From an uncultured Bacteroidales bacterium (GTDB taxonomy: Bacteria > Bacteroidota > Bacteroidia > Bacteroidales > Paludibacteraceae), in NCBI GenBank assembly GCA_900317885.1, contig ONIM01000006.1, positions 6,975 through 70,974 of the forward strand: DNA of 64,000 nt, given 5' to 3'. Every line of letters begins with the position of its first letter. Within the stretch, counting starts at the first letter, position 1. Made by a program: the position numbers and the translations under genes. The notes beneath the pieces are model-generated. The model was not told where the DNA came from, did not search any database, and worked only from the letters and a program-made list of their open reading frames with translations. This document shows positions 1-64,000 of this stretch, piece after piece.

Positions 1-677
1 AGGAGACGTTCGAACTGGCTACTGCCATCTCCCGCCACGATATGACGGAGATCTCCAAAGAACTCGGAGACGTGCTTCTCCACGTTGTTTTCTATGCCAA
101 GATGGGCTCTGAGACGAACGACTTTGATATAGCCGACGTCTGCAACCGACTCTGCGACAAACTCATCTTCCGTCACCCGCATGTCTATGGAGACGAAGCT
201 GCCAAGAACGCCGAAGACGTCAGCCATCTCTGGGAGCAGGTCAAACTCAAAGAGAAAGGCGGCAACAAGACCGTCTTAGGCGGCATCCCGGACGGTCTGC
301 CTTCGCTCGTCAAAGCCTATCGCATCCAGGACAAAGTAGCGAACGTCGGTTTCGACTGGGAGAACCGCGAAGACGTATGGGCTAAAGTGAAAGAAGAAAT
401 AGCCGAATTCGAAGCCGAAATGCGCTCTTCAGATGAATCCGCCAAGTTTGGCGGATCCCTTGAAGCGGAATTCGGTGACATCCTCTTCGCCCTCATCAAC
501 GCAGCGCGCCTCTATAAGATCCGACCGGACAATGCCCTCGAGCAGACGAACCTCAAGTTCATGCGCCGCTTCAACTACGTGGAGCAAAAAGCGCACGAAC
601 AAGGCCGCGCGCTACAGGATATGTCCCTCAAAGAGATGGACGAGCTTTGGAATGAAGCGAAGAAAACGGAAAAGTGA
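1..677 (+). CDS. mazG: Nucleoside triphosphate pyrophosphohydrolase MazG (5' end cut by window edge)
   Basis: ORF 42..677 stays open in the same frame back to base 3 (ETFELATAISRHD precedes the listed Met). Two MazG-like helices are present: ELGDVLLHVVFYA and EFGDILFALINAARL. The PHVYG motif is present. Confidence 0.85.
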   Translation, partial: ETFELATAISRHDMTEISKELGDVLLHVVFYAKMGSETNDFDIADVCNRLCDKLIFRHPHVYGDEAAKNAEDVSHLWEQVKLKEKGGNKTVLGGIPDGLPSLVKAYRIQDKVANVGFDWENREDVWAKVKEEIAEFEAEMRSSDESAKFGGSLEAEFGDILFALINAARLYKIRPDNALEQTNLKFMRRFNYVEQKAHEQGRALQDMSLKEMDELWNEAKKTEK

Positions 678-680
678 TTT

Positions 681-1190
681 TTACTTCTCCTCTTTCGCTA
701 CAATAGGAGTGAACGTATAGGTGTTGGGTGAATATTTGTCGCCGGCCGTATTGGCTACCGTCAAATTGATAGGCTGACTTCCGGCGCGCTGGGGAATAAA
801 GCAAACCGTGACATTGCACATTAATATCTGGCGGTCCTGCGGAAAAACAAGTTTGCCTTTCTCCAAATCGCTCTTGGGATCAACGATTGTAGCGACAGCG
901 GAATCCACTTCCAGTTTGACCATGTGATCCAACGGATCGCTTGATACATGAAACGAAGTAAGGATATTATACCCGCCTTGCAGCAAAACAGGCAAACGCA
1001 GCGTATCACCTATACGGACGGTATCCACTAAATAAAGAGTGTCCTTCACACCTTCGGGAGACGTGCGGTACATTTGCGAATAAAAACGGATTGTAGGAGA
1101 AGAAACAGCCGAGTCATTCAGACACGAACTCATCATACACGCGCAACATAGGAGCGCGAGCGAAAATACAATAGAATGAAAATACCTCAT
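681..1190 (-). CDS. Hypothetical lipoprotein
   Basis: ORF 681..1202. The ATG at 1190 (MRYFHSIVFSLALLCCACMMSSC) gives a signal peptide plus lipobox Cys. The ATG at 1202 lies inside the tRNA acceptor stem, so 1190 is preferred. Confidence 0.6.
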   Translation of the reverse strand: MRYFHSIVFSLALLCCACMMSSCLNDSAVSSPTIRFYSQMYRTSPEGVKDTLYLVDTVRIGDTLRLPVLLQGGYNILTSFHVSSDPLDHMVKLEVDSAVATIVDPKSDLEKGKLVFPQDRQILMCNVTVCFIPQRAGSQPINLTVANTAGDKYSPNTYTFTPIVAKEEK

Positions 1191-1194
1191 AATG

Positions 1195-1276
1195 TGCGGC
1201 ATAAAAGACTCGAACTTTCACTCCTCGCGGAACCAGATCCTAAGTCTGGCGCGTCTACCAATTCCGCCAATGCCGC
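1195..1276 (-). tRNA. tRNA-Leu (anticodon TAG), type II with long variable arm, CCA not encoded
   Basis: The reverse complement reads GCGGCAT-TG-GCGGAATTGGTAGACGC-G-CCAGA-CTTAGGA-TCTGG-(variable arm TTCCGCGAGGAGT)-GAAAG-TTCGAGT-CTTTT-ATGCCGC-A. The 7-bp acceptor stem, D arm, anticodon stem-loop and T arm (TTCGAGT) all pair. Confidence 0.93.
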
Positions 1277-1408
1277 TCGCGTTCGGCAACAAGATTGCGA
1301 TGGTCCATACCGCTCCGCTAAATGGACGGGCAACTTGTGCCTCCGCTCTTCGGTCCGCAAACAGCCTTCGGCTTGGTTTACGTCCCGAGGTGGATTTAAA
1401 AACGGGTG

Positions 1409-1416
1409 CAAAGGTA
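1409..1416 (-). promoter_or_regulatory. Bacteroidota -7 promoter box (TACCTTTG on minus strand) upstream of tRNA-Leu
   Basis: Plus-strand CAAAGGTA is the reverse complement of TAnnTTTG. It is oriented toward the tRNA about 130 nt downstream. Confidence 0.45.
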
Positions 1417-1433
1417 CGAAGAAATTTTGAATT

Positions 1434-2705
1434 ATGCAAGAAAATTCGCAAACTTTTTATCATATTTTGCCAAATGGCGTAAAAATCGTCCATCGATGGA
1501 CACCTTCGCCTGTGGTATATGCGGGCGTAATGGTCGGCGCCGGGACGCGCGACGAAGCCCCCGAAGAAAACGGAATGGCGCATTATATCGAGCACTGTGT
1601 CTTCAAAGGCACAACCCACCACTCCGCGCGGCAAATCATTCATTCCATCGAAGGCATCGGAGGAGAGATTAACGCCTATACCACCAAAGAGGAGACCACT
1701 TTCTATGCCGCCATCCTTGCCGAACACGTTCAGCTGACGCTGCATCTCATTGCAGAGATGATTCTCCAGCCCACGTTCAAAAAAGAAGAGACAGACAAAG
1801 AGCGGATGGTCATTATGGATGAGATAGAGAGCTACAACGACAGCCCCTCTGAACTCATCTACGACGATTTCGAGAGCCTCGTTTTCGCCGGTTCCAGCCT
1901 CGAGATGCCCATTTTAGGCACCAAAAAGACACTCAGACACATCTCTTCCAAACCCTCCTACCCGCTCGAATGGATGAAAACCCACTACACACCCGACCGG
2001 ATGGTGGTTTTCTGTCAGGGAAACGTCAAACCCGAAAAAATCTTCCGACTCGCCGAAAAAGAATTCGGCTCACTTCCTACCCAACCTCAAAACACGCCCA
2101 ACACCGACGGTCAACCGACGGTCAACCGACAGTCAACCGACGGTCAAAGCCCCTGTAAGTTCGAGGTTTCTTACCGGAAAAACACCCACCAGGTCCACGC
2201 GATGATGGGTGGAAAAGCGTATCCGCTGGGGCATGAGAAACAACTGCCGATGTTTTTGCTCAATAACATCTTGGGCGGCGGAAGTCTCAACAGCCGGCTC
2301 AATCTCTCGCTACGTGAGTCCAAAGGCCTTGTATATACCGTCGAATCAACCTATACACCCCTTTCCGACACAGGCTACTGGTGCATCTATTGGGCGTGCG
2401 ACCCGGAGGACTACACCCAAAGTCTGGCGATGGTGCAAAAAGAGCTGGACAAACTACGCGAGACACCGCTCACGCAATCCGCTTTACGTCACGCGCTCAT
2501 TCAACTACGCGGACAATTAGCCATCTCCGCGCAAAACCAGGAAAACGCAGCGCTCGCCATGGCAAAATCGATGCTATACCATGGTTCGGCACCAGATTGG
2601 CAGCAAACTTTCGAAAAAATAGCAAATACGACACCACAAGAGCTTTTTGAAGTAGCAAATGATTTGTTTTTGGCGCAAAATCGTTACATTTTGACATACA
2701 AATAG
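1434..2705 (+). CDS. M16 (pitrilysin/insulinase) family zinc peptidase
   Basis: 423-aa ORF with the inverted zinc motif HxxEH (HYIEHCVFKGT) near the N-terminus. Length is typical for M16B. Confidence 0.88.
   Translation: MQENSQTFYHILPNGVKIVHRWTPSPVVYAGVMVGAGTRDEAPEENGMAHYIEHCVFKGTTHHSARQIIHSIEGIGGEINAYTTKEETTFYAAILAEHVQLTLHLIAEMILQPTFKKEETDKERMVIMDEIESYNDSPSELIYDDFESLVFAGSSLEMPILGTKKTLRHISSKPSYPLEWMKTHYTPDRMVVFCQGNVKPEKIFRLAEKEFGSLPTQPQNTPNTDGQPTVNRQSTDGQSPCKFEVSYRKNTHQVHAMMGGKAYPLGHEKQLPMFLLNNILGGGSLNSRLNLSLRESKGLVYTVESTYTPLSDTGYWCIYWACDPEDYTQSLAMVQKELDKLRETPLTQSALRHALIQLRGQLAISAQNQENAALAMAKSMLYHGSAPDWQQTFEKIANTTPQELFEVANDLFLAQNRYILTYK
2103..2146 (+). repeat. 11-nt tandem repeat x4 (ACCGACGGTCA) inside the M16 peptidase CDS
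   Basis: accgacggtca/accgacggtca/accgacagtca/accgacggtca, read directly. Encodes TDGQPTVNRQSTDGQ. Confidence 0.95.
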
Positions 2706-2743
2706 CACAAAAACATTTTTTTTCGCATTTTTCTTCCAAAATA

Positions 2744-2775
2744 TTTGGTCATATCGAAAAATTGTAGTAACTTTG
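2744..2775 (+). promoter_or_regulatory. Bacteroidota promoter (-33 TTTG, -7 TAACTTTG) for the SusC-like gene
   Basis: TTTG at 2744-2747 and TAACTTTG at 2768-2775, about 20 nt apart and about 105 nt upstream of the ATG at 2882. Confidence 0.5.
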
Positions 2776-2881
2776 CGCGATTTTTCATTTGTGCGCGTAT
2801 GCGTATCCTTAAAATATATGCATACATACGCACGTAAAGAAGGGAAATGCAGAAACAACAATTAACTAATTATAACAAACA

Positions 2882-5800
2882 ATGAAGAAGATTTTTACAC
2901 TTATGTTTCTCGCCGCGATGAGCATTGGGTTGTTCGCGCAGAAACAAGTAAGCGGTGTAGTAGTCTATGAGAATGGGGATCCGGTTATCGGCGCCAGCAT
3001 TCAGGCACAGGGTACTACACAGGGTACTATCTCGGATTACGATGGTAAGTTCGAGATGGAGGTACCGGAGTCTGTGAAGACTTTGGTTATCAGTTATGTA
3101 GGTATGGCTACCCAAGAGGTAGCAGCCGGTAAGAACCTCAAGATCACGATGAAGGAGAACTCCGAGATCATCCAGGAGGTTGTCGTTACCGGTTACGGTA
3201 CCGTTTCCAAAGGCGCTTATGCCGGTTCGGCTCAAGCTGTAAAGGCAGAGGACATTGAGAAGAAAAACCCGTCGGATATCACCAAGGCTTTAGCCGGTGA
3301 GGTTGCCGGTGTACAGGTGGTTAACTCCAGCGGTCAGCCAGGTTCCGTAGCATCAATCCGTATCCGCGGTATCGGTTCTATCAATGCTAGCAGTACGCCG
3401 CTCTACGTAGTAGATGGTATTCCTTTGGATGCAGGTTCGATCAGCTCGATTGACCCGAGCGATATTGCTTCTACCACCATCCTGAAGGATGCAACTGCTA
3501 CTTCTCTCTATGGTAGCCGTGGTGCCAATGGTGTTGTGGTAATCACAACCAAGAAAGGTAGTTCCAATGGAGATGACGGTAAGATTGAGATCGACGTAAA
3601 GGCCGGTGCCAACATGCGTCTGCTCCCGATGTATGACGTAATTGACTCCCCGGAGGAGTATGTTACGCTTGCATGGCAGAGTCTCTACAACCAGCGTTAT
3701 GTTAAGACGAACAACGAGGATAAAGCTATTGAATATGCACATAAGAATTTATATAGCAAGAATGGTATCCCTACCCTCTATAACCTGTGGGATCAACCGG
3801 GCAACCTGCTTATCAATCCTTACGATGCAGCCGGAAATGTAAAGCCTTCTTTCAGCAGCGATGCGCATCGTCTGGCAGCTTTCCAGAATATGGATAGTTG
3901 GTATAACACATTGTTCCACAACGGTCTGAAACTCGAGGCTACCGCAAAAATCAGCGGCGGTAACGAGAAGCTGAATTACTATACTTCCTTCGGTTATCTG
4001 AAGGACGAGGGTTACTATACCGCTTCGGATTTCCAGCGTTTCAACACCCGCGCGAACATTAACTATCAGGCTAAGAAATGGCTGAAAGGTGGATTGAATA
4101 TCCAATATTCGTACGCTGCCATCAGCAACCCGGTACAGGACGATGCAGCTGCGAACAACGGATTCTTGTTTGTTAACCAGATTCCGCCGATTTACCCGGT
4201 TTATGTACATGATCCTGTTACGGGTGCTATCATGACCGATCCGAAGACCGGTGGTAAGATGTACGACTACGGTGATAACGGTGATGAAAACATCGGTCAG
4301 ACCGGTGGTCGTCCCTATTCGTTCGGTATCAACCCAGCCGGTGCATTGGAGTGGGACAAGCAAAAGACGGTTCGCCACCAGACGGTTGCCAACGCATTCT
4401 TGGAGTTCAAACTCTACGAAGGTCTGAAATTCACCCTCAATGCAGGTGTACAATATATGAACAACCGCATCAACAGTTTGACCAACAAATACTACGGCGA
4501 TGCAGCCGGAGTAGGTCGTGTAGCGAATGCGCAGTACAATTATCTGGCCTTCACCAGCAACCAGTTGTTGGAGTACAACAAGTCCTTTAACGAGCACACT
4601 ATTCGTGTAATGGCAGGTCACGAGATCACCTACTTCACCTACAATTACCAATATGGTTACAAAAAGAACATTGTAGAGGACAACGCGAATGAGTTAAGTA
4701 ATGGTGTTAGCATGGACGGCGTAGAAGGTTACGCTCGTACGAGCACTCTGGAGTCCGCTCTGGCTACCGCTACCTACGAGTACGACAACCGCTATTTGAT
4801 TACCGCCAACTACCGCGCCGACGGTTCTTCCAAGTTTGCGAAGGGTCACCGTTGGGGTCATTTCGGTTCAGTAGGTGCTGCATGGAACTTCACTAACGAG
4901 CATTTCTACGAGGGAACCACCGTAGCAGACTGGATCAAGAACGGTAAACTGCGTTTAAGCTGGGGTGTATTGGGTAATCAGGATATCGGTGATATGATGT
5001 TCTCCGACCAATATAGCGTAGAGAACGTGGACGGCAACAAAGGTTATGTTTGGGCATACAAAGGTAATCCGGAGTTGACCTGGGAGCGCACCAGCACGAT
5101 TGACCTCGGTCTGGAGTTCAGCCTCAGCAAGTATTTGGATGTAGAGTTTGACTATTTCTACAAAAAGACCGATAACATGCTCTTCCTCCGCCGTGTAGCT
5201 CCGTCTCTGGGTTATAGCGGATATTACGTCAATGATGCGGCGATGGAGAACCAGGGTATTGAGTTCGACCTTAAGGCACATGCGCTCGATATGCGTAATA
5301 TCAAGTTGGATATCCGTTTGAACGGTGGTTACTATCGTAATAAGATGCTTCAGATGCCTATTGACGGCTACAATGAAGATGGTACGCCAAAACGTATGAT
5401 CATGAATGGTGGTATGTCTGCCGGACACTCCGTATATGATTGGTATTTAGTTCATTACGAAGGCATCAACGAAAATGGTGAAGCTACATACACCGCTTAC
5501 TATGACGCTACGAATGGCGGTAAGTTCGGCAAAACCAATGCGGAACTCGACAACACCGGTGATAACTACATCAGTTCGGTTTATGAATACCGTCTCAAAC
5601 ACCCGGATGCAAAGATTGAGAAGACTACCGTCACCGGTACGGATTACAACTACGCCGGATCAGATTACGTAGGCAAGAGCGCCATGCCGGATCTCGATGG
5701 TGGTTTTGGTCTTGATTTCGAGGCATATGGTGTAACCCTGAGCATCAGTTGCAGCTACCGTATCGGCGGTTATGGATACGATAACATGTATGCTTCGTTG

Positions 5801-6190
5801 ATGCATAGCGACAAGATCGGTAAACAAAACTGGCACAAAGACATCCGTAATGCATGGACCCCGGGTACCGTAGTTACCGACGATAACAAGATGACTCTCG
5901 CTCCGCGTTTGAGCAACGGTGCTGACCAATATGCTAACACTGGAGACCGTTTCCTGACGAGCAACTCGTACCTGAGTTTGAATAACATCAACCTCGGTTA
6001 CAAGTTCCCGAAGAAATGGATTGAGAAGATCAAACTGAACACCCTGCAAATCTGGGTAGCAGCCGACAATCTGGCTATCGCAACGGCACGTAAGGGTTAC
6101 AACCCGATGATGTCCGGTGACGGTTCGAACGGCTACAGTGACTATAGCCCGCTGTCCACCGTAATGGCCGGTGTTAAAGTTCAATTCTAA
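2882..6190 (+). CDS. SusC/RagA-family TonB-dependent outer-membrane transporter
   Basis: 1102 aa. Signal peptide, N-terminal CarboxypepD_reg-like domain (VSGVVVYENGDPVIGASIQAQGTTQGTISDYDGKF), plug region, C-terminal aromatic residue (VKVQF). Immediately followed by a SusD-like gene. Confidence 0.95.
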   Translation: MKKIFTLMFLAAMSIGLFAQKQVSGVVVYENGDPVIGASIQAQGTTQGTISDYDGKFEMEVPESVKTLVISYVGMATQEVAAGKNLKITMKENSEIIQEVVVTGYGTVSKGAYAGSAQAVKAEDIEKKNPSDITKALAGEVAGVQVVNSSGQPGSVASIRIRGIGSINASSTPLYVVDGIPLDAGSISSIDPSDIASTTILKDATATSLYGSRGANGVVVITTKKGSSNGDDGKIEIDVKAGANMRLLPMYDVIDSPEEYVTLAWQSLYNQRYVKTNNEDKAIEYAHKNLYSKNGIPTLYNLWDQPGNLLINPYDAAGNVKPSFSSDAHRLAAFQNMDSWYNTLFHNGLKLEATAKISGGNEKLNYYTSFGYLKDEGYYTASDFQRFNTRANINYQAKKWLKGGLNIQYSYAAISNPVQDDAAANNGFLFVNQIPPIYPVYVHDPVTGAIMTDPKTGGKMYDYGDNGDENIGQTGGRPYSFGINPAGALEWDKQKTVRHQTVANAFLEFKLYEGLKFTLNAGVQYMNNRINSLTNKYYGDAAGVGRVANAQYNYLAFTSNQLLEYNKSFNEHTIRVMAGHEITYFTYNYQYGYKKNIVEDNANELSNGVSMDGVEGYARTSTLESALATATYEYDNRYLITANYRADGSSKFAKGHRWGHFGSVGAAWNFTNEHFYEGTTVADWIKNGKLRLSWGVLGNQDIGDMMFSDQYSVENVDGNKGYVWAYKGNPELTWERTSTIDLGLEFSLSKYLDVEFDYFYKKTDNMLFLRRVAPSLGYSGYYVNDAAMENQGIEFDLKAHALDMRNIKLDIRLNGGYYRNKMLQMPIDGYNEDGTPKRMIMNGGMSAGHSVYDWYLVHYEGINENGEATYTAYYDATNGGKFGKTNAELDNTGDNYISSVYEYRLKHPDAKIEKTTVTGTDYNYAGSDYVGKSAMPDLDGGFGLDFEAYGVTLSISCSYRIGGYGYDNMYASLMHSDKIGKQNWHKDIRNAWTPGTVVTDDNKMTLAPRLSNGADQYANTGDRFLTSNSYLSLNNINLGYKFPKKWIEKIKLNTLQIWVAADNLAIATARKGYNPMMSGDGSNGYSDYSPLSTVMAGVKVQF

Positions 6191-6209
6191 ACCATAGGAG
6201 ATTACTAAT

Positions 6210-7817
6210 ATGAAAAAGATACAATATTTATTTGCAACAATTGTGTTGGGTTTGGGTCTCACCTCCTGTGGTGACAGTTTCTTAACCCAATACCCCGAGG
6301 GCGGTGTACTCCTTGAGGATCAGTTCGCCAAACTTCCGGATAACCTGAAAGGATCTATTCTCGGTATCTACTCCAAACTCTATGAGTACGGAGGTGCGCA
6401 TGACGCATTTGGTCTACGCTCGATAGACATGTACGGTGATATCCAGAGCGGCGATATGGCGATGGCCAGTAGCAGTTACGGATGGTTTGAGATGTACGAG
6501 CGCGGTTATTTTTACTCTCATGCACAGGGATATCTCTGGTCGTTCTACTATGACATTATCAATCTGGCAAACCTCGGCACATTGGCCGTAGAGCAAAATA
6601 GCGCAGAGATTTTGAATACGATTACTTCCGGAGAAGACCCCCTGGAGACCATCAAACTGCAAGGCTACTACTATGGTCAGCTGTTAGCTATCCGTGGATG
6701 GGCATACGCAAGTCTCCTGAATTACTACTGCGATCCGATGGATGCATTGGATGAGCCGATGGACGTTGAGAAAGCCCTGCCGGTATATACCGAGTTGGAC
6801 TTGGACACTCTCGGAGCACCTCTTTCTACTGTATCCGAAGTCTATGAGCGTGTATATGAGGATCTCTCCACTGCGATTGATGTATTGGACTACTACGGCG
6901 CGCTTAACCAACGTAGTTCGAAACTTGAGGTTACCGCAGATGTAGCCCGTATCATGCTGGCTTACGCCATGCTGAACCATGGTCATTCAGAGATCACTAT
7001 AGCCGGCGGCAAAAATGCATATCAGATTGCGCAAGAGCAGGCAGAAGCCGTTATCGGCAAATACCCCATCCTGTCCAAAGAAGAGTTACTGACTACCGGC
7101 TTCTCGGATGTAAACGCCAAAAACTGGTTGTGGGGTCAGGATGTAACGGTTGAAACTACTACCGCACTCGCTTCTTTCTTTGGACAAGTAGATATCCATA
7201 GTTATAGTTATGCGGCTGCAGGTGATACCAAGGCGATTGACAGTAAATTATACGACGAAATTGTTGCTACCGGTTGGGATGCCCGCGTGGGCTGGTTTAA
7301 CAAGCCCGGCGACACAGCACCTTATGCTCCCGGTCGCAAATTCTACAACCCGACCACAAAAGACGAGACAAAACTTGACAAAGTGGATCGTAACTGGTTG
7401 TGCGACAATGTCTTTATGCGTGTCGAAGTAGCATATCTGATTGCCGCAGAAGCAGCCTATCAGAATGGCGACGAGGCAGCTGCAAAGAGCCATTTACAGG
7501 CACTTTGTGATGAGCGTGTATTGGACGGAAAAGATGCAGAATATAACGCTTGGCTCGGTACGCTTTCCGGAGACGCACTCAAAAAGGCAATTGCCTATAA
7601 CTGGCGTGTAGAGATGTGGGGTGAAGGTTATGGTCTGCAGACCTTGCGTCGTCTGACCAAAACGGTAACCTTAGGAACAAACCACTTGGATCGTGGCGAA
7701 CAAAACGTATCGGTTGAGGGAGCGGAATACATCAGGTACCAATGCGAAATCCCGACCACAGAGACACGTTACAACCCGGCTCTGGCGACCACGGTTTTAA
7801 CGCAAGACAAAAAATAA
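6210..7817 (+). CDS. SusD/RagB-family nutrient-binding outer-membrane lipoprotein
   Basis: 535 aa. Lipoprotein signal (LGLTSCGDSF). Position directly after SusC-like gene. TPR-like helical composition typical of SusD. Confidence 0.9.
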   Translation: MKKIQYLFATIVLGLGLTSCGDSFLTQYPEGGVLLEDQFAKLPDNLKGSILGIYSKLYEYGGAHDAFGLRSIDMYGDIQSGDMAMASSSYGWFEMYERGYFYSHAQGYLWSFYYDIINLANLGTLAVEQNSAEILNTITSGEDPLETIKLQGYYYGQLLAIRGWAYASLLNYYCDPMDALDEPMDVEKALPVYTELDLDTLGAPLSTVSEVYERVYEDLSTAIDVLDYYGALNQRSSKLEVTADVARIMLAYAMLNHGHSEITIAGGKNAYQIAQEQAEAVIGKYPILSKEELLTTGFSDVNAKNWLWGQDVTVETTTALASFFGQVDIHSYSYAAAGDTKAIDSKLYDEIVATGWDARVGWFNKPGDTAPYAPGRKFYNPTTKDETKLDKVDRNWLCDNVFMRVEVAYLIAAEAAYQNGDEAAAKSHLQALCDERVLDGKDAEYNAWLGTLSGDALKKAIAYNWRVEMWGEGYGLQTLRRLTKTVTLGTNHLDRGEQNVSVEGAEYIRYQCEIPTTETRYNPALATTVLTQDKK

Positions 7818-7878
7818 TTAATTTAGACAAAATGTCTATTGAATTATAACTAACTTTATTAACTAAAAAAGTACAATT

Positions 7879-9024
7879 ATGAAAAAGTATTTAGTTGTAT
7901 TGGCAGCACTGGCAATGGTATTGGTAGGCTGCAAGGACAAAGAAAAAGAAGGTGGCAGCGAGTACACCAAGATTTCCATCAAACAAAGTGAGATTACTCT
8001 CGCAGCAGGTGAGACTTACAAGTTGAACCTGCTCTATGAACCGACTACATTGGATGCTCCTGCATGTACTTGGTCAAGCAGCAACGCAGAGGTAGCAACT
8101 GTAGCAAACGGTACCGTTACCGCTGTTGCTCCGGGCGAGGCTACTATCACCGCTAAGTTGGGTGAGTTATCTGCTGCCTGCAAAGTAATCGTTAAGACCG
8201 TTTACGGCGCTTACGAGATTGAAGATTACGGTGTTTTCGGTACTAAACCGGATAGCGTGATCGCAGGAACCGATACGCTCATCAATCTGCCGTGGGCTGG
8301 AGGTGCGTTCAACTGCCAGCTTGCTTTCTGGCCGGTACTGGCATGGGATGGAGACCTGACCTACGTAAGTGGTAGTGGTTTCCAAGGCGCAGGTCTGTTG
8401 CTCTATTCTACTGTTCCTTTCTACACTATTAATGATGAGAACGCTGGACAGGACAACGGCACTCCGGTCGGCTGGGGTAGTTTCAATTTCAAAGACGTGA
8501 ATGGAAAAGCTCGTAGAAACAACGTTGGTCAGGCAGGTAAGATGGACAGAGACAAATACTGCGAGTACATGGATTCCTACATCACTGAACTTTTGGCTGG
8601 TGGTAAAGGAGAGAACATCAAGTGGGATTTATTCCCTGAGGCAATCGATCAAAAGAGCGCTATCATCTTCGTTGCTGACTACACCGCTAAAGAGCCGGAG
8701 TGGGAGATTGACTACGGATTGGTACGTGCTCTTGTAAAAGACATGGAACTTGTATGGGACGCTGAGGCAAAGGCATTCTCGTACACCGCAACTATCGATT
8801 GGTTCAACAATCTGGATGAAAATCACTACTTTGGTTTGGCTTACACCGAGGAAGGCGTAACAAAACCGTATGACCTGAGCATCATCACTGAGAAGTATGC
8901 TTATGGCAATCCGGTAAATAATGCTCCTGCACTGAACGAGCCGTATAAACTAAAACACTACAAAGAGATTCCTGAGATCAGATTAGGTCGCAAAGTTGTT
9001 ACCGATATGTTGACCAAAAAGTAA
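7879..9024 (+). CDS. Surface lipoprotein with bacterial Ig-like (Big_2) domain, PUL accessory protein
   Basis: Lipobox (LVGCKDK). Big_2-like segment ITLAAGETYKLNLLYEP...WSSSNAEVATVANGTVTAVAPGEATITAKLGELSAACKVIV. Confidence 0.75.
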   Translation: MKKYLVVLAALAMVLVGCKDKEKEGGSEYTKISIKQSEITLAAGETYKLNLLYEPTTLDAPACTWSSSNAEVATVANGTVTAVAPGEATITAKLGELSAACKVIVKTVYGAYEIEDYGVFGTKPDSVIAGTDTLINLPWAGGAFNCQLAFWPVLAWDGDLTYVSGSGFQGAGLLLYSTVPFYTINDENAGQDNGTPVGWGSFNFKDVNGKARRNNVGQAGKMDRDKYCEYMDSYITELLAGGKGENIKWDLFPEAIDQKSAIIFVADYTAKEPEWEIDYGLVRALVKDMELVWDAEAKAFSYTATIDWFNNLDENHYFGLAYTEEGVTKPYDLSIITEKYAYGNPVNNAPALNEPYKLKHYKEIPEIRLGRKVVTDMLTKK

Positions 9025-9042
9025 TCTTTTAGATTAGTTTTT

Positions 9043-9087
9043 TCAAAAAAAATCCTGCATACTCTTGCGTATGTGGGATTTTTTTTG
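9043..9087 (+). terminator. Rho-independent (bidirectional-looking) terminator
   Basis: A-run, then a 12-bp stem AATCCTGCATAC/GTATGTGGGATT (two G-U pairs) with loop TCTTGC, then T8. Confidence 0.7.
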
Positions 9088-9095
9088 TACCTTTG
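9088..9095 (+). promoter_or_regulatory. -7 promoter box TACCTTTG for the M6 protease gene
   Basis: Exact TAnnTTTG match 28 nt upstream of the ATG at 9123, directly after the terminator. Confidence 0.5.
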
Positions 9096-9122
9096 CGGCC
9101 TAAATTGGAAAATTGTGCATAT

Positions 9123-11921
9123 ATGAAAAGATATTTATTCAGTATGATGGCAGCGTTGGTATGCAGCGCGAGCGTTTATGCAGTAGTAGCATCGCCGGAA
9201 CCGATATCGATTAGGCAGGGCGACGGGACAACGATTATTGTAAAGATGGTAGGCGATGAGTTTCATCACTATTATACCACTTTGGACGGTACCCCACTCC
9301 GCATGGACAAGAAAGGGATGATGGTAGAGGATGCGTCCGTAGTAGAGCCCTCGGAGCAAGCGCGACATATTCGCCGTGCGACGCAACAGGCGACGATAGC
9401 GGGTTCGTATCCGTTAACCGGTTCGCCGAAGAGTTTGGTGATCCTTGTTAACTTCGCGGATTTGAAATTCAGCTACACGCTGGCTGATTTCCAAGCCATG
9501 CTGACGGAGTCCGGTTATAGCAAGAATAACGGTGTAGGTTCCGCGCGCGATTATTTTATTGCGTGCTCGGATAGTATCTTCTCGCCGCAGTTTGACTGCT
9601 ACGGTCCGGTAACCCTGTCTCAGAAATACCCGTACTACGACAGCCACACCAGCCAGATGATTGTAGAGGCATGTAACCTGGTAGCGAACCAAGGTGTAGA
9701 TCTGACCCAGTATGATACGGATAACGACGGCCGTCTTGATAATGTGTTCGTTTATTATGCGGGTCATAACGAGGCAGAGGGTGCAAGTTCGCAGACCATC
9801 TGGCCGCACCGCAGTATCGTTACCACGGGTGACCGCGTACAGAACAAATTGATTTATGACTACGCATGTACGTCAGAGTTGCGCGGTTCTGCTGGAAATG
9901 CGATGTGCGGAATTGGTACTTTCTGTCACGAATTCGGCCACGTATTAGGTCTACCGGATTACTACGACACAGATAATTCACAGACATACACAGTCGGTTC
10001 ATGGGATATCATGTGTTCGGGTAGTTACAACGGCTCCGGCAAGACTCCCCCATCCTATACCGCCGGCGAGCGTTTCCAGTTAGGCTGGATCAAACCTGTT
10101 CAGTTAAAAGACGCCGGCACTTATACTCTGGAGCCATTAGTTACAACCGGTCAATCGTATCTGATAGCCAAAACGGATCACAACTTAAGTTGGGGAAATG
10201 CCAACCCGAACGAATACTGGCTGTTGGAGAACCGCCAGAATTTAGGTTGGGACAGGCACTCCACCAGTCTTCCGGGAACGGGCATGCTGATTTTCCATAT
10301 CACTTATAATTCTGCCATATGGGGTCAGAACGAGCCGAATAACAGTTATCCGCTGCGTTACGACATTGAGGAAGCCGGAGGTGTGAAGGGTTATTCCGCA
10401 CAAAGCGACCCATTCCCAGGATCGCTCAATGTGACCAGTTTCACCCCGATGCTGCATAGCGGAGAGATGTTAGAGCAACCTATCACGGGCATCGTCAAAG
10501 AAGGACAAAACATCGTCTTCACTTTCAAATCGAACGGATTTATGTTTATCCCGACGGAGTTGCCGCTGATAGAGAGCACCTATAACCCCGATACGAAGAA
10601 ATCCTATACGCCGGCATCGTTACTGAAAATTGCGGGTGACCACCTGGACCCGAATGAAGATGTAACGATTGCTATCTCGGGAAGTGGATTTAACATCTCC
10701 ACCGATAGTGCCAACTGGCGTTCTTCGGTGACGGTAAGACCTTCTGTAGACTCCATCCTGGACCAGCTGGTATATGTCCGCTATGCCCCACGCAAACAGG
10801 TGTGCGATGCGCAACGCGGAACCATTTCTGTCCGTCAAGGCGCCAAAGCCGGTTCGTATGCTGTGCGTGCTACAAGTGAGCGTCCGGTGCTAATCAGCAC
10901 TCCAGCGCTGACAACCATCGAAGAGGTCACTCCGACATCCTTTAAGGTTCGTTGGAGACCGGAAGAAGACGCCGAGCAGTATTTCGTTACGCTCTATCAC
11001 ATGGAGGATGGTCAGGAGACGCTCACCGAAAGTTTCGAGGGCTTTGACGACGAGGCTACGGTTTGGGAAAGCGGTTGGTACACCTCATTCTACCGCACCA
11101 CTACAAAGGCAAAGATTGATGGAGCCGAGTCCATGTGGTTTAAGGAGAACAACGAGGTGATTATCTCGCCGATATACCAATTGCCGATCACTAATGTCAG
11201 CGTCTGGCTCAATGCTCCGGCAACTACCGATTCAGAGGTCGGATTCATTACTATGATCGGTGTTTCCGATGCAGGACGTGATACGCTGGATGTGATACAT
11301 ATCTCCAAGAGCACGAAGAAATACACCTATACAAAGAGTATAAACGAATCTATGGGTTACCGCCGTATTGAGATGATATACACCTCTCTGGGCGGCGAAG
11401 GTGTTTGCGTAGATGCCTTCCAGGCTACGTTCAATCAAAAGACCATTTACACTTATAAAGGTCGCGAAAAGACAATTAATGCGGTTGAAGGGGATATGGC
11501 TGAAGACTACACTATTTTCTACGCGTATGACTTAAAACCGAATACTACCTACTACGTGCGTCTGCAATGCGCAGAGAATAAAGGCTGCGAAGAACATCTG
11601 AGTAGTCTGAGTCAACCGGACTTCATTCATACTCGTGCAGGTGAAGCCGTTGATTCCAAGCATCTTACGTACGCGTACGACTCCATTAACTACGACCCGG
11701 CAAGACATGTCATCTACCTGCCGCAGTCGCTTGTTTCGGGTCATGTAAATATCTATTCGCCGGAGGGAGAATTGGTGAAGAGTATACCTGTTTCGCCGAC
11801 GAATAATATCATTCCTTTAGAGGGCGATGAGTTCCGCCGCGGAACGATGTACATGATCAAATACATGCCGGAAGACAAGATGGGCCGCAAGAGTCCGTGG
11901 ATCAAGATTATTTTCCTGTAA
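9123..11921 (+). CDS. M6 (immune inhibitor A-like) family metalloprotease with FN3-like domain and T9SS C-terminal sorting domain
   Basis: Zinc motif HEFGHVLGLPDYYD. Signal peptide from the ATG at 9123 (MKRYLFSMMAALVCSASVYA); the listed ORF start 9093 is a TTG. C-terminus VNIYSPEGELVKSI...MYMIKY...IKIIFL resembles a T9SS CTD. Confidence 0.88.
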   Translation: MKRYLFSMMAALVCSASVYAVVASPEPISIRQGDGTTIIVKMVGDEFHHYYTTLDGTPLRMDKKGMMVEDASVVEPSEQARHIRRATQQATIAGSYPLTGSPKSLVILVNFADLKFSYTLADFQAMLTESGYSKNNGVGSARDYFIACSDSIFSPQFDCYGPVTLSQKYPYYDSHTSQMIVEACNLVANQGVDLTQYDTDNDGRLDNVFVYYAGHNEAEGASSQTIWPHRSIVTTGDRVQNKLIYDYACTSELRGSAGNAMCGIGTFCHEFGHVLGLPDYYDTDNSQTYTVGSWDIMCSGSYNGSGKTPPSYTAGERFQLGWIKPVQLKDAGTYTLEPLVTTGQSYLIAKTDHNLSWGNANPNEYWLLENRQNLGWDRHSTSLPGTGMLIFHITYNSAIWGQNEPNNSYPLRYDIEEAGGVKGYSAQSDPFPGSLNVTSFTPMLHSGEMLEQPITGIVKEGQNIVFTFKSNGFMFIPTELPLIESTYNPDTKKSYTPASLLKIAGDHLDPNEDVTIAISGSGFNISTDSANWRSSVTVRPSVDSILDQLVYVRYAPRKQVCDAQRGTISVRQGAKAGSYAVRATSERPVLISTPALTTIEEVTPTSFKVRWRPEEDAEQYFVTLYHMEDGQETLTESFEGFDDEATVWESGWYTSFYRTTTKAKIDGAESMWFKENNEVIISPIYQLPITNVSVWLNAPATTDSEVGFITMIGVSDAGRDTLDVIHISKSTKKYTYTKSINESMGYRRIEMIYTSLGGEGVCVDAFQATFNQKTIYTYKGREKTINAVEGDMAEDYTIFYAYDLKPNTTYYVRLQCAENKGCEEHLSSLSQPDFIHTRAGEAVDSKHLTYAYDSINYDPARHVIYLPQSLVSGHVNIYSPEGELVKSIPVSPTNNIIPLEGDEFRRGTMYMIKYMPEDKMGRKSPWIKIIFL

Positions 11922-11924
11922 GTG

Positions 11925-12662
11925 ATGAAACAGATATATTGTTATCTACTGGTTCTGCTCGGTTTTGCCATAACCGCCTGCAATAACGGGAACAATCCCG
12001 AGTGGGCAGAGCAATATAAAGAGGGGACGTACTATATAGTAAAATTCAATCCTCTTGCGGCGTCCTATTACGGGAATGTGATGCTTGTGCAGGACGCAAA
12101 GGGAGAATATAAGATGCGTAGTCTGGCAAACGGAGGTACATGCCGTGAGTTATTTCTCGGCCATACGCCTTTCACGCAGATAGACACCGTCGAACATTGG
12201 TATTTAGCGGATTGGAAATGGGGGCTTTATCTGTCTTATAATCATGTAGTTCTCCCCGTCCGTTGGCAAGACATCACCAAGCCGGATGAGAAATATGTAC
12301 GCTCGGATTTTGAGACCACGGCAAGTAATATCATCAACCGTTTTGGCACCATCAAGCGGAGCGAGATAGACCGCTATTTAGGCATCACTCCTGCTCCGGC
12401 GGCAGACTACCCGGGTCCTTGGGGACATACCAGCGGCGGAATATCCACGGATCATTTGGCGCCGGTTTATCTAAATAGATATTATTCCGTTCAGGACATA
12501 CCGGATGTGATTGACCAAAAGGGAGACTGGAAATATACGAAAGAGGATTTTCTGAAGGAGCGCAAACGTCAGGACAGTCTGCAAAACGTATATACAGAGC
12601 GTTTAGCCACCTTGGTTTACGAAGGCGGAGTGGACATAGTTATTCACGAGGCGCAGCGTTAA
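11925..12662 (+). CDS. Hypothetical lipoprotein
   Basis: ATG at 11925 (MKQIYCYLLVLLGFAITACNNG) gives a lipobox. The gene starts 3 nt after the protease stop. Confidence 0.65.
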   Translation: MKQIYCYLLVLLGFAITACNNGNNPEWAEQYKEGTYYIVKFNPLAASYYGNVMLVQDAKGEYKMRSLANGGTCRELFLGHTPFTQIDTVEHWYLADWKWGLYLSYNHVVLPVRWQDITKPDEKYVRSDFETTASNIINRFGTIKRSEIDRYLGITPAPAADYPGPWGHTSGGISTDHLAPVYLNRYYSVQDIPDVIDQKGDWKYTKEDFLKERKRQDSLQNVYTERLATLVYEGGVDIVIHEAQR

Positions 12663-12667
12663 GTCCC

Positions 12668-12735
12668 CCCACGACGGGCAGATTGAACAGCCCCAAAAGG
12701 GAAGATCGACACCCACGACGGGCAGGAAGAAAGCC
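12668..12735 (+). repeat. Two copies of a ~24-nt motif (CCCACGACGGGCAG + purine-rich tail) 44 nt apart in a 3' UTR
   Basis: CCCACGACGGGCAGATTGAACAGCC at 12668 and CCCACGACGGGCAGGAAGAAAGCC at 12712. Confidence 0.9.
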
Positions 12736-12745
12736 AACAAGAAAG

Positions 12746-12778
12746 AAATGAGTTCGGGCAACCGAGCTCATTTTTTTG
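12746..12778 (+). terminator. Rho-independent terminator
   Basis: Stem ATGAGTTCGG/CCGAGCTCAT, loop GCAA, followed by T7. Confidence 0.75.
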
Positions 12779-12985
12779 TTGTATGAATATGTTTGCGGGA
12801 TGCGAAAAGGGAGCACGGATTGGGCAAAAAAGAAGGACACGAGAGGGTGGATGAATGTTTTTCACCATTTTGCCCCACTTTTGCTTAAAATGTTAATAAC
12901 GTGCATAAAATGCTGATTTTAAGAGCAATATAGCATGGTTAAAAATGTTTAAAAGATGTTGATAAAACAATTGAAAAATTTTTTC

Positions 12986-13027
12986 GTGGGGAAATGTGGT
13001 GTATATCAAAAAAAAGTTGTAACTTTG
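12986..13027 (+). promoter_or_regulatory. dcw promoter: -7 box TAACTTTG (13020-13027) preceded by two GTGG(G/T) boxes 10 nt apart (candidate MraZ operator)
   Basis: GTGGG at 12986 and GTGGT at 12996. TAnnTTTG lies 60 nt upstream of the mraZ ATG. Confidence 0.4.
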
Positions 13028-13086
13028 TGCCCGAAATTGAAAGAGTATAGCAAACTGAGTACAGAATACAGCAAAGCGATATAGAT

Positions 13087-13548
13087 ATGCAGACTTTTGT
13101 TGGAAATATAGAAGGACGGTTGGACGAGAAGGGACGTATATTTGTTCCGGCGATTTATCGTCGTATTTTGGCGGATTCGGAATCCAAGCGCATTGTGATG
13201 CGGAGGGATACGGATAACGAGTGTCTGATGTTCTATCCGGAAGAGGTTTGGAACGAGAAGGTGGAGCAGTTGCGCCAGGCGTTGGATGAGTGGGATCCGG
13301 AGGATCAGCTGATTCTGATGCAGTTCATGGCCGATGCGGAATATATGGAGATGGACGGTCAGGGACGTATTTTGCTGCAAAAGAAGAACCTGGAGACCAT
13401 CGGTGCGCAGCAGGATGTGCTGTTTGTCGGCATGCTGAACCGCTTTGCGTTGTGGGCACCGGAGAAATTCGCAGAGAAACGGCTGAGTCAGACCGAATTG
13501 GCGGCAAGACTGCGGGCAAAGATGAAGAAATCCGGAGACCGCGATTGA
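13087..13548 (+). CDS. mraZ: Transcriptional regulator MraZ
   Basis: 153 aa. N-terminal MQTFVGNIEGRLDEKGRIFVPA and second-half DGQGRILL (duplicated SpoVT/AbrB-like MraZ halves). First gene of the dcw cluster. Confidence 0.93.
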   Translation: MQTFVGNIEGRLDEKGRIFVPAIYRRILADSESKRIVMRRDTDNECLMFYPEEVWNEKVEQLRQALDEWDPEDQLILMQFMADAEYMEMDGQGRILLQKKNLETIGAQQDVLFVGMLNRFALWAPEKFAEKRLSQTELAARLRAKMKKSGDRD

Positions 13549-13585
13549 ACCGACAGCGTAGTGACGTTATACGAACGACGCAGTA

Positions 13586-13629
13586 ATAACGCGGAAATAA
13601 CGTGGAAATAACGCGCTAATCACGCGCTT
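13586..13629 (+). repeat. 11-nt tandem array x4 (AATAACGCGGA / AATCACGCGCT) in the mraZ-rsmH spacer
   Basis: aataacgcgga/aataacgtgga/aataacgcgct/aatcacgcgct, read directly. Related to the array at 38473. Confidence 0.9.
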
Positions 13630-13751
13630 AGGATGAATAAAAAGAACGTAAACAGGCAATAAAAGGAGAACAAAGAAAAGGCTATAAACAGCCCCCCCCA
13701 AAAAAAAAGAATAAAAATAAATAAATAATAAATAAATAATAAATAGAGAAG

Positions 13752-14780
13752 ATGGAAGAGATATACCACATACCGGCGATGCTGAAAGAGACGATAGAGG
13801 GTTTGGCGATCAAGCCGAACGGGGTGTATGTGGATGTCACTTTCGGCGGCGGAGGACACAGCAGGGCGATATTGGAGAAGATAGCCCCACCCGACCTCCC
13901 CATAGAGGGGAGGAGAAAAGGAGAGAAGGAAGAAAAGGGAGGGCGGCTATTCTCGTTCGACCAGGATATAGAGGCATATGAAAATGCGAAGGAAGACGGA
14001 GAAGCGGCATTCATAGATAATCCGAGATGGACGTTTGTGCATTCGAATTTCAGGTATCTGCGGAACTGGATGGATTATTACGGGGTGCAAGAGATTGACG
14101 GGTTGCTGGCAGATTTAGGAGTTAGTTTTCACCATTTCGATTGTCCGGAGCGAGGGTTTAGTTTTCGGTTCAGCGCGCCGTTAGACATGCGGATGAACCA
14201 GACGGCGAAACGGACGGCGGCGGATATAGTAAACGGGTACAGCGAGGAGGAGTTAGCGAAGATTTTCTGGTTATACGGCGAAATGAAGAACGGGAGGGGC
14301 ATCGCAAGGAATATATGCAAGGCCCGTTCTCAGAAGCCGATTTTAAGGACAGAGGAGCTGGTAGAAGCGGCGCTGAACATAAAAGCCCAGCCCCACCCTA
14401 ACCCTCCCCATGAAGGGGAGGGAAGCCGGGAGCTGGATATTCCGGCGCAGTACAAGAAGGATCTGGCGAGGCTGTTTCAGGCGCTCAGGATAGAGGTGAA
14501 CGATGAGATGGGGGCGCTGCGGGAGATGTTAGTGGCGGCACGGGATTTAGTGAAGCCCGGAGGACGGATAGCCATCCTGACGTACCACTCGTTAGAGGAT
14601 CGGTTGGTGAAGAATTTCTTTAGAAGCGGAAACCTGGAAGGGACGATAGAAAAAGACTTTTACGGAAACGCGATTACTCCGTTTGATGTTATCGAGAAAG
14701 GGCGAGTGGCCAGCGACGATGAAGTAGAACGGAACCCGCGTAGCCGGAGTGCGAAGTTGCGGGTGGCGGAGAAAAAATAA
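13752..14780 (+). CDS. rsmH: 16S rRNA (cytosine1402-N4)-methyltransferase RsmH, carrying two short in-frame insertions
   Basis: MEEIYHIPAMLKE..., SAM-binding DVTFGGGGHS, LTYHSLEDRLVK, NPRSRSAKLRV. Synteny after mraZ. Confidence 0.93.
   Translation: MEEIYHIPAMLKETIEGLAIKPNGVYVDVTFGGGGHSRAILEKIAPPDLPIEGRRKGEKEEKGGRLFSFDQDIEAYENAKEDGEAAFIDNPRWTFVHSNFRYLRNWMDYYGVQEIDGLLADLGVSFHHFDCPERGFSFRFSAPLDMRMNQTAKRTAADIVNGYSEEELAKIFWLYGEMKNGRGIARNICKARSQKPILRTEELVEAALNIKAQPHPNPPHEGEGSRELDIPAQYKKDLARLFQALRIEVNDEMGALREMLVAARDLVKPGGRIAILTYHSLEDRLVKNFFRSGNLEGTIEKDFYGNAITPFDVIEKGRVASDDEVERNPRSRSAKLRVAEKK
13885..13913 (+). repeat. GC-rich palindromic element copy 1 (CCCCACCCGACCTCCCC-ATAGA-GGGGAGG), in frame in rsmH
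   Basis: Inverted repeat CCTCCCC/GGGGAGG with a 5-nt loop. Translated as PPDLPIEGR. Confidence 0.9.
14391..14422 (+). repeat. GC-rich palindromic element copy 2 (CCCCACCCTAACCCTCCCC-ATGAA-GGGGAGGG), in frame in rsmH
   Basis: Read directly. Translated as PHPNPPHEGEG. Confidence 0.9.
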
Positions 14781-14784
14781 GAAT

Positions 14785-15099
14785 ATGGCAGATGTACATG
14801 ACATACAGAGTTGGTTGAACGGCGATATGCTGCGGAGCCAGAAGATCAGAGAACAATACCCGCTGATTGGGTTGATTGTGGGTCTGGTCTTTTTGTATAT
14901 TCTGACGGGTTACCAGTCTGCCAAACAACAACACCGGTTGACGGACACGAAAAAGGAGATGCTGGACGCCAAGTTCCGGTACATGACGATTAGCGCGCAG
15001 TTGACGAATAGCACCAGGCAGAGCCAAGTGATAGAGGTGCTGAAGGTTAACGGAAGTGAGTTGCAAGAAAACCGGGTACCGCCGGTGAAGGTAAAATAA
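14785..15099 (+). CDS. ftsL: FtsL-like cell-division protein
   Basis: 104 aa from the ATG at 14785. Single TM helix (YPLIGLIVGLVFLYILTGY). Position between rsmH and ftsI. The stop overlaps the ftsI ATG (TAATG). Confidence 0.75.
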   Translation: MADVHDIQSWLNGDMLRSQKIREQYPLIGLIVGLVFLYILTGYQSAKQQHRLTDTKKEMLDAKFRYMTISAQLTNSTRQSQVIEVLKVNGSELQENRVPPVKVK

Positions 15100-16895
15100 T
15101 GAGTGACGAGCAGAGAAATACGGTATGGAGGTTCGCGATGATATTCATCGTGATCGCTTTGGGTTTTGTAGCTGTGCTCGCGAAAATCGTGTATATCCAG
15201 GCGGTGGAGAGAGACGAGTGGTTGAAAGTAGCGGAGAAACAAGTGCCGACGAACAGGCCTATTCCTGCGACACGGGGAAATATCCTGGATTGCAACGGAC
15301 GATTGCTGGCGAGCAGTATGCCGCAATATTATATATATATGGATACACGCGTGCCCGCGTTGCACGAGAAAAAGGGGGAGTTGTTCAACAAACATATCGA
15401 CACGCTGGCTCTGGATCTGGCAACGATTATCGGGGATAAGAGCCCGGCGGAGTACAAGGCTAAGATCGTAGGGGCTTACCGGCATGGAGAGAAACGCTTG
15501 CGTGTTTGCGAGAACCGCATCAATTATCTGCAGCGGCAGGCTTTGGAGCAGAACAAGCTCATAAAAAAAGGCAAGTATAAAAGCGGTATTTTCTTTGAGG
15601 ACCAACATAGAAGAATCAAACCTTACGGATTGTTGGCAAGCCGTACGATAGGTGGTATTTACGGCGAAGGCGGAAGTGGTAACTCGGGTCTGGAGAAGGG
15701 TTTTGACAAAGAGTTGAGGGGCGTTGACGGCATGAGCAGTATTCAGCGAATCGGCGGCCGGAATGAGTCCGTGACGGTAGAAGAGGCGCAGGACGGTCGG
15801 GATATTGTGACTACGATTGATGCCAATCTGCAGGATATCGTGGAGAATGCGTTGCTGGCGAAGACGGCGGAACGAAATGCCAAGTGGGGTTGCGCCATAC
15901 TGATGGAGACGCAGACCGGGTACATCCGCGCGATAGCCAATCTGGACAGGTCTGAGGAGGACGGCAAATACTACGAGGCGCAGAACCATGCCGTACAACG
16001 TGTAGAACCGGGTTCGACGTTCAAGACGATTGCTCTGATGGCGGCGCTGGACGACGGGAAGATTGATATAGACGACACAGTGGCGGTTAGTCGGACGCCG
16101 TGGAAATATTTCTCAGTGACGCATACTGACGCCCACCCAATGGACACGATTCTGACGGTGAGGAGCGCTTTGGCGGTGTCTTCGAATATCGCGCTGGCAA
16201 AGTTGATCACGAGGAGTTATGAAGGTTCGGCGCGAAAGTTCGTGAGGCGGATTGAGAAGATGGGACTGCTGGACAGCGTTTATTGCGAGATTCCGGGGGC
16301 TGATAAGGCGCGTATCGAGGTGCCAAAAGACACCGTGACGCTGAGTAAGATGAGTTACGGGTACTCGGTAGAGTTGAGTCCGATGCAGCTTCTGATGTTC
16401 TACAACGCGATTGCCAACGGCGGACGGATGATGCGGCCGATGTTAGTGACCGCGGTGCAGCAGAACGGCGAAGTGGAGGAGAGTTTCAGGCCGGAGGCAG
16501 TGAAGTCTTCTATCTGCGGGAAGGGCACGTTGCGGGATATACAAGGGGCGCTGCATGACGTTGTTTGGGACGACCATCTGGGTACCGCGGCGGCGAAGTT
16601 ATGGAGCAAGAAAGCGCAGTCTAAGCTCGTGAATATCGCCGGCAAGACGGGTACGGCACAGCTGTTTATGCGCGGTCACGGCTACTCGGGCAAACACCAT
16701 AGGATGACTTTTGTGGGGTACTTCCCGGAGGAGAATCCGCAGTACACGTGTATCTGCATGATCGAGGATCCGCAGTACCCGTACGACGCGGGAATGGACT
16801 GCGGCAGCACGGTGCGAGTGATTGCAGAGAAGACGATGGCGTACACAGGATGCTATGTTTGGAAGGATGGAGAACGCAAATTAGTAAAACGATGA
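15099..16895 (+). CDS. ftsI: Penicillin-binding protein 3 / peptidoglycan D,D-transpeptidase FtsI
   Basis: N-terminal TM anchor. Motifs STFK (GSTFKTIALMAAL), SSN (AVSSNIAL) and KTGT (AGKTGTAQ). dcw synteny. Confidence 0.92.
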   Translation: MSDEQRNTVWRFAMIFIVIALGFVAVLAKIVYIQAVERDEWLKVAEKQVPTNRPIPATRGNILDCNGRLLASSMPQYYIYMDTRVPALHEKKGELFNKHIDTLALDLATIIGDKSPAEYKAKIVGAYRHGEKRLRVCENRINYLQRQALEQNKLIKKGKYKSGIFFEDQHRRIKPYGLLASRTIGGIYGEGGSGNSGLEKGFDKELRGVDGMSSIQRIGGRNESVTVEEAQDGRDIVTTIDANLQDIVENALLAKTAERNAKWGCAILMETQTGYIRAIANLDRSEEDGKYYEAQNHAVQRVEPGSTFKTIALMAALDDGKIDIDDTVAVSRTPWKYFSVTHTDAHPMDTILTVRSALAVSSNIALAKLITRSYEGSARKFVRRIEKMGLLDSVYCEIPGADKARIEVPKDTVTLSKMSYGYSVELSPMQLLMFYNAIANGGRMMRPMLVTAVQQNGEVEESFRPEAVKSSICGKGTLRDIQGALHDVVWDDHLGTAAAKLWSKKAQSKLVNIAGKTGTAQLFMRGHGYSGKHHRMTFVGYFPEENPQYTCICMIEDPQYPYDAGMDCGSTVRVIAEKTMAYTGCYVWKDGERKLVKR

Positions 16896-18391
16896 TACTC
16901 AGCGAATTATTAAAAGTTATCGAGCCGATAGAGGTGATCGGCGGGACGGAAAAAGAGATCAAGGGTCTGCATTTTGACAGCCGTAAGATCGGAGAAGGTG
17001 ACTTATTCGTTGCCCAGATCGGCACAGCAGTAGATGGTCACACGTTCATTGATGGTTGTGTCGAAAAAGGGGCAGCGGCGGTGGTACTTTCCAAGAGAGA
17101 GTATATAAGCCCCCACCTGACCTCCCCCATGAAGGGGGAGGAAGGTAAGTGCACCTTCATCTTGGTCGAGAACACGGATAAGGCGTTGGGATTGCTGGCG
17201 AGCAAGTGGTTTGGCGAGCCGAGTAAGGCGTTGACGCTGGTCGGCGTGACGGGTACGAACGGCAAGACCACTATCGCGACGCTGTTGTACAAACTCGTTC
17301 GGGCGTTAGGACATAAGGCGGGACTGCTGTCCACCGTGGTCAATTATATCGAGGATGAGGCGGTGCCTGCGACGCACACGACGCCGGACGCGATTGAGTT
17401 GAACGGATTGCTGAGACGGATGGTGGACGCCGGTTGCGAGTACGCGTTTATGGAGGTGAGTTCGCACGCGATTGCGCAAGAACGAATAGCGGGTCTGGAT
17501 TTCGACGGGGCACTGTTTACCAACCTGACGAGGGATCATATTGACTACCATAAGACTTTTGACAACTACCGGGATACAAAGAAAAGGCTTTTTGACGGAC
17601 TGAAGAAGGGGGCTTTTGCGGTGACGAACAAGGATGACAAGAACGGGTTGGTGATGACGCAGAACTGCAAGGCGGAAGTGAAGACCTACTCCACCCGCTC
17701 GCTGGCGGACTATAAGGCACAGATTTTGGAGGAAGGATTTGAGGGTATGATGCTGAATATCAACGGCAAAGAGGTTTTCGTGCCGCTGGTAGGACGATTC
17801 AACGTCAGCAATCTGCTGTGTATCTACGGCGCGGCGCTGTGTCTGGGATTTGAAGAGCTGGAGGTGCTGCGTGTGCTGAGCACGTTGAAACCGGTTAACG
17901 GTCGGTTTGAGACAATCAGAAGCCCGAAAGGCTGGACGGCGATTGTCGATTACGCCCACACGCCGGACGCGGTAGATAATGTGATTCAGACGATAAGGGA
18001 GATCATTGGAAGTGACAAAGTGACAAAGGACCAAGGACCAAGAAAACTGATCACGGTGGTCGGTTGCGGCGGGAACCGGGACAAGGGTAAACGACCGATG
18101 ATGGCGCAGATTGCAAAGAGGGGAAGCGAGCAGTTGATTTTGACGAGCGATAACCCGCGAGACGAAGAGCCGGCAGATATCTTGAATGATATGAAAGCAG
18201 GTTTGACGGAAGAGGAACTCAGGAGTACGTTGGTTATCGAGGACCGCGAGGCGGCTATCCAGACGGCTTGTATGTTGGCGCAGAAAGGCGATGTGATTCT
18301 GGTGGCAGGCAAGGGTCATGAGGACTACCAGATTATCAAGGGTGTCAAGCACCATTTTGATGATCATGAGATTGTGAGAAGATATTTATGA
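16892..18391 (+). CDS. murE: UDP-N-acetylmuramoyl-L-alanyl-D-glutamate--2,6-diaminopimelate ligase MurE
   Basis: The ATG at 16892 overlaps the ftsI stop (ATGA). P-loop GVTGTNGKTT and DNPR motif (TSDNPRDEEP). The upstream part of ORF 16748 is read-through inside ftsI. Confidence 0.93.
   Translation: MILSELLKVIEPIEVIGGTEKEIKGLHFDSRKIGEGDLFVAQIGTAVDGHTFIDGCVEKGAAAVVLSKREYISPHLTSPMKGEEGKCTFILVENTDKALGLLASKWFGEPSKALTLVGVTGTNGKTTIATLLYKLVRALGHKAGLLSTVVNYIEDEAVPATHTTPDAIELNGLLRRMVDAGCEYAFMEVSSHAIAQERIAGLDFDGALFTNLTRDHIDYHKTFDNYRDTKKRLFDGLKKGAFAVTNKDDKNGLVMTQNCKAEVKTYSTRSLADYKAQILEEGFEGMMLNINGKEVFVPLVGRFNVSNLLCIYGAALCLGFEELEVLRVLSTLKPVNGRFETIRSPKGWTAIVDYAHTPDAVDNVIQTIREIIGSDKVTKDQGPRKLITVVGCGGNRDKGKRPMMAQIAKRGSEQLILTSDNPRDEEPADILNDMKAGLTEEELRSTLVIEDREAAIQTACMLAQKGDVILVAGKGHEDYQIIKGVKHHFDDHEIVRRYL
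17110..17142 (+). repeat. GC-rich palindromic element copy 3 (CCCCCACCTGACCTCCCCC-ATGAA-GGGGGAGG), in frame in murE
   Basis: Read directly. Translated as SPHLTSPMKGEE. Confidence 0.9.
18012..18041 (+). repeat. Tandem 8/7-mers GTGACAAA x2 + GGACCAA x2 in frame in murE
   Basis: gtgacaaagtgacaaaggaccaaggaccaag. Encodes DKVTKDQGPR. Confidence 0.9.
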
Positions 18392-18418
18392 TTTATGATT
18401 TAGGATTTAGGATTTATG
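18384..18418 (+). repeat. 7-nt tandem array x5 (ATTTATG/ATTTAGG) spanning the murE stop and the mraY start
   Basis: atttatg atttatg atttagg atttagg atttatg. The murE TGA (18389-18391) and the mraY ATG (18416-18418) are both inside array units. Confidence 0.95.
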
Positions 18419-19687
18419 TTATATTCATTATTTACCCATTTTAGCGATGTGTTAGGTGCGCGGTTGTTCACCTATATCTCGTTCAGAGCTATTTTAGCGG
18501 GGGTCATCGGACTGCTCGTGAGTATCTGGTTTGGCGACCGGTTTATCAATTTCATGAAGCGCCATCACATCTCTGAGACGCAGCGGGACGAGAAGACCGA
18601 TCCGTTCAATGTAGCGAAAAAAGGTGTACCGACGATGGGTGGTCTGATTGTCATTGCGGCGATTCTGATTCCGTGTCTGCTATTAGGTAAGCTGACGAAC
18701 GTATATATGATTCTGATGCTCGTCACGACCCTTCTGATGGGGGCTCTGGGCTTTGCGGACGACTATATCAAGACGTTCAAGAAGAACAAAGACGGCCTGA
18801 ACGGATGGGTAAAGATTGCAGGGCAAGTGAGCTTGGGTCTGATTGTAGGTCTGACGTTGCGTTTCTGCCCGGCGGTGAGTATGAATGAGGTGGTGACAAG
18901 TCATATTGAGAACAATGTGGTGGTCGTTGAGAAAACGCCGGAGATCAAATCCACACAAACGACTATTCCTTTTGTGAAGCACCATAACTTCAATTATGCG
19001 GATTTGTTCAGTTGGACCGGCGAGAACAATAAGTACCGGTTCGGTTGGATTTTCTTCGTGTTCTTGACGGTTTTTGTAGTAGCGGCGGTTAGCAACGGCG
19101 CGAACCTGAACGACGGCATGGACGGCATGTGTGCCGGCAACTCGGCTATTATCGGCGTGGCGTTGCTGATTTTAGCGTACACGAGCGGTAGTGTTGTTTG
19201 GGCGGAGTATTTCGATGTGATGTACATCCCGGGTAGCGAAGAGTTGGTGGTATTTATGGCGGCTTTTGTAGGTGCGTTGGTGGGTTATCTGTGGTTTAAC
19301 GGGTTCCCGGCGCAGGTGTTCATGGGCGATACAGGAAGTCTGACGGTCGGCGGAATCATCGGCGTTTGCGCGATGGTTATTCATAAGGAACTGATGGTGC
19401 CGGTATTGTGCGGAATATTTTTGATGGAGAGCGTGAGTGTGATTCTGCAGACGCAGGTGTATAAGTACTATAAGAAACGCGGACAACATGTGCGGATCTG
19501 GAAGCGGACGCCGCTCCATGACCATTTCCGGACGAGCGTAGAGCAGGTGCTGAAGAACGATCCGACGTGCTCGATTGTGTTTAAGGGCAGCAAGAATCTG
19601 CACCACGAAACGAAGATCGTACTGCGTTTCTGCATTGTGACGCTGATTTTGGCGGCAATTACTATTTTGACACTGAAAATACGATAA
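18416..19687 (+). CDS. mraY: Phospho-N-acetylmuramoyl-pentapeptide transferase MraY
   Basis: 423 aa polytopic membrane protein. Motifs PTMGG, NLNDGMDG and MGDTGS. Confidence 0.95.
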   Translation: MLYSLFTHFSDVLGARLFTYISFRAILAGVIGLLVSIWFGDRFINFMKRHHISETQRDEKTDPFNVAKKGVPTMGGLIVIAAILIPCLLLGKLTNVYMILMLVTTLLMGALGFADDYIKTFKKNKDGLNGWVKIAGQVSLGLIVGLTLRFCPAVSMNEVVTSHIENNVVVVEKTPEIKSTQTTIPFVKHHNFNYADLFSWTGENNKYRFGWIFFVFLTVFVVAAVSNGANLNDGMDGMCAGNSAIIGVALLILAYTSGSVVWAEYFDVMYIPGSEELVVFMAAFVGALVGYLWFNGFPAQVFMGDTGSLTVGGIIGVCAMVIHKELMVPVLCGIFLMESVSVILQTQVYKYYKKRGQHVRIWKRTPLHDHFRTSVEQVLKNDPTCSIVFKGSKNLHHETKIVLRFCIVTLILAAITILTLKIR

Positions 19688-19689
19688 AT

Positions 19690-21000
19690 ATGAAGCGAAT
19701 CGTTGTTTTAGGAGCCGGAGAGAGTGGTAGCGGTGCTGCCATTCTGGCGAAGGAGAAGGGTTTTGATGTGTTTGTAAGCGACTGCGGGACGATTAGCGAC
19801 CCGTACCGCGCGTTGCTGGACCAGAACGGGGTTTCATGGGAAGACGGCAAGCACAGTGAGGAGTTGATTCTGAATGCCGACGAGGTGGTTAAATCGCCGG
19901 GTATTCCTCTGACGGCTCCGCTGATTCAGAAGCTGCAGGCACAAGGCACGCCGATCATCAGCGAGATTGAGTTTGCATCGAGATATACGAATGCGAAGAT
20001 GATCTGTATCACCGGTTCAAACGGCAAGACGACCACCACTTCGTTGATCTTCTATATCTTAAAACAAGCAGGTCTGAATGTGGGTCTGGCGGGCAATATC
20101 GGCAACTCGCTGGCGTTGCAAGTGGCGCATGAGGATCATGACTACTATGTGATTGAGTTGAGTTCGTTCCAGCTGGACAACATGTACGACTTCAAGGCGG
20201 ATGTCGCCATCTTGCTGAATATCACGCCGGACCACCTGGACCGGTACGACTATAAGTTCCAGAACTACGTCGATGCGAAGTTCCGTATCACGAGGAATCA
20301 AACGAAGGAGGACAGCTTTATTTATTGGGCGGAGGATCCGGTTATTGATAGAGAGATGAAGCGACTGCAGTTAGGCGCGACGCTTTATCCATACGGATTC
20401 ACGGTGCCTAATCCGCTGCCGGTGAGCGAAGAGGAGTTGGCGCTGAAGGGAAGGCATAATGTGCTGAACTCGATGGCAGCGACCATTGCGGCGAATGTAG
20501 TAGGAATCAAGAAAGAGGTCATCCGCGAGAGTCTGAAGACTTTCCAGGGGGTTGAGCACCGTTTGCAATACGTAGCGACCGTTCGCGGCGTGAGATGGAT
20601 CAACGACTCGAAGGCAACGAATGTGAACAGCTGCTGGTACGCGCTGGAGAGTATGACTACGCCGACCGTGCTGATTTTAGGCGGAAAGGACAAAGGCAAC
20701 GACTACAGCGAGATAGACGAGCTGGTGAATGAGAAATGCCACACCTTGGTATTCATGGGGCTGCATAATGAAAAGTTAAGAGAACATTTCGGGAAATTAG
20801 TCGAAAGTCAAAAGTCGAAAGTCGAAAGACCCATTCAAATCATTGATACCAACAACCTGCATGACGCGGTGCAAGCAGCTTATCACGCAGCGAAAGAAGG
20901 CGACACCGTGTTGCTGAGTCCGTGTTGCGCAAGTTTTGACCTCTTTAAGAGTTATGAGGACCGCGGCGAGCAGTTTATGGAGGCCGTTCGGAAGCTTTAA
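19690..21000 (+). CDS. murD: UDP-N-acetylmuramoylalanine--D-glutamate ligase MurD
   Basis: Rossmann-type MKRIVVLGAGESG, P-loop ITGSNGKTTT, C-terminal LLSPCCASFDLFKSYEDRG. Confidence 0.94.
   Translation: MKRIVVLGAGESGSGAAILAKEKGFDVFVSDCGTISDPYRALLDQNGVSWEDGKHSEELILNADEVVKSPGIPLTAPLIQKLQAQGTPIISEIEFASRYTNAKMICITGSNGKTTTTSLIFYILKQAGLNVGLAGNIGNSLALQVAHEDHDYYVIELSSFQLDNMYDFKADVAILLNITPDHLDRYDYKFQNYVDAKFRITRNQTKEDSFIYWAEDPVIDREMKRLQLGATLYPYGFTVPNPLPVSEEELALKGRHNVLNSMAATIAANVVGIKKEVIRESLKTFQGVEHRLQYVATVRGVRWINDSKATNVNSCWYALESMTTPTVLILGGKDKGNDYSEIDELVNEKCHTLVFMGLHNEKLREHFGKLVESQKSKVERPIQIIDTNNLHDAVQAAYHAAKEGDTVLLSPCCASFDLFKSYEDRGEQFMEAVRKL
20795..20831 (+). repeat. 7-nt tandem array (GTCGAAA x4, preceded by AAATTA) in frame in murD
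   Basis: aaattagtcgaaagtcaaaagtcgaaagtcgaaagacc. Encodes KLVESQKSKVERP. Near-identical to the array at 40421. Confidence 0.93.
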
Positions 21001-21031
21001 TGGCGCTAAATAAAGAAAAAAGACAATAAAA

Positions 21032-21063
21032 TTTGCATATATGCAAAAATTGTAGTAATTTTG
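21032..21063 (+). promoter_or_regulatory. Promoter: 16-nt palindrome TTTGCATATATGCAAA (contains -33 TTTG) plus -7 TAATTTTG
   Basis: TTTG at 21032 and TAATTTTG at 21056-21063, 20 nt upstream of the ATG at 21083. Confidence 0.5.
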
Positions 21064-21082
21064 CACGCAAAATTGTACAGAT

Positions 21083-21541
21083 ATGAAAACTATGATGAAA
21101 AAATGCGTATTTCTCGCGCTGATGGCAGTTGTGCTAATCGGTTTGAGCAGTTGCGAGAGAGAAAAGATTGTGTATGAGCCCTGCCAGTTCCACAAAGTGA
21201 ACGTGGATTTTCACGTGCCTCAGAGTGCATGGTCGTTTGATGCGGAGAACGGCTGGTACAGCTACTACTACGAGACGAAACAAATCACCGCATCCATCTA
21301 CGACTACGGAAACTGGACGATGAGTCATGAGTATAACCCCGGAACGGATGACGCGTTTCTTATTCAGTTGCCGGAGTTCCGGTTCCTGCAAGACGAGGGA
21401 ACGGGTGATTTCTACACGCAGCGCACCGATTATCAGGTGGGCGTGGGTTGTGTGATAGTCTATGTAACCAATTCGGACTATGCATATGAGCCGGGTTGGA
21501 AGCCGGATGAGATGTATTTCCACATGCAGATCACTTATTAA
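21083..21541 (+). CDS. Hypothetical lipoprotein
   Basis: MKTMMKKCVFLALMAVVLIGLSSCEREK lipobox. 152 aa, aromatic-rich. No recognised family. Confidence 0.65.
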   Translation: MKTMMKKCVFLALMAVVLIGLSSCEREKIVYEPCQFHKVNVDFHVPQSAWSFDAENGWYSYYYETKQITASIYDYGNWTMSHEYNPGTDDAFLIQLPEFRFLQDEGTGDFYTQRTDYQVGVGCVIVYVTNSDYAYEPGWKPDEMYFHMQITY

Positions 21542-21703
21542 AGACCGCAGCGAAGCTGCTAAAAGAAGAAAGACCGCTTCGCTAAAAGCATAAAGATTAA
21601 TATAGTCAGGAAGATATACATAGCAGGTCCCTGTTCGGCTGAGAGCCGCGCGCAGGTACTTGAGACCGCTGAAGAGTTATCAGCGGTCGGTTGTCCGTTA
21701 GGC

Positions 21704-22765
21704 GTGTCTTTTATTTTTCGCGCGGGCGTATGGAAGCCGCGCACGAGCCCGCACACGTTTCAAGGTGTGGGAGAAGAGGGGCTGGTGTGGCTCAAGGAAG
21801 TAAAGGAGCGTTATGGGATGGAGGTTGCTACAGAGGTGGCGACGCCTGAACATGTAGAGGCGGCCTTGAAAGCGGGAGTGGATTATTTGTGGATAGGCGC
21901 CAGGTCGTCTGCCAATCCCATTGCTGTGCAAGAGATTGCGACAGCGATAGGAGACCGGGTACGCCTGACAGAACACCGACCGGCTTCTTTACCCGCAGGG
22001 GGTACGATTATTTCGCCTGACAGGACACCGGCCAAGACGATATTAAAAGGTATCCTGATCAAGAATCCGGTGAATAACGATGCAGCCTTGTGGATCGGGA
22101 ATATCGAACGATTGGAGAAGACGGGTGTGCCGGTGATTGCGGTTCATCGAGGTTGCGGTCATCAGCCGTGTTGGGCGATGGCGCACGCGGTACGGTTGGC
22201 ACGGCCGGATATACCGATGTTGTTAGATCCGAGTCACATGAGCGGTGATGCAAAGAAAGTGCCGGAGCTGATGAAGAAGATTGAGGAGTTGGGTTTGGAC
22301 GGCGCGATGGTAGAAGTTCATTGCCGACCGGAGGAAGCTTTATCTGACGCCAAGCAACAGATAGAGCCCAGAACCTTAGCGGAGCTAATACCCTTCGGAG
22401 TAACTCGCCCCCTGCTCGACGAGTTTTGGCGTACCCCTTCGCCAAAACACGCCTCCGAGAGGGTATCATCTCCTAACACGAAAGAAGAAGGTAGAGAGAG
22501 AAGAGAAAATACAGAACTCAATTGGTTGCGTGCAGAGATAGACGAATTAGACAGCCGATTATGGGAGACGATTTCTGCGCGAATGGACGTCAGCCGGCGA
22601 ATCGGTATATGGAAGAAAGCACATGACGTAGCGCCGTTGCAACCCAAACGATTCCAACAATTGAGCGAACAAGTAGCACATTTTGCAAAGGAGAACGGTT
22701 TGTCTGCGAATTTTGCGCAAGAGGTATTAAAACTGATACACGAAGAGAGTCTTAAACAGCAATAA
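21704..22765 (+). CDS. 3-deoxy-7-phosphoheptulonate (DAHP) synthase type I-beta fused to C-terminal chorismate mutase. The true start is probably upstream and non-canonical.
   Basis: FRAGVWKPRTSPHTFQGVGEEGLVWLKEV, TEVATPEHVEAAL, LWIGARSSANP. C-terminal CM type II helices (LRAEIDELDSRLWETISARMDVSRRIG). The conserved IAGPCSAES lies in frame upstream of the listed GTG (see findings). Confidence 0.8.
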   Translation: MSFIFRAGVWKPRTSPHTFQGVGEEGLVWLKEVKERYGMEVATEVATPEHVEAALKAGVDYLWIGARSSANPIAVQEIATAIGDRVRLTEHRPASLPAGGTIISPDRTPAKTILKGILIKNPVNNDAALWIGNIERLEKTGVPVIAVHRGCGHQPCWAMAHAVRLARPDIPMLLDPSHMSGDAKKVPELMKKIEELGLDGAMVEVHCRPEEALSDAKQQIEPRTLAELIPFGVTRPLLDEFWRTPSPKHASERVSSPNTKEEGRERRENTELNWLRAEIDELDSRLWETISARMDVSRRIGIWKKAHDVAPLQPKRFQQLSEQVAHFAKENGLSANFAQEVLKLIHEESLKQQ

Positions 22766-25611
22766 TGAGATATTTAAGGTACATATTTTTATTCTTGTGC
22801 TTTGCCGGGATGGTAATGGCACAAGAGACAACGAGTATATCCGGAACGGTAGTCGATGCGGATACAGGCGAGACTTTGCCGTTCGTACAGATATACTTTC
22901 TCAAATCTACCACCAACAAAGGTATGATTCCTTCGGAGATCGGCACGACCTCCGATATTGACGGTAATTTTACCATCTCGAATACCGCGGGTTACAACAC
23001 CCTCAATTTCCAGATGTTAGGTTACAAGACGGAGATGTTAACTCTTCGTAAGGGTCAAAACCGTAAGAACGTGAAGGTGAAGATGACGCCGGACGTATAT
23101 GGATTGCAAGATATCGTCGTGACGCCCAAGAACCGCAAACGCGAGTACAAACGCAAGGGTAATCCCGCGGTGGAGCTGATCAAGAACGTGATTGCACATA
23201 AGGACTCGTTCTACGTAACGGCTTCAGACCAGTACACCGCGCAGACCTACAGCCGTATGTCCTTTGCGCTGGATAACCTGAAGATGAATTTTCACAAGGG
23301 TTTCTGGAAGAACTTCGCGTTCGTGGAGAAATACCTTGACACCACGGGTGTCTATCCGAATGTGACGGTCTCTATCCGCGAGCATATCGGCGAAGAATAC
23401 TATCAGAAGAAGCCCCACCGCGAGAAGAAAGTGCTGCAAAAGAAGCGTATTTTCGGTATCGAAGACATCATCGCTTCGCAATCCTTCCAAGAGAACGTGA
23501 ACGCCATCTTCAAGGATGTCGATATCAATGAGAACAATCTCAATCTGCTCTTTAACCGCTTCGTCTCGCCGCTCAGTTCGACGCTGGCGGTGACCTTCTA
23601 CCAGTACTATATCATGGACACCATCATGGTGGACGGCTACCCGTGTATCGACTTGGCTTTCGTTCCGGTAAACTCAGAGAGTTACGGATTTACGGGTCAC
23701 CTGTATATCGTTAATGACAGTACCTACCGGCTTAAGAAATACGCCATCAATATCCCACCGGACATCAACCTCAACTTCGTGAGCAACTACTCCGTAGAGC
23801 ATAGTTACCGGCAGTTGGAGGATGGTACGTGGGCTCCGGATAGGACCAGCACTTTCGCCAAGTTCTACGTCTTCAATAACAAACGCGGTCTTCTGGCGCG
23901 GCAGACGAAGATCTACACCGGATGGGACCTGGAGACCCCTATACCCAAGGAGACTTTCTCTGCTTTTGCGGACGAGAAAGGAGTAGAGACCAACGACTCT
24001 ACCGCGACACGTCTGGTAGGATCCGAGTGGGATGCGTTGCGTCCCGAGCCACTGACGAAGTATGAGAGTTCGGTAGTGGATCTGGTGAATGAGTTCACTT
24101 CCACGCCGAAATTCAACTCACTGGCGCTCTTTGTGAACGCCGTGACGACTGAGTATATCCCCACCAAGCCGGCGAAGGTCATGGATGAGAGTAAGTTCGA
24201 CATCGGTCCTATTTACAACTTCGTGAGTTGGAACATGTTAGAGGGCGTGCGTTTGCGTTTTGGAGGCACAAGTACGGCGAATCTGCACCCGCAGATCTTC
24301 TTCCGCGCCTACGCGGCGTTCGGGACCAAGGACCTGCGGCCCAAGTACAGCGCGACCTTCGTCTATACGTTCGACAAGCATAAGTACCATCCTTACGACG
24401 GCCTAAGGCATCATATTCAGGCAACCGCGCAGTACGACGTAGAGGAGCCGGGTATGCGCACCGACGTTATCAGCCGAGACCATATTCTGATGTCCATTCC
24501 GACGAGCAATCCGACCTTGGGCTTTAACCAATACGTGTTCCATGCCAAGCTGGAATATATGAAGGAGTGGAAGAACAAGTTCTCTATCAAGGCGGGATTT
24601 GATTTTACGAATAACGAAGCAGCAGGAGCCTTGCGTTATAACCAGATGAAATGGACCATGAACCCGGACTCCACCTGGTCGCTAAGTCAGAAGAGTATCG
24701 GTTCGTATCGCAATTACGAGGGATTTATCGAGTTCCGCTATTCTCCGGGCAGCCGTATTCAGATTGACCGAATCGGCCAACCGAGTTCGTTCGCTATCGA
24801 GAAAGATGCGCCTACCTTCCAGCTCACCCACTACGTAGGCTATCTGGATGACCGGCATAACGGCGGCGAGGGATTCATCTACAACCGGACGGAGTTCCTC
24901 TTCGACAAACGATTCTGGCTTTCCGCTTTCGGTCACCTCGATTTGCGCGTACAGACAGGTATGTTATGGCAGAAAGCGCCGTTCACCAAACTCTATATTC
25001 CTCAGAGTTCCACCTCTATCCTGCTCGCGCAGCGCGCCTTCAACCAGATGAAGCCGATGGAGTTTCTGATGGACGAATACGTGTCGCTCTACATGACCTA
25101 CTTCTTCAAAGGATGGATCATGAACCGCATCCCGGGAATTAACAAGTTGAAACTGCGCGGAATCGTTTCTTTCTCCGGTATCTACGGCGGATTGACGAAG
25201 AAGAACAACCCGTATCTGGAAACCGGATCGGGTCTTTATGAGTTCCCTCATACTCCGTGGGAGAAAGACGCTGCGGGCAATGAAGATCCCCAGAAAGCTT
25301 TCGATAACTACGGCTATATCAACGATAGTTACCGTACCTCATCGCCTATCGGCAAACTGCCTTACATGGAGATTACGGCGGGATTTGAGAATATCTTCAA
25401 ATTCATCCGCATCGATTATATCCGCCGAATCACGTATAACGACTACGAGTTACCCTATATGATCCAGAAGATGGAGCCGGACCCGGCTCACCCTACTCAG
25501 TTCCGCCCCGCTGTGGACGAGAACGGCGATCCGGTGATGATTCACGGCCGGCGTAAGATAGGTGCCTGGGGACGAAACGGCGTCAAGCTGACCTTACGTT
25601 TCTCGTTATAA
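22765..25611 (+). CDS. CarboxypepD_reg-like domain protein, probably DUF5686-type outer-membrane protein
   Basis: Signal peptide. ISGTVVDADTGETLPFVQIYF...GTTSDIDGNFTI (CarboxypepD_reg-like). Long beta-rich C-terminal region ending LTLRFSL. Confidence 0.75.
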   Translation: MRYLRYIFLFLCFAGMVMAQETTSISGTVVDADTGETLPFVQIYFLKSTTNKGMIPSEIGTTSDIDGNFTISNTAGYNTLNFQMLGYKTEMLTLRKGQNRKNVKVKMTPDVYGLQDIVVTPKNRKREYKRKGNPAVELIKNVIAHKDSFYVTASDQYTAQTYSRMSFALDNLKMNFHKGFWKNFAFVEKYLDTTGVYPNVTVSIREHIGEEYYQKKPHREKKVLQKKRIFGIEDIIASQSFQENVNAIFKDVDINENNLNLLFNRFVSPLSSTLAVTFYQYYIMDTIMVDGYPCIDLAFVPVNSESYGFTGHLYIVNDSTYRLKKYAINIPPDINLNFVSNYSVEHSYRQLEDGTWAPDRTSTFAKFYVFNNKRGLLARQTKIYTGWDLETPIPKETFSAFADEKGVETNDSTATRLVGSEWDALRPEPLTKYESSVVDLVNEFTSTPKFNSLALFVNAVTTEYIPTKPAKVMDESKFDIGPIYNFVSWNMLEGVRLRFGGTSTANLHPQIFFRAYAAFGTKDLRPKYSATFVYTFDKHKYHPYDGLRHHIQATAQYDVEEPGMRTDVISRDHILMSIPTSNPTLGFNQYVFHAKLEYMKEWKNKFSIKAGFDFTNNEAAGALRYNQMKWTMNPDSTWSLSQKSIGSYRNYEGFIEFRYSPGSRIQIDRIGQPSSFAIEKDAPTFQLTHYVGYLDDRHNGGEGFIYNRTEFLFDKRFWLSAFGHLDLRVQTGMLWQKAPFTKLYIPQSSTSILLAQRAFNQMKPMEFLMDEYVSLYMTYFFKGWIMNRIPGINKLKLRGIVSFSGIYGGLTKKNNPYLETGSGLYEFPHTPWEKDAAGNEDPQKAFDNYGYINDSYRTSSPIGKLPYMEITAGFENIFKFIRIDYIRRITYNDYELPYMIQKMEPDPAHPTQFRPAVDENGDPVMIHGRRKIGAWGRNGVKLTLRFSL

Positions 25612-25633
25612 ACCTTTAAAATCAGAGACTACT

Positions 25634-26443
25634 ATGAAACGAATCGTATTGATATCATGCGCGTTAGGATGTTTTCTCTCCCTTTCCGCACAGACGAAAG
25701 ACCTCAAAATCCAGCAGACCCTGGATAATGTCAAGAATCAGCTCATTGAGTTCAATACCGAGCATACTTTGGACTCTTTGGATCAGGAAAAGTTACCTCG
25801 GCTCGTGTCCGGAGGCGTGCTCATTGGTGCCAACCTCAGCAATTTTATCATCACGAGGGATCACCAGACGATGAGTTCGTATATGAAGGTAGGCGGTGAG
25901 TTAGGCGGATTCCTGGACTTCGCGATCACTAAGAACTTCGCCGTCCAGCCGCAAGTCATCTTCACGGCTCATCAGAACCATTTTGGCGTAAAAGAAGGCG
26001 CAGAAGTATATAAGCAGAACAATCTCTGGTCTTTTGGCGTTGATATACCTATATTCTTCCTCGGCCGATTTGGAAACCTACAGAAAGGCTATGTTCAGTT
26101 CGGCGGCGGTATCTTCACGCATTTCACTTTTGCATCGAATATCGCAGATAAATACAAGAACGTAGATGACGAGACCCCGACTCCTTCAGCTACTCCTGCA
26201 GCTACGCCCTCTACGGTCGTCACCTACGATTATAGCCGACTCTACTCGCTGCACAACAACCATTTCGGCGTATGCGCTACGGTCGGTTATGAATTCTCTT
26301 TTGGTATGCAGATCAATGCGCAGTATAAAGTCTCCCTTTCCGATATCGCCGGATTCTACAGCGAGATGAAAGGTCAAGAAGTAGCCAACGCACTGATCTA
26401 CCCCCAATCGGTAAGCCTGAATATAGCTTACCGATGGAGGTGA
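25634..26443 (+). CDS. Outer-membrane beta-barrel (porin-family) protein
   Basis: Signal peptide (SLSAQTKD). Alternating beta-strand pattern. C-terminal aromatic motif NIAYRWR. Confidence 0.75.
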   Translation: MKRIVLISCALGCFLSLSAQTKDLKIQQTLDNVKNQLIEFNTEHTLDSLDQEKLPRLVSGGVLIGANLSNFIITRDHQTMSSYMKVGGELGGFLDFAITKNFAVQPQVIFTAHQNHFGVKEGAEVYKQNNLWSFGVDIPIFFLGRFGNLQKGYVQFGGGIFTHFTFASNIADKYKNVDDETPTPSATPAATPSTVVTYDYSRLYSLHNNHFGVCATVGYEFSFGMQINAQYKVSLSDIAGFYSEMKGQEVANALIYPQSVSLNIAYRWR

Positions 26444-26446
26444 TTC

Positions 26447-29400
26447 TTATTGCATTCCGAACTTACCACCCTTCGCTATCTTCTTGGTCTTCGAATCGAA
26501 GAAGACGTAGAAGTAGATGCTTCCGGAAGCTGCTTGGAAATACGTTCCTGCGGCAGAAGGAGCGACAGAGATCAGTTTCTGATTTCCCTGATTATCTATC
26601 ATCACCTCGACGTCCGCCGGGTCTGCGGTAGGTACATCCTCAATCTTCAGCAAGCGTCCTGACATATCGTAGATACCCACCTGTACACCGATACCTATCG
26701 TTACGGCCTTAAACTGATGGTCGCCGTAGTAGTAGAAGAGGTAGTCATCGGTATCGACCGTCGCGGACGCTACCCAATCGGCATAAGTGAAGGTCAGTAT
26801 GTACACCGTAGTACTACCATCTTGCGCGGTACAGAACAGCTGTACCTCCATGCCGTTCTCTATCTCTACCGGCATACTCTGATCCCACTCCGCCAGCGTA
26901 TCAATCGGCGTAGCTGTGATCGTCGGCAGGTTAGTTCCCTGCGGGAGAATAATAGTGTACTCCAGCGTATCGGGATCATAATTGCGCACCTCTGCGCCGT
27001 CCAGCCATATCATCTCCAGGCGCGACTCCGAGGATTGCAAGATCTCTTGCTCAATCACATATACCGCACGGGTTCCATCGGCAGCGGTCACTAAGATCTG
27101 CGCCGTGGTACCATCCATGGTGATCGTCACCGTCGCGTCCTTGTCCTCCGGCGTCGCCGATACAGCTTCCTGACCAAAGAGCGCACTCTCGGGCGTCGCT
27201 ATCGGATACGTGACGATATACAGCATCGAATCCGGATCAAAGCCATCAACCGTCACGCCGTTAACTTGCAGGTCAGCCAGGCGACAGTTGGAGGAGAGTT
27301 TATGGGTGAAAGTCAGTATGTACTCCGCCGTGGTCGTACCGTCTCCGGCGGTTACGGCAATCGTCAGTTCCGTATCTCCGACCCACGTGGTATCCACTAC
27401 CTGCTGCTCGTCGCCTGTAACCCACGTCACAACCGGCATGGGCGCGCCATAAAGCACTGTGTCGGCATACTCGTAGAGGGACGGCTGGTAGCCCTGCTGA
27501 AGCACGCCATCCAGATGGATAGCTTGCAGTTCAGCGTTGGTGGACGGCAGGTATGTGAAAGTCAAGGTATATACCCATGTCGTCACGCCATCTTCGGCGG
27601 TGACGGTGATAGTCGTTCCTTCGATAGCAACCGTAGCTACCGGATCCGCAGCCTCAGCAGTGATCACCGGTGTCGGAGAACCGTACGGCAAGCTGATTGT
27701 ATAAGCATGCTCATCGGCGAAGAACTCCGGCAGCGGGGTACCATCCAAGGCGATTGATGCTAAGTCCGCGTTGGTCGATTTGGCTATAGTAAAGACGATG
27801 GTGTAGCTCGTCTGATGATCGCCGTCTTCCGCGGTCACAAGGATCGTCACGCTCTTTTCCTCCGCATTCTTCGTAGCAGTAGCCGTATTATCCGTCAGGA
27901 TATAATCTACTTCGGGCAGCGTCGTCGTGCCGTAAGGCAGTTCGATCGAGTAATCGGTCTTCGCCGGTGCAAAATCCGTCACCGCGGTACCTCCGACGAA
28001 CAGTTCGCTCAGAGTACAAACCTCCGATGGCTGGACGTTCACGTTCACGGTATAAGTGCGTACTACCGTCTCGTCCTCAGAAGTGACCGTGAAAGTCACT
28101 ACGGCAGACGAACCGTTCGGCACCGTCTGGGTCTCTACCGTTGCTCCAGCGCAAGCAATAGATGCCAACTGCGGGATAGGCGAGTGCGCCGGAAGGTGCA
28201 GATCGTAGTTGTAGGAATCCTGCGCAAAACCGGACAACATAACATCATCCGCGGTGATCGCCGTCAGGTATGCCTCCGACGAGAGCGTGCGGATATTCGC
28301 CAGCACGGAGTAGCGCTTCTTCGCGACCCCGTTAGGCGCAGTAACCTCAACGTAGATCGCCTGATAGTCAGCGTTCACCGGTACAATGACGTACCGCACG
28401 TCGGCCTCAGGATCCTCCGGCACAGCGTCAAAAGCATCGAGCGACGGCAGCGAGATCAGATAGTCGTAGGTCTCGCTGTAGAACTCCGGCATAGGAGTGT
28501 TGTTTGCGCTCATCGATGCCAAGAGAGCATTGTCCGACGGGTTGCGGTCGATGGTATAAGTGGTGTCGTCCGCAGTACCGAAGACACGCAGTACGTATTG
28601 CTGCGACGTCATGGTCATGAAGACACTATCGAGATCGAACTCGCGGTCGTAGTTCAGCACCGGATCGGTAGTTAAGTTCATCAGCTTCGCCGTGGACTCT
28701 CCCTCTATGCTGGTCTCCGCCGCTATTTCCGTCACATGCGCCGAGGAAGAAGCGCTCTCCCATGCGGCGTAGTAGGTCTGCTCATCGCCGTTCTCTGCGG
28801 TCACGGAGATGACATAAGCGGTGTCGTTAGTCGTGATAGCGACCGTCTGGTACGGCGAACCTTTCACAACCGTCAGATCGCGGCCGGAGAGCGTATAAGA
28901 ACAAGTCTTCACAGCGGATTGCGGACGAGTGACCGTCAGCGTATAGTCCGTATAAGAGAGGTCTTCCGCATAGTTGCGGATGGTAGCCGTACGTACGCCG
29001 TTCAGCTCGTCACTCCAGGTAACTACCGGCATCTGGTCGGCTACCGCGTGCGTGAAGGCGAGCGCGGGCGTTCCATAATAATCTGCGTCGATGGTAGCAT
29101 TGATATTCGTTCCGTCGATAGTAGATGCAGCTCCATTGACAGCCACGCCGGTCAGTACCGACGAGTAGTTCAGACGCAGGTTATCGAAATACATCGTGGA
29201 GGTGAAGTGATTCGAGTTGCTTGCTCCGTCGGCACCAATACGATAGTCTTTCGGCGTCAGTGTTTCTGCCGAAACAATCCGGATATCCAGATTTTCCGGC
29301 ACATAATCTGCCTCATAACTAAGATCAGCGGAGAAGGTGTACCATTGATTTTTTGTCTTACCGCTAAAGTTATTCACTCCGCTAATCTTCGTCGCACTAT

Positions 29401-32400
29401 TGGCCATGTAAATAAGTTGCCAACCGCTTACTTTGTTATACTTCTCAATGTTATAATCTATCTGAATCCGGTCCGGCGTATTCCGGAACGTACGGGCATC
29501 GCCAAAAGTGATCGCGGTATATTGCGCATTGATAAGGCTTTGATAATACCCCAAGCTGATTGACAAAGGCGAGAGAGACAAGATACCCGGCATGGATTCC
29601 GAAGCCTTGGTGATATAGACCGTCTGTACCTGTGCGGATTTGGAGCCCTCTGTGTGCTTGGTGGACTGCTTCACATTCTCCTCCGGCCAGTAGTAACCTT
29701 TGGTAGAACCAAATAGTCCGGAAGGATAAGTCGTCGGCGCATTGATGGTGGCGTTCCATCCGTCCGGATAGTCGCCGTCACGGCCTTCGGGGTGGCTCTT
29801 GAAAGTATGCCAGTTCTCAAAGCCCGGATCAAAAGTCAGATCGCCCGGAAAATAGAACGTGACGGTATAGGTGTGTGTCTTCTCGCCCGCCTCTACCTCA
29901 TAAACCACGCGCTTGGTATTGAGATCATCATAGACCACGGCGCCGGGCTGCGCAGTGTAGCTCAGAGTCGGCGTGGCGCCGGTCACGGAGAGGACGTAGT
30001 TATATACATCCGGACGGAAGTTCGGGATAGTCACTCCGTCGGCTTGGATGTCCATGAGTTGCGCCGGATCGTAGGGGTTCACGTGTGGGGTGAGAGTATA
30101 TACGGCATCTGCCTCCGCAGGGTTCATGGATTTGGCGATGATGACAGTCGGCGCTGCTATTCCGCCGTTTACGATTTGTACCTCTTGCTCCGGATAGTTC
30201 TTGACGATGGAGAGGATGTCGAACGAGGTAGTGCCGTATGGCAGATCCACTTGGAACTCTGTGCCGGTACTCAGATCCAGCGACCCGTAGCCGTCAATAA
30301 TTGCAGAAAGCAGGGTGTTGGGTTTGTCGGTCATCTCCAGACTATAGCTGAACGAATAAGTAGATTCCGTGCCGTCTTCGGCTCTCACGACGATGGTCGA
30401 TGTACTGCCTATCGGTGCTTCAGAAATAGTCAGAGCCTGCTCCGGCTCCGCTTTCTCAGCCGTGATAGCGGGAGATGCGGTTGTGCCGTACGGCAGTAGG
30501 ATATTCGTATAAGTATGTACCGCGGGATCGAAGGCAAAGTTATCTACACCGTCTATCTCCACGGAGTTCAGCGCGGTGTTGCTCGATTTGGCTACCGGAA
30601 AAGCTATTCTGTAGGTGCTGGTAGCAATGCCGTCTTCCGCCAGAACGGTGATGGTCGTCGTGCGATCTACCGCTCCGTGAGCTACGGTGATGATTTGACT
30701 GTTCACACCAGCCACAGGCACTACTGCCGGCACTTGTTTCGTTCGCCATGGGAGCGGATAGTTATATTCATATACGTCAGGAAGGAAGGCATCATAAATC
30801 TGTCCTCCGATATACAGCCCTGCGAGTGAGGCGTTGCTCGAAGCCGGGAACGAATCCGTGGGGAACGGCGGGATAACCACCTGGTCGGGCGAGTTGAAAC
30901 GCACGGTATAGACATTCGGCGTACCTTCCTCCGGCGTTACGACGATACGCGCCATGCCGTAGCTGGCCGATGCGCTTATGGTGATGGCCTGATTCTCTCC
31001 GGCAAGGACGGTGATCTTCGGCATCGTCGCTTCTTCCCATACAAGACTATAGTTCAGCGTCGTGGGCTCGAAACCGGTTAACTCCGCTCCGTTGAGGTAG
31101 ATCATCTGCAGGAAAGCGTTCTCGGATTTCTGCACTTCGAAATTCAGCACGTACTGACGCGTCGAACCGTCTCCGGCAGTAACCGTCAAGCGGGCAGTCC
31201 AGAGGGCTTGGTTCAGGACGATATTCACCGTCTGATAAGCATCGCCGGGGGTATACGTGATAGCCGGGATCATCTTCGTGCCGGCAGGCAGAGAGAGCGT
31301 ATAGTTCAGTACCTCCGGGTCGAAATCCGCCAAATCGGTACCGTCGATAGCGATAGCAGCGAGAGCATTGTTGGTTGATTTCTCCGTACGGAACTGCAGA
31401 CGATAAGTGGTCGTAGCGCCCGAAGCCGCTTTGACCTCAATGCGCGTCGTCCCATCTACACCACCCTCGGTTAAGGTGATGGTCTGGTAGGGATCGCCGG
31501 CGGTATAAGTGATTGTCGGGAGCACGGTAGTACCCAAAGGCAGGGTAATCGAATAAACCGTTTGCTCGGGTTGGAAGCCCTCTAAGGGTGTGCCGTCCAA
31601 CGCGATGGATGCGAGGTAAGAGTAACTCGAGGCCTCGATCTTATAAGTCAGTTTATAGGTCTTGGAGAGCGTCGTGCCGGGGATGGATACTTGAATCTGC
31701 GCTCCGCCGTCAAGGGTATTGTTCAGCAGTTGAATCTGCTGTACTCCTGCCGGATAAGCAGACTCCCAAGTGATCGTCGGTGCAGTAACCGTGCTCAGCG
31801 GCAGCGAGACGTTATAGTTGGACTTATTGGGCTGGAATCCCGCGAGCGGAGTACCGTCCACGAAGATATTCTTCAGCGTTACGTCGGTCAACGGAGCCAC
31901 GCTGAAAGCGAGGTTGTAGGTCTGCTTCGTAGTACCATCACCTGCGGTAACAACTATCGAAGCGTTGCCGTTCACCGAGGTCGGTTGGTTAATCTGCACG
32001 GTGGCCGTACCGTCCTGCGGCGTTGCGCTCACTACCGGAACGGATGTCGTACCGTACGGCAGCGAGACGTTGTAACTCGTCAGGTACGCATTGAAGCCGC
32101 TGACGCTCTCGCCGTTCACCTGAATATCCGAGAGGCGCGCGTTGTTGCTGGCCTGCGAGACGAACTTGATACGATAGGTAGTGGTCGAAGAGTTATCATT
32201 AGCCGTTACCGTGATCGTCGTCGGCTCGCCGTCCACCTGACCGTTCACGATCGTATATTCGCTTGCGCCCAGACGGCGTCCAGGGAAAGTGGCTTTGCCG
32301 CCACGGGTGTTCGTCAGCGATCCCGCGCCGCGCACCAGGGAGATCTCCGGAATAGTGGTGGCACCCTGACCTAAGGAGTATATCTGCTCGCCCGTCGTAT

Positions 32401-33313
32401 TGTCGGGATCGAAGGCTTTCCATTCGCGGCCGCCTACATAGACCTTCTGCACCTTACTGGAGTATATCAAGGTGATATCATCTACCTCTAACGTACTACC
32501 GGCGTACTGGCCGGTGTTCGCGCGGAAATCCGGGTACCGGCCTGCCGAGAGGATGACATTACATTTCGTCGGCTGATCGTCGTTGAAATAATAGATGGGC
32601 ACAACGATGCGGGTCCAGCTGTTATAGGCTTTCTTCTGGTAGAACCATCCTTCGGCAATCTGTTTGGCCTGAGTTTTCGGCGTACCGCACTCGTTGCCGT
32701 CCAGCGCCAGACGGATGTCCGACTCCTCATCCACGCAGTACTGCGGCGCAGCGGAGGAGAGGTTGGTACAGGAGAGGTTCTTCGCTTTGTAGGACTCGCC
32801 TTGCGACGTGCCCGACCATGCGTAGTAGAGAAGGTGGAAGTGTTCGTCCTTGATATGATCGCCTGCTGCCTGATCCACCGAGCCGTCATAATAACGCTTG
32901 ATCCAAACGACCATCGAGTCCGGCCGGTGCGTCCAACTGATACCTCCGTACGTACCGGCTGTAGCGTCGTTGATAGAGGTCAGACTGGAGACGTACGCCC
33001 AAGGATGACCTAAGGCCACATAACCCGGAGAGGTGGCGCCTATCGAGCCGACACCTACAAACTGGTCTTGGATCTTCAGCGCCTTACCGGATCTACCGGT
33101 AGCCTGATGGGCAAAGTTCTTATCTACGCCTAACTGCGAGACATTGGAGAAATTCCAATATTTGGGCTGTGCCGTGCTCGCAAACTGAGCACCGGACCAA
33201 TCCTCAAAATGCGGATCCGGCAACTGTTGCGCCCTTACCGGCGGGAAACAGACGATTAAGACTGCCGCTAATGACTTGAAAAGTTTACGCATATTAATAT
33301 TTTTATTAAACAT
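26447..33313 (-). CDS. Giant (2288 aa) surface protein: two PCMD-like modules, at least 16 cadherin-like beta-sandwich repeats, T9SS C-terminal sorting domain
   Basis: Signal peptide. PDPHFEDWSG...YWNFSNV and a second FDPGFENWHTF module. Recurring ~80-aa units (L..I.vDG..L.gF.P....Y.v.LP.GT...P.it...). C-terminus VGIYDMSGRLLKIE...GTYFQAASGSIYFYVFF. The start could instead be MRKLFK at 33292. Confidence 0.85.
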   Translation of the reverse strand: MFNKNINMRKLFKSLAAVLIVCFPPVRAQQLPDPHFEDWSGAQFASTAQPKYWNFSNVSQLGVDKNFAHQATGRSGKALKIQDQFVGVGSIGATSPGYVALGHPWAYVSSLTSINDATAGTYGGISWTHRPDSMVVWIKRYYDGSVDQAAGDHIKDEHFHLLYYAWSGTSQGESYKAKNLSCTNLSSAAPQYCVDEESDIRLALDGNECGTPKTQAKQIAEGWFYQKKAYNSWTRIVVPIYYFNDDQPTKCNVILSAGRYPDFRANTGQYAGSTLEVDDITLIYSSKVQKVYVGGREWKAFDPDNTTGEQIYSLGQGATTIPEISLVRGAGSLTNTRGGKATFPGRRLGASEYTIVNGQVDGEPTTITVTANDNSSTTTYRIKFVSQASNNARLSDIQVNGESVSGFNAYLTSYNVSLPYGTTSVPVVSATPQDGTATVQINQPTSVNGNASIVVTAGDGTTKQTYNLAFSVAPLTDVTLKNIFVDGTPLAGFQPNKSNYNVSLPLSTVTAPTITWESAYPAGVQQIQLLNNTLDGGAQIQVSIPGTTLSKTYKLTYKIEASSYSYLASIALDGTPLEGFQPEQTVYSITLPLGTTVLPTITYTAGDPYQTITLTEGGVDGTTRIEVKAASGATTTYRLQFRTEKSTNNALAAIAIDGTDLADFDPEVLNYTLSLPAGTKMIPAITYTPGDAYQTVNIVLNQALWTARLTVTAGDGSTRQYVLNFEVQKSENAFLQMIYLNGAELTGFEPTTLNYSLVWEEATMPKITVLAGENQAITISASASYGMARIVVTPEEGTPNVYTVRFNSPDQVVIPPFPTDSFPASSNASLAGLYIGGQIYDAFLPDVYEYNYPLPWRTKQVPAVVPVAGVNSQIITVAHGAVDRTTTITVLAEDGIATSTYRIAFPVAKSSNTALNSVEIDGVDNFAFDPAVHTYTNILLPYGTTASPAITAEKAEPEQALTISEAPIGSTSTIVVRAEDGTESTYSFSYSLEMTDKPNTLLSAIIDGYGSLDLSTGTEFQVDLPYGTTSFDILSIVKNYPEQEVQIVNGGIAAPTVIIAKSMNPAEADAVYTLTPHVNPYDPAQLMDIQADGVTIPNFRPDVYNYVLSVTGATPTLSYTAQPGAVVYDDLNTKRVVYEVEAGEKTHTYTVTFYFPGDLTFDPGFENWHTFKSHPEGRDGDYPDGWNATINAPTTYPSGLFGSTKGYYWPEENVKQSTKHTEGSKSAQVQTVYITKASESMPGILSLSPLSISLGYYQSLINAQYTAITFGDARTFRNTPDRIQIDYNIEKYNKVSGWQLIYMANSATKISGVNNFSGKTKNQWYTFSADLSYEADYVPENLDIRIVSAETLTPKDYRIGADGASNSNHFTSTMYFDNLRLNYSSVLTGVAVNGAASTIDGTNINATIDADYYGTPALAFTHAVADQMPVVTWSDELNGVRTATIRNYAEDLSYTDYTLTVTRPQSAVKTCSYTLSGRDLTVVKGSPYQTVAITTNDTAYVISVTAENGDEQTYYAAWESASSSAHVTEIAAETSIEGESTAKLMNLTTDPVLNYDREFDLDSVFMTMTSQQYVLRVFGTADDTTYTIDRNPSDNALLASMSANNTPMPEFYSETYDYLISLPSLDAFDAVPEDPEADVRYVIVPVNADYQAIYVEVTAPNGVAKKRYSVLANIRTLSSEAYLTAITADDVMLSGFAQDSYNYDLHLPAHSPIPQLASIACAGATVETQTVPNGSSAVVTFTVTSEDETVVRTYTVNVNVQPSEVCTLSELFVGGTAVTDFAPAKTDYSIELPYGTTTLPEVDYILTDNTATATKNAEEKSVTILVTAEDGDHQTSYTIVFTIAKSTNADLASIALDGTPLPEFFADEHAYTISLPYGSPTPVITAEAADPVATVAIEGTTITVTAEDGVTTWVYTLTFTYLPSTNAELQAIHLDGVLQQGYQPSLYEYADTVLYGAPMPVVTWVTGDEQQVVDTTWVGDTELTIAVTAGDGTTTAEYILTFTHKLSSNCRLADLQVNGVTVDGFDPDSMLYIVTYPIATPESALFGQEAVSATPEDKDATVTITMDGTTAQILVTAADGTRAVYVIEQEILQSSESRLEMIWLDGAEVRNYDPDTLEYTIILPQGTNLPTITATPIDTLAEWDQSMPVEIENGMEVQLFCTAQDGSTTVYILTFTYADWVASATVDTDDYLFYYYGDHQFKAVTIGIGVQVGIYDMSGRLLKIEDVPTADPADVEVMIDNQGNQKLISVAPSAAGTYFQAASGSIYFYVFFDSKTKKIAKGGKFGMQ

Positions 33314-33356
33314 TTTACACTTTTCGGCCTCAAAACGGGTCGTTTTTTAGCGAGTG

Positions 33357-33364
33357 CAAAATTA
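33357..33364 (-). promoter_or_regulatory. -7 promoter box (TAATTTTG on minus strand) for the giant surface-protein gene
   Basis: Plus-strand CAAAATTA about 45 nt upstream of the ATG at 33313. Confidence 0.45.
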
Positions 33365-33490
33365 CTGCTAATTTATCAAGTACACAAGACCGATTGTTGG
33401 GAAAAGATATACGATTATTAAGCCCTACTCTATAAGAGTATTGCATTTTCGGGAAATAATATGTTATTTTTAAGAAAAGGCGAAAATCCG

Positions 33491-34597
33491 TTATTGTCCG
33501 AGGCGGTGGAGATGGCAGAGCATGAGGGATCCGTCCTCCCGGCGGAGGTGCATGCCGTTTCCTTCGCAGTACGTCCATGCTTTGCAGTCTTTGCAGGGTT
33601 CGAGTTGCCGCATCCAAGAGCGGTCTCGGTAGGGCTTGAAGCCGTTTTCCCATACGGACCAGAAGGAGTCGCGGTAGATGTTTCCCTGGTAGTATTTGCC
33701 GCGGATGGAGGTGCAGGCAGAGATGGAACCGTCGATGAGGATGGAAGCGACGGAGATACCGGCGGCACATTGATACAGGTGGTCCCGGACGCGCCCCTCG
33801 TAGGTGCCGAGATAACCTTCGCAGGAATAAGAGACATGCCGCCCTGCTTCGCGCTCGGAGGCAATATAATCCATGAGGTATTGGAACTGTTCGTCGGTCA
33901 GCAGGAGTTCGGGATTAGAAGCCGCGCGGCCCATAGGGTCGATGCCGAAGACACGCCAGTCTCGCACGCCGAGCGACCAAAGCATCTCACGGATTTGGGG
34001 CAGGTGGTCTATCGTGCGTTGGTTGACACAAGTGACGACGTCGAAGGCGAGGTGAGGCCCCACCCGACCTCCCCATGAAGGGGAGGAGAGAGAGTTATTA
34101 TAATCAACTATCAGTTTGATGGCACGGGTGGCACCTTCGAAAGCCAAAGGGTGCTGACGAAGCCAGACATGGTCTTGCTCGAGACCATCGCAGGAGACCG
34201 TGATAGAGCGTAAACCGGCAGAGAGGAGTTCGTGGAATTTCTGTTCGGTCAGAGCAAGTCCGTTGGTTACCATGCCCCATGGATAGCCTCGTTGCTTGAG
34301 GGCACGGCCTATCTCTGCAAGGTCTTTGCGCATGAGGGGTTCACCGCCGGAAATGATGATCAGCACTTTGTGCGGATCGACATGCGGCGTGATCTCTGTA
34401 TCAATGACCCGAAGGAAATCTTCTGCGGGCATGTCGGGTGTCTCGATGGAAGCAACGCAATCGCTGCCGCAATGCAGGCAATGCACATTGCAGCGGAGCG
34501 TGGACTCCCAGAAGAGTTGACGGAGAGGATGCAATTCCTTCAGGTTGCGGCGGCGGATGGACTCCAGCCAGAGGGCAATTTTCAAACGGAGATTCAT
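33491..34597 (-). CDS. Radical SAM enzyme with C-terminal SPASM (auxiliary 4Fe-4S) domain
   Basis: CNVHCLHCGS (CxxxCxxC) near the N-terminus, IISGGEP. C-terminal Cys-rich region (CEGYLGTYEG...YQCAAGISV...SACTSIRG...LEPCKDCKAWTYCEGNG). Translationally linked to an upstream lipoprotein gene. Confidence 0.88.
   Translation of the reverse strand: MNLRLKIALWLESIRRRNLKELHPLRQLFWESTLRCNVHCLHCGSDCVASIETPDMPAEDFLRVIDTEITPHVDPHKVLIIISGGEPLMRKDLAEIGRALKQRGYPWGMVTNGLALTEQKFHELLSAGLRSITVSCDGLEQDHVWLRQHPLAFEGATRAIKLIVDYNNSLSSPSWGGRVGPHLAFDVVTCVNQRTIDHLPQIREMLWSLGVRDWRVFGIDPMGRAASNPELLLTDEQFQYLMDYIASEREAGRHVSYSCEGYLGTYEGRVRDHLYQCAAGISVASILIDGSISACTSIRGKYYQGNIYRDSFWSVWENGFKPYRDRSWMRQLEPCKDCKAWTYCEGNGMHLRREDGSLMLCHLHRLGQ
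34058..34086 (+). repeat. GC-rich palindromic element copy 4 (CCCCACCCGACCTCCCC-ATGAA-GGGGAGG), in frame in the minus-strand rSAM gene
   Basis: Same plus-strand orientation as copies 1-3, but the gene is on the minus strand. Translated as SPSWGGRVGPH. Confidence 0.9.
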
Positions 34598-34601
34598 AAG
34601 G

Positions 34602-34629
34602 GGTTAGCGGATTAGGGGTTAGGGATTAG
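34602..34629 (+). repeat. 7-nt tandem array (GGTTAGC/GGATTAG/GGGTTAG/GGATTAG) at the lipoprotein-rSAM junction
   Basis: Read directly. The lipoprotein stop codon (34612-34614) lies inside the array. Reverse-complement relatives occur in mfd at 56234. Confidence 0.9.
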
Positions 34630-35058
34630 TATGAAATCTGCTGTCACATAAGCGTTAAAAGGTGCTTTCTCGTCTGTAGAGAGATACGTAGAATCGTAAG
34701 TTACAGGGAACGTCAGAACTTGCTCTTGGTAGAGGAAGGAAGAGTCGGTCGCCACAACGGAAATCTGCGAAGGAAGTTCGCGTCCCCTATACCGAATCAT
34801 GGTGTACCTGCCGGCTGAATCCGTCAGGGCACAATTATACGTGAGGATGTCCTTCTCGTTCGGTTCGCGGAGGTCAAAAACAGAGATATGAATCCCACGC
34901 AGGGGTTTTTGATCTGTATCTTGCACCATGCCACGCACTATCAAACGCGGCATGCCTCCCGGTTCGAAGTCGTACGGAGGACCACTCGTACCTTTTGAGC
35001 AGGAGGTGAAGAGAACAGCCGTCAGGGCAACTACTATGAGGGTATAAATTCGGGTCAT
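34612..35058 (-). CDS. rSAM-associated putative lipoprotein (CarboxypepD_reg/transthyretin-like beta-sandwich)
   Basis: Lipobox LFTSCSKG. GMVQDTDQKPLRGIHISV...TDSAGRYTMI pattern. Paralogous to the 36783..37184 product. ATGA overlap with the upstream gene. Confidence 0.75.
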   Translation of the reverse strand: MTRIYTLIVVALTAVLFTSCSKGTSGPPYDFEPGGMPRLIVRGMVQDTDQKPLRGIHISVFDLREPNEKDILTYNCALTDSAGRYTMIRYRGRELPSQISVVATDSSFLYQEQVLTFPVTYDSTYLSTDEKAPFNAYVTADFILIPNP

Positions 35059-35573
35059 GGGCGTTTATAAAATTTAGAAGAGGTCGTTCCAAATGAGGTC
35101 TCTACACGCAGGAAATAACATCCTTGCGGGAGGTTTTCCAGAGATGTATCTTCAGAAGCAACAAGGCGTCCGTTGATGTCATAAATTGCCATCTTGAACA
35201 CTCGGATGAAACCGACAAAATCGGTCTTCCAGTAACCTATGCGGATGGTGTATTGGCCGGTACGGGTAAGGGGGCAAGAGAGTTGACCGTAACTGAGGTC
35301 ATAGAAGAAATCCTCACTTTCCCAAGAGCCTGATCCTTCTTTAACGACTACAAAAGAGACGGCGTTTTGCTGGGTTGAGATGAGGAGTGTATTTCCGACG
35401 AGAGACGCCCTGAACTGATTCGGGTCGGTGGGGTCAGGCGTGCTTCCAGTAGGTCCGTCCAAAGGGGCATAAGCACCCTCGTACATGTGCAAAGGGATAG
35501 AGATCGTATCGGTGGCCGCGGAAGAAACGGCAGACACGAGAAGAAATACTATGAGCGGAAGCACTTTACGCAT
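35055..35573 (-). CDS. Small secreted protein with T9SS C-terminal sorting domain
   Basis: The ATG at 35573 gives the signal peptide MRKVLPLIVFLLVSAVSSAA. C-terminus MAIYDINGRLVASEDTSLENLPQGCYFLRVETS...KFYK. The longer ORF start at 35639 lacks a signal peptide. Confidence 0.7.
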   Translation of the reverse strand: MRKVLPLIVFLLVSAVSSAATDTISIPLHMYEGAYAPLDGPTGSTPDPTDPNQFRASLVGNTLLISTQQNAVSFVVVKEGSGSWESEDFFYDLSYGQLSCPLTRTGQYTIRIGYWKTDFVGFIRVFKMAIYDINGRLVASEDTSLENLPQGCYFLRVETSFGTTSSKFYKRP

Positions 35574-36783
35574 GGTTGAAGGCGATGGACAAGAGGGTCT
35601 CGCGAAGCTGTTTGACGCTGACGCCAAGATGTTTGGCAATCGTATATTTATCTTTTCCTATCCCACTCTCCGCGCGGAAGAGGATTTGTGCTATCTCCGC
35701 ATAAGAGAAGCCAATCAGGACGAGTACACAAATACGGATCTCCCGTTCCGAGAGGCCTTTCTGCTCCAATTTTCCGACGATGCCGGACAATCGTGCGTTG
35801 CAGATAGCGGAGAACTGCGGGTAGTCATTCCAATGCAGTTCGTCGCGCAGAGAGGTTGATTTTCGAAGGGCTCGGCATTGCGCTTCAAGGGTGCTCGTAC
35901 GTGCTCTATGACGTATAAACCACACGCAGAAGACAGCTACCAGAACGAGCAGAACGGCGGAGAGAAGGAGCACTATTTGCCTTGGTGTGAAGCGAGAAGA
36001 AGGAGGGGTTAGTGTACTCTGAGCCAGGCGGATAGCCTCCATCCATTCCGGGTCGTTACGTTCCAAAGAACGTTGGATGTCCGTGCGGGAGGAAGAGAGT
36101 GCGCGTATGTCGTCCGCGACCGCGGCTGAGTCACAATGCGAGAGGATAAAATAGACATCGTCCAGATAGCGCGGATTGTCGGTTTGTTGCAGCACTCTGC
36201 GCGCGTAAAGGAGGGCTGAGTCGTTATGAAAAAGGAACGTGTGCGCTTGCGCGCGAAGGATGTCGAGGTAGACAGAAAGAGAGGTGTCAAGGCGGCAGTA
36301 ATAGAGCGTGGAGTCGTATTCGCCGGCATAAAGACACGCGGCGGCATGAGACTCCAGAATTTTGCTTTGCACGGGTGGCTCCGAACGAACAGAAAGCGCC
36401 GAAGCAATGAGGTCTAATGCCGTCTTTTTATCGGAGAGGACGGCTTTTTCCCATGCCATATTATTGAGCGCATAAGCCTGCGCGAGAGAGTCTTCGGCAA
36501 GCGCGAATTGCTCCAGAGATTTGGCATAGAGTGCATAAGCCGTCTCGTGTTGCTCGCAGATGCGGCACATAGTAGCCATGTTACTGAAAGAACGGCCGCG
36601 GATGGTAAATTCGGAGGAACGGACGCGTGTTGCGGCAATGAAAGATCGCATCGCCTCAACGGGCTGATTCGCTTCGCGGAAGTGCTTTCCTTGCTGATAA
36701 TAAGAGTCCGCCGTCTGCTTTGAGCAAGCGGTAAAGAGGGATAAAAAGAGGTATATAGAGGCTATGTATAAAGACGAACGCAC
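35566..36783 (-). CDS. Membrane-spanning TPR-domain / LuxR(GerE)-type HTH transcriptional regulator
   Basis: GTG start. Lipoprotein-like signal (LSLFTACSKQ). TPR-like helices. TM segment IVLLLSAVLLVLVAVFCVWFI. C-terminal LSEREIRICVLVLIGFSYAEIAQIL...IAKHLGV. Confidence 0.72.
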   Translation of the reverse strand: MRSSLYIASIYLFLSLFTACSKQTADSYYQQGKHFREANQPVEAMRSFIAATRVRSSEFTIRGRSFSNMATMCRICEQHETAYALYAKSLEQFALAEDSLAQAYALNNMAWEKAVLSDKKTALDLIASALSVRSEPPVQSKILESHAAACLYAGEYDSTLYYCRLDTSLSVYLDILRAQAHTFLFHNDSALLYARRVLQQTDNPRYLDDVYFILSHCDSAAVADDIRALSSSRTDIQRSLERNDPEWMEAIRLAQSTLTPPSSRFTPRQIVLLLSAVLLVLVAVFCVWFIRHRARTSTLEAQCRALRKSTSLRDELHWNDYPQFSAICNARLSGIVGKLEQKGLSEREIRICVLVLIGFSYAEIAQILFRAESGIGKDKYTIAKHLGVSVKQLRETLLSIAFNHA

Positions 36784-37184
36784 TATTTTTTCTTGAGGTG
36801 GAAATCCTGACGGACGATGGCTGTTTCCTTGTCAGCGCCCTTTTCTTTCTGATAAACAATATTGCTGATATGCGCCGAATCGGAAGCGTATTCTCCCGAA
36901 GGATCGACCACGATAATATCAATCTCCCGCGCGCCCATCCAACTATAGTCGCGATAGATGCCCTCCTCGTTGGTGTAGGTCCGGGGCATGATAGGCTGTC
37001 CATGACTCTTGACCGTGACCTGCATAGCCTCCAGAGCACCTTCTTTCTCCGCGTCAACGATACCCCACACCTCTAATTCCGTGTCCGGGACACCATACTT
37101 CACCATATTACAACTACCAAAACCAAAAGCGGCTAATACAATAGTTAACAGCGCGTTAACAGATGTCAGAAATGTGCGTTTCAT
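36783..37184 (-). CDS. rSAM-associated-type putative lipoprotein (paralog B1)
   Basis: MKRTFLTSVNALLTIVLAAFGFGSC-NMVKYGVP. Beta-sandwich pattern (WGIVDAEKEG...TNEEGIYRDY...IDIIVVDPSGEY) parallel to the 34612..35058 product. Confidence 0.72.
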   Translation of the reverse strand: MKRTFLTSVNALLTIVLAAFGFGSCNMVKYGVPDTELEVWGIVDAEKEGALEAMQVTVKSHGQPIMPRTYTNEEGIYRDYSWMGAREIDIIVVDPSGEYASDSAHISNIVYQKEKGADKETAIVRQDFHLKKK

Positions 37185-37396
37185 ACCTTTTCCATTTTAG
37201 AGATTTCTTCCGCCTCTTTATGAAGCATTTCATCCAGCTGCTTTTGGTCATGAATAGTGTCGCGACGGTCGGGTTCGTTCATCCAATTTTCGTCCGGAGG
37301 GGCAGGGGCATAGCAGGCAGCAAAAGTGAACGCTACCCCTGTCAGTAGGCAGAGCTTGATGCTCATCCGCAAAATGTAGTCAATCATGTTTCGCAT
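37181..37396 (-). CDS. Small acidic lipoprotein (paralog A1, 71 aa)
   Basis: MRNMIDYILRMSIKLCLLTGVAFTFAAC-YAPAPP... Its N-terminal half is near-identical to the 37698..37889 product. ATGA overlap with B1. Confidence 0.6.
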   Translation of the reverse strand: MRNMIDYILRMSIKLCLLTGVAFTFAACYAPAPPDENWMNEPDRRDTIHDQKQLDEMLHKEAEEISKMEKV

Positions 37397-37421
37397 AACG
37401 GTACGGGATTAAAATTTGCTG

Positions 37422-37429
37422 CAAAGGTA
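37422..37429 (-). promoter_or_regulatory. -7 promoter box (TACCTTTG on minus strand) for the A1-to-rSAM operon
   Basis: Plus-strand CAAAGGTA about 26 nt upstream of the ATG at 37396. Confidence 0.5.
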
Positions 37430-37491
37430 GTGTGTTTTGGCGAGATATGCAAATTTTGGTGTTGGGAAATTTATTGGGATTTTATTTTGCG

Positions 37492-37692
37492 CTATGGTTC
37501 GGGCTCCTCTTCCGGGGGCATGGGAATGCCGTAAAGTTCCTCGATGTCGTCCGACTGATAGCCGGTGCTGTCGTTCTCGGGCGGCGGGCCATACTTACAC
37601 TCCGGCGCTCTGTGGCAACTGCCTATCCCTAATGCGCCGAGTAAAAGCACAATCAGGGCATTGATGCGTGTCAGAAATTTGGTTTTGAACAT
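37492..37692 (-). CDS. Small lipoprotein (paralog B2, 66 aa, truncated B-type)
   Basis: MFKTKFLTRINALIVLLLGALGIGSC-HRAPECKYGPPP. The signal peptide and KYG-P motif match B1. Pro/Glu-rich tail. Confidence 0.55.
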   Translation of the reverse strand: MFKTKFLTRINALIVLLLGALGIGSCHRAPECKYGPPPENDSTGYQSDDIEELYGIPMPPEEEPEP

Positions 37693-37697
37693 AGTAT

Positions 37698-37889
37698 TTA
37701 GTTTTTTGGGGTTTCTTCCGCTTCTTTCTGAAGCACTTCATCAACTTGCTCCTGATCCTCGACGAAAGCGGGATCGTCTTCGTAACGCGTAGGGGCAGGA
37801 CCGTAACAAGCCGCAAACGTGAACGCGACTCCGGTCAACAAGCAGAGCTTGATGCTCATCCGCAAAATCCGGTCGATGGTGTTTCGCAT
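37698..37889 (-). CDS. Small acidic lipoprotein (paralog A2, 63 aa)
   Basis: Internal ATG of ORF 37698..38183: MRNTIDRILRMSIKLCLLTGVAFTFAAC-YGPAP. The upstream part of the long ORF is low-complexity and overlaps the neighbouring gene on the same strand. Confidence 0.6.
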   Translation of the reverse strand: MRNTIDRILRMSIKLCLLTGVAFTFAACYGPAPTRYEDDPAFVEDQEQVDEVLQKEAEETPKN

Positions 37890-37914
37890 AATGGTACGTT
37901 TATAAAATTCGGCG

Positions 37915-37922
37915 CAAAGATA
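37915..37922 (-). promoter_or_regulatory. -7 promoter box (TATCTTTG on minus strand) for the A2-B2 module
   Basis: Plus-strand CAAAGATA about 26 nt upstream of the ATG at 37889, the same spacing as for A1. Confidence 0.5.
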
Positions 37923-37947
37923 TAACATTTTTTTGAAATATGCAAAT

Positions 37948-38391
37948 TTATTTGCAAAAATCGCCGGAAGTTTCTTTTCGAAGGATAGCCCGGATGAAAT
38001 TATCGATGCGGGCATAGATAGTAAAATTGCCGTCTTTGTCCTTGGGTGCGATTGGATCCGGCTTGCCTTTGAGCTGCTTGTAGAAACGGGCTTTGTAGGA
38101 ATCAAGGAGTGCTTGTTTCTCGGGCGGAAGGGGCGTCTTGTTCTTGAGGGCGTCAATGAACTCTTGCGCCATATGAGAGACATTTCCGAACGCGTTCATA
38201 TTTGCCCGTTCTCCGGCGAGAATGGGGTTGGCTTTGTAGTTGCGAGGCTTAGGGGTATAGGCTTCCAGACGGCCGACTTTAGTGACATTACCGTCGTAGT
38301 CATGGTAATGTTTGCGGCGCTCAGTCATGCCGCCTTTTTCATGAGCACCGAGCATTTCTTCGATGTGTGAGGTGTGTTTGATTTTTGCCAT
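37948..38391 (-). CDS. Hypothetical basic protein (147 aa)
   Basis: Clean ORF starting MAKIKHTSHIEEMLGAHEKGG, Lys-rich, no signal peptide. Has its own -7 box upstream. Family not recognised. Confidence 0.6.
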   Translation of the reverse strand: MAKIKHTSHIEEMLGAHEKGGMTERRKHYHDYDGNVTKVGRLEAYTPKPRNYKANPILAGERANMNAFGNVSHMAQEFIDALKNKTPLPPEKQALLDSYKARFYKQLKGKPDPIAPKDKDGNFTIYARIDNFIRAILRKETSGDFCK

Positions 38392-38472
38392 ATAAAGAGT
38401 TGGTATTTTGTGAATATTTGTTGTCGGGGCATTAAATGGGGGTTGAAATTGTAGGCGGAGAGTCCTATTATC

Positions 38473-38516
38473 TCGTACTTATGACGCACTAATCACGCAC
38501 TTATCACGCACTAATT
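38473..38516 (+). repeat. 11-nt tandem array x4 (ACGCACTAATC-type)
   Basis: tcgtacttatg/acgcactaatc/acgcacttatc/acgcactaatt. Shares the core TAATCACGC with the array at 13586. Confidence 0.9.
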
Positions 38517-38521
38517 TTGCG

Positions 38522-38529
38522 CAAAGGTA
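38522..38529 (-). promoter_or_regulatory. -7 promoter box (TACCTTTG on minus strand)
   Basis: Plus-strand CAAAGGTA upstream of the gene starting at 38391. Confidence 0.4.
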
Positions 38530-38662
38530 CTACTTTTTTTTGAGATTTGCAAGAAAAAAAGGCGGATTTTTTAGGTAAAGAATACTATATTATATATAAA
38601 TATATAATATACTTTTTGAAGGGACTTTTTGAGTGGGAAAAGCACCATCCGAGCTCTCTCCT

Positions 38663-38754
38663 GATGACATCCGGCACAATGTACACAGGAAGGACGGAGG
38701 AGGGTGGATGACATCCGGCAGAAAAGACGACGTAAATGCCGATAATATCCGGTG
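38663..38754 (+). repeat. Three dispersed copies of GAT(G/A)A(C/T)ATCCGG(C/T)(A/G) upstream of the bat operon
   Basis: GATGACATCCGGCA at 38663 and 38707 (44 nt apart). GATAATATCCGGTG at 38741. Confidence 0.85.
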
Positions 38755-38837
38755 AAAGTACTAGAAAAAGATGAGTTTGGCACAGAATTTGTAGTAAGGA
38801 GATTATCAAAGATAATTATTAAAAACACTATACAACA

Positions 38838-39827
38838 ATGCAAGTAGATATCAGAGAATTGCAAGAGCGCGTGGAGCGCGAGAGTTCCTTTGTAGATGCT
38901 TTGACCCTTGGTATGAACCAAGTCATCGTGGGGCAGAAGCACTTAGTAGAGAGTTTGCTTATCGGTCTGTTGAGCGACGGGCACATATTGTTGGAAGGAG
39001 TGCCGGGTTTGGCAAAAACCCTCGCTATCAAGACCTTAAGCGACCTCATCAAGGCTAACTTCAGCCGTATTCAGTTTACGCCGGATCTGTTGCCTGCCGA
39101 TGTACTCGGTACGCAGATCTACAGCCAAAAGAGCGAAGAGTTCAAGATCAAGAAAGGTCCGATCTTCGCTAATTTTGTGTTGGCAGATGAGATCAACCGT
39201 GCTCCCGCGAAAGTGCAGAGTGCCTTACTCGAGGCGATGCAGGAGCGCCAAGTGACCATCGGAGAGCAGACCTTCAAGCTCGACGATCCGTTCCTCGTAC
39301 TGGCTACCCAGAACCCGATTGAGCAGGAAGGTACGTATCCTCTCCCGGAGGCGCAGACCGACCGTTTCATGCTCAAAGTGGTCATCGGGTATCCGAAGAA
39401 AGAAGAGGAGCAAGCCATCATCCGGCAGAACATCGCTTCCGAGAAGAAACAGGTGCTCCCTATCCTCTCCACCGCAGATATCATCAAGGCGCGGAAGATC
39501 GTCGAGGAGGTTTATCTGGACGAGAAGATCGAGAAATACATCGTGGACATCGTGTTTGCGACCCGCGAACCGGAGAACTACGAGCTCAAGGACCTGAAGC
39601 AGATGATCGCGTTTGGCGGCAGTCCTCGTGCAAGTATCAACCTGGCGAAGGCAGCTCGCGCGTACGCGTTTATTCATAGGAGAGGCTACGTGACGCCGGA
39701 AGACGTACGTGCCGTTTGCTACGACGTACTGCGTCACAGAATCGGGCTGACGTACGAGGCAGAAGCCAACAACATTACTACAGAAGACATTATCACAGAG
39801 GTACTCAATGCGGTACAAGTTCCTTAA
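38838..39827 (+). CDS. MoxR-family AAA+ ATPase
   Basis: Walker A GVPGLAKT, Walker B FVLADEINRA. Typical ~330 aa. First gene of the moxR-DUF58-bat operon. Confidence 0.93.
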   Translation: MQVDIRELQERVERESSFVDALTLGMNQVIVGQKHLVESLLIGLLSDGHILLEGVPGLAKTLAIKTLSDLIKANFSRIQFTPDLLPADVLGTQIYSQKSEEFKIKKGPIFANFVLADEINRAPAKVQSALLEAMQERQVTIGEQTFKLDDPFLVLATQNPIEQEGTYPLPEAQTDRFMLKVVIGYPKKEEEQAIIRQNIASEKKQVLPILSTADIIKARKIVEEVYLDEKIEKYIVDIVFATREPENYELKDLKQMIAFGGSPRASINLAKAARAYAFIHRRGYVTPEDVRAVCYDVLRHRIGLTYEAEANNITTEDIITEVLNAVQVP

Positions 39828-39828
39828 A

Positions 39829-39860
39829 CTAGGAATCTAGGAAACTAGGAGACTAGAATT
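39829..39860 (+). repeat. 8-nt tandem array x4 (CTAGGAAT/CTAGGAAA/CTAGGAGA/CTAGAATT) filling the moxR-DUF58 junction
   Basis: Begins 2 nt after the moxR TAA and ends at the base before the ATG at 39861. Confidence 0.93.
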
Positions 39861-40763
39861 ATGACTTCAGAAGAGTTATTACAACGAGTTCGGAAGATAG
39901 AGATCAAGACCCACGGGCTGAGTCGGAATATCTTCGCAGGCGAGTACCACAGCCAGTTTAAGGGTCGTGGTATGGCGTTCAGCGAGGTGCGCGAGTACCA
40001 GCCGGGCGATGATGTACGCTCCATCGACTGGAACGTGACAGCGCGGATGAACCGACCGTACATCAAGGTCTATGAAGAGGAACGCGAGTTGACGGTAATG
40101 TTGCTCGTTGATGTCAGCGGCAGTCGGAACTTTGGAACCCAAAGCCAGATGAAACGCGACACGATGGCCGAAGTAGCCGCGACACTCGCTTTCTCCACCA
40201 TCGAGAATAACGATAAAGTGGGTGTGATCTTCTTCTCCGACCAGGTGGAGAAATTTATTCCGCCGAAGAAGGGTAAGAGCCACGTGCTGCATATCATCCG
40301 CGAGTTGTTGTCGTTCGAGCCCGAACACCACGGGACAGATATCAACGCGGCGCTGCAGTACCTGACGAACGCGCAGAAGAGACGGTGTACGGCGTTCCTG
40401 ATTTCGGATCTGATGGACCCAAAATTAGTCGAAAGTCGAAAGTCGAAAGACCGCTCCACTCAAAGCCAAGTAGAACCAATCGTCATCGCAAGCAGGAAAC
40501 ACGACCTGAGCGCGATACAGATCTACGACCGCCGCGATGCGGAGATGCCGAACGTGGGACTGCTGAAAGTGAAGGACCCGGAGACCGGGGCACGCGTGTG
40601 GACGGATACGGGGCTGAAGAGCGTTCGCGAGGCGTACGCCGAGGCATGGCGCAAACAGCAGGCGGCGCTCGAGACCCTTTATACGAAGACCGGCATGAAC
40701 CACGTGTCCATGCGGACGGATGAGGACTACGTGAAAAAGCTAATGATGCTTTTTCACAATTGA
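39861..40763 (+). CDS. DUF58 (vWA-like) domain protein
   Basis: FKGRGMAFSEVREYQPGDDVRSIDWNVTAR and LLVDVSGS motifs. Canonical partner of MoxR. Confidence 0.9.
   Translation: MTSEELLQRVRKIEIKTHGLSRNIFAGEYHSQFKGRGMAFSEVREYQPGDDVRSIDWNVTARMNRPYIKVYEEERELTVMLLVDVSGSRNFGTQSQMKRDTMAEVAATLAFSTIENNDKVGVIFFSDQVEKFIPPKKGKSHVLHIIRELLSFEPEHHGTDINAALQYLTNAQKRRCTAFLISDLMDPKLVESRKSKDRSTQSQVEPIVIASRKHDLSAIQIYDRRDAEMPNVGLLKVKDPETGARVWTDTGLKSVREAYAEAWRKQQAALETLYTKTGMNHVSMRTDEDYVKKLMMLFHN
40421..40452 (+). repeat. 7-nt tandem array (GTCGAAA x3, preceded by AAATTA) in frame in the DUF58 gene
   Basis: aaaattagtcgaaagtcgaaagtcgaaagacc. Encodes KLVESRKSKDR. Same element and same reading frame as in murD. Confidence 0.93.
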
Positions 40764-40765
40764 TA

Positions 40766-40793
40766 ATTTATGATTTATGATTTATAATTTATT
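40766..40793 (+). repeat. 7-nt tandem array x4 (ATTTATG/ATTTATA/ATTTATT) at the DUF58/next-gene junction
   Basis: Same unit as at 18384. It supplies the ATG at 40777. Confidence 0.9.
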
Positions 40794-41670
40794 ATTAGCA
40801 ATAGTAGTTAGCGCGAGTATCGACTCGACGATGCTGATGATCGGCGACCAGACGGCGATGCACCTGAGTGTGACGCAGGAGGCGAACGAGCGGGTCGAGA
40901 TGCCTGTTTTCGGCGAGACGCTGCAGGACGGTATTGAGATCGTGGACCGCTCAGCGGTGGACACCACTACCCTGCCCGACGGCCGTTTGCAGTTGAGCCA
41001 GAAGCTGACGCTGACGTCGTTCAAAGACAGCCTCTTTGCTGTGGCGCCGATAGCGGTTGTGAGCGGCGGAGACACTTTCTTTACTGACCCTATGGCGCTA
41101 AACGTCATCCAGCCGTTTGAGGTGGACAGTTCACTCGCTATCACGGATATCAAGGACATCGAGAAAGCACCGATATACTGGTGGGGCATCATCCGGTGGA
41201 TCCTGCTCGCATTGGCAATCATCGGGCTCTTCGTAGGCGCATACTACGGCGTACTATGGTACCGCAAGCATTTCCTCAAAGAGGAAGAGGTGATCGAACT
41301 CGAACTGCTGCGTCCTGCGGATGAAGTAGCCCTCGAGAAACTGGACGAAATAAAGGCGCAGAAGATCTGGAAAGACGGTAAGGTGAAGGAGTACCAGACC
41401 GAACTGACGGATGTCGTGCGGGAGTATATAGGTCGCCGTTTTGACGTACAGAGTACGGAGAAGACCTCCGACGAGACGCTGCGTGCGATGAAACCGCTTA
41501 TCGACAAAGAGCTCTTTGCCAAACTCAGTAAGATGCTGCAACTCGCCGACCTCGTGAAGTTCGCCAAATGGCACACGACGCCGGATGAGAACGAGCAGGC
41601 ACTAAGCACGGCGTATGAGTTTGTCAATGAGACCAAGGAAGTACCAAGTACAAAGGAGGAGGAAGTATGA
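40777..41670 (+). CDS. Bat-operon membrane protein (BatD-like N-terminal region plus TM helix, possibly DUF4381-type)
   Basis: 297 aa. TM segment IIRWILLALAIIGLFVGAYYGVLWY. Position between DUF58 and batA. Confidence 0.65.
   Translation: MIYNLLLAIVVSASIDSTMLMIGDQTAMHLSVTQEANERVEMPVFGETLQDGIEIVDRSAVDTTTLPDGRLQLSQKLTLTSFKDSLFAVAPIAVVSGGDTFFTDPMALNVIQPFEVDSSLAITDIKDIEKAPIYWWGIIRWILLALAIIGLFVGAYYGVLWYRKHFLKEEEVIELELLRPADEVALEKLDEIKAQKIWKDGKVKEYQTELTDVVREYIGRRFDVQSTEKTSDETLRAMKPLIDKELFAKLSKMLQLADLVKFAKWHTTPDENEQALSTAYEFVNETKEVPSTKEEEV
41641..41656 (-). repeat. Copy of the CCTTTGTACTTGGTAC element (reverse orientation) at the 3' end of the 40777..41670 gene
   Basis: Plus-strand gtaccaagtacaaagg is the exact reverse complement of the motif found twice in rimP (52358, 52450). 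Confidence 0.9.
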
Positions 41671-42653
41671 CATTTGCTAATCCAGGATATTTATTTTTAT
41701 TACTGCTGCTGATCCCCGTGATCGGATGGTATCTGTACGAGCTTCGCAAGTCCGATGCCAGCGTCCAGATCTCGGACACCAGCACTCTGGCGGCGCAACC
41801 GAAGAGTTGGCGGATATGGTTGCTGCACGTGCCGTTCGGTCTTCGTGTAGCGGCTATCACCTTATTATCACTCGCGCTCGCGCGCCCGCAGTTGACTAAC
41901 CGCTGGTCGTCGGAGTCGACCGAAGGTATCGACATCATGATGGCGCTGGATATATCCGGTACGATGTTAGCGGAGGACCTGCGACCGAACCGTCTGGAGG
42001 CCGCCAAACAAGTAGCTTCGGATTTCGTGATCGCGCGGCCGAATGACCAGATCGGTCTGGTGGTCTTTGCCGGAGAGAGTTTCACGCAATGCCCTCTGAC
42101 GACGGATCACGCGGTGCTCGTCAACCTCTTCAAATCCGTGGAATACGGTATGATTGAAGACGGTACCGCCATCGGTCTGGGTCTTGCGAACGCCGTGAAC
42201 CGAATGAAAGACAGCGAGACGAAATCGAAAGTGGTGATTCTCCTGACGGATGGTTCGAACAACCGCGGTGATATCGACCCGCAGACAGCAGCGCAGATTG
42301 CCAAGACCTACGGAATCCGCGTTTATACGGTAGGCGTAGGTAGCTACGGGCAGACCCGCGTGCCGGTGAAGACGCCGATGGGAATGCAGTACGTGACGAT
42401 GGACTCGGAGTTCGACGAAGGCACGCTGCGCGGCATCGCGGAGACAACCGGAGGTCAGTATTTCCGAGCGACCGACAACACCAGCCTCAAACGTATCTAC
42501 GAGCAGATCGACCAGTTGGAGAAGACCAAACTGCGTGTTCGCGAATACAGCAAACACACAGAGAACTTCGCGCCGTTCCTCTTCGCCGCACTATTCTGCC
42601 TCCTGTTAGAGGTCATTTTGAGATATTTTGTATTGAGAACTATTGCACAATAA
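41667..42653 (+). CDS. batA: Aerotolerance protein BatA (vWA domain, membrane-anchored)
   Basis: N-terminal TM helices. vWA MIDAS DISGTM/DGSNN-type motifs (MALDISGTMLAED, LLTDGSNNRG). C-terminal TM. Operon context. Confidence 0.88.
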   Translation: MTFANPGYLFLLLLLIPVIGWYLYELRKSDASVQISDTSTLAAQPKSWRIWLLHVPFGLRVAAITLLSLALARPQLTNRWSSESTEGIDIMMALDISGTMLAEDLRPNRLEAAKQVASDFVIARPNDQIGLVVFAGESFTQCPLTTDHAVLVNLFKSVEYGMIEDGTAIGLGLANAVNRMKDSETKSKVVILLTDGSNNRGDIDPQTAAQIAKTYGIRVYTVGVGSYGQTRVPVKTPMGMQYVTMDSEFDEGTLRGIAETTGGQYFRATDNTSLKRIYEQIDQLEKTKLRVREYSKHTENFAPFLFAALFCLLLEVILRYFVLRTIAQ

Positions 42654-42654
42654 T

Positions 42655-43689
42655 ATGATATTTAGATTTGCCAATATAGAAGTTTTATGGCTGCTGTTCA
42701 GCGTACCGGTCCTTTCCTTGGCCTACGCATGGTACACGCGGATCAAACGCCGCCAGTTAGAGGAGTTCGGTGACAAAGAGCTGGTAGAGCAGTTGATGCC
42801 GAACGCGAGTCGCGTGCGTCCCGCCGTGAAGTTCTCCATCCTGATGGTCGCCCTGACGCTGCTGATCATCGCTGCCGCACGACCGCAGTTCGGGCAGTCC
42901 GAGCGCACGGAGAAAAGGCAAGGTATCGAGGCCATCGTGGCGCTGGATATATCCAACTCGATGCTGGCAGAAGATGTCGCGCCGAACCGTCTCGACCGCG
43001 CCAAACAGATGCTCTCCAAATTAATGGACAACATGGTGAACGACAAAGTGGGACTCGTAGTCTTTGCCGGCGATGCGTTTGTACAACTGCCGATCACCTG
43101 CGACTACGTCTCTGCGAAGATGTTCCTCAACTCGATCAAACCCGAGCTCATCAAGACACAAGGTACCGCTATCGGTGCGGCGTTGAGTACATCCATCCGT
43201 TGCTTTGGAGAGCAGTCCGACGCGAGCCGCGCGATCATCCTCATCACCGATGGTGAGAACCACGAAGACGACGCTGTAGCAGTAGCCAAACGCGCCAAAG
43301 AGGAAGGAATCCAAGTGCTGGTAGTCGGTATCGGTAAGCCCGAAGGCAGTCCGATTCCTGTAGCAGGTACGAACAACTTCATGAAGGACCGTCAGGGGAA
43401 CGTCGTCGTCAGCCGTTTGAACGAGGACATGTGCCGCGAGATAGCGCAAGCCGGAGGAGGAATCTACGTCCGTTGCGACAACTCGAATACAGCTACCAAG
43501 GCCATTCAGAAAGAGCTCGACAAACTCGCTACCCAAGAGATAGAGACCACCACCTATACCGACTACAACGAGCAGTTCCAGAGCTTCGCGCTCATCGCGT
43601 TACTGCTGCTCGTGATCGATTTCTTCATCTTCAATCGCAAGAACAAATCATTAACCAAATTAGATATATTCGGGGAGGGAAAGAAATGA
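42655..43689 (+). CDS. batB: Aerotolerance protein BatB (vWA domain, membrane-anchored)
   Basis: ATG at 42655 (MIFRFANIEVLWLL), 1 nt after the batA stop. vWA motifs VALDISNSM and LITDGENHED. Confidence 0.88.
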   Translation: MIFRFANIEVLWLLFSVPVLSLAYAWYTRIKRRQLEEFGDKELVEQLMPNASRVRPAVKFSILMVALTLLIIAAARPQFGQSERTEKRQGIEAIVALDISNSMLAEDVAPNRLDRAKQMLSKLMDNMVNDKVGLVVFAGDAFVQLPITCDYVSAKMFLNSIKPELIKTQGTAIGAALSTSIRCFGEQSDASRAIILITDGENHEDDAVAVAKRAKEEGIQVLVVGIGKPEGSPIPVAGTNNFMKDRQGNVVVSRLNEDMCREIAQAGGGIYVRCDNSNTATKAIQKELDKLATQEIETTTYTDYNEQFQSFALIALLLLVIDFFIFNRKNKSLTKLDIFGEGKK

Positions 43690-44420
43690 GAAAACGTATT
43701 ATTATAGCCATATTGTCTTTATTCCTTGCTCCTTCTTCCTTACTCTTTGCCCAAAAAGAGGCTTCGGACGTGCGCCGCGGCAACCGAGAGTACAACAAGC
43801 AGAACTATACCGAGGCTGAAGTCAACTACCGCCGAGGGCTGGAGAAGAACAAGAACGGCTACGAGGCACATTACAACCTCGGCGACGCGCTCTTCAAGCA
43901 AGACAAGTACGCCGACGCGCAGGTAGAGTTCGAGACCGCAGCGAAGATGCTGGATAAGAAGGAAGACAAGACCCGTTACGCCAAGGCGATGCATAACATC
44001 GGTAACTGTCAGTTTGCGCAGCAACAATATGACAAAGCCGTAGCCGCCTACCAGGAGTCGCTGCGCGCTAACCCAGCCGACAACGACACGCGATATAACC
44101 TCGTCAAGTCGATGCAGATGTTGCAACAACAGCAACAACAGCAGCAACAAAACCAGCAGAACCAAGATCAGAAACAAGACCAGCAGCAACAGCAGCAACA
44201 AGAACAACAACAAAATCAGGATCAGCAACAAGATCAGCAAGAGCAACAAGATCAGCAAGAGCAACAAGAGCAACAGCAGCAACAAGAACAAAACGACGAC
44301 CAGATGGACAAAGAGACCGCGGAGCAGATCCTACAGGCCCTCGAGCAAGACGAGCAAGACACCCAGGAGAAGATGCAGCGTCAGCAAGGTCGCAAGAAAC
44401 GTGTTGAGAAAGAATGGTAA
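43686..44420 (+). CDS. batC: Aerotolerance protein BatC (TPR) with a 59-residue Gln-rich tract
   Basis: The ATG at 43686 overlaps the batB stop (ATGA). Signal/TM MRKRIIIAILSLFLAPSSLLFA, then TPR repeats. The upstream part of ORF 43431 is read-through inside batB. Confidence 0.85.
   Translation: MRKRIIIAILSLFLAPSSLLFAQKEASDVRRGNREYNKQNYTEAEVNYRRGLEKNKNGYEAHYNLGDALFKQDKYADAQVEFETAAKMLDKKEDKTRYAKAMHNIGNCQFAQQQYDKAVAAYQESLRANPADNDTRYNLVKSMQMLQQQQQQQQQNQQNQDQKQDQQQQQQQEQQQNQDQQQDQQEQQDQQEQQEQQQQQEQNDDQMDKETAEQILQALEQDEQDTQEKMQRQQGRKKRVEKEW
44124..44300 (+). repeat. CAA/CAG-rich coding microsatellite (poly-Gln with N/D/E/K interruptions)
   Basis: 59 codons, almost all CAA/CAG with GAT/GAC/GAG/GAA/AAC and one AAA interruptions, read directly. 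Confidence 0.95.
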
Positions 44421-44422
44421 GT

Positions 44423-46276
44423 ATGAAAAGATTTTTATCAATAGTATTATCGTTGATCACCCTGACGGTATTCGCGGATGAGGTGGTCTTCAAGGCGCAA
44501 GCGCCTAAACAAGTGGTGGTAGGTAGGCCGTTTCAGGTGACGTACACCGTCAACCAGCGGAGCCGCGACCTGCGGGCACCGGAGTTCACGGATTTCGATG
44601 TTCTCTCCGGTCCGTACACCTCGACCAGCAGTAGTACCTCGTTCGTCAACGGCAAACGTACCTCGTCCTTCGAGCAGACCTACACGTACATGCTCATGGC
44701 GCAGAAAGCCGGTACGTTCACCATCGGTCCTGCGACCGTCAAAGTAGATGGCGAGCAGGTGCAGTCCAACGGCGTACGGATTCAGGTGCTGCCGGAGGAC
44801 GAGCAACCGGCACAGAGCAGTCAGCCCTCAGCCGGCAGTCAAGCGAGTCAGCGTAGCCAGAGCGCGCCTTCGAGTTCCTCCGGAGCCGTTAACTCTGAGA
44901 ATCTTTTCGTGCGTACCATCGCGTCCAAGACCCGCGTGCACGAGCAAGAGGCATTGATGATCACCTACAAGCTCTACTTCGCGAACGTCGATGTAGCGCA
45001 GTTGACCAACAACACCAAACTACCGGAGTACACGGGTTTCCTTAAGCAAGAGTTGGAGCAAGGCGAGATACAGACGGAGCTGGAGCATTATAACGGTCGC
45101 AACTACCAGACCGCCGTGCTCTATCGCACCATCCTCTACCCGCAGCACTCCGGAGACATCAAGATTGATCCGGCGAACTTCGAAGCCGTGCTGCGTGTGC
45201 AGACAAGGTCGCAGGTTCGGTCGATCTTCGATGATTTCTTTGGCTCTTACACCAACGTCACAAAGATGCTCACTGCTCCCGGCGTGACGATCCATGTAGC
45301 AGCGCTGCCGGGCGGCAAACCCGCAGGATTCAGCGGCGGTGTGGGTAAATTCACGCTGACGCCTTCGATCTCGCAAACCGAGGTGCAGACCAACGACGCT
45401 GTGACCATCAAGTTAGACATCTCCGGCGCAGGAAACATGAAACTGCTCAAGACCCCGGCTATCGATTGGCCGGAAGGCTTCGAACCGTACGACCCGAAGG
45501 TGACCAATAACTTCAACACCACCACTTCGGGGGTCAGCGGCACCAAGTCCATCGAGTACCTCGCTATCCCCCGTAGCGCAGGCGAGTACACCATCCCTGC
45601 GATCAAGTTCAGCTATTTCGATATCGACGAGAAAGCCTACAAGACCCTCTCGACACCTGAGTACACGATTCTCGTGAAACGCGGTGCCGGCGCTTCATCC
45701 GGCACGGGAAGCGAAGAAGGAGCGGTCGTTTATCACGCCCAGAAAGAGGACATCAAACAGCTCGGTTCCGACATCCGCTACATCGATACGAAAAAGCCTA
45801 AGTCATCATCCATCAGACAGCAGACATCAGACATCAACCATATATGGTTGTTCTACGTCATACCGGCACTCATCGCCCTGATCCTACTCGTCGTACTACG
45901 CAAGCAGATCAAGGAGAATGCCGACTTGGCACGGGTTCGTTACAAGAAAGCCAACAAGGTAGCCAAGAAGCGTCTCAAAGCTGCTGCCGCTGCGCTCAAA
46001 GCGAATGACAAGGATCATTTCTACGAAGAGATTGAGCGCGCAGCGTGGACCTACCTATCCGACCGTCTGTCGATACCTACGGCTGACCTCAACAAGGAAA
46101 ATATCGCGTCTCTGCTGGCGCAAAAGAACGTGCCGGAAGCGATTATCACAGAGGTAAAGAACGTACTCTCGACGGCAGAGTTTGCCCGCTACGCACCGAC
46201 TACCGACCACGACATGGACGACCTCTATGAGGCTACAACCAATATTATCAACAAACTGGAGGAACAAAAATTATGA
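44423..46276 (+). CDS. batD: Aerotolerance protein BatD
   Basis: ATG at 44423 (MKRFLSIVLSLITLTVFA signal). ~617 aa with a late TM helix (IWLFYVIPALIALILLVVL). Operon position. Confidence 0.85.
   Translation: MKRFLSIVLSLITLTVFADEVVFKAQAPKQVVVGRPFQVTYTVNQRSRDLRAPEFTDFDVLSGPYTSTSSSTSFVNGKRTSSFEQTYTYMLMAQKAGTFTIGPATVKVDGEQVQSNGVRIQVLPEDEQPAQSSQPSAGSQASQRSQSAPSSSSGAVNSENLFVRTIASKTRVHEQEALMITYKLYFANVDVAQLTNNTKLPEYTGFLKQELEQGEIQTELEHYNGRNYQTAVLYRTILYPQHSGDIKIDPANFEAVLRVQTRSQVRSIFDDFFGSYTNVTKMLTAPGVTIHVAALPGGKPAGFSGGVGKFTLTPSISQTEVQTNDAVTIKLDISGAGNMKLLKTPAIDWPEGFEPYDPKVTNNFNTTTSGVSGTKSIEYLAIPRSAGEYTIPAIKFSYFDIDEKAYKTLSTPEYTILVKRGAGASSGTGSEEGAVVYHAQKEDIKQLGSDIRYIDTKKPKSSSIRQQTSDINHIWLFYVIPALIALILLVVLRKQIKENADLARVRYKKANKVAKKRLKAAAAALKANDKDHFYEEIERAAWTYLSDRLSIPTADLNKENIASLLAQKNVPEAIITEVKNVLSTAEFARYAPTTDHDMDDLYEATTNIINKLEEQKL
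45804..45838 (+). repeat. 7-nt tandem array x5 (CATCATC/CATCAGA/CAGCAGA/CATCAGA/CATCAAC) in frame in batD
   Basis: Read directly. Encodes SSSIRQQTSDIN just before the TM helix. Confidence 0.9.
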
Positions 46277-47040
46277 AATTTCTAAATAACTTCGGTATAT
46301 CGGTATATCGATATATCGTTATATCGGTCTTTTTCATCTGTAGTTCAGCCTCTTTTGCCCAGGACGCTTTCGATGCAGCGAACGCAGCGTACGCGGACGG
46401 TCGCTACGAAGAGGCGGCGGCGATGTATCAGTCGCTCTTGGACGAGCAGCCCGATGCAACCCTTTATTACAACCTCGGCAACGCCCGTTTCAAGCAAGGC
46501 GAGCTGGCACAGGCGATCCTCAACTATGAGCGTGCGCTGCGTCTCAAACCCAACTACAAAGACGCGCGCTACAATCTGGCTTTTGCGCAATCCCGCATCA
46601 CGGATAATATCGTCGAGCAGGATTTCTTCCTCTCGGCATGGGCGCGCACGGTGCGTAACTGTCTCAGCGAGCGCACGTGGTGGAGCACCTCCATCGGGCT
46701 CTTCATCTGCGCCCTGATTGCCCTCCTGCTCTTCCTGCTCGGCCGCGAGTTATGGCTGCGTAAGACGGCCTTCCACGTGGCTTGGATAGCGCTTCTCTTC
46801 TCCCTCATCGCGGGACTCAACGCAGGCTCCCTGCATCAACGAAACACCCTGCGCAATGAGGCTATCATCACACAGGGTGTTGTCAATGTCAAGTCTTCTC
46901 CGGATCGTTCAGGAACCGACCTCTTTACGATTCACGAGGGCACCAAAGTGACCATCCGTGAGACCCTCGGCGAGTGGGTCAACGTGCGCGTCGGCTCGAA
47001 CGAGGGCTGGATGAAGTCTGGTTATCTTGAGAGGATCTAG
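46273..47040 (+). CDS. batE: Aerotolerance protein BatE (TPR plus C-terminal SH3-like domain)
   Basis: TPR (YNLGNARFKQGELAQAILNYERALRLKPNYKDARYNL). TM helices. C-terminal SH3b-like GVVNVKSSPD...GEWVNVRVGSNEGWMKSGYLE. Confidence 0.85.
   Translation: MKFLNNFGISVYRYIVISVFFICSSASFAQDAFDAANAAYADGRYEEAAAMYQSLLDEQPDATLYYNLGNARFKQGELAQAILNYERALRLKPNYKDARYNLAFAQSRITDNIVEQDFFLSAWARTVRNCLSERTWWSTSIGLFICALIALLLFLLGRELWLRKTAFHVAWIALLFSLIAGLNAGSLHQRNTLRNEAIITQGVVNVKSSPDRSGTDLFTIHEGTKVTIRETLGEWVNVRVGSNEGWMKSGYLERI
46293..46327 (+). repeat. 8-nt tandem array x4 (CGGTATAT/CGATATAT/CGTTATAT) in the first 20 codons of batE
   Basis: cggtatat cggtatat cgatatat cgttatat cgg. Encodes GISVYRYIVISV. Confidence 0.9.
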
Positions 47041-48232
47041 TACCGCTGGTTCGAGTGGACGTTCCGCTCGTACGGGTAGAGGTACTTGTACCGCTTGTTC
47101 GCGTAGAAGTACTGCTCGTGCGGCTTGAGTTTCCGCTCTCGCGCTTCACTGTCGTTGTACGACCTGTACTGTCGGTGGTCTTCACCGTGGTGCGGGTCGT
47201 ACCGCTTTTATTGACGCGGGTATTGATCGTCGTACCGGGCGTCGGAGTCTTCGTAGTACTCGTCTTTGTAGTCGTGGCGGTCGTGGTGCCGCTGGCACGC
47301 GTCGAGGTACTTGGTTTGTCGCTCGTACGCTTACTACTCTTCTCTACCTCGGTGCGCAGCTGAGCCGCATTACGCACGCTCATGCCGGACGAAGCAGCGG
47401 TACGCGTCACGCGGCGCTCGAACGAGTTATCCGGGTGTTGTACTCCGTAGTCATTCCTGCGATGCGACTGCGTCATCTCCGTATAACCGCTATAGAACGG
47501 CTTGGAGGGGTAGTCGCAGTGGTGGCAGTAGTGATGGTTCGTCATGTAGGTCGTCACGTACGCCTGGTAATGGTTGATAACCACCGGCTTAGGCTGCGTG
47601 TAGTACGAAGGGTAGTAGCCGTAGTAATACGGCGAGGACCAAACGGCGTACGTCGTGTGGCCGTACACGTTCCACATCGGCGGACGTCGTACGAACACAG
47701 GACGAACGATATAGTTATAACCATACAGATACGGATCGCCGATCACCTCCACGTAAAGCACATCCGGCCGACGTTCTGCTACAAGCGTGGCGATATCTTG
47801 GAACATGCCCGGAGCCACACAAGCCTGTAGTAGCAACGTGTGATAATACCCGCGGGAAGTCTCAATAACGCGGATGTAATCAACCCATCCGTCGCGATTG
47901 AGGTCGAGATTATTGATCATGTACCGGCTGGAGTTAAGGATCTGCTCAAACTCCCTGACGGAGTTCGACTCCGCGAAAGCAGCAGCTACCGCGTTGAGGT
48001 CCAGCGAGAAACACAGATCGGTGTTGTAGTTCGTTACCGTGAAGGTCGTCACCGTCGTCACTTTCGGCGAAGGAGTCGTCACTGTCGTCACGTACGTCGG
48101 TTGTTGAACCGGCTGAGGAGCCGGCACGGGTTTCTCGCGCACCACTACTACCGGTTCCGACACTGTCCTAATAGTTGTCCAGCAGCTCGTCAACGCAACC
48201 GCTGCCAGAACTAATAATGCTATCTTTTTCAT
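46979..48232 (-). CDS. Hypothetical lipoprotein with Tyr/His-rich core and Ser/Thr/Arg-rich disordered tail
   Basis: Lipobox ALTSCWTT. 417 aa. Tail of TSTRTSGTS-type repeats. Starts 3 nt after the infB stop. Its 3' end overlaps batE by 62 nt (convergent). Confidence 0.65.
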   Translation of the reverse strand: MKKIALLVLAAVALTSCWTTIRTVSEPVVVVREKPVPAPQPVQQPTYVTTVTTPSPKVTTVTTFTVTNYNTDLCFSLDLNAVAAAFAESNSVREFEQILNSSRYMINNLDLNRDGWVDYIRVIETSRGYYHTLLLQACVAPGMFQDIATLVAERRPDVLYVEVIGDPYLYGYNYIVRPVFVRRPPMWNVYGHTTYAVWSSPYYYGYYPSYYTQPKPVVINHYQAYVTTYMTNHHYCHHCDYPSKPFYSGYTEMTQSHRRNDYGVQHPDNSFERRVTRTAASSGMSVRNAAQLRTEVEKSSKRTSDKPSTSTRASGTTTATTTKTSTTKTPTPGTTINTRVNKSGTTRTTVKTTDSTGRTTTVKRESGNSSRTSSTSTRTSGTSTSTRTSGTSTRTSGTRSSQDNQTSSSPRSSRRAR

Positions 48233-48235
48233 AAT

Positions 48236-50896
48236 CTATAGTGTTTTCGCTACTTCAACCTCCTCAAATGCCTCGAGTATATCGCCTTCTTTGAGGTCGT
48301 CGTAAGCCTTGAGACTCAGACCGCACTCGGTGTTCACACCGGCTTCCTTGATATCGTCCTTGACGTGCTTGAGGGACGCCAACTCGGCGGTCTTGATCAC
48401 GATACCGTCACGGATGACGCGTACCTTGTTACCGCGTTTGATCTTACCTTCACGCACAATACATCCGGCGATAGTGCCCACCTTGGAGATATGGAAGGTC
48501 TGCAGCACCTCGAGAGTAGCCGTCACTTCTTCCTTCACCTCCGGCGCCAACATTCCGGCCATCGCGTCTTTAAGCTCGTTGATAGCATCGTAGATGATGG
48601 AGTAGATTCGGATATCCACTTCCTCCTGCTCTGCCATCTTACGCGCCGTACCGGTAGGACGGACGTTAAAGCCGATAATCACCGCATCGGAAGCCGCAGC
48701 GAGCATGACATCGCTGTCGCTGATCGCACCTACGGCGCCATGGATGACATTAACTTGAATATTCTCCGTGGAGAGTTTGATGAGCGAGTCTTTGAGGGCC
48801 TCGACAGAACCGTCCACATCGGCCTTGATGATAATATTGAGCTCTTTGAAGTCTCCGATCGCAAGACGACGACCGATCTCCTCGAGACCGATATGTTTCT
48901 TCGTGCGGATACTCTGCTCGCGTTGTAACTGCTCACGTTTGTTTGCTATATCGCGTGCCTCTTGCTCCGTCGGCAGAACGTTAAACTCGTCACCGGCCTG
49001 CGGTGCACCGTTTAAGCCCAATACCGAACACGGTTCACCCGGACGCACCTCTGTGATCTTCTGACCGCGTTCGTTGAACATCGCTTTGATACGACCGTGG
49101 AATGTTCCTGCCAGGATGATGTCGCCCATGTGCAGCGTACCGTCCTGAACCAGCAGCGTAGCTACATAACCGCGACCTTTGTCCAGCGACGACTCGATGA
49201 CCGAACCTTTCGCACGTCTCTTCGGATTAGCCTTGAGGTCAAGCATCTCCGCCTCGAGCAGCACTTTCTCCAAGAGTTCGTAAACGCCCGTTCCTTTCTT
49301 CGCGGAGATCTCCTGGCACTGATACTTACCACCCCAGTCTTCCACGAGGATATTCATGTTACTCAACTGCTCGCGGATCTTATCAGGGTTAGCACCGGGT
49401 TTATCCACCTTGTTGATGGCGAAGACCATCGGTACACCAGCCGCTTGCGCATGGTTGATTGCCTCTATGGTCTGCGGCATGACCGCATCGTCCGCAGCGA
49501 TGATGATGATCGCTATATCCGTCACTTTCGCACCACGTGCACGCATCGCCGTGAAGGCCGCGTGACCCGGGGTATCCAGGAACGTGATGTGCTGACCGTT
49601 CTTGAGCTTGACGTTATAAGCACCGATATGCTGGGTGATACCACCGGCCTCACCGGCAATCACATTCGCGTTACGGATGTGGTCAAGGAGCGAAGTCTTA
49701 CCGTGATCCACGTGTCCCATGACCGTGACGATCGGGCAGCGAGGCTCTATATCCTCCTCGTTAATCACCTCATCGGCGTTGATCTCATCCGCCACATGAG
49801 CAGAGACATATTCGGTTTGGAAGCCGAACTCCTCCGCTACAAGATTAATCGTCTCAGCGTCGAGACGCTGGTTGATGGAGACAAACAGACCCAAGCTCAT
49901 ACAGGTTCCGATAATCTTGTTCACCGGCACATTCATCATCACCGCCAGGTCGTTCGCGGTCACGAACTCTGTCAGTTTCAGCACTTTGGATTGCTCCTGT
50001 GCCTCCATGATCTCGAGTTCATGTTTCTCTCTCTCCTGCTCGCGGCGCTCACGCTTATATTTAGAGGTGTTGGATTTGTTTTGCTTCTGCTGGAGGCGGT
50101 TGAGCGTCTCCTTCAAAGCCTTATCCACCTCTTCCTGCGTAGCTTCGCGTGGTTGGTTCTTCTTGTTCTTCTTGCCTGCCTGATTGCGTTTGTCGTTGGG
50201 ATCAACCTTCGCCGCGTTCGCTTTGATGCGTTCGCGTTTACGTTTCTCCGCCGCAGCTTGCTGCTGGGCTTGCTGCGCTTGTTGACGCTCCTCACGCTCT
50301 TTGCGTTTCTGCTCTTTGCTCTTCTTCGCCGGACGAGTAGAGGTGTCGATGGAGTCCAGGTCAATCTTACCTACCACTTTCGGCCCGTCCGTCAGTTCAG
50401 GTTTACCGAAGGTGAAGATCTTCGGCTTGGGTTTCTCCTGAGGCTTCTCCTGAGCTTTGGCTTGCTCCTGAGCCTGCGCTTGAACTTTCTCTGCCTCTCT
50501 CTTGGCTGCCTCGGCTTTCGCTTCTTCTTCGGCTTTTTTCGCAGCCTCAGCGCGTTCTGCTTCCTCTGCCGCACGCTTGGCCTCAGCCTCCGCCGCACGG
50601 CGCGCTGCCTCTTCGGCGGCTTTCTTTGCCGCCTCTGCTTCCGCAGCACGTTTGGCCGCTTCTGCTGCCTCTTTCTCTGCCGCCTCACGAGCCTGACGCT
50701 CCGCTGCCTGACGATCCGCCTCTATCTTCACAGCGAGATCTTTGCTGAACTCTTTCGCTAACAGCAGATACAGCTCGTCGTCAATGCGCACGTTCGGATC
50801 AGAAGCTATAGGATGACCGTTCTTCTCGCACCATGCGGTGAGAGTTGCCATGCCTATATTTAATTCTTTACATGCTTTTATTAATTTTATCGCCAT
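48236..50896 (-). CDS. infB: Translation initiation factor IF-2
   Basis: G domain [25 protein letters not shown]. Lys/Ala/Glu-rich N-terminal region. Synteny after nusA. Confidence 0.96.
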
Positions 50897-50933
50897 AGTA
50901 TTCTCTTTTTTTCAGGGTTGATACTGTTTTTTT

Positions 50934-50972
50934 CCCTTCCCTTTAGGGAGGGGGCAGGGGTAGGCCTCCCTC
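50934..50972 (+). repeat. GC-rich palindromic element, variant form (CCCTTCCC-TTTA-GGGAGGGG + CAGGGGTAGGCCTCCCTC), in the nusA-infB spacer
   Basis: Read directly. It abuts the nusA stop codon (50973-50975). Near-identical to the copy at 52802. Confidence 0.9.
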
Positions 50973-52235
50973 TTAATCGTTAGCAAACTCCGCCGCCAAG
51001 ATGCGAAGCACCTCGTCGATGGTCTCCTCCTCGAGGTCCGTACGACGCAGCAAGTCTTCCTTGCTCGTACCCAGTACCTCTTTGGCGGTGTCCAGACCGA
51101 TTGCCTTGAACGCGTCGATGACCCACTGATCGATCTCGTCGTTGAACTCGTCGAGATAGATATCGTCCATATCCTCCTCGTCGATCTCACGGTAAACATC
51201 AATCTCGTAGCCCGTCAGCATGGACGCCAACTTCACGTTATATCCGCCCTTACCGATAGCGAGGCTCACCTCGTCCGGCAGCAGATACACGTTCGCCTTC
51301 TTGTTCTCCTCGTCGATCTCCATCGTACGGATCTTCGCAGGAGCCAGCGCACGCTGGATATAAAGGTTGATGTTCGGCGTGTAGTTAATCACGTCGATGT
51401 TCTCGTTACGCAACTCGCGCACGATTCCATGAATTCGCGCACCCTTGACGCCCACACAAGCGCCTACCGGATCAATACGATCGTCGAAGGTCTCAACCGC
51501 CACTTTGGCACGCTCACCCGGAATGCGGGCGATGTTCTTGATCGCAATCAGACCCTCTTTCACCTCCGGCACCTCTTGCTCGAACAACCGCTGCAGGAAC
51601 AACGGAGCCGTGCGGCTCAGGATGATCTTCGGGTTCTGGTTCTTGTTGTCCACCTGTACCACTACGGCGCGAACCATCTCTCCCTTGCGGTAGAAATCCG
51701 TCGGAATCTGGTTCTGCTTCGGCAGGTAGAGCTCGTTGCCTTCTTCGTCAAGCAGCAACATCTCTTTCTTCCACACCTGATACAACTCACCCGTCACAAC
51801 CTGACCGATCATCTCTTTGTACTTCTGATAAAGCACCTCTTTCTGCAGCTCCAGGATCTTCGATGCCAAGGTCTGACGCAGGTTCAGGATCATACGGCGG
51901 CCAAACGAAGCCAGCTCCACTTTATCCGTCACCTCTTCGCCGATCTCTGCTTCGTCATCCAACAGGAGTGCATCGCTCAGCGCAATCTGCGTATCCGGGT
52001 TCGCCACGTCGCCATCCTCCATCACCAGACGGTTACGGTAGATCTCCAAGTCACCCTTGTCCGGGTTCACGATCACCGTGTAGTCCGCCGTCGGACCGTA
52101 CATCTTTGCAATAACGCTCTTGAACGACTCCTCCAACACCGTGATAAGGGTCTGCTTGTCAATGCGTTTGAAGTCTTTAAACTCCGAGAAAATGTCAATC
52201 AAATTGATCGACTCTTGTTTTTTTTCTGTTGCCAT
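50973..52235 (-). CDS. nusA: Transcription termination/antitermination factor NusA
   Basis: S1 and KH domains (GEMVRAVVVQVD..., RIDPVGACVGVKGARI, AIGKGGYNVKLAS). 420 aa. Confidence 0.95.
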   Translation of the reverse strand: MATEKKQESINLIDIFSEFKDFKRIDKQTLITVLEESFKSVIAKMYGPTADYTVIVNPDKGDLEIYRNRLVMEDGDVANPDTQIALSDALLLDDEAEIGEEVTDKVELASFGRRMILNLRQTLASKILELQKEVLYQKYKEMIGQVVTGELYQVWKKEMLLLDEEGNELYLPKQNQIPTDFYRKGEMVRAVVVQVDNKNQNPKIILSRTAPLFLQRLFEQEVPEVKEGLIAIKNIARIPGERAKVAVETFDDRIDPVGACVGVKGARIHGIVRELRNENIDVINYTPNINLYIQRALAPAKIRTMEIDEENKKANVYLLPDEVSLAIGKGGYNVKLASMLTGYEIDVYREIDEEDMDDIYLDEFNDEIDQWVIDAFKAIGLDTAKEVLGTSKEDLLRRTDLEEETIDEVLRILAAEFAND

Positions 52236-52800
52236 TTTTTGATATATTGTTAAATTTATTTCTCTTTATCTCTTGGGCTTCTAGGGCTTCTAGTTCCTCT
52301 AGTTCCTCTAGTTCCTCTAGTTCCTCTAGTGTATGCGTCACGATCTGCGTCTTAGGACCTTTGTACTTGGTACTTTGTCCCTTGGTACTTACTTTTACTT
52401 TCTCCTCGCAATCTACCGAGAACGTTTCCTCATCCACGCTCACCAGCTGCCCTTTGTACTTGGTACTTTGTCCCTTTGTACTTATCATCACCTCCACGTC
52501 ATGCCCTAAATTCTTCTCATACTGCATCTTCGTCTTGAACGGATCCGTCAGACTCACACTTCCCACCTCCAACGAGTAATCAAATTCAGTCTGTGCTCTG
52601 TCAGCATAGCGGTCTTCTATCTTCTCCACTAAAAATCGGTTCAGCTCCGCGCAGAAATCTACATCCACACCTGCCAGCCGATCGACCTCCACGAGGATAT
52701 CATTCCCCGCAGACACCTCCAGCGTGATCAACTCATAATCCGTACCCTTCAGATACTCTTCAATCCATTCTTGTAACTGTTCTTTCAAATTCATAATCAT
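52195..52800 (-). CDS. rimP: Ribosome maturation factor RimP with repeat-derived internal duplication and C-terminal extension
   Basis: N-terminal RimP-like region (YELITLEVSAGNDILVEVDRLAGVDVDFCAELNRFL). 201 aa versus ~155 typical. The tail reads through a 9-mer array and overlaps nusA by 41 nt. Confidence 0.8.
   Translation of the reverse strand: MIMNLKEQLQEWIEEYLKGTDYELITLEVSAGNDILVEVDRLAGVDVDFCAELNRFLVEKIEDRYADRAQTEFDYSLEVGSVSLTDPFKTKMQYEKNLGHDVEVMISTKGQSTKYKGQLVSVDEETFSVDCEEKVKVSTKGQSTKYKGPKTQIVTHTLEELEELEELEELEALEAQEIKRNKFNNISKNGNRKKTRVDQFD
52275..52328 (+). repeat. 9-nt tandem array x6 (GGGCTTCTA x2, GTTCCTCTA x4), translated on the minus strand as LEELEELEELEELEALEA
   Basis: Read directly. 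The unit length is a multiple of three. Confidence 0.95.
52358..52486 (+). repeat. Two copies of CCTTTGTACTTGGTACTTTGTCCC(T)T(G/T)GTACTTA about 92 nt apart inside rimP
   Basis: Copies at 52358-52392 and 52450-52486. Each encodes STKGQSTKYKG on the minus strand. Confidence 0.92.
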
Positions 52801-52801
52801 T

Positions 52802-52836
52802 CCCCCTTCCCTTTAGGGAGGGGCCGGGGGTAGGCG
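52802..52836 (+). repeat. GC-rich palindromic element, variant form (CCCCCTTCCC-TTTA-GGGAGGGG + CCGGGGGTAGGCG), abutting the rimP start codon
   Basis: Read directly. It begins 1 nt beyond the rimP ATG at 52800. Confidence 0.9.
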
Positions 52837-52893
52837 TATTTTTTATGCAAGCGAGGGAACTCCTTTCGGGGTCCCCTCATTCAATTCACGCTG

Positions 52894-52901
52894 CAAAGAT
52901 A
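52894..52901 (-). promoter_or_regulatory. -7 promoter box (TATCTTTG on minus strand) for rimP-nusA-infB
   Basis: Plus-strand CAAAGATA about 95 nt upstream of the rimP ATG. Confidence 0.45.
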
Positions 52902-53020
52902 CTACAAAAAAATCAAATACGCAAATATTTGGGCAAAAAAAATCATTTTGCTTGCATTTTTGATTGTTTTTTGGCTAAATAGTTGCTCTTTAAGTACCCC
53001 CCCTGCTTAACCCATCAACT

Positions 53021-53147
53021 CCCCCAATATACCCCAATATATCCCCAATACAACCCCAATATGCCCCCAATACACCCCCCTAACAAGACCCTAACAAGAC
53101 CCTCACCATAGGATCACCATAAGATGACCATAGGATCACCATAGGAT
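53021..53147 (+). repeat. Mosaic of three adjacent degenerate tandem arrays: CCCCAATAT(n) x5, CTAACAAGACC x2, CACCATAGGAT x4
   Basis: Read directly in the 640-nt noncoding rimP-mfd spacer. Periods are about 10-11 nt. Confidence 0.92.
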
Positions 53148-53474
53148 GAAACCCCTATTTTGTCATTTTGGCAACTTTTACTATATATACGTAGTATATA
53201 TACTTTTTGTTTTTATTTTTTATTTGTGTATGTCATTTTTTTTTCGTAACTTCGGACATCTGCCTTTTTGTTTCCCTCTTCTCTCTCCCTCCCTAAACAA
53301 AAATTCCCCCGTAGCTACGTTCGCATCCTGCTGTGTATACGCAAATTAGCGATTTTTTGCTTCCCGCGTCATTCTTCCGCTGTGGATAATTAAAGAGCCT
53401 AAGTTTTACTTACGTGAGTATATGCCCCGTAGAGACCGTAGTTTCCGTGCAGGGGGCACGGACGGAAGGGCGCG

Positions 53475-56400
53475 TTGGGGACAGAGCTGATCCGACGGGA
53501 GTTAGGACGAGGCAAGGACACACATGTGCTTGTCTCCGGCTTGCATGCTTCTGCACGCGCGCTCGCGCTCGCTGCGCTCAACACGCCCCTATTCATCATC
53601 TTAGATAACTCCGAAGCAGCACAATACCTCTACGCAGACCTCAAGAACATAAAAAACGCCTCCGGCAATCAAAACACAGAGGTTTTCTTCTTCCCGCACA
53701 GCCAGAAACGGCGCGCAGTAGATGAGGCAGCCCAGATCCAACGCACAGAGACCCTCACGGCGCTCACAACAACCGGCAACCGGATTATCGTCACATACCC
53801 CGAAGCAATCGCAGAACCTGTCCCGGCAAAAGAGGAACTCTCTGCAGTCAGCGTACAATACCGCGTCGGACAAGAGATACAACAATCTGCCCTCAGTTCC
53901 CAACTCTTAGAATTAGGCTTTGAGCGCGTGGATTTTGTCTTCCAACCCGGTCAATACGCCGTGCGCGGATCCATCGTGGATATCTATAGTTACAGCCACG
54001 ACACGCCTTTCCGCTTGGATTTCTTCGGCGATGAGATAGATAGTATCCGCGAGTTCGACATCGAAGACCAACTCTCGAAGAACCGCGTCAACCTCTGTGA
54101 GATAGTGGGTAAGGGCCAAAAAGACGATGCTTCAGACACAAAAGCCTCCATCGTGGATTACCTGCCCTCCGAGGCCATCTGGGTCTCGAATGACTTCTCC
54201 GTCGTTCGCTACAAACTGGAAGGCCTGGGACACCAAGGGCTCCTCGGGAATCTAGAGCATCTAAAAACCATCGAAATCTCCGAGAAGAGCACCTTCCCGA
54301 CGCACTCGAAGATCGCCTTCGACACCCTGCCGCAGCCAATCTTCCATAAGCAGTTTGATCTCCTTACGGAGGACATCCAAAAGCACATCGAAGAAGGCTA
54401 CAAGATCTACATCCTCGCCGAGCAGCAGAAACAACTCGACCGCCTGAAATCCATTTTTGAATCTGTCAGTCCGGAGGCGGTCTCATTCCAAGGCATCAAC
54501 GCCGCCCTCCACGAAGGATTTGTAGATCGCGGACTGAAAATCTGCTGCTACACCGACCACCAGATCTTCGAGCGTTTCCACCGCGTACAGATGACCAGCG
54601 AGAATGCCCGACGCGGCAAAGCGATCATCACACTTCGTGAGATCAACCAGCTACAGATAGGCGACTACGTCGTACACTCCGATCACGGAATAGCGAAATT
54701 CGGCGGACTCGTCACCACGCCTGTGAACGGCAAACCGCAGGAGATGATCAAACTGAACTACCGCGACGGAGCGAATGTCTTTGTCAGCATCCATAACCTC
54801 CATCGCATCAGCAAATACAAAGGCCGTGAAGGCTCAGAACCCACCATCGCACGCTTAGGTTCCGGTGCGTGGGAACGGCTCAAAGAGCGGACCAAAGACA
54901 AAGTCAAAGACATAGCGCGCGACCTCATCCGTCTCTACGCGACCCGCAAACAACAGAAAGGTTTCGCGTGCGCACCGGACGGATACATGCAACACGAATT
55001 GGAGGCCTCTTTCCTCTATGAGGACACGCCCGATCAGGCAAAAGCAACCGCGGACGTAAAGCGCGATCTCGAGAGCCCGATGCCTATGGACCGACTTGTA
55101 TGCGGAGATGTGGGATTCGGCAAAACCGAAGTAGCCATGCGGGCGGCCTTCAAAGTAGCGACGGAAGGCAAACAAGTAGCTGTACTCGTACCGACTACCG
55201 TCCTTGCCCTCCAGCACTACAATACCTTCACGGAGCGAATGAAGAACTTCCCCGTGCGCATTGAGTACATGAGCCGGCTCAAGTCCGCCAAGGAGATCAA
55301 AGAACTCTTAGTGGATCTCAAGGCAGGAAAGATAGATATCCTCATCGGAACCCATAAACTCATCGGCAAATCCGTGGAGTGGCACGACTTAGGCTTGCTC
55401 ATCATCGATGAGGAGCAGAAGTTCGGCGTGGCAGCCAAAGAGAAACTCAAATCGCTGCGTGCGAACATTGACGTCCTCACCCTCACGGCAACACCTATAC
55501 CGAGAACGCTCCAATTCTCCTTACTTGGCGCACGCGACCTAAGTGTCATGACTACGCCGCCGCCAAACCGCTATCCCGTTCAGACAGAACTCATCACCGT
55601 CGATGACGAAGATATTATCAAAGAGGCAATCGACTTGGAGATGGGACGTAACGGCCAGATCTTCATCGTCAATAACCGCATTGAGATGCTTCCCCGCATC
55701 GAGCGGAAGATACAGAAACTCTGCCCGGAAGCACGTATCATCACGGCGCACGGACAACTCCCTGCAGGAGAGATGGAAGAGCGGCTCGAAGCGTTCATCA
55801 ACTACGACTACGACATCCTCCTCTCGACAACCATCATCGAGTCCGGAGTGGATATACCGAACGTGAACACGATCCTCATCTTCTCCGCCAACCATTATGG
55901 TCTGGCAGACTTGCACCAACTACGAGGACGTGTCGGACGTTCGAACCGCAAAGCCTACTGCTACCTCATCGCGCCGGAGAAAGAGCTGCTCACAGATGAT
56001 GCGCGCAGAAGACTCGAAGCCCTCAGTACCTTCGCTGAACTCGGAGCAGGATTCAACCTTGCGATGCAAGACCTTGACATCCGAGGAGCAGGAAACATGC
56101 TCGGTTCCGAGCAATCAGGTTTCATTGCCGACCTCGGTTACGAGACCTACCAGCGTATCCTCAACGAAGCGATCGAAGAACTCCGCGAAGAAGAAGGATT
56201 AGGAGATGATAGGTTGAATGGATCAGAGGATTCCGCTAACCCGCTAACCACTAACCCGCTAACCCGTCTTTGGTGCTCCGATGCACAGGTAGAGACCGAC
56301 ATCGCCGTGTGTTTCCCGACAGATTACATCGAGAACATCTCCGAGCGTATCACCCTCTACCGCGAGTTGGATAACTTACGCAGTGAAGACCAACTCTTGG

Positions 56401-56753
56401 ACTACCGCAAGCGGCTCATAGACCGTTTCGGCGTCCTGCCGCAGCCCGCAGAAGAACTCTTAGACGTCGTGCGCCTCAGATGGCTCTGCTGCCGGCTCGG
56501 TATAGAGAAGATACTCCTCAAAGGAGAACACATGACCATGTACCTTGTCCAGCACAAAGATGCGTTCTGGCAATCACAGGTGTTTGGAAACATGATCCAA
56601 TATGCCGCTACACGCGCTGAACGGTGCTCCCTGCACGAAGAGCGGGATAAGAAAGGCATCAAAACCGGCAGAAGGTATATCACCATTACCAACGTCAAGA
56701 CGATTAATGGAGCCATTACCCTGCTTTCAAAAATCGAAAAAGGAGAAATTTGA
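53475..56753 (+). CDS. mfd: Transcription-repair coupling factor Mfd
   Basis: TTG start. There is no in-frame ATG in the first ~100 codons, and an upstream in-frame stop lies at 53439. CarD-like region, helicase motifs GDVGFGKTEVA, IIDEEQKFG, TATPIPRT, QLRGRVGR. 1092 aa. Confidence 0.93.
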   Translation: MGTELIRRELGRGKDTHVLVSGLHASARALALAALNTPLFIILDNSEAAQYLYADLKNIKNASGNQNTEVFFFPHSQKRRAVDEAAQIQRTETLTALTTTGNRIIVTYPEAIAEPVPAKEELSAVSVQYRVGQEIQQSALSSQLLELGFERVDFVFQPGQYAVRGSIVDIYSYSHDTPFRLDFFGDEIDSIREFDIEDQLSKNRVNLCEIVGKGQKDDASDTKASIVDYLPSEAIWVSNDFSVVRYKLEGLGHQGLLGNLEHLKTIEISEKSTFPTHSKIAFDTLPQPIFHKQFDLLTEDIQKHIEEGYKIYILAEQQKQLDRLKSIFESVSPEAVSFQGINAALHEGFVDRGLKICCYTDHQIFERFHRVQMTSENARRGKAIITLREINQLQIGDYVVHSDHGIAKFGGLVTTPVNGKPQEMIKLNYRDGANVFVSIHNLHRISKYKGREGSEPTIARLGSGAWERLKERTKDKVKDIARDLIRLYATRKQQKGFACAPDGYMQHELEASFLYEDTPDQAKATADVKRDLESPMPMDRLVCGDVGFGKTEVAMRAAFKVATEGKQVAVLVPTTVLALQHYNTFTERMKNFPVRIEYMSRLKSAKEIKELLVDLKAGKIDILIGTHKLIGKSVEWHDLGLLIIDEEQKFGVAAKEKLKSLRANIDVLTLTATPIPRTLQFSLLGARDLSVMTTPPPNRYPVQTELITVDDEDIIKEAIDLEMGRNGQIFIVNNRIEMLPRIERKIQKLCPEARIITAHGQLPAGEMEERLEAFINYDYDILLSTTIIESGVDIPNVNTILIFSANHYGLADLHQLRGRVGRSNRKAYCYLIAPEKELLTDDARRRLEALSTFAELGAGFNLAMQDLDIRGAGNMLGSEQSGFIADLGYETYQRILNEAIEELREEEGLGDDRLNGSEDSANPLTTNPLTRLWCSDAQVETDIAVCFPTDYIENISERITLYRELDNLRSEDQLLDYRKRLIDRFGVLPQPAEELLDVVRLRWLCCRLGIEKILLKGEHMTMYLVQHKDAFWQSQVFGNMIQYAATRAERCSLHEERDKKGIKTGRRYITITNVKTINGAITLLSKIEKGEI
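56234..56266 (+). repeat. 8/7-nt tandem array (CGCTAACC x3, ACTAACC x1) in frame in mfd
   Basis: cgctaacc cgctaacc actaacc cgctaacc cg. Encodes ANPLTTNPLTR. Reverse complement of the GGTTAGCG units at 34602. Confidence 0.92.
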
Positions 56754-56787
56754 AATCATAAATTTGAAATCCTAAATATGAAATTCA
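56746..56787 (+). repeat. 14-nt tandem array x3 (AAATTTGAAATCAT-type) spanning the mfd stop and the kdsB start
   Basis: The mfd TGA (56751-56753) is in unit 1. The kdsB ATG (56778-56780) is in unit 3. Confidence 0.93.
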
Positions 56788-57524
56788 TAGGCATCATTCC
56801 TGCCCGCTACGCTTCCACGCGTTTCCCGGGCAAACCCTTAGCAGAGATTTGCGGCAAGACGGTCATCCGCCGCGTCTATGAGCAAGCCTGCAAAGCCCTC
56901 GACACCGTCGTGGTAGCCACCGACGACGAGAGGATATACGAGGCCGTAGAAAACTTCGGCGGTAAAGTGGTAATTACGCGCCCTGACCATAAATGCGGAA
57001 CCGACCGATGCTTGGAGGCGTACCAAGGCATCACCACACCGACCTGGCGCGAGCAGAACGACAAAGACACCGTCATCATCAATATCCAAGGTGACGAACC
57101 CTTCATCCAGCCCGAGCAGATAGAATCGCTCATGGCTTGTTTTGACCGCCCGGATACAGACATAGCGACACTCGTACAACCCTTTGCGGAAGATAAGAAC
57201 GCCATCGAAAACCCCAACTCACCCAAAGTGAATTGGGACGTAGAGACCCAAGAAGCGAAGATGTTCTCCCGCAAAGTAATCGCTGCTTCGGACGGCAAGT
57301 ACTACAAGCACATAGGCATCTATGCTTACCGCGCAGATGTACTCAGCAAAATAACCACTTTACCGCAAAGTCCATTAGAGATCGCTGAGCGCCTCGAACA
57401 ACTCCGATGGCTCGAGAACGGCTACAAGATACGTGTCGGCGTGACCACACAATCCACCATCGGCATCGATACGCCCGAAGACCTCGAGAAAGCCATCGAG
57501 TGGTACAAATATAACGGAAATTAA
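56778..57524 (+). CDS. kdsB: 3-deoxy-manno-octulosonate cytidylyltransferase (CMP-KDO synthetase)
   Basis: MKFIGIIPARYASTRFPGKPL, VVATDDERI, NIQGDEPF motifs. 248 aa. Confidence 0.94.
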   Translation: MKFIGIIPARYASTRFPGKPLAEICGKTVIRRVYEQACKALDTVVVATDDERIYEAVENFGGKVVITRPDHKCGTDRCLEAYQGITTPTWREQNDKDTVIINIQGDEPFIQPEQIESLMACFDRPDTDIATLVQPFAEDKNAIENPNSPKVNWDVETQEAKMFSRKVIAASDGKYYKHIGIYAYRADVLSKITTLPQSPLEIAERLEQLRWLENGYKIRVGVTTQSTIGIDTPEDLEKAIEWYKYNGN

Positions 57525-57556
57525 CGTAATTACGGAATTACGGAATCACGAAATAT
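57515..57556 (+). repeat. 8-nt tandem array (CGGAATTA/CGTAATTA/CGGAATCA/CGAAATAT) starting in the last codons of kdsB
   Basis: cggaaattaa cgtaatta cggaatta cggaatca cgaaatat. Contains the kdsB TAA. Confidence 0.88.
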
Positions 57557-57583
57557 ATTAACCTTATAAAACACAAAACAATT

Positions 57584-58303
57584 ATGGCAAAAGAAAATTG
57601 TCCTACTCCGCACATCGGTGCGCAGTACGGAGAGATTGCAAAAACAATGATCATGGCCGGTGACCCGCTGCGTGCCAAACTGATGGCAGAGCGCTACCTG
57701 GAGAACCCGGTACAAGTGAACAATGTACGCGGAATGCTCGCATTCACCGGCACATACAAAGGAAAGAAAGTGACCGTCATGGGTCACGGAATGGGTATTC
57801 CGTCCATCGGCATTTACACGTATGAGCTCTTCAATTTCTACGACGTAGAGACCATCATCCGCGTAGGCTCATGCGGCGCACGCCAGATGTACGTGAAACT
57901 CGGCGACCTGGTAATCGCGCAAGGTAGCTGCACCGACAGCAACTGGGACCAGCAATACAACCTCCCGGGTCATTATGCACCGATTGCTGACTTTGAACTC
58001 TGCCGGAAAGCAGTAGAAGCCGCAGAGAAACGCGGCTACAAGTACCATGTCGGAAACGTTTTCTCCGCAGATATATTCTACTGCGAAGACGAACGCAAGG
58101 CGAACTGGACAAAGATGGGTGTTTTGGCGGACGAGATGGAAGCCCCGTCGCTGTACATGAATGCCGCACGTGCAGGCAAAAAAGCCCTCGTGATCTGCAC
58201 CGTCAGCGATCATATTCTCACAGGAGAAGCAACCACGGCAGAGCAACGTCAGAACTCTTTTACAAACATGATGGATGTCGCTTTTGACATCATTAGCGAA
58301 TGA
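57584..58303 (+). CDS. deoD: Purine-nucleoside phosphorylase, DeoD type
   Basis: TPHIGA..., GDPLRAK, GMLAFTGTYKGKKVTVMGHGMGIPS, VGSCGA, EMEAPSLY motifs. 239 aa. Confidence 0.93.
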   Translation: MAKENCPTPHIGAQYGEIAKTMIMAGDPLRAKLMAERYLENPVQVNNVRGMLAFTGTYKGKKVTVMGHGMGIPSIGIYTYELFNFYDVETIIRVGSCGARQMYVKLGDLVIAQGSCTDSNWDQQYNLPGHYAPIADFELCRKAVEAAEKRGYKYHVGNVFSADIFYCEDERKANWTKMGVLADEMEAPSLYMNAARAGKKALVICTVSDHILTGEATTAEQRQNSFTNMMDVAFDIISE

Positions 58304-59031
58304 GAAAAACAATATTTATAATCCTCGTATCAGCCCTTCTGCCCCTGAGTTTGACAGCTCAGGCGCAGGAGGAAACTGATGCGCCAAAAGAGGTCAAGAA
58401 GGCTTCTTCCGGCATCTTCACCGGCTTCTCCGGAGGAATGCTGCTGCACGGCGGTTACCTCTTTGCCAAAGACCCCAGATACGTATTCAGCAACACAGGC
58501 CTGGGTAGCCTGGACTACGTGAAGAACCTGCCGAATGACGGTTTTTGTATGGGCTTGGGCGGTACGCTTCGCGTACACTTAATCAACCATATACACCTGG
58601 GCGCGGAAGGTTTCGTGAGCACCATGCCGCTTATGAAAACCGGTTCGAACGTCCGCACAGGATGGGGAGGCGCGATGTGCGACTTCTACACCGACTGGGG
58701 CAAAGTGCGCCCACTCATCGGTCTGACAGTAGGCGGCGGAGTAATGAAGCGACTCTTCGTGCCGGACGCACCTACCGTCACCAGCGCAGATAGCGAGACG
58801 AACTATAACGCCTCCTACACCAAGACACCGTTCTTCCTGCTCGATCCCTATATCGGCATGGAGATCGGACTTACCGGCCACATGGCACTTATTATTCGCA
58901 TCGACTACATGCTCCCCTTCGGTACCAGCAAGAGCAAACTGACACCCAACGTCGATTGGAGCAATTTTATGACTCCGAGCGGTCCGCGTCTGTACGTAGG
59001 ACTGATGTTCGGCAAAATGAAAAAAGACTAA
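58300..59031 (+). CDS. Hypothetical outer-membrane beta-barrel protein
   Basis: Signal peptide (LSLTAQAQE). Gly/aromatic beta-strand pattern. ATGA overlap with the deoD stop. Confidence 0.65.
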   Translation: MRKTIFIILVSALLPLSLTAQAQEETDAPKEVKKASSGIFTGFSGGMLLHGGYLFAKDPRYVFSNTGLGSLDYVKNLPNDGFCMGLGGTLRVHLINHIHLGAEGFVSTMPLMKTGSNVRTGWGGAMCDFYTDWGKVRPLIGLTVGGGVMKRLFVPDAPTVTSADSETNYNASYTKTPFFLLDPYIGMEIGLTGHMALIIRIDYMLPFGTSKSKLTPNVDWSNFMTPSGPRLYVGLMFGKMKKD

Positions 59032-59044
59032 AAATTTGATATTT

Positions 59045-59076
59045 GAAATTTGACATTTGAAATTCTAAACAATATA
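59045..59076 (+). repeat. 7-nt tandem array x4 (ATTTGAT/ATTTGAA/ATTTGAC/ATTTGAA) upstream of yidC
   Basis: Read directly. Related to the AAATTTGAAAT units at 56746. Confidence 0.9.
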
Positions 59077-59079
59077 TAA

Positions 59080-60990
59080 ATGGATAAAAACACCTGGATC
59101 GGCTTTTTACTGATAGCCGCAATTATCGTTGGTTTTACGATGCTCAACCGACCCTCCAAAGAGGAACTGGCGCATCGCCAACACGTACAAGACTCAATTA
59201 ACGCAGCCCGTCTCCTCGAAGCGGAGACACAACGTATTTCCGACTCCCTGCAGATGGTCGTTGCTCAGACGCAACAGAGTGAGACCATCGTTACCGAGGA
59301 GCAGATACAGGAACGGCTCCAAGCCGCTTATGGCACTTTTGCTGTAGCAGCACAAGGGGAAGAGCAGTATATTACCCTCGCAAACGAGCATCTGAAACTG
59401 ACACTCTCCACCTTAGGCGGTCGCATTGAGCGCGCGGAGTTATTGGAGTACCATGCTTCGGGCGACAGCATCAACCCGCTCTGCCTCTTCCGCGCAGATG
59501 AGAGTGCCTTCGGTCTGACCCTTATTACCGCCAACAACCGTATTCTGCAGACCGCTAACTTGTACTTCACACCGGTAAAAAGCGAGGAACCCAACAAAGC
59601 TATCCTTCGTCTGCCAACCTCCACTTCGGATGCCTATTTAGATTTTATCTATGAGCTCTCCGAGGACTACATGGTACACCTCTCCGTAGCTCCGCATAAC
59701 ATGCAGACCGAACTGGCGCAGAACGTCAATTCGCTCGAGCTACAATGGCGCCAACTCATCCCGCAACAAGAGCAGGGACGTAAGTTTGAGGAGCGTTACG
59801 CGCAGCTGCAATACATGCTCGTAGGCGGCGAGATGGAGAAACTGAGTGAGAGTAAGGACGACAGCCAGAAAGAGTCCGCGCGCGTCAAATGGATCGGTTA
59901 CAAGGACCAGTTCTTCTCTACCGTCCTCATCGCCGACGATGCGTTCACCTCAACGGAACTCCACTCAACCCTGCAAGGCAAACATTCCGGCTACATTAAG
60001 GAGTACACCGCGCAGACCTCTGTACCGTTTGACCTCACGGGAAAGACCCCGACAGGCTTCCGATTCTACTGCGGTCCGAACCATTACCACACGCTCAAGG
60101 CCTACGACGAAGGCAAAGAGAAAGAGGATCGCTTGTATCTCAACAAGCTGGTACCATTAGGATGGAAGATCGTGAGCTGGATCAACACAGCGCTCGTCAT
60201 TCCTATGTTTGACCTCTTCACCAGCTGGGGGCTCCACATCGGTATAGTAATCCTCTTAATGACCATCGTGATCAAACTAATCATCCTGCCGTTTGTATTC
60301 GTTTCCTATAAATCCAGCGCAAAGATGCGCGCATTGAAGCCGCAGATTGATGCTATCAACGAGAAATACCCGGCAGAGAAAATGCAAGAACGCCAGCAGG
60401 CTACCATGCAACTCTACCAGCAAGCAGGAGTCAGCCCTATGTCCGGCTGTCTGCCGATGCTCTTCCAGTTCCCCGTCTTGATGGCAATGTTCTGGTTCTT
60501 GCCGACAGCTATCGAGCTCCGAGGCAAATCACTGTGGTGGGCAGAGGACCTCTCTACGTACGACGCCGTCTTCCATTGGGGCTTTAACATCCCCCTCTTG
60601 GGCGACCACCTGTCCCTCTTCTGTCTCTTGATGACCATCTGTAACATCGCTTACACCTATATCACGATGCAATCGCAGGCTACAGACCCGAACATGAAGT
60701 TCATGAAGTACATGATGTACGCGATGCCGCTCATGTTCCTCTTCATCTTCAATGACTACGCAGCAGGTCTGAGCTACTACTACCTCGTTTCGCTCTTCTT
60801 CACGATCTTGCAAACGATGATCTTCCGCTGGACACTCAATGATGAGAAGATGTTGGCGGAGATGGAGGCGAATAAAAAGAAAAAAGCCGGAAAACCTAAG
60901 TCCGGCTTTATGGAGCGTTTGGAGAAGATGCAACGCGAGCAACAACGCTTAGCTCGCGAGCAGGCCAAAGCGGCTAATAAGCGTAGATAA
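59080..60990 (+). CDS. yidC: Membrane protein insertase YidC
   Basis: N-terminal TM helix, large periplasmic domain, C-terminal 60-kDa IMP core (PMSGCLPMLFQFPVLMAMFWF), Lys/Arg-rich tail. 636 aa. Confidence 0.94.
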   Translation: MDKNTWIGFLLIAAIIVGFTMLNRPSKEELAHRQHVQDSINAARLLEAETQRISDSLQMVVAQTQQSETIVTEEQIQERLQAAYGTFAVAAQGEEQYITLANEHLKLTLSTLGGRIERAELLEYHASGDSINPLCLFRADESAFGLTLITANNRILQTANLYFTPVKSEEPNKAILRLPTSTSDAYLDFIYELSEDYMVHLSVAPHNMQTELAQNVNSLELQWRQLIPQQEQGRKFEERYAQLQYMLVGGEMEKLSESKDDSQKESARVKWIGYKDQFFSTVLIADDAFTSTELHSTLQGKHSGYIKEYTAQTSVPFDLTGKTPTGFRFYCGPNHYHTLKAYDEGKEKEDRLYLNKLVPLGWKIVSWINTALVIPMFDLFTSWGLHIGIVILLMTIVIKLIILPFVFVSYKSSAKMRALKPQIDAINEKYPAEKMQERQQATMQLYQQAGVSPMSGCLPMLFQFPVLMAMFWFLPTAIELRGKSLWWAEDLSTYDAVFHWGFNIPLLGDHLSLFCLLMTICNIAYTYITMQSQATDPNMKFMKYMMYAMPLMFLFIFNDYAAGLSYYYLVSLFFTILQTMIFRWTLNDEKMLAEMEANKKKKAGKPKSGFMERLEKMQREQQRLAREQAKAANKRR

Positions 60991-61446
60991 CTCGTTATCT
61001 ACGAGTTGCTTTCCCTCCGGAGAGAGCGTCACACCGTCTTGCTCGAGGAGTTGCTCGTAATGAGCGCTCGCGAGCATAGGCGAAGTGATATCAATAATAT
61101 GCACGCATTGTTGCGCAGCAAGGCGGAAGAGCGATAAGTTATAGAGCGCGTGGATATTACGCAAACGCTCGGTCTTACCGCCAAGCCAATATAAAAGGTT
61201 CTTGCGTTCCTGCATCGACATGCCACGCGTGATAAAGGCGAAATAGCGATTCTCGTCCATAATAGGCAGACTAACCAAAACAGGTTCTTGCCCGTGTGCG
61301 CGCGCTTGCGCAATCCTATTAGTATATTGCGCTTTGTAAGCCACTAAATCCATTACAGGCACATGTTGTCCACTGGGATTCGCAGCGATCTCTTGCCAGT
61401 TGTACTGCAAGCCGCTCTCTGGCTGAATAATAAGGGTCTTGTCCAT
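60949..61446 (-). CDS. Hypothetical protein (165 aa)
   Basis: Clean ORF starting MDKTLIIQPESGLQYNWQEIA. No signal peptide. Family not recognised. The 3' end overlaps yidC by 42 nt (convergent). Confidence 0.55.
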   Translation of the reverse strand: MDKTLIIQPESGLQYNWQEIAANPSGQHVPVMDLVAYKAQYTNRIAQARAHGQEPVLVSLPIMDENRYFAFITRGMSMQERKNLLYWLGGKTERLRNIHALYNLSLFRLAAQQCVHIIDITSPMLASAHYEQLLEQDGVTLSPEGKQLVDNELSTLISRFGLLAS

Positions 61447-61756
61447 AAATATAGTGATTTAATAAGTTAATTACTTAAAGATTAATAACTAAATAAATAA
61501 TTACTGCCGGTATTTGTAAGCAATAAATCGCCACCAGCGCGTCCATTCCAATTCGTTTAACCGTTTTCATATGCGTTTGAATTTAAATAGATAATACAAT
61601 GTTGATTTAAAAACGGTGCAAAATTACTGCTTTTTCACAACCCTGGCAACTAATTGTGATTAGGGACTAAAAATAGTGATAAAACAAGCCACTTTGACGG
61701 CTAAAACGTAAATATAGGGACGAAAATCGGATACTTCCCATTTCGTCACTCTAACA

Positions 61757-62560
61757 ATGGAGATTAAAATTATGACAAAAATTCCATCATCATTACTCTC
61801 ATTGACCACATTATTGTTACATGTGTTCGTTCTGCCGGTATTCTTCCTGAGTTTCATCCTGATATACGAGAGTCAATGGATGACGGAGTTTCTGGACGCA
61901 GGTTTGGGGACAATCTTCAACGTCTTGATGCTCTCCAGCATCTTAATCGGAATCATGGCAATCTCTCGTACCACGATGATGGTTGTAGGAAAGGGACATC
62001 AGTTCAGCTGGTGGCAGTACAGCTTGTGGTCCTTCGCTGAAGTGATCATCTTTTCCTGCTTCGCTGCGCTGTATATGGCGTTGATATACGGGGATTACGG
62101 ATATTTTCCGGCTTTAGCACAATGTCTCCGTCTCTCGTTTGCTATCCTGCCCTATTTATACATCATCATGGCATTGCTCTTTGCGTTGATTTATCCGGAT
62201 GAAGAGGAGGCATCAGAGGAAGATCTGGTACGATTTACAGATAGTACCGGACGACTGAAATTAGTGATCGCGCACGATGTACTGCTATATATAGAAGCGA
62301 AAGAGAATTATATCTCCATTCATTATTTGGAAGGAGACAAGTTAAAGGAATACTCGTTGCGCCAGACGATGCGCGGGATAGAAGACCTCATGACCAAACA
62401 TGGAATCATCCGTTGTCAGCGGTCATACTTCGTCAATCCCCGTCATGTGACGGTACTAAGACGCGATAAAGAAGGATTTATTCAAGCGGAACTGGATAGT
62501 ACCAACAAACCCGTACCTGTTTCACCTAAATACTACGAGCAGTTAAGCAAGATGCTCTAA
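61757..62560 (+). CDS. Membrane-anchored LytTR-domain DNA-binding protein
   Basis: About 4 N-terminal TM helices, then LytTR-like VLLYIEAKENYISIHYLEGDK...IIRCQRSYFVNPRHV. The start could instead be the Met 6 codons downstream. Confidence 0.8.
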   Translation: MEIKIMTKIPSSLLSLTTLLLHVFVLPVFFLSFILIYESQWMTEFLDAGLGTIFNVLMLSSILIGIMAISRTTMMVVGKGHQFSWWQYSLWSFAEVIIFSCFAALYMALIYGDYGYFPALAQCLRLSFAILPYLYIIMALLFALIYPDEEEASEEDLVRFTDSTGRLKLVIAHDVLLYIEAKENYISIHYLEGDKLKEYSLRQTMRGIEDLMTKHGIIRCQRSYFVNPRHVTVLRRDKEGFIQAELDSTNKPVPVSPKYYEQLSKML

Positions 62561-63631
62561 CGAATTAACGAGCATTCCGCAGGCAGCGAGGATATCTTCT
62601 CCGCGGGAACGACGGATGGTTGTAGTGATGCCGTTAGCGGTCAGATAATCTCTTAACCACTCCATCTGTTTCTCATTGGAAGCCGGGAAATGCCGGCTTT
62701 CTTTATTGGTGGTTGCAACCTCCTCCACGCCTTCGTGGAACCGAATGAGATTGATGCGGCAGGGCAAACCACGCAAGAGCCGGATCAGTTCCTTCGCGTG
62801 GCGAGGGGTATCATTCTGCCCCGCCCAGCAGATATACTCAAAGCTGACGCGCCGCTGATGTGCCCAGTCGTAGTTCTTGAGTAGTTTCACCACCTCGGTT
62901 ATGGAGAATATCTTCTCCGCCGGCATGATCTCTGCACGCTCTGCGGGAAAAGGATTATGCATCGATACAGCAAGATGGCACTCGCTCTCTTCTATAAAGC
63001 GCTTCATTGCCGGAACACCGACCGTAGAGACAGTAATTCGTTTGGGAGACCATGCGCAACCATAAGGCGCTGTCAGTACATCCAACGCCCGAAGTACCTC
63101 ATCGATATTATCCATCGGTTCACCTTCACCCATCAGGACTAAATTTGACAAGGTTGAGAGGCCGTTTTCCGCGGCCATTTGGTCTATCTCGAAGACTTGG
63201 TTCAGGATCTCCCCCGCCGTGAGATGGCCATGAAAGCCCAAGGTTCCTGTCATGCAGAACCGGCAGCCCATCTTACACCCTGCCTGAGTCGAGACGCATA
63301 GCGTTGCCCGGTCGTCCTCGGGGATATATACTGTTTCTATGAAACAGGATTGATGATTGGAGATTGGAGATTGGAGATTGGAGACTTCAAAGAGGTACTT
63401 ACGCGTACCATCTTGACTGACGGCTTCTCGGACGGGTGCATGCCGACCGACGGTATAGTTCGCTTTGAGCGCCTCACGACCTTTGAGGGAGATATTCGTC
63501 ATCTCCTCAAAGCTACGCACGCGACGCACATAAAGCCATTCCGCCAGCTGTTTGCCGGCGAACTTCTGCAGCCCCACAGCGAGGGCGACTTCTTGCAGTT
63601 CAGCTAATGTTTTTCCTAAGAGTGTCTCCAC
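62543..63631 (-). CDS. rlmN: 23S rRNA/tRNA (adenine-C2)-methyltransferase RlmN (radical SAM)
   Basis: GTG start directly after the upstream TAA. CKMGCRFCMTG cluster, GMGEP-like MGEGEPMDN, C-terminal ACGML. 362 aa. Confidence 0.93.
   Translation of the reverse strand: METLLGKTLAELQEVALAVGLQKFAGKQLAEWLYVRRVRSFEEMTNISLKGREALKANYTVGRHAPVREAVSQDGTRKYLFEVSNLQSPISNHQSCFIETVYIPEDDRATLCVSTQAGCKMGCRFCMTGTLGFHGHLTAGEILNQVFEIDQMAAENGLSTLSNLVLMGEGEPMDNIDEVLRALDVLTAPYGCAWSPKRITVSTVGVPAMKRFIEESECHLAVSMHNPFPAERAEIMPAEKIFSITEVVKLLKNYDWAHQRRVSFEYICWAGQNDTPRHAKELIRLLRGLPCRINLIRFHEGVEEVATTNKESRHFPASNEKQMEWLRDYLTANGITTTIRRSRGEDILAACGMLVNSLEHLA
63348..63382 (+). repeat. 7-nt tandem array x5 (GATTGAT, GATTGGA x4) in frame in rlmN
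   Basis: Read directly. Translated on the minus strand as SNLQSPISNHQS. Confidence 0.93.
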
Positions 63632-64000
63632 TTATTCATTATTAAGCATCGTGACATCCATGTGCGGATATGCGAAGGTGAAGCCTTGCGGCGGGAGTTC
63701 GGTATAGAAACGCTCCTGGAGCGCAAAGAATACATCCCAGTAATCGTTCGCCCTTACCCACACGCGTACCACGAAAGTAATATCGTTTTCGTTCAGACTC
63801 TTGAGCGCCACAAAGGGTGCGGGGATAGCGTCCATCCGATAGTTAACGGTCGAGAGCTGGTATGCGGATATATTGAGTTCTTTATAGAGTTTCTTCATGT
63901 CGGTGTCTGCCTGCAGGACACGCGGTTCGGAGTTGACGATTGTCAGAATCGCCGCTTTGCATTTCGCGGCATCCACGCCGTACGAGACGCTCACATTCCA
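63632..64000 (-). CDS. Mechanosensitive ion channel (MscS family), C-terminal part only (gene runs off the window)
   Basis: The ORF is open to the window end. C-terminal domain pattern ITFVVRVWVRANDYWDVFFALQERFYTEL...FAYPHMDV. Confidence 0.7.
   Translation of the reverse strand, partial: WNVSVSYGVDAAKCKAAILTIVNSEPRVLQADTDMKKLYKELNISAYQLSTVNYRMDAIPAPFVALKSLNENDITFVVRVWVRANDYWDVFFALQERFYTELPPQGFTFAYPHMDVTMLNNE

Follow-up and report, generated by a model that had tools for sequence, protein, structure and literature searches.

The question raised by this locus is how one short G/C-rich repeat came to lie in frame inside several protein-coding genes, essential ones among them. The window analysed here, which is the whole 64,000-nt stretch of contig ONIM01000006.1 (assembly GCA_900317885.1) from a rumen Paludibacteraceae bacterium (Bacteroidota), carries the repeat at 13885, 14391, 17110 and 34058, where the original prediction had placed it, each time with the C-rich strand on the plus strand. 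Copies 1 (13885..13913) and 2 (14391..14422) lie in rsmH (13752..14780, plus strand). Copy 3 (17110..17141) lies in murE (16892..18391, plus strand), whose true start is the ATG at 16892, overlapping the stop codon of the PBP gene. Copy 4 (34058..34086) lies in a TIGR04133-type radical SAM/SPASM gene (rSAM; 33491..34597, minus strand). An identical sequence is present in four independent assemblies (L001 to L004), and the repeats are therefore not an assembly artefact. An Rfam scan of the window at the gathering threshold returned tRNA only.

Translation shows all four copies open in their host genes, in line with the read-through that had been claimed. Copy 1 directly follows the GGGGHS SAM loop of RsmH and copy 2 is read as PHPNPPHEGEG (...IAPPDLPIEGRRKGE... 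and ...AQPHPNPPHEGEGSRE..., respectively), copy 3 is read in MurE as SPHLTSPMKGEE (...YISPHLTSPMKGEEGK...), and copy 4, read from the G-rich strand, encodes SPSWGGRVGPH (...SLSSPSWGGRVGPHLAF...). The four copies thus represent four different combinations of frame and strand. The repeat unit is 29–33 nt long, and copies 1 and 4, which occupy non-homologous loci, are 94% identical over 33 nt. The pattern CTCCCC-N4-8-GGGGAG occurs four times in the window (0.03 expected), and the left arm gives six overlapping matches (0.26 expected). The proposed G/C hairpins are predicted as RNA hairpins of 7–8 G/C pairs with energies of -14.6 to -22.3 kcal/mol. With only four copies and an unmapped origin, GC skew suggests that the plus strand is the leading strand over 4–44 kb, in which case the G-rich arm would be on the leading-strand template.

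The 5' CCCCACC block of the repeat, which was overlooked in the original prediction, is exactly in register with the hairpin. Read on the minus strand (the strand on which the motif is annotated at all four sites), each copy consists of a Y arm, a 5-nt loop, a homopurine R arm, a 3-nt loop, and a reverse-Hoogsteen arm: CCTCCCC/TCTAT/GGGGAGG/TCG/GGTGGGG in copy 1, CCCTCCCC/TTCAT/GGGGAGGG/TTA/GGGTGGGG in copy 2, CCTCCCCC/TTCAT/GGGGGAGG/TCA/GGTGGGGG in copy 3, and CCTCCCC/TTCAT/GGGGAGG/TCG/GGTGGGG in copy 4. All four have 7/7 or 8/8 Watson-Crick pairs plus perfect triads, and the third arm, which is antiparallel to the purine arm, always has a T facing the single A-T pair. The arms covary: the three arms of copy 3 are displaced jointly relative to the other copies, giving GGGGGAGG/GGTGGGGG in murE, and rsmH site 1 of the related locus L007 has GAGAGGG/GGGTGAG. 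Judged by its sequence under the ITxF criteria, which ask for stems of at least 6–8 nt, loops of 1–6 nt and a third arm that makes no triads other than G.G-C, A.A-T or T.A-T, each copy is a three-block class II purine intrastrand triplex motif (TM; G/C-rich throughout this work), whose third arm could fold back onto the hairpin to give G.G-C and T.A-T triads. Triplex formation by the isolated ssDNA has been demonstrated, by CD and NMR, for the E. coli sequence alone (PMC4666352). A general triplex-motif scan of the 64 kb returned only these four sites, and 200 shuffles returned none. A G-quadruplex reading, suggested by four G-runs on the G-strand of copy 2, was dropped because every copy has a perfect triplex register and copies 1 and 4 have only GG runs.

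Comparison with relatives bears on whether the repeats are insertions or ancestral loops. Ortholog alignments of all three host proteins show the sites empty or otherwise filled, which upholds the claim of insertion and contradicts an ancestral loop, for which orthologs would carry the same residues at all four sites. The rsmH site 1 is empty in L005, L006 and many orthologs; copy 1 sits there in a 51-nt block (about 13882–13935) with a purine-rich tail, and the block is missing in L005 and L006. At the murE site, L006 and L007 are short and L005 carries another module; at the rSAM site, P0137, P0142, P0182, P0217 and P0240 have no insert. Nor is the motif confined to the four sites, since copies occur in the intergenic DNA of relatives (L007 at 11804–11835, L129 and L130); the Paludibacteraceae loci hold 17 TMs, of which 12 are intragenic. 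Because the copies are read in four registers and relatives have intergenic copies, the repeat is a DNA-level rather than a protein motif.

The occupied sites are variable among relatives, which have nothing, a TM, a decayed TM (e.g., PHPLPERRG in L006 and L128), or another hairpin module. The hot spots of relatives also hold many unrelated short G/C hairpins whose spacers are purine-rich (GCCGGATGACATCCGGC, GCGGGATGGCATCCCGC and GGCGGAATACCGCC). These other modules (GCCGGATGACATCCGGC and the rest) do not occur in the window itself. The AGCCGG after copy 2 corresponds to the opening half of a second hairpin module, which relatives have in full. In RsmH of L129, host-sequence duplications flank the inserts. 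RsmH orthologs with cores at least 90% identical vary from 309 to 465 aa in length because of three insertion hot spots. These alignments identify the copies as lineage-specific in-frame insertions at hypervariable loops. Between the filled and empty sites compared, there was no clean target-site duplication and no sharp boundary, the flanks being diverged or replaced, and the solo copies at these sites carried no TIR or TSD.

The placement of the inserts in loops rests on alignments with PDB sequences, because an AlphaFold2 model of RsmH from a 25-sequence alignment (mean pLDDT 44.9) was unusable. At the site of copy 1, E. coli RsmH (PDB 3TKA) reads ILSQL--GEEGRLLAIDRD, confirming the short GEEG loop given for it in the original prediction, and RsmH of the window has 16 extra residues at that loop. 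The RsmH and MurE inserts are alignment gaps against the solved structures and lie between structural elements. This agrees with the surface-loop part of the original prediction; its second part, survival only where a copy lands in frame in such a loop, stays a plausible account, according to which survivors within genes would be in-frame, stop-free copies in permissive surface loops. Intragenic survival would be easy because four to five of the six frames of the motif are open and the encoded Pro-rich and Gly-rich peptides resemble linkers.

No described equivalent in Bacteroidota had been known to the original prediction, but a class of this kind has been described and occurs in many phyla. 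The class, known from E. coli as BoxC, PIT elements or TMECO, was reportedly described earlier by Bachellier in the 1990s and by Hoyne & Maher in 2000. By its sequence features, the repeat is of the BoxC/PIT/TMECO kind sensu lato. Holder et al. (2015) described the motif class, its in-vitro triplex, and its hypervariable loci, tied TMs to local instability, and reported for E. coli no mobile-element link, no in vivo triplex and no strand bias (PMC4666352). In the same study, triplex motifs were plentiful in Proteobacteria and Cyanobacteria, and gene-less inverted TM pairs were frequent in other genomes (PMC4666352). Our contig scan for the motif found at least 120 stretches from many phyla, often with inverted pairs. 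Among the matches listed were Proteobacteria, Cyanobacteria, Chloroflexi, Nitrospirota, Planctomycetota, Bacteroidota and others, with a loop-2 TTA and the consensus CCCCACCC-YRR-CCCTCCCC recurring across these phyla.

Like BoxC/PIT/TMECO, the repeat has Y-loop-R-loop-RH blocks on a single strand, triads of the G.G-C and T.A-T types, a second loop of 3 nt that is often TTA, and a dispersed, multicopy distribution at loci that are hypervariable between close relatives. In contrast, the arms in the window are 7–8 nt long with a GGGGAGG(G) core (R-arm cores GGGGAGG, GGGGAGGG or GGGGGAGG), whereas those of TMECO are 9 nt of GGGNGAGGG. The window copies do not match the strict TMECO pattern CCCTCNCCC N3-6 GGGNGAGGG N3 GGGNGAGGG; the GAGAGGG variant in L007 is TMECO-like. 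Moreover, all window copies are inside ORFs and translated, whereas 23/23 copies in E. coli K-12 are intergenic, and the dcw loci show a strong orientation bias (16 of 17 TMs alike) unlike the TMs of E. coli. The host also differs, being a member of Bacteroidota. The tolerance of TMs in frame within essential genes of Bacteroidota is a new finding of this study. A literature search with the motif string returned only papers on G-quadruplex oligonucleotides, and one on in-frame palindromic elements in Bacteroidetes returned only REP and Mollicutes work.

Clustering of the genes neighbouring the 144 cross-phylum matches listed found no family in more than 6 of 120 loci, which speaks against close linkage of a transposase to most sites; the family that surfaced was DUF559. 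DUF559 clusters with Vsr and the homing endonuclease I-Bth0305I (PMC3424549). All six DUF559 ORFs in the collected loci adjoin TMs. In a separate test, 80 metagenomic DUF559 loci were picked by protein similarity alone (two-sequence alignment), with no selection for TMs. A TM was present within 150 nt of the gene ends in 64 of the 80 loci, and TM density near the ends was 3.98 per kb compared with 0.26 per kb elsewhere, a 15-fold enrichment (binomial P about 1e-50). TMs occurred on both sides of the gene in 36 loci, inverted in 34 of them, and the R-arm core was the same on both sides in 28 of the 36 (11.9 expected). Across phyla, TMs are matched inverted repeats directly bordering small genes for DUF559, a Vsr-like PD-(D/E)xK nuclease, an association that had not been reported to date.

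Complete TM-DUF559-TM cassettes also lie in frame inside LeuRS, RecG and IspF, as confirmed by Pfam. The insert is about 170 aa, and Pfam shows DUF559 alone between the two halves of the host domain, with no Hint or protein-splicing domain in any of the three. In the Paludibacteraceae loci, a single DUF559 gene accompanies the 17 TMs; it is flanked by TMs and located between rsmH and ftsL in L129 only, and the 64-kb window has none. The DUF559 gene ycjD of E. coli has a TMECO 168 nt downstream, where there is also a host-sequence duplication, and TMECOs are still present in E. coli strains that have no ycjD. It should be noted that the association would fit just as well with DUF559 genes that target TMs or TM pairs already in place, and it is by inference that we regard DUF559 as the enzyme that mobilises TMs.

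The joint explanation that we find best, and consider probable, is that the triplex-motif insertions are termini of DUF559 cassettes and that the in-frame survivors are neutral to the host. Such motifs have inserted at many places in this rumen Paludibacteraceae lineage. The TMs may serve a tiny DUF559 nuclease cassette as termini or as recognition structures, with solo TMs and gene-less TM pairs as its non-autonomous derivatives or footprints, comparable to REPs with RAYTs or MITEs with IS. The putative nuclease would act on the TMs, and spread would proceed through nuclease-induced breaks plus templated repair. Against this explanation stand the absence of a DUF559 gene from the window, the lack of a clean target-site duplication or sharp boundary at the sites compared, the misfit of the window copies to the strict TMECO pattern, the TMECOs of E. 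coli strains lacking ycjD, and the findings of Holder et al. in E. coli (PMC4666352). The in-frame copies most likely have no host function. More tentatively, and with slightly more doubt than conviction, we propose that BoxC/PIT/TMECO are the terminal repeats of a minimal, phylum-spanning and hitherto unrecognised selfish element, with a DUF559 nuclease gene of ~120 aa between inverted TMs. A selfish cassette without an intein or intron could enter essential genes because the cassette, or its solo end, is translated in frame.

Alternatively, TMs may be immobile and arise de novo, time and again, where DNA tends to break, as products of fold-back or template-switch repair synthesis. Repair would then make palindromic and mirror duplications, and DUF559 genes and other DNA would land at the same fragile sites. 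The unrelated hairpins GCCGGATGACATCCGGC, GCGGGATGGCATCCCGC and GGCGGAATACCGCC do share the hot spots, host duplications lie beside the L129 RsmH inserts and downstream of ycjD, and a connection between TMs and local instability has been made by Holder et al. (PMC4666352). However, copies that match almost perfectly over 33 nt, in the loops and the left arm as well, are found at non-homologous loci, the same loop-2 TTA and consensus recur across phyla among the matches listed, and the TM pair around one DUF559 gene matches far above chance, so that we regard de novo origin as unlikely.

We likewise give little weight to the possibility that DUF559 genes are homing-type elements aiming at existing TMs, as IS elements aim at REPs, with another process or a host function spreading or maintaining the TMs. 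The LeuRS, RecG and IspF cassettes bring both TMs and gene to hosts whose canonical forms have neither, and matched ends covary between elements like true terminal repeats; these observations stand against the commonness of gene-less inverted TM pairs, the excess of TMs over DUF559 genes in Paludibacteraceae (17 to 1), and the TMECOs of strains lacking ycjD, which homing would explain. It is very improbable that the repeat is a lineage-specific palindromic MITE resembling Rickettsia palindromic elements (RPEs), as originally proposed from its in-frame, polymorphic copies in loops and the hairpin of 7–8 G/C pairs in each: this reading is largely refuted by the cross-phylum scan (many phyla among the matches listed) and the three-arm register, the unit being of a described class and ~30 nt long rather than a palindrome of 100–150 bp, with no TIR or TSD at the sites compared. 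Selection of the in-frame copies as host features, either ribosome-pausing mRNA hairpins or flexible Pro/Gly linkers, is hardly credible despite the stable hairpins, the linker-like peptides and the position of the inserts between structural elements, given presence/absence and module replacement among orthologs at least 90% identical, decayed copies (PHPLPERRG in L006 and L128), and one DNA repeat read in four registers.

Intrastrand TMs are abundant and conserved, and their origin, spread and function have been unexplained since BoxC, with 'genome instability' as the sole proposal. Their in-frame presence in essential genes of Bacteroidota from gut and rumen creates large length polymorphism in otherwise near-identical proteins, which affects gene calling, the clustering of orthologs and metagenomic strain typing. 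The flanking link with DUF559 provides a candidate mobilising enzyme and a testable function for ycjD. If true, the selfish-element reading would account for where E. coli BoxC came from, a question of about 30 years' standing, and give DUF559/YcjD a function.

Several known systems share features with the DUF559 cassette and its solo TMs. RPEs are about 100–150 bp, known only from Rickettsia, and are long palindromes encoding a folded peptide segment; they resemble TMs in being in frame in protein genes, tolerated at surface positions and without a transposase of their own, but in size and host range they differ from the 29–33-nt, three-part repeat, which is present here in Paludibacteraceae and is of a kind that occurs across phyla. 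The cyanobacterial SDR hairpins of Elhai et al. 2008 are reportedly 21–27 nt long and found between and inside genes with the frame kept. They are thus also hairpin repeats within genes without frame disruption, but the sequence families differ, SDR being lineage-specific, and we know of no triplex register or nuclease gene association described for them. REP/RAYT, DGR and CRISPR-like readings were ruled out on anatomy. As in REP/REPIN-RAYT systems, short hairpins are dispersed as solo copies and inverted doublets, and non-autonomous copies far exceed a single-copy repeat-flanked gene. Unlike RAYT, that gene encodes a PD-(D/E)xK DUF559 nuclease and not an HUH Y1 transposase; in the loci examined the sole recurrent neighbour of TMs was DUF559 rather than a RAYT gene. 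REPs, furthermore, are extragenic, and neither a GTAG nor a CGTC tag lies beside the TM, whose flanks are CCCCACC... and GGTGGGG. With respect to MITEs, TM-DUF559-TM has matched inverted ends, and solo copies show no TIR or TSD at the sites compared. A parallel in coding sequence is offered by inteins and free-standing or Vsr-like homing genes (I-Bth0305I; Dassa et al. 2009, PMC2677866), in which a nuclease gene, here a DUF559 nuclease of the Vsr/DUF559 clade, sits in frame at conserved sites such as those of LeuRS and RecG. Unlike inteins, the cassette has no Hint, splicing domain or intron and must therefore remain in the mature protein; its TM repeats encode Pro/Gly linkers. The LeuRS, RecG and IspF cassettes would thus represent parasitism of coding sequence without splicing, with no intein or intron to remove them, and, if the selfish-element reading is true, a third route, beside inteins and introns, by which nuclease genes enter coding sequence.

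A repeat of about 30 nt, the triplex motif (TM), occurs four times in the window, always with its C-rich strand on the plus strand. Two copies lie in rsmH (13752-14780, plus strand), at 13884-13916 (site 1) and 14392-14424 (site 2, called 14391), one in murE (16892-18391, plus strand) at 17110-17142, and one in a TIGR04133-type radical SAM/SPASM (rSAM) gene (33491-34597, minus strand) at 34057-34089. The original prediction had placed the copies at 13885, 14391, 17110 and 34058, in a common orientation, three in plus-strand genes and one in a minus-strand gene, all read through in frame and each with a 7-8 bp hairpin. A pattern search located them there, orientation and host-gene strands matched, translation agreed with the in-frame reading of each copy, and Watson-Crick pairing was perfect (7/7 or 8/8). 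The hairpin core CTCCCC-N4-8-GGGGAG was observed four times in the window against 0.03 expected, and the identical locus was found in four independent metagenome assemblies. Judging by the names given to homologs and the origin of the samples, the host organism is a rumen Paludibacteraceae.

The repeat has three parts and is more than a palindrome. Each copy, read on the minus strand, runs through a pyrimidine arm, a 5-nt loop, a homopurine arm, a 3-nt loop and a G/T arm (e.g., CCCTCCCC-TTCAT-GGGGAGGG-TTA-GGGTGGGG), and the third arm of the four window copies is in perfect mirror register, with G.G-C and T.A-T triads. The three arms covary as triples; those of the murE copy are shifted to CCTCCCCC / GGGGGAGG / GGTGGGGG, and rsmH site 1 of one relative has CCCTCTC / GAGAGGG / GGGTGAG. 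Apart from the four known sites, a general triplex-motif finder detected nothing in the window, and 200 shuffles yielded no motif at all. The repeat is by definition a class II purine-motif intrastrand triplex motif, the triplex being predicted from the arm register.

The element is thus a triplex-motif repeat of a kind that is already known. The motif was first named BoxC in E. coli, then 'potential intrastrand triplex' (PIT) and later TMECO, with 3610 TMECOs in 262 proteobacterial genomes and many G/C-rich motifs in cyanobacteria (PMC4666352). Its single strand forms a stable triplex in vitro, the triplex was undetectable in vivo, and the motif had no promoter or terminator activity (PMC4666352). 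Scanning one genome per GTDB species with the pattern CCCCACC-N3-5-CCTCCCC-N4-7-GGGGAGG gave at least 144 matches in at least 120 stretches, vs ~3 by chance (our own estimate, assuming uniform base composition). The matches listed included Alpha-, Beta-, Gamma- and Deltaproteobacteria, Cyanobacteria, Melainabacteria, Chloroflexi, Nitrospirota, Planctomycetota, Bacteroidota, CPR and others, and inverted doublets were frequent among them. Since matches span many phyla, the motif is no innovation of Bacteroidota. An equivalent had already been described, in E. coli; the original prediction was aware of none in Bacteroidota. A palindrome like the Rickettsia palindromic elements was rejected in favor of this three-part motif of known class with matches across many phyla. 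Among the matches listed, most copies in loci of GC <56% lay outside long ORFs; clear mid-ORF copies included two gut or rumen Bacteroidales, one Ignavibacteriales and one Saccharibacteria, the two Bacteroidales hosts being read from sequence as a putative MetH-like protein and a putative glycyl-radical enzyme.

Comparison of orthologs showed that the repeat has inserted, in frame, into permissive loops that are hypervariable. RsmH orthologs with cores at least 90% identical span 309 to 465 aa because of three insertion hot spots. Site 1 is empty in the related loci L005 and L006 and carries a 51-nt block in the window, while site 2 holds, across relatives, TM alone, TM with long arrays of further hairpins, other modules, or a decayed hairpin (PHPLPERRG). 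At the murE loop, the window and L128 have TM, L005 has a TGTACA-type module, and L006 and L007 have short sequences. Five rSAM orthologs (81-89% identity) lack any insert at the corresponding loop, and closer ones carry TM-like variants there. Loops were placed by alignment to solved structures, the AlphaFold model being too poor for use, and the inserts coincide with alignment gaps against solved RsmH and MurE. Site 1 adds 16-19 residues to RsmH after the GGGGHS helix and before the following strand, where E. coli indeed has the short GEEG loop named in the original prediction (...SQL--GEEGRL...); site 2 has about 12-15 residues more than solved structures, and MurE has 8 extra residues in its N-terminal domain. 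Empty or differently filled sites and these gaps bear out the predicted insertion in loops rather than ancestral residues, and presence or absence is polymorphic among relatives at the rsmH, murE and rSAM sites.

Each of the four window copies is read in a different register of the motif, and the same motif occurs in intergenic spacers of relatives, indicating that the repeat is a DNA-level entity. With these intergenic copies and those in many phyla, it is not confined to the four window sites. The motif is open in 4-5 of the 6 frames, and its peptides are Pro-rich, then Gly-rich. Among 17 motifs in Paludibacteraceae dcw loci, 12 were intragenic and 16 shared one orientation, including the window copy in the antisense gene, hinting that the orientation bias may be replication-related rather than transcription-related.

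Relatives also carry G/C hairpin arrays (GCCGGATGACATCCGGC, GCGGGATGGCATCCCGC, GGGGCTAAAGACCCGC, GGCGGAATACCGCC, CCGCCAAGCATGGCGG) with purine-rich spacers between, usually with TM first. They lie at 10160-10330 and 11836-12000 of L007, at 10230-10330 and rsmH site 3 of L129, and at rsmH site 3 of L130, in intergenic spacers and also as stop-free in-frame RsmH inserts of up to about 70 aa. The arrays resemble BIME mosaics; the window itself has none of them. At 10150-10400 of L129 (RsmH ortholog P0103), the inserted modules have a copy of HLYSFDQDIEAYEN, a host segment of about 42 nt, on each side, and a similar partial duplication of the E. coli ycjD 3' end lies between ycjD and TMECO (L131, 4250-4480). 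Such flanking duplications may be a signature of the insertion or repair mechanism.

Other features of the window were also recorded. In the window (19690-22765) and in most relatives, a small ORF and a DAHP synthase/chorismate mutase gene come after murD in place of ftsW and murG, implying that the dcw cluster is split in this sublineage; L129 keeps the order murD-ftsW-murG (16942-20706). Tandem 11-mers ATAACGCGCTA / ATCACGCGCTT, possibly a regulator binding site, occur in the mraZ-rsmH gap (13597-13630) and a second intergenic region 25 kb off (38481-38514), and ATTTATGATTTAG-type 7-nt tandem repeats in short spacers at 18370-18431 (murE-mraY) and 40759-40806 (ORFs at 40.7 kb). A conserved block of roughly 40 nt ending TTGTAGTAACTTTGCGCG, resembling the Bacteroidota TAnnTTTG promoter consensus, precedes three operons (SusC, 2740-2779; mraZ, 12992-13031; the ORF after murD, 21028-21067). 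Two diverged direct repeats (37182-37456 and 37690-37949; 68 and 162 nt, about 74-77% identity, 500 nt apart) indicate that a small minus-strand gene was tandemly duplicated together with its upstream region. An in-frame CAA/CAG repeat of about 215 nt (44112-44327), Gln-rich with Asp/Glu/Asn, lies where ORFs 43431-44420 and 44414-46276 meet in a BatA-D-like (von Willebrand/TPR) gene run.

TMs form the inverted ends of cassettes of small DUF559 (PF04480) genes, which encode Vsr-like PD-(D/E)xK nucleases, across bacteria. L129 has a 125-aa DUF559 gene between rsmH and ftsL, absent from the window and five other relatives, with a TM 12 nt upstream of its ATG and an inverted TM-like element directly after its stop codon. 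TMs adjoined all six DUF559 ORFs in the loci examined (Bacteroidota, Alpha- and Gammaproteobacteria, Chloroflexi). E. coli K-12 carries a TMECO (1351204-1351239) downstream of ycjD, at a distance of 168 nt and on the same strand; over the 6 kb examined, ycjD is the annotated DUF559 gene. In a comparison of 5426 complete E. coli genomes, 3377 had the full ycjD and TMECO locus (NC_000913.3, 1351204-1351760); in O157:H7 and others, the match was to the TMECO part only, elsewhere in the genome. As an unselected test, 80 metagenomic loci (L132-L211) were picked solely by similarity to a DUF559 protein, not by TMs. A G/C-rich TM lay ≤150 nt from the gene ends in 64 of them, and TM density was 3.98 per kb within 150 nt of the gene ends vs 0.26 per kb in the remaining flanks (binomial P about 1e-50). 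TMs were on both sides in 36 loci, inverted in 34 of these (third arms outermost in 15, innermost in 19), and shared their purine-arm core in 28 of the 36, against 11.9 expected with shuffled partners (maximum 21 in 2000 shuffles). Being inverted with matching cores, the TMs are terminal inverted repeats whose two ends match within an element and vary from one element to another.

TM-DUF559-TM cassettes are also found in frame within essential genes. The open frame with the DUF559 match ran >60 aa beyond it in about 30 of the 80 loci, and where a host was recognisable the cassette was continuous in frame with the host ORF (nested examples are L153, L160, L171, L141 and L148). Pfam confirmed the nested arrangement in LeuRS (cassettes at two or more sites, with two cassettes in L160), IspF (at the N-terminus, eight loci) and RecG (between the DEAD and Helicase_C domains, the two lobes of the helicase), and found no Hint or intein domain in these nested proteins; methylmalonyl-CoA mutase, UDP-galactopyranose mutase and other hosts are putative, from reading translations only. 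The flanking TMs are translated as linkers (e.g., TPNPSPKERG...SPLPWRGAGGEV), and the nested copies, as translated, keep the DUF559 catalytic residues conserved in our protein alignment. Within the PD-(D/E)xK nucleases, DUF559 falls in the Vsr clade, one member of which is a homing endonuclease (PMC3424549).

Another small gene appears to be paired with a solo in-frame repeat, much as DUF559 is with TM. In the 8900-9400 region of L007 only, a PF05635 gene (four-helix-bundle, '23S rRNA IVS protein'; 8941-9315) lies upstream of mraZ, flanked by AATTCACAATGTACAATTCACAA and TTGTACAAA...TTGTAAATTGTGAATT. The CACAAT/TGTACA module of these flanks is in frame in other orthologs (RsmH P0049 and P0103, MurE of L005), giving the peptides NSQCTVHNSQ, LTIHNSQ and DVQRDNVRCT.

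We infer that DUF559 would be the enzyme mobilising TMs, and that the solo TMs of the window would be non-autonomous derivatives or footprints. As caveats to this reading, no DUF559 gene was found in the 64-kb window, no target-site duplication was found at the insertions, and E. coli without ycjD keeps TMECOs. Alternatively, pre-existing TMs may be the targets of DUF559 genes, fold-back repair at fragile sites may create TMs de novo, or the inserts may be selected host features.

Our literature search found no paper connecting DUF559 or ycjD with BoxC, PIT or TM; in E. coli, no link of the motif to mobile elements was found, and the loci around the motifs are hypervariable (PMC4666352). The presence of in-frame copies in essential genes of Bacteroidota, the association with DUF559 and the cassettes nested in frame appear unreported so far, and are worth experimental follow-up. 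E. coli TMECOs are exclusively intergenic, frequently in inverted pairs (PMC4666352), whereas the window copies lie in frame inside genes.

Follow-up and report, generated by a model that had tools for sequence, protein, structure and literature searches.

The window, by which we mean the whole 64,000-nucleotide stretch analysed here, contains short tandem arrays at the junctions of several of its core genes. Seven of these had been described by a sequence-only reading, and we found all seven where it had placed them, with the stop and start codons of the flanking genes correctly assigned base by base:

18384..18418, plus strand: murE/mraY array, (ATTTATG/ATTTAGG)x5, with the murE TGA (18389-91) and the mraY ATG (18416-18) inside it
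34599..34629, minus strand: array between two minus-strand genes, AGGGATT x4.3, alternatively a 15-mer x2.1; it includes the stop of a 148-aa gene (34612-14) and lies 1 nt from the start codon of a radical-SAM gene
39826..39856, plus strand: moxR/DUF58 array, (AAACTAGG)x3.9, filling the gap from the moxR TAA (39825-27) to the DUF58 ATG (39861)
40758..40796, plus strand: array between DUF58 and a 297-aa gene, ATTTATG-type x4.4 (alternatively scored as a 14-mer x2.8), with the DUF58 TGA (40761-63) and an ATG (40777-79) inside it
56745..56789, plus strand: mfd/kdsB array, 14-mer AAATTTGAAATCAT x3.1, with the mfd TGA (56751-53) and the kdsB ATG (56778-80) inside it
57514..57554, plus strand: kdsB/PNP array, 8-mer ACGGAATT x4.9, with the kdsB TAA (57522-24) inside it
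59032..59064, plus strand: array 5' of yidC, AAATTTG-type x4.7, beginning just past a TAA (59029-31) and stopping 15 nt short of the yidC ATG

Comparison of orthologous junctions, which the sequence-only reading had proposed, showed that sister species differ in unit sequence or copy number, or have no array, at murE/mraY, mraZ/rsmH, mfd/kdsB, kdsB/PNP and upstream of yidC. The murE/mraY array has five units, with one SNP, across 8 conspecific assemblies and four units in the relative L009; other relatives carry different units there or no array, and the sequence is 85% identical to the array between DUF58 and the 297-aa gene (family D3). The moxR/DUF58 array did not vary across 5 assemblies. 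The kdsB/PNP array, which is followed by a conserved 'atattaacc' leader, is one unit shorter in L102 (2.9% diverged), and upstream of yidC relatives either lack the array or have other units in its place. Orthologous junctions that are free of arrays are compact, and the ancestral junctions were 0-20 nt long, often with an ATGA overlap. At mfd/kdsB several relatives have such an overlap, the ancestral state, where the window has a 24-nt gap; comparisons of this type give gaps of 24-70 nt, and the suggestion that arrays alter intercistronic spacing was thus borne out between lineages. In the relative L107 one imperfect direct repeat of 14 nt extends over the mfd TGA and the kdsB ATG; the window has three copies of it, and this is consistent with the array having arisen as a duplicated junction.

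Further arrays occupy other spacers of the window:

13585..13626, plus strand: mraZ-rsmH spacer array, 11-mer x3.8, core AATMACG
13706..13745, plus strand: A-rich array 5' of rsmH, period 11/7/4, ending 6 nt ahead of the rsmH ATG
38470..38515, minus strand: 11-mer array x4, ATCACGCACTA, core AATCAC (family I3)
38582..38611, no strand assigned: AT-only 7-mer array, ATAATAT x4.1, in the divergent spacer 5' of moxR
53021..53147, no strand assigned: three adjoining 11-mer arrays, CCCCCAATATA x5.5, CCCTAACAAGA x2.4 and TCACCATAGGA x4.1, in the rimP/mfd divergent spacer
61459..61496, no strand assigned: degenerate 8-mer array, TTAATAAC x4.9, in a divergent spacer

At least 10 relatives likewise have arrays with the AATMACG core in their mraZ-rsmH spacer, which ancestrally measured 4-30 nt; an 11-nt indel between the window and L009 was placed in this array by its sequence. 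Strains differ in the A-rich array 5' of rsmH by the length of A runs only, and the rimP/mfd spacer arrays are identical across 4 assemblies. A minus-strand promoter of the Bacteroidetes type, at 38519-38546, immediately precedes the array at 38470..38515. Just 5' of the mraZ promoter, at 12935-12960, is ATGKTTAAAA x2.5, where outgroups have GTGGGG-AAAA x3. The MraZ operator consists of at least three direct repeats spaced by about 10-11 bp in the mraZ promoter region; the AATCAC 11-mers are downstream of mraZ and do not fit these operator repeats.

Fifteen of the 29 arrays detected in the window lie inside open reading frames, in frame, in genes that include murD, murE, mfd, rsmH, infB, rlmN and DUF58:

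2103..2147, plus strand: M16 peptidase, 11-mer ACCGACGGTCA x4.1 (45 nt, 15 codons)
13911..13938, plus strand: rsmH, 8-mer AGGAGAAA x3.4
18010..18042, plus strand: murE C-terminal arrays, AAGTGACA x2.4 and GACCAAG x3
20799..20828, plus strand: murD cassette, AGTCGAA x4.3, encoding VESQKSKVE
40427..40449, plus strand: DUF58 cassette, AGTCGAA x3.3, encoding VESRKSK
45811..45836, plus strand: batD, heptamer CATCAGA x3.7
46292..46328, plus strand: batE, 8-mer TCGGTATA x4.6, 19 nt into the gene
50296..50323, minus strand: infB N-terminus, heptamer, sense AAAGAGC x3.9
52270..52330, minus strand: 9-mer arrays at the rimP/nusA boundary, CTCTAGGGC, then TCTAGTTCC x4.7, read as LEELEEL... in an extended rimP ORF
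52358..52391, minus strand: heptamer cassette in rimP, CTTTGTA/CTTGGTA x4.4
56233..56266, plus strand: mfd linker, CCGCTAAC x4.4
63348..63384, minus strand: rlmN, heptamer GATTGGA x4.3

Compared with most relatives, the murD cassette adds 30 nt in frame, and the same MurD loop has received in-frame array insertions of +30, +21, +15 and +24 nt, with decayed copies in L014 and L020. Across five species the murD 30-mer shows 0/30 differences while its flanks differ by 7-21%, and the exact 30-mer recurs at two further sites in other species (three sites in all). The DUF58 cassette shares its reading frame and flanks (AAATT...AGACC) with the murD cassette, and KLVESRKSKVE is common to many DUF58 homologues at 87-92% identity. 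An AGTCGAA cassette is also found in relatives at the site of the murE C-terminal arrays, an insertion hotspot. In rsmH the array and a hairpin together make up an in-frame insertion of 51 nt, polymorphic between strains, and the rimP/nusA 9-mer arrays are followed by 79 additional nt past 52330 in four other assemblies. The rimP cassette recurs at 52451-52484, where the copy is 97% identical, and at 41639-41656, where 18 nt are repeated perfectly in inverted orientation (families D18, I16, I17). In mfd one of the units measures 7 nt, which makes the period 15 nt and in frame (ANPLTTNPLT) and avoids the TAA of the unit; the linker that holds the array is an insertion hotspot too and is hypervariable across all relatives.

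In order to measure abundance, arrays were called with TRF at periods of 6-15 and at least 2.8 copies, and overlapping calls were merged. The window has 29 arrays against about 0.5 expected by chance (0.3-0.6 in Markov-1/3/5 simulations, simulated maximum 2). Perfect runs of at least three copies were in excess most clearly at period 7 (40 versus 0 simulated) and period 11 (9 versus 0), with no excess at periods 4 and 5, so that a general repair defect is not the cause. The sample consisted of the 64-kb window and, for relatives, about 2 Mb around three marker genes (more than 100 loci). In 1.51 Mb from 80 related species we found 447 arrays, 244 of period 7, 67 of period 11 and 38 of period 8, and in a second locus set 42 of 82 arrays had period 7. 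The loci of rumen and hindgut Paludibacteraceae carry about 3-5 arrays per 10 kb, typically of about four units; rumen KdsB relatives had a density of 5.1 per 10 kb and human-gut Bacteroidales one of 0.66, and 50 kb of the E. coli dcw region contained none. The copy-number mode is about four units in coding and non-coding DNA alike.

The 447 arrays divide into 167 intergenic, 117 at gene boundaries and 163 (36%) in ORFs; non-coding DNA holds 63% of arrays in 8.4% of bases, an enrichment of about 7-fold. The enrichment in non-coding DNA supports the sequence-only reading, but with 163/447 in ORFs the arrays are not a junction device. Nor are they specific to co-directional junctions, since the frequency per junction is similar in all orientations (0.22 co-directional, 0.16 convergent, 0.36 divergent); the seven arrays first noticed were only the junction subset of a population half of which, in the window, lies in ORFs. 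Within coding DNA heptamers (93) outnumber 6-mers (20) and 9-mers (15).

Arrays do fill junctions and often take in the upstream stop, as 94 of 210 co-directional junction arrays (45%) reach it. The downstream start is reached by 8%, so that the idea that arrays supply start codons is not supported and in-array starts such as that of mraY are exceptional; 86 of the 210 end within 10 nt of the start or overlap it, and 108 end within 30 nt. Units had also been called rich in both stop and ATG triplets. Among 124 co-directional junction heptamer arrays of relatives, a sense-strand stop is present in 81% of units versus 70% expected from composition, and ATG in 12% versus 19% expected, so stops are modestly enriched, while richness in ATG is not a general feature and ATG is in fact depleted. 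The sense strand of junction arrays is 41% A, 28% T, 17% G and 14% C. Start regions with arrays are predicted to fold more weakly than those without (-4.3 versus -7.5 kcal/mol), to the extent that base composition alone predicts. At the Rfam gathering threshold only one tRNA was detected, and the arrays match no known RNA family.

The sequence-only reading had suggested that gain or loss of units may tune or phase-vary translational coupling in core operons, which would make the arrays hypermutable contingency loci. Presence and copy number do vary by species, L009 has one murE/mraY unit fewer than the window, and spacing shifts from an ATGA overlap to 24-70 nt. However, more than 15 independent near-clonal metagenome assemblies have identical arrays; about 150 array-by-assembly comparisons overall revealed no unit-number change at ≤0.1% divergence and, among about 25 comparisons at 2.5-5%, a single one (the 8-mer loss at 2.9%). 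Single-unit indels of 7, 8 and 11 nt were seen in close relatives at about 3-10% divergence. When indels were classified by length in whole-locus alignments, window/L009 and L001/L002 were the informative pairs, most species pairs being just 63-77% identical. We infer that units change no more than a few times as fast as single sites are substituted, a rate lower by orders of magnitude than that of contingency loci. Phase-variable repeats of Haemophilus, Neisseria and others consist of perfect units of 1-5 (rarely 7) nt, hypermutable within clones and placed so that they switch genes. The arrays described here resemble them as tandem repeats, in or close to genes, that slippage can lengthen or shorten by units, but differ in their imperfect units, which suppress slippage, in their fixed clonal copy number, and in that no frame or promoter switch is possible: arrays inside genes are fixed in frame, and at junctions the stop falls in the first unit or units while the start belongs to the last unit or follows it, so that changes between them cannot switch either gene off. 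Together with the lack of junction specificity, these results largely refute the contingency model at the population level, and we consider it very unlikely; the interpretation of the sequence-only reading as a whole is partly supported. That the arrays are artefacts of assembly or sequencing is more improbable still. Short repeats may in principle trouble assemblers, and we found no support for this here; at 20-60 nt the arrays are shorter than reads, they are identical across samples, projects and assemblers, and long ORFs with Pfam domains stay intact on both sides of them. Arrays diverged less than their flanks at low divergence (1.1% versus 6.6%) and more at high divergence (33% versus 24%) in comparisons that are not independent, and given this mixed result we claim no general constraint.

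Several observations suggest that cassettes also appear at sites unrelated by descent. Identical units are shared more often within genomes than between them (8.2% versus 1.0%), and identical or near-identical imperfect cassettes occur at non-orthologous sites: a 32-nt irregular pattern is common to positions 8300 and 9859 of L024, and a TGTTTAG..AGTTTAG.. cassette is found at 4-5 sites. A shared AGTCAAA variant was at one stage taken as strong proof of copying and has been downgraded, CG-to-CA changes being recurrent in these cassettes. A 33-nt hairpin element is present in four copies in the window, all in ORFs; searches of relatives gave 120 hits, each element being counted on either strand (about 60 elements); 74 hits (62%) were in ORFs, with 0 in shuffled sequences. 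Unrelated viral contigs carry arrays of the heptamers AGTCGAA (31 contigs), ATTTATG (28) and TAACTGA (26), three scrambled heptamers giving 0 each, and 18 of the 31 AGTCGAA arrays are directly 5' of an ATG start codon. A search of viral contigs for the hairpin element detected no copy.

One explanation of these copies is that the cassettes and the 33-nt hairpin are tiny mobile elements, pre-formed and placed by a dedicated or hijacked enzyme, in the manner of cyanobacterial small dispersed repeats or Rickettsia palindromic elements. The imperfect cassettes repeated at non-orthologous sites (the L024 pair, TGTTTAG..AGTTTAG.. and the AGTCGAA 30-mer), the common flanks and frame of the murD and DUF58 copies, hotspots occupied by different elements in different species, the characteristic size of about four units whatever the context, and the numerous, mostly in-ORF hairpin copies all point in this direction. 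Yet no terminal structure was found, and no target-site duplication or clean empty/filled pair was seen either; in the candidates, the murD loop and the 51-nt rsmH polymorphism, alleles differ in neighbouring bases too. The window holds no candidate enzyme, single-unit slippage and local seeding clearly happen, the CG-to-CA variant of the AGTCGAA 30-mer may be convergent CpG decay (a chance of about 1 in 16), and ectopic gene conversion could even out copies with no mobility at all. We regard mobile elements as an unlikely explanation. A cis-element role, in which the arrays are tandem binding sites in mRNA or DNA (each heptamer binding one protein, such as S1, a Csp-like protein or another factor) that set initiation at start codons, we judge to be improbable as well. 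In its favour are the ending of about half of co-directional junction arrays within 30 nt of the downstream start, the excess of A over T on the sense strand, the modest enrichment of sense-strand stops with depletion of ATG, the nucleotide-level conservation of the murD cassette, the same heptamers ahead of ATG in unrelated phage contigs, and the precedent of the Beggiatoaceae TAACTGA repeats, for which a comparable binding-site role was proposed (PMC4679880). Against it, dozens of unrelated units occur in 64 kb, which makes a single sequence-specific factor improbable; convergent and divergent spacers are equally array-rich per junction and over a third of arrays lie in ORFs; sister species have no array at the same essential-gene junctions; and weak leader folding is already predicted by base composition.

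Nostocaceae have very small dispersed repeats (SDR) of 21-27 nt, reportedly described by Elhai in 2008 and mentioned in PMC5861425, and Rickettsia palindromic elements (RPEs) are 100-150 nt long. Like these, the Paludibacteraceae cassettes are elements of tens of nucleotides that occur in many copies, break up sequence that is otherwise conserved (genes, in frame, among it) and encode no protein of their own, the same short sequence being found at many non-homologous sites; they differ in being internally tandem, and the hairpin element, at 33 nt, is shorter than an RPE. Heterocystous cyanobacteria carry short tandemly repeated repetitive (STRR) heptanucleotides, reportedly described by Mazel in 1990. 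The STRR1-3 units seem to differ from the TRF units of the window; the resemblance is one of kind of repeat only. With STRR and the GGGAATC or GGGGA(T/C)T heptamers of Xanthomonas and Nostoc, the arrays share genome-specific, dispersed, intergenic tandem heptamers that vary in length and sequence at the same loci of close species (PMC4692102). The differences are the phylum, units that mostly have no G-quadruplex potential, many more unit families and frequent in-frame coding copies.

Heptamer long simple sequence repeats (LSSR5-11) are, with STRR and the TAACTGA repeats, the known kinds nearest to the arrays. As summarised in PMC4679880 and PMC4692102, Mrazek 2007 found that in many prokaryotes heptamers outnumber the other classes of long SSR and ascribed them to polymerase slippage, and the same survey (Mrazek, Guo & Shah) found coding DNA to favour unit lengths divisible by three. 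According to these summaries, LSSR5-11 are tandem units of 5-11 nt far above chance, heptamers being commonest, mostly intergenic, in non-pathogens, and explained by a propensity for expansion, not by phase variation. Our loci show the same excess over composition and the same predominance of heptamers. They differ from that account in coming from an uncultured gut taxon outside the repeat-rich genomes that the summaries name, in a strong second peak at 11 nt, in short (about four units), imperfect arrays, and in the predominance of heptamers over 6-mers and 9-mers within ORFs. The sequence-only reading had taken its arrays to be of no known class, yet heptamer direct repeats next to start codons have been described: TAACTGA repeats occur in marine Beggiatoaceae, some Cyanobacteria and five Bacteroidetes, among them Paludibacter propionicigenes (MacGregor 2015, PMC4679880). 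There too, 2-6 tandem heptamers lie a few nt 5' of starts that have no Shine-Dalgarno sequence, copies occur occasionally in variable loops of ORFs, and strains differ in 7-nt steps (PMC4679880). That system has one dominant unit where the Paludibacteraceae have dozens, and here the upstream stop is touched more often than the start. Membership in the TAACTGA system was ruled out, as no TAACTGA dimer is present in the window, even with 1 mismatch, or in any of the Paludibacteraceae loci examined.

The cassettes are a little-studied known kind of bacterial repeat and not a switch of gene expression. We consider it probable that the junction arrays are the intergenic part of a population of short tandem-repeat cassettes, thousands in number, that extends across the lineage and is made by a mutational process and filtered by selection. 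The typical cassette has a period of 7 (far above 11, and then 8) and about four imperfect units, some 30 nt in all. A repeat-generating mutational process would act by two routes, duplication or slippage from short local direct repeats, at times the stop/start junction itself, and the apparent copying of ready-made cassettes from locus to locus. Under the presumed filter, A/T-rich units with stops would persist only outside ORFs, where surviving arrays may now form most of junctions that once measured 0-20 nt, while stop-free, purine-rich units would persist in frame in surface loops and linkers, of essential proteins too. Stops within arrays would be common because an ORF entering a 7-mer array meets all three frames within 21 nt, and because some arrays duplicate the stop-bearing junction. 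The arrays stay constant over population time and are replaced between species. Their effect at a junction is likely to be the uncoupling of formerly overlapping genes by an A-rich, C-poor, weakly structured leader. In Bacteroidia, where translation starts with no Shine-Dalgarno pairing and is tuned by mRNA structure and upstream nucleotides (PMC6847099), such a leader would be tolerated and perhaps mildly favourable.

Plain slippage leaves out the sharp preference for periods 7 and 11, the four-unit mode in coding and non-coding DNA, and the birth of a 7-mer array in an essential gene without frameshifted intermediates. The 0/30 differences in murD fit neutral junk poorly, and the recurrence of particular heptamers in viruses hints at a sequence-specific function or propensity. 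It is conceivable, if doubtful, that an active copy-and-insert process in gut Paludibacteraceae places four-heptamer cassettes of about 30 nt and the 33-nt hairpin into junctions and, in frame, into essential genes, that conversion keeps the copies uniform, and that AGTCGAA/TTCGACT, ATTTATG and TAACTGA are in addition globally favoured as start-codon-proximal elements in Shine-Dalgarno-poor bacteria and phages.

Where the heptamer repeats of bacteria (STRR, LSSR5-11, TAACTGA) come from and what they do has been a standing question since 1990, and the Paludibacteraceae provide a comparative series of hundreds of sequenced species at graded divergence, in which array birth, single-unit change, decay and replacement can be read at orthologous junctions and in protein loops. 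On the practical side, the arrays make intergenic regions look more diverse than they are and displace the predicted ends of genes, and in rumen metagenomes they can mislead gene callers and strain typing. In this family, arrays have repeatedly broken the stop/start overlaps of core operons and added loops of 5-10 residues to enzymes such as MurD, MurE and Mfd, and should the cassettes indeed be copied as units, few known mobile DNAs would be smaller.

At the murE/mraY junction, an array read directly from the sequence as ATTTATG ATTTATG ATTTAGG ATTTAGG ATTTATG (18384-18418) contains the murE TGA (18389-91) within its first unit(s) and the mraY ATG (18416-18) within its last, according to a gene map of the window made from the called genes of identical contigs with Pfam support. 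The sequence-only reading had described six further junction arrays (moxR/DUF58, DUF58/297-aa gene, mfd/kdsB, kdsB/PNP, 148-aa gene/radical-SAM gene, and upstream of yidC), and on the sequence and the gene map all of their positions, stops and starts were confirmed. Tandem Repeats Finder (period 6-15, at least 2.8 copies) identified 29 non-overlapping arrays in the 64-kb window. An excess over simulated sequence was borne out, with 0.3-0.6 arrays expected and a maximum of 2 in Markov-1, -3 and -5 simulations of the window; 50 kb of the E. coli dcw region held none. Since the arrays are shorter than reads, and since different projects yielded them unchanged in more than 15 independent metagenome assemblies, they are real. 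Fifteen of the 29 were wholly within ORFs, eight were intergenic and six overlapped gene ends; the period was not a multiple of three in 11 of the 15.

Arrays within ORFs of the window
murD: AGTCGAA, 4.3 copies
DUF58 gene: AGTCGAA, the unit found in murD
mfd: CCGCTAAC
M16 peptidase gene: 11-mer, four copies
rlmN: GATTGGA
infB, batD, murE: heptamers

The window and Bacteroidales bacterium UBA4331 share an identical MraY protein (100%), with the surrounding DNA about 10% different, and near-exact matches to the window are contigs of cattle-rumen metagenome assemblies. In a set of 80 species (MraY 65-100% identical, 20 kb each, mostly labelled Paludibacteraceae, rumen or hindgut), 447 arrays were found over 1.51 Mb (3.0 per 10 kb), with periods of 7 (244 arrays), 11 (67) and 8 (38) nt. 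A second set of loci, around kdsB, gave 5.1 arrays per 10 kb in rumen relatives and 0.66 in human-gut Bacteroidales, the latter mostly one orthologous array. Human-gut metagenome contigs (L149-L162) have a heptamer array, TCATAAA x4.6, about 30 nt upstream of kdsB and ending at its start codon; about 11 contigs have it in identical form, and its carrier, a Bacteroidales species of the human gut, does not belong to the repeat-rich clade. Copy number peaked at about four units in both coding and non-coding DNA.

The dcw cluster (13087-21000 and onward) reads mraZ-rsmH-ftsL-PBP-murE-mraY-murD, followed by a 149-aa gene and a DAHP synthase/chorismate mutase gene, with no murF, ftsW, murG or murC adjoining it. 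Immediately upstream of the mraZ promoter, ATGKTTAAAA is directly repeated 2.5 times with a spacing of 10-11 nt (12935-12960); this is probably the MraZ operator, and GTGGGG-AAAA x3 replaces it in more distant relatives (L084, L071). The 11-mer arrays at 13585-13626 and 38470-38515 and in many relatives (for example L009 4824, L013 5048, L022 5245, L027 5022 and L041 4354) have a conserved core, AATCAC/AATAAC, and five variable nucleotides. The mraZ-rsmH spacer keeps them in 10 or more species, and other loci have them too, in both orientations; their conserved core and their spacing of one helical turn suggest a putative site for a DNA-binding protein. A dispersed 28-40-nt similarity upstream of a SusC-like gene (2740-2779), mraZ (12992-13031), the 149-aa gene (21028-21067) and a minus-strand operon (38519-38546, minus strand) fits the promoter consensus of Bacteroidetes, TTTG-N19-21-TAnnTTTG. 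A 162-nt direct repeat of 77% identity (37295-37456 and 37788-37949) spans two small minus-strand ORFs, probably paralogous genes.

The arrays had been proposed to act at operon junctions, supplying the stop and start codons of adjoining genes. Non-coding DNA makes up 8.4% of the relatives' loci, yet it holds or touches 63% of the arrays. Because the frequency per junction was about equal in all three gene orientations (0.16 convergent, 0.36 divergent, 0.22 co-directional), the arrays are not an operon-junction device. Codon supply held for the upstream stop, which was reached or contained in 45% of 210 co-directional junction arrays, but not for the start, which was reached in just 8%. A sense-strand stop triplet was present in 81% of junction heptamers against 70±3% expected from composition, whereas ATG, in which the units had been thought rich, was under-represented (12% versus 19% expected). 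When orthologous junctions of related genomes were compared, units and copy numbers differed, and several relatives had no array at murE/mraY at all.

The murE/mraY junction in related loci
L009: ATTTATG/ATTTAGG, four copies
L010: AATTAAA-type
L011: AAATATCG
L012: ATTTGAC, seven copies
L013: ATTTGTA, eight copies
L042: GTGTAAA
L054: AGGTTAA, ten copies
L017, L028, L040, L050, L062: array-free; stop, then 2-4 nt, then ATG

Arrays turned over between relatives in the same manner at mraZ/rsmH, where the spacer ranged from 4 to 519 nt, at mfd/kdsB, at kdsB/PNP and upstream of yidC. The mfd/kdsB junction is an ATGA stop/start overlap in several relatives; in L107, a comparison locus, it reads GAAATTTGATATATGAAATTT, an imperfect 14-nt direct repeat across stop and start, and the window has three copies of that segment. 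The array is thus the junction itself, duplicated in tandem, which is why it "supplies" both codons. The kdsB stop at kdsB/PNP is TAA in array-free species and TGA, the first triplet of the array, in array-bearing ones.

Among 163 coding arrays in the relatives' loci, 123 had a period not divisible by three. Purines predominate in coding arrays (A 38%, G 25%), which are, necessarily, stop-free. That of murD is a 30-nt in-frame insertion into a loop whose sequence in most relatives is FGGFGLN.

The murD loop in other related loci
L017: AATCACA
L038: CAATCAG
L029: GGCCAAC
L080: AAAACCC
L051: 8-mer
L016, L024: small hairpin
L014, L020: decayed copies

A loop in the N-terminal domain of MurE varies between lineages like the murD loop, the window having a 33-nt hairpin element there and no array, and the linker in which the mfd array lies is hypervariable throughout the relatives. 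At the rimP-nusA boundary (52330/52331), directly after a 9-mer array, the window lacks 79 nt found in four other same-strain assemblies, and for this reason its rimP ORF continues through the array (LEELEEL...), overlaps the nusA start and is 201 aa long, versus 170-172 aa; the missing stretch reflects a genuine deletion variant or else a local error of assembly. The hairpin mini-element, GCCCCACCYGACCTCCCC-ATGA-AGGGGAGGAGA, is C/G-rich and has four copies in the window, every one in-frame within an ORF.

Hairpin elements in the window
13884-13916, in rsmH
14392-14424, in rsmH
17110-17142, in murE
34057-34089, minus strand, in the radical-SAM gene

Scanning 1.5 Mb of the relatives gave 120 hits with both strands counted, or about 60 elements; 74 hits (62%) were in ORFs, and shuffled sequence gave none. 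The copy at 13884 is part of a 51-nt insertion that some conspecific assemblies have and others lack. The element resembles the Rickettsia palindromic elements but is far smaller (33 nt), and was absent from the viral contigs searched.

An identical unit was found in 8.2% of comparisons of non-adjacent arrays within one genome, versus 1.0% of non-orthologous comparisons between genomes. In some copies the variant units also come in a common order, and sometimes the flanks agree too.

Examples of shared cassettes
L024, a related locus: 32-nt irregular pattern at two junctions 1.5 kb apart
L046 and L053, related loci: TGTTTAG TGTTTAG AGTTTAG TGTTTAG at four or five sites
rimP of the window: 97% copy at a distance of 93 nt; at 10.7 kb, a perfect 18-nt copy in inverted orientation

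An exact 30-mer, AGTCGAAAGTCAAAAGTCGAAAGTCGAAAG, is found at three places, namely the loop of murD (window, L009-L012), that of MurE (L013) and, in a distant species (L074), the spacer between mraZ and rsmH; the CG-to-CA variant common to its copies could have arisen convergently. The murD and DUF58 cassettes encode the same peptide, KLVES(Q/R)KSKVER, in the same frame, and the DUF58 copy is old, since it is common to many homologues. Among five species the murD cassette showed 0/30 differences, with flanks 7-21% different; a pooled test found no general constraint on arrays. Perfect x4.3 arrays were found in IMG/VR viral contigs for AGTCGAA (31, L186-L216), ATTTATG (28, L217-L244) and TAACTGA (26, L245-L270), and contigs with such arrays (at least 4.3 units) varied widely in GC content. 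Three scrambles of AGTCGAA each matched no IMG/VR contig, and 18 of the 31 viral AGTCGAA arrays were directly 5' of an ATG on the opposite (TTCGACT) strand.

The suggestion that unit gain or loss might mediate phase variation was not upheld. Most conspecific assemblies were at most 0.1% diverged from the window, and among these no array changed in unit number. At 2.5-5% divergence changes were rare: one 8-mer unit loss, one in-frame 12-mer unit difference and one 51-nt insertion polymorphism. The related locus L009, about 10% diverged, had one 7-nt and one 11-nt unit change, with several whole arrays present or absent. We infer that units change at merely a few times the per-site substitution rate, far under the rate of contingency loci. 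The first unit(s) of an array carry the functional stop, and the start falls in the last unit or beyond it, so a change in the units between them can affect spacing alone. Nor is the array excess explained by a general defect of slippage or repair, because the excess of perfect tandem runs is selective, being clearest at periods 7 and 11, weaker at 6 and 8-10 and absent at 4 and 5. A dedicated function may exist, with a translation element, a protein binding site or a mobile element as candidates. Initiation in Bacteroidia is Shine-Dalgarno-independent and tuned by mRNA structure (PMC6847099), with which the A-rich, C-poor and weakly folding junction-array leaders (-4.3 versus -7.5 kcal/mol, about as composition predicts) are compatible.

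The sequence-only reading had considered the arrays to be of no known class; related heptamer repeats beside start codons had already been described. In Beggiatoaceae, in Cyanobacteria and in five Bacteroidetes, Paludibacter among them, TAACTGA repeats are found directly upstream of start codons; an occasional copy lies within an ORF, in a loop, and strains differ by 7-nt indels (PMC4679880). Among long SSRs, heptamers are the most frequent in many prokaryotes, an excess ascribed to polymerase slippage (Mrazek 2007, as cited in PMC4679880 and PMC4692102). The present arrays are of the same kind as the TAACTGA repeats but of a different family, and membership was rejected because TAACTGA is absent from the window and the Paludibacteraceae loci examined; our literature search found no description of Paludibacteraceae arrays. 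The explanation with the best support is that a mutational process acting across the lineage generates repeats, which selection then filters. Repeats would arise by local tandem duplication and slippage, combined with some copying between loci; stop-rich A/T units would survive only outside ORFs, where they would now form most of once-compact junctions, and stop-free purine-rich units would survive in tolerant protein loops. What is unusual in the Paludibacteraceae is the many unit families, the second period at 11 nt, the heavy in-frame occupancy of essential genes and the apparent dispersal of cassettes.

Follow-up and report, generated by a model that had tools for sequence, protein, structure and literature searches.

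The gene cluster at positions 33491-37889 of the window, the window being the whole 64,000-nucleotide stretch of rumen Bacteroidales DNA analysed here, represents an expanded version of the TIGR04133/TIGR04134 rSAM/lipoprotein system, and its enzyme is judged, with a probability slightly above even (about 55%), to be a maturase acting on the Tyr-Gly (YG) sites of the accompanying lipoproteins, as suggested by sequence comparison. The cluster comprises eight genes, all on the minus strand like every feature given below, and each is present in the ORF list where the original prediction had placed it. TIGR04133 and TIGR04134 are NCBIfam hypothetical equivalogs, and homologues carry the JGI name 'radical SAM enzyme (rSAM/lipoprotein system)'; the family, of which the locus in the window is one member, is curated but uncharacterised and is unmentioned in the literature searched, while a 2022 splicease survey may already cover it. 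The original prediction had named this pairing, and correctly so, since the enzyme and the lipoprotein B1 pass the respective cut-offs, and the host, too, belongs to Bacteroidales. Unlike a typical system, the copy in the window has a duplicated A-B module, an inserted cassette of a regulator, a T9SS C-terminal domain (CTD) protein and a lipoprotein, and two short forms (A and B2) missed by the TIGR04134 model.

The radical SAM/SPASM enzyme (33491..34597; 368 aa) scores 512.2 bits against TIGR04133, with a cut-off of 425 (E=6e-154, residues 3-366 on profile positions 1-349 of 350), and hence is a true member of this family. The CX3CX2C motif read originally is present as CNVHCLHC at residues 36-43 (C36/C40/C43), followed by the expected Cys-rich SPASM part with seven further Cys, and Pfam Radical_SAM (56.4 bits) and SPASM (30.4 bits) both exceed their cut-off. 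In an alignment of 35 homologues C36, C40, C43, C259, C277, C295, C335, C338, C344 and C361 are invariant. At least 6808 of 8000 candidates scored are TIGR04133 homologues at E<=1e-30, homologues of this type form 255 clusters at 50% identity, and the enzyme is highly conserved, with 78-95% identity across the best 120 clusters. Foldseek comparison of the AF2 model (pLDDT 87.8) gave SkfB, PqqE and anSME as the best matches, with anSME as the best full-length structural match (TM 0.65-0.68), and the modelled fold is closest to peptide- or protein-modifying SPASM enzymes, including anSME. Among solved structures, the best sequence match is the small-molecule enzyme BlsE. The second-best NCBIfam match of the enzyme in the window is TIGR04103, which we take to be equivalent to IPR026482, with 103 bits over residues 27-311; however, the second-best models vary across the family (TIGR04053, AhbD, NirJ2, MftC and TIGR04103), all lying far under their cut-offs, and the TIGR04103 scores of relatives are 55-134 bits for a single rSAM domain. 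Sequence similarity of the enzyme thus does not single out spliceases. An RRE domain was not found in this enzyme, and NCBIfam and Pfam profile searches of the operon gave neither a PlpY-like partner nor a small PqqD-like gene.

Four small lipoproteins of the cluster belong to two types. A2 (37698..37889), a 63-aa acidic lipoprotein whose gene agrees with public gene calls, carries Cys28-Y-G-P-A-P directly at the lipidation Cys, and its Cys-Tyr-Gly site was read at 37797-37808. B2 (37492..37692), a short lipoprotein of 66 aa with Cys26 and no sandwich, resembles B1 in its signal peptide, which is of the same type (..TRINALI..), and in its YG sites, read as KYGPP (37582..37596) and LYGIP (37522..37536). 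A1 (37181..37396; 71 aa, acidic) has Cys28-Y-A-P, with Ala replacing Gly; both CYAPAP and CYGPAP occur in the A family, Tyr-Ala being found in A1 and in 8 of 22 A-type proteins. B1 (36783..37184), a 133-aa lipoprotein with the conserved signal peptide ..SVNALL.. and lipobox Cys25, holds the tether K29-Y-G-V-P33, a KYGVP site (37086..37100) that fits the family consensus, followed by the predicted beta-sandwich and a terminal LKKK. The AF2 model of B1 (pLDDT 70.8) indeed shows a seven-strand beta-sandwich at residues 35-130, with the motif region disordered, and Foldseek matches it to transthyretin/carboxypeptidase-regulatory-like folds. Lipobox motifs, read by eye, follow a hydrophobic segment in each case: FGSC in B1, IGSC in B2, FAAC in A1 and A2, and FTSC in a fifth lipoprotein of 148 aa (34612..35058). 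Two of the genes had been proposed for comparison with TIGR04134 (cut-off 39.8); B1 is a true member (50.2 bits), while the 148-aa protein reaches only 31.4 bits; B2, A1 and A2 have no TIGR04134 match at E<=0.01. The duplication of the A-B module was confirmed by 64% identity between A1 and A2, by 47% identity between the first 36 residues of B1 and B2, and by similarity continuing through the promoter region. The TAnnTTTG box read originally is found as TACCTTTG at 37422..37429, some 25 nt before the ATG of A1, and is a Bacteroidetes -7-type promoter box by sequence reading; a second promoter-like box, TATCTTTG, lies upstream of A2 within the duplicated promoter region (37915..37922). Since this 8-mer shows only mild enrichment in the window, with 37 occurrences against 27 expected, each box alone is weak evidence.

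The gene junctions are as originally read, namely ATGA between A1 and B1, TAGTG between B1 and the regulator, ATGCGTAA between the regulator and the CTD gene and ATGA between the CTD gene and that of the 148-aa lipoprotein, which is separated by 14 nt from the rSAM ATG. Such overlapping genes on one strand with one promoter-like box in common, together with the 148-aa protein being a distant TIGR04134-like paralogue at 31.4 bits, fit the original proposal of a self-contained six-gene operon in which all five lipoproteins are substrates and an embedded membrane TPR/LuxR regulator exerts control. This proposal is very improbable in view of the wider comparison. The TPR/HTH gene, the CTD gene and the 148-aa lipoprotein gene make up an accessory cassette, inserted into the stretch from B2 to the rSAM gene; the regulator gene is present in 19 of 80 related loci, the CTD gene in 17 and the full cassette in only 15, its placement relative to the rSAM gene varying between upstream, downstream and a distance of kilobases. 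In the three closest relatives (rSAM 95-96% identical) the order is A-B2-rSAM without any cassette, and B2 abuts the enzyme gene. Self-regulation is therefore unsupported. The 405-aa protein encoded at 35566..36783 consists of a lipobox/TPR part, a membrane segment and a LuxR-like HTH, but its matches stay below threshold, with 26.2 bits for TPR_12 (cut-off 30.1) and 18.3 bits for GerE (cut-off 23.5; E=0.0018, C-terminal 107 residues). The C-terminal sorting domain of the 172-aa secreted protein (35055..35573) exceeds its threshold, as TIGR04183 gives 28 bits against a cut-off of 23 over residues 127-170. Regarding the five lipoproteins said to share the YG motif, A2 (C-YGPAP), B2 (KYGPP/LYGIP) and B1 (KYGVP) have it and A1 has a degenerate form (C-YAPAP), but the 148-aa protein, with SGPPYDF, does not. 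The latter shows a weak CarboxypepD_reg match and is a beta-sandwich paralogue by profile scores and orthologues; its 15 orthologues always adjoin the regulator and CTD genes, none of them contains YG.P, and they and the protein itself lack the conserved signal peptide, on which grounds it is taken not to be a substrate. That this motif-less paralogue is the gene adjoining the enzyme in the window, with the true TIGR04134 member B1 sitting 2.2 kb upstream of the rSAM gene in the same operon, is due to the expansion of this copy by module duplication, short forms and the inserted cassette.

Conservation in the lipoprotein family is concentrated on the proposed site. The mature part keeps only 1-4 sites of the form (K/L/E/M)-Y-G-(V/P/I)-P, and in an alignment of 52 short homologues the signal peptide and the YG sites are the sole conserved islands. 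Among 155 YG sites in 85 neighbouring ORFs, the residue before Tyr is K in 78, L in 37, E in 20 and M in 11, and Gly is followed by V (85), P (23) or I (17), Ala also occurring, and then by P in 104. Tyr and Gly are co-invariant at 104 of 106 sites. YG.P occurs at 104 sites across 70 small proteins of the family, far beyond chance, as the background in all six-frame ORFs of 80 loci is 0.23 per 1000 residues. Of 89 other predicted lipoproteins in 160 related loci, none carries YG at a distance of up to 30 residues from the lipobox Cys, and only 7 show the N motif of the signal peptide, as opposed to 62 of 70 and 53 of 55 members of the family.

Coupling of such lipoprotein genes to the enzyme recurs beyond the window. 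In Paludibacteraceae, a YG lipoprotein gene ends between -60 and +120 nt from the rSAM start in 47 of 78 loci (18 of the 47 with a 4-nt overlap), and in a second Bacteroidales clade, with an rSAM enzyme 52% identical, in 64 of 71 loci (48 with a 4-nt overlap). Of the co-occurrence originally put forward for testing, the part concerning the YG lipoproteins stands, but not that concerning the TPR-HTH gene, given the 15 of 80 loci with its cassette. Homologues from Lachnospiraceae (enzyme 32-37% identical) are immediately preceded in three loci (L161, L165 and L167) by small acidic lipoproteins whose repeats read VYGAP, VYGPP or LYGPE, while a YolD-like gene lies upstream instead in a fourth (L166). 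In the relatives P0169 and P0271, three VYG..P repeats are fused in frame to an enzyme without a signal peptide, and M50 or JAMM-like peptidase domains are fused to other relatives. These data also bear on a distinctly unlikely alternative, in which the enzyme makes or alters a small molecule or cofactor and the lipoprotein is a co-expressed partner such as a carrier or receptor, with x-Y-G-x-P serving as a structural tether or for sorting. Lipoproteins often have Pro-rich tethers, the AhbD and NirJ models are among the next-best families, relatives include AhbD-, NirJ- and BlsE-like enzymes, BlsE being the solved structure nearest in sequence, and an adjacent YG gene is lacking in 31 of the 78 Paludibacteraceae loci. 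However, a cytoplasmic enzyme and an exported lipoprotein can meet only before export, and a tether or sorting element accords poorly with a motif that is also found far from the lipobox at C-termini of short homologues, in Firmicutes lipoproteins and fused to the enzyme without any signal peptide, that no other predicted lipoprotein in the 160 loci carries, and whose enzymes have peptidase-fused relatives.

Recurrence of the pairing in two bacterial phyla points to an enzyme-substrate relation in which modification precedes export. The same order of events, already proposed in the original prediction, follows from topology, as the enzyme has neither a signal peptide nor a membrane segment, with only about 25 residues before the cluster motif, its fold is anSME-like and the lipoproteins are exported. 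In anSME systems (TIGR03942), signal-peptide-bearing proteins are likewise modified in the cytoplasm before export, Bacteroides included, and the enzyme in the window resembles anSME in being a SPASM enzyme without an RRE domain. It differs in that TIGR03942 is absent from its best 25 profile matches, a relative (P0121) scores 57.8 bits against a cut-off of 349, the C/S-x-P-x-R sulfatase motif was not found by eye in the five lipoproteins of the window, and the candidate target is Tyr-Gly. Accordingly worded as a model, the cytoplasmic rSAM/SPASM enzyme would bind newly made precursors of its dedicated lipoprotein family, probably recognising the conserved signal peptide (R-x-N-A/V-L-L type) as a leader, would use the 5'-deoxyadenosyl radical to modify Tyr-Gly of x-Y-G-x-P in the disordered tether after the lipobox Cys, and the modified precursor would then undergo Sec export, lipidation and membrane anchoring. 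Of the original claim that the lipoproteins are the substrates, translationally coupled adjacency in two Bacteroidales clades, a like arrangement in Lachnospiraceae, the two fusions and the conserved islands strongly favour the part on the YG-bearing ones, the motif-less 148-aa protein and its orthologues falling outside it. Candidate substrates in the window are B2 with two sites, B1 with one and A2 with its Cys-Tyr-Gly; A1, with Tyr-Ala, is doubtful.

As to the chemistry of the proposed maturase, the leading guess, tentative and held at well below even odds, is a splicease-type excision of a tyramine equivalent, since the motif corresponds to XYG, the site at which spliceases excise tyramine (PlpA core PLYGLP). 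Spliceotide pathways with tyramine excision at XYG were reportedly described by Morinaka in 2018 and Scott in 2022. The spliceases PlpX, PcpX and RhaX are rSAM/SPASM enzymes that excise tyramine at XYG (PMC11414181, PMC10533398, PMC11626197), the PlpX family being IPR026482 (PMC11002830). Natural PlpA cores acted on at XYG include PIRPLYGLPI and AVAAMYGVVFP (PMC10533398, PMC11414181), and some splicease systems are binary, lacking a Y protein and relying on a leader helix that binds the enzyme (PMC11414181). The system studied here is like spliceotides in combining an rSAM/SPASM enzyme with one to several X-Y-G sites followed by a hydrophobic residue and Pro, PLYGLP of PlpA being comparable to KYGVP, LYGIP and AMYGVP in the lipoprotein family. 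It is unlike them in that the enzyme in the window fails TIGR04103 (103 bits versus 725) and is no closer to it than to other SPASM families, that Lys or Glu mostly precedes Tyr, and that Sec/lipobox lipoproteins, some of them bearing a folded beta-sandwich, are the putative substrates, whereas spliceotides derive from Nif11/NHLP-type cytoplasmic precursors.

The same pair and site might instead undergo a different chemistry, such as a Tyr-centred C-C or ether cross-link, C-beta hydroxylation or epimerisation, which we consider rather unlikely. A three-residue cyclophane across Y-G-V/I/P/T, as in triceptides, would formally fit the aromatic-X2-X3 repeat, and both systems have repeated short aromatic-X-X sites in small precursors adjoining a SPASM enzyme. 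A cyclophane former would tolerate the Tyr-Ala-Pro variants of A-type proteins, in HMM comparison the enzyme resembles several other SPASM families at least as well as it does spliceases, and the cyclophane-maturase model NF041707 (YhhB) scores 66.5 bits on the relative P0123, but is absent from the best 25 profile matches of the enzyme in the window. Against such a cross-link, to our knowledge X2 is free in known cyclophane motifs, while the middle residue here is Gly at 104 of 106 sites, and Ala and Pro occur after Gly. The hydrophobic-Y-G-hydrophobic-P context moreover matches PlpA splice sites almost literally (PMC10533398).

TIGR04133 enzymes abound in anaerobes of the gut, the mouth and the rumen, and no chemistry was proposed for them in the literature searched, nor did the original prediction name one. 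Through the comparison the question comes down to a single dipeptide of a single small protein, and the XYG motif points to one specific chemistry. Under splicing, tyramine would be excised at each x-Y-G-x-P before Sec export, which would leave 1-4 electrophilic ketoamide residues (beta-Lys, beta-Leu, beta-Glu, beta-Met or beta-Val) on membrane-anchored proteins. Ketoamides are protease-inhibitor warheads, and spliced lipoproteins would therefore be surface-tethered protease inhibitors, with trypsin-, chymotrypsin- or elastase-like proteases of the host or of competitors as possible targets. It is a speculative and fairly improbable extension that TIGR04133 enzymes of gut and rumen Bacteroidales and Lachnospiraceae are spliceases acting on exported lipoproteins, which would then be the first backbone-spliced lipoproteins. 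If splicing is true, ribosomal beta-amino-acid (ketoamide) chemistry would reach beyond cytoplasmic RiPP precursors to the exported, lipid-anchored proteins of dominant gut taxa, with obvious implications for host-protease interactions, and compact leader-plus-tag systems would become available for protein engineering.

The radical SAM enzyme encoded at 33491-34597 (minus strand, 368 aa) scores 512.2 bits against TIGR04133 (cut-off 425) and contains both the Pfam Radical_SAM and SPASM domains, in agreement with its description as a radical SAM/SPASM protein, and the 133-aa lipoprotein B1 (36783-37184, minus strand) matches the partner family TIGR04134 with 50.2 bits (cut-off 39.8). The pairing of these two families, named in the original prediction, is correct according to the HMM scores in the window. 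The 148-aa second lipoprotein (34612-35058, minus strand), also proposed for TIGR04134, remains below the cut-off with 31.4 bits, and no match was obtained for A1, A2 and B2 in the HMM family search. The locus belongs to a curated family that is still uncharacterised.

All of the named genes are present on the minus strand within 33491-37889 in the order A2 (37698-37889, 63 aa), B2 (37492-37692, 66 aa), A1 (37181-37396, 71 aa), B1, a TPR/HTH protein (35566-36783, 405 aa), a T9SS-CTD protein (35055-35573, 172 aa), the 148-aa lipoprotein and the enzyme, and the same gene set is found in public gene calls of identical rumen-metagenome contigs. The tight junctions reported from A1 to the enzyme gene could be read from the sequence as ATGA, TAGTG, ATGCGTAA and ATGA, followed by a 14-nt gap. 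The promoter-type box placed at 37422 is TACCTTTG (37422-37429) and a second box, TATCTTTG, is located at 37915-37922, each approximately 25-30 nt 5' of an A-type start codon; since this 8-mer is only in slight excess in the window (37 observed vs 27 expected), the argument for the box rests on position and not on count. The duplication of the A-B module is borne out by 64% identity between A1 and A2 with DNA likeness spanning the promoter region, while between B1 and B2 the common sequence is limited to the signal peptide plus the first of the YG sites, and in the window A1-B1 together with a cassette comprising the TPR/HTH protein, the T9SS-CTD protein and the 148-aa lipoprotein are placed between B2 and the enzyme gene.

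Directly 5' of A2, a 147-aa basic protein (37948-38391, minus strand) is encoded, which occupies the same position in 11 related loci and has no signal peptide and no Pfam or NCBIfam match. Directly 3' of the enzyme gene lies a gene for a 2288-aa protein (26447-33313, minus strand) with Cadherin-like beta-sandwich repeats (Pfam PF12733), a C-terminal sorting-type tail and its own TAATTTTG box at 33357-33364; its homologues occur in 18 of 80 related loci, for example 3' of the enzyme gene in the locus L046, and its three YG.P motifs are unremarkable given its length. The divergent Bat/MoxR aerotolerance-type operon at 38838-42653 (plus strand), encoding a MoxR AAA_3 ATPase, a DUF58/VWA protein, an unassigned 297-aa protein and a BatA-VWA protein, has no evident connection to this system.

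Searches with B1 yielded just 20 near-identical proteins, and hence family-wide motif statistics were taken from 80 genome loci that surround close homologues of the window enzyme (Bacteroidales/Paludibacteraceae MAGs throughout, 70-96% identical). Iterated profiles built for every window protein were run against the six-frame ORFs of these loci. B-type proteins are encoded in 64 of the 80 loci. Among the 78 loci with enough upstream sequence, the B-type gene ends between -60 and +120 nt from the enzyme start in 47, of which 18 have a 4-nt overlap. These proteins are highly variable with 60-200 residues, and when 52 unique short forms are aligned, the conserved islands are limited to the signal peptide, with the consensus MKKKiLtRiNvlL..G.lSL.L..aGC, and x-Y-G-x-P in one to four copies. 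Over 155 sites, Tyr is preceded by K78/L37/E20/M11 and Gly is followed by V85/P23/I17, with Pro at the next position in 104. Of 106 matches to the pattern Y-x-[VIPTACSM]-P, 104 have Gly in the middle, and of 106 matches to x-G-[VIPTACSM]-P, 104 start with Tyr; Tyr and Gly of these sites are co-invariant. Across all ORFs of the 80 loci, YG.P has a background of 0.23 per 1000 residues, and of 89 other predicted lipoproteins not one carries a YG that lies 30 residues or less from its lipobox Cys. An Asn element of the signal peptide is present in 62/70 and 53/55 family members vs 7/89 other predicted lipoproteins. The AF2 model of B1 (pLDDT 70.8) predicts a signal-peptide helix and a seven-strand sandwich of the transthyretin/carboxypeptidase-regulatory type, with Cys25 and KYGVP in a disordered segment. 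Of 22 A-type proteins, 14 carry Cys-Tyr-Gly-Pro-Ala-Pro and the other 8, A1 included, carry Cys-Tyr-Ala-Pro-Ala-Pro; A-type proteins are uncertain substrates. In hybrid proteins of L022 (9607-10086, minus strand) and L080 (2640-3077), Cys-Tyr-Gly and a beta-sandwich of the B type are joined to a signal peptide of the A type (..KLCMLTGVAFTFAAC); the YG site is constant and the signal-peptide type exchangeable. Bins with the Paludibacteraceae-type loci L053, L065 and L067 carry the labels Dialister, Bacteroides uniformis or Azospirillum, which likely reflects mis-binning or mislabelling in public records.

Employing as query the homologue P0121 (52% identity to the window enzyme, 569 bits on TIGR04133), 80 rumen-metagenome loci of a second Bacteroidales clade were retrieved, and in 64 of 71 a lipoprotein of about 155 aa is encoded directly 5' of the enzyme gene, with a 4-nt overlap in 48. 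Its form is MKVRFNRWYNAVLTALLSMLGYGCS...(M/E)YG.P..EYG.P.ADY.V.G.VTDE...KLKKK, and thus the YG-bearing tether characterises TIGR04134 as a whole and not the window locus alone. The C-terminus of B1 (36783-36810) and TIGR04134 beta-sandwich forms of both clades (loci L004-L160) have a conserved (D/N)(F/I/V)xLKKK tail. A representative search returned 255 clusters at E<=1e-30, many of which reach 250-356 bits on TIGR04133, under the cut-off. These sub-cut-off relatives include a Lachnospiraceae clade (Agathobacter, Roseburia) with 32-37% identity to the window enzyme, where in three of four contexts examined the gene directly 5' encodes a small acidic lipoprotein bearing sites of this kind: ...MTACGVYGAPEP...IIGVYGPQEDYE in L161, three VYGPP sites, the first immediately after the lipobox Cys, in L165, and CLYGPEP and DLYGPMP in L167. 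The fourth, L166, has a YolD-like gene in place of the lipoprotein.

In the homologues P0169 and P0271 (60% identical), three VYG..P repeats are present in frame at the enzyme N-terminus with no signal peptide. Such fusions constitute Rosetta-stone evidence for a direct relation between enzyme and motif independent of lipidation. Other homologues (P0215, P0234, P0247 and P0146, P0172, P0267) exhibit a membrane M50 fusion (site-2 protease-like, HExxH) or two tandem rSAM/SPASM modules, and P0175, P0181, P0186 and P0214 contain a C-terminal extension of about 200 residues on a TIGR04133-like rSAM/SPASM part, with an HxHPx(n)SxxD signature that is JAMM/MPN metalloprotease-like and without any Pfam match. 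The M50 and JAMM-like fusions fit a role in maturing peptides or proteins better than one in cofactor chemistry. Two long rSAM ORFs, L030 3043-5673 (876 aa) and L036 7902-11108 (1068 aa), were treated as artefacts, the former as its PD40/OmpA domains would place a periplasmic protein and a cytoplasmic enzyme in one chain, and the latter as its extra part has no recognisable domain; they are probably due to read-through, lost stop codons or MAG assembly errors.

Proteins of the 148-aa type are encoded in 15 loci, always within the cassette, and YG.P is absent in all 15, which rules this type out as a motif carrier; the original prediction of five lipoproteins with a common motif thus counted one too many. 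Relative to the enzyme gene, the cassette may lie upstream, downstream or at a distance of kilobases, and in the nearest relatives (L001-L003), with the order hypothetical-A-B2-rSAM, it is absent. Because of this variable placement and absence, the proposed self-regulation by the embedded regulator is unsupported, and co-occurrence excludes the regulator as an integral component of the system. Its small T9SS-CTD protein passes TIGR04183 as described, and the protein designated a membrane TPR/LuxR regulator is present but its TPR and GerE matches are both sub-threshold.

The AF2 model of the enzyme (pLDDT 87.8) consists of a 20-residue N-terminal helix, a partial TIM barrel and the SPASM part, and leaves no room for an RRE domain. 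SkfB, PqqE and anSME occupy the top Foldseek ranks, with the best full-length TM-score to the window enzyme for anSME (0.65-0.68). The solved structure nearest to it in sequence is that of BlsE (E=4e-11), and no splicease structure is among the matches of this search. TIGR04103 is the second-best HMM for the window enzyme, and since the runner-up changes across the family (TIGR04053, AhbD, NirJ2, MftC), this second place is not diagnostic and assignment of chemistry from HMM similarity was dropped. The enzyme is thus a peptide- or protein-maturase-like SPASM protein, whose chemistry is not readable from its own sequence.

As the enzyme is predicted to be cytoplasmic and the lipoproteins exported, contact would occur only before Sec translocation. 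anSME and sulfatases likewise meet at this stage, with anSME acting on sulfatases prior to export, and the same timing is proposed for the window enzyme. The conserved family-specific signal peptide is the obvious candidate leader. For binary spliceases, direct binding of a leader helix has been predicted (PMC11414181), and a helix docked on the enzyme is reported for RhaX-RhaA. Natural PlpA cores are PIRPLYGLPI and AVAAMYGVVFP (PMC10533398), and the RcsA and RasA splice sites are MYG and LYG (PMC11626197). Because known splicease cores carry the same kind of XYG site, splicing at the YG sites is tentatively ranked first, with a probability of roughly 0.3. Other Tyr-centred radical chemistry at the same site is ranked after splicing and is unlikely, and a generic aromatic-X-X cyclophane is disfavoured by the strict conservation of Gly. 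Third in rank, and improbable, is that the enzyme leaves the lipoproteins unmodified.

In the searchable literature, TIGR04133/TIGR04134 gave one unrelated mention and the family names gave nothing, and the accessible part of this literature contained no link between spliceases and Bacteroidales. Scott et al. (Chem 2022, 8:2659) are reported to have mined YG-rich ORFs beside all SPASM enzymes, with 189 genera containing YG-rich systems, 939 systems predicted and 27 tested, and the survey may already include the window-type system. Splicing or related modification of the YG sites would provide a sharply testable hypothesis on a widespread gut-bacterial enzyme.
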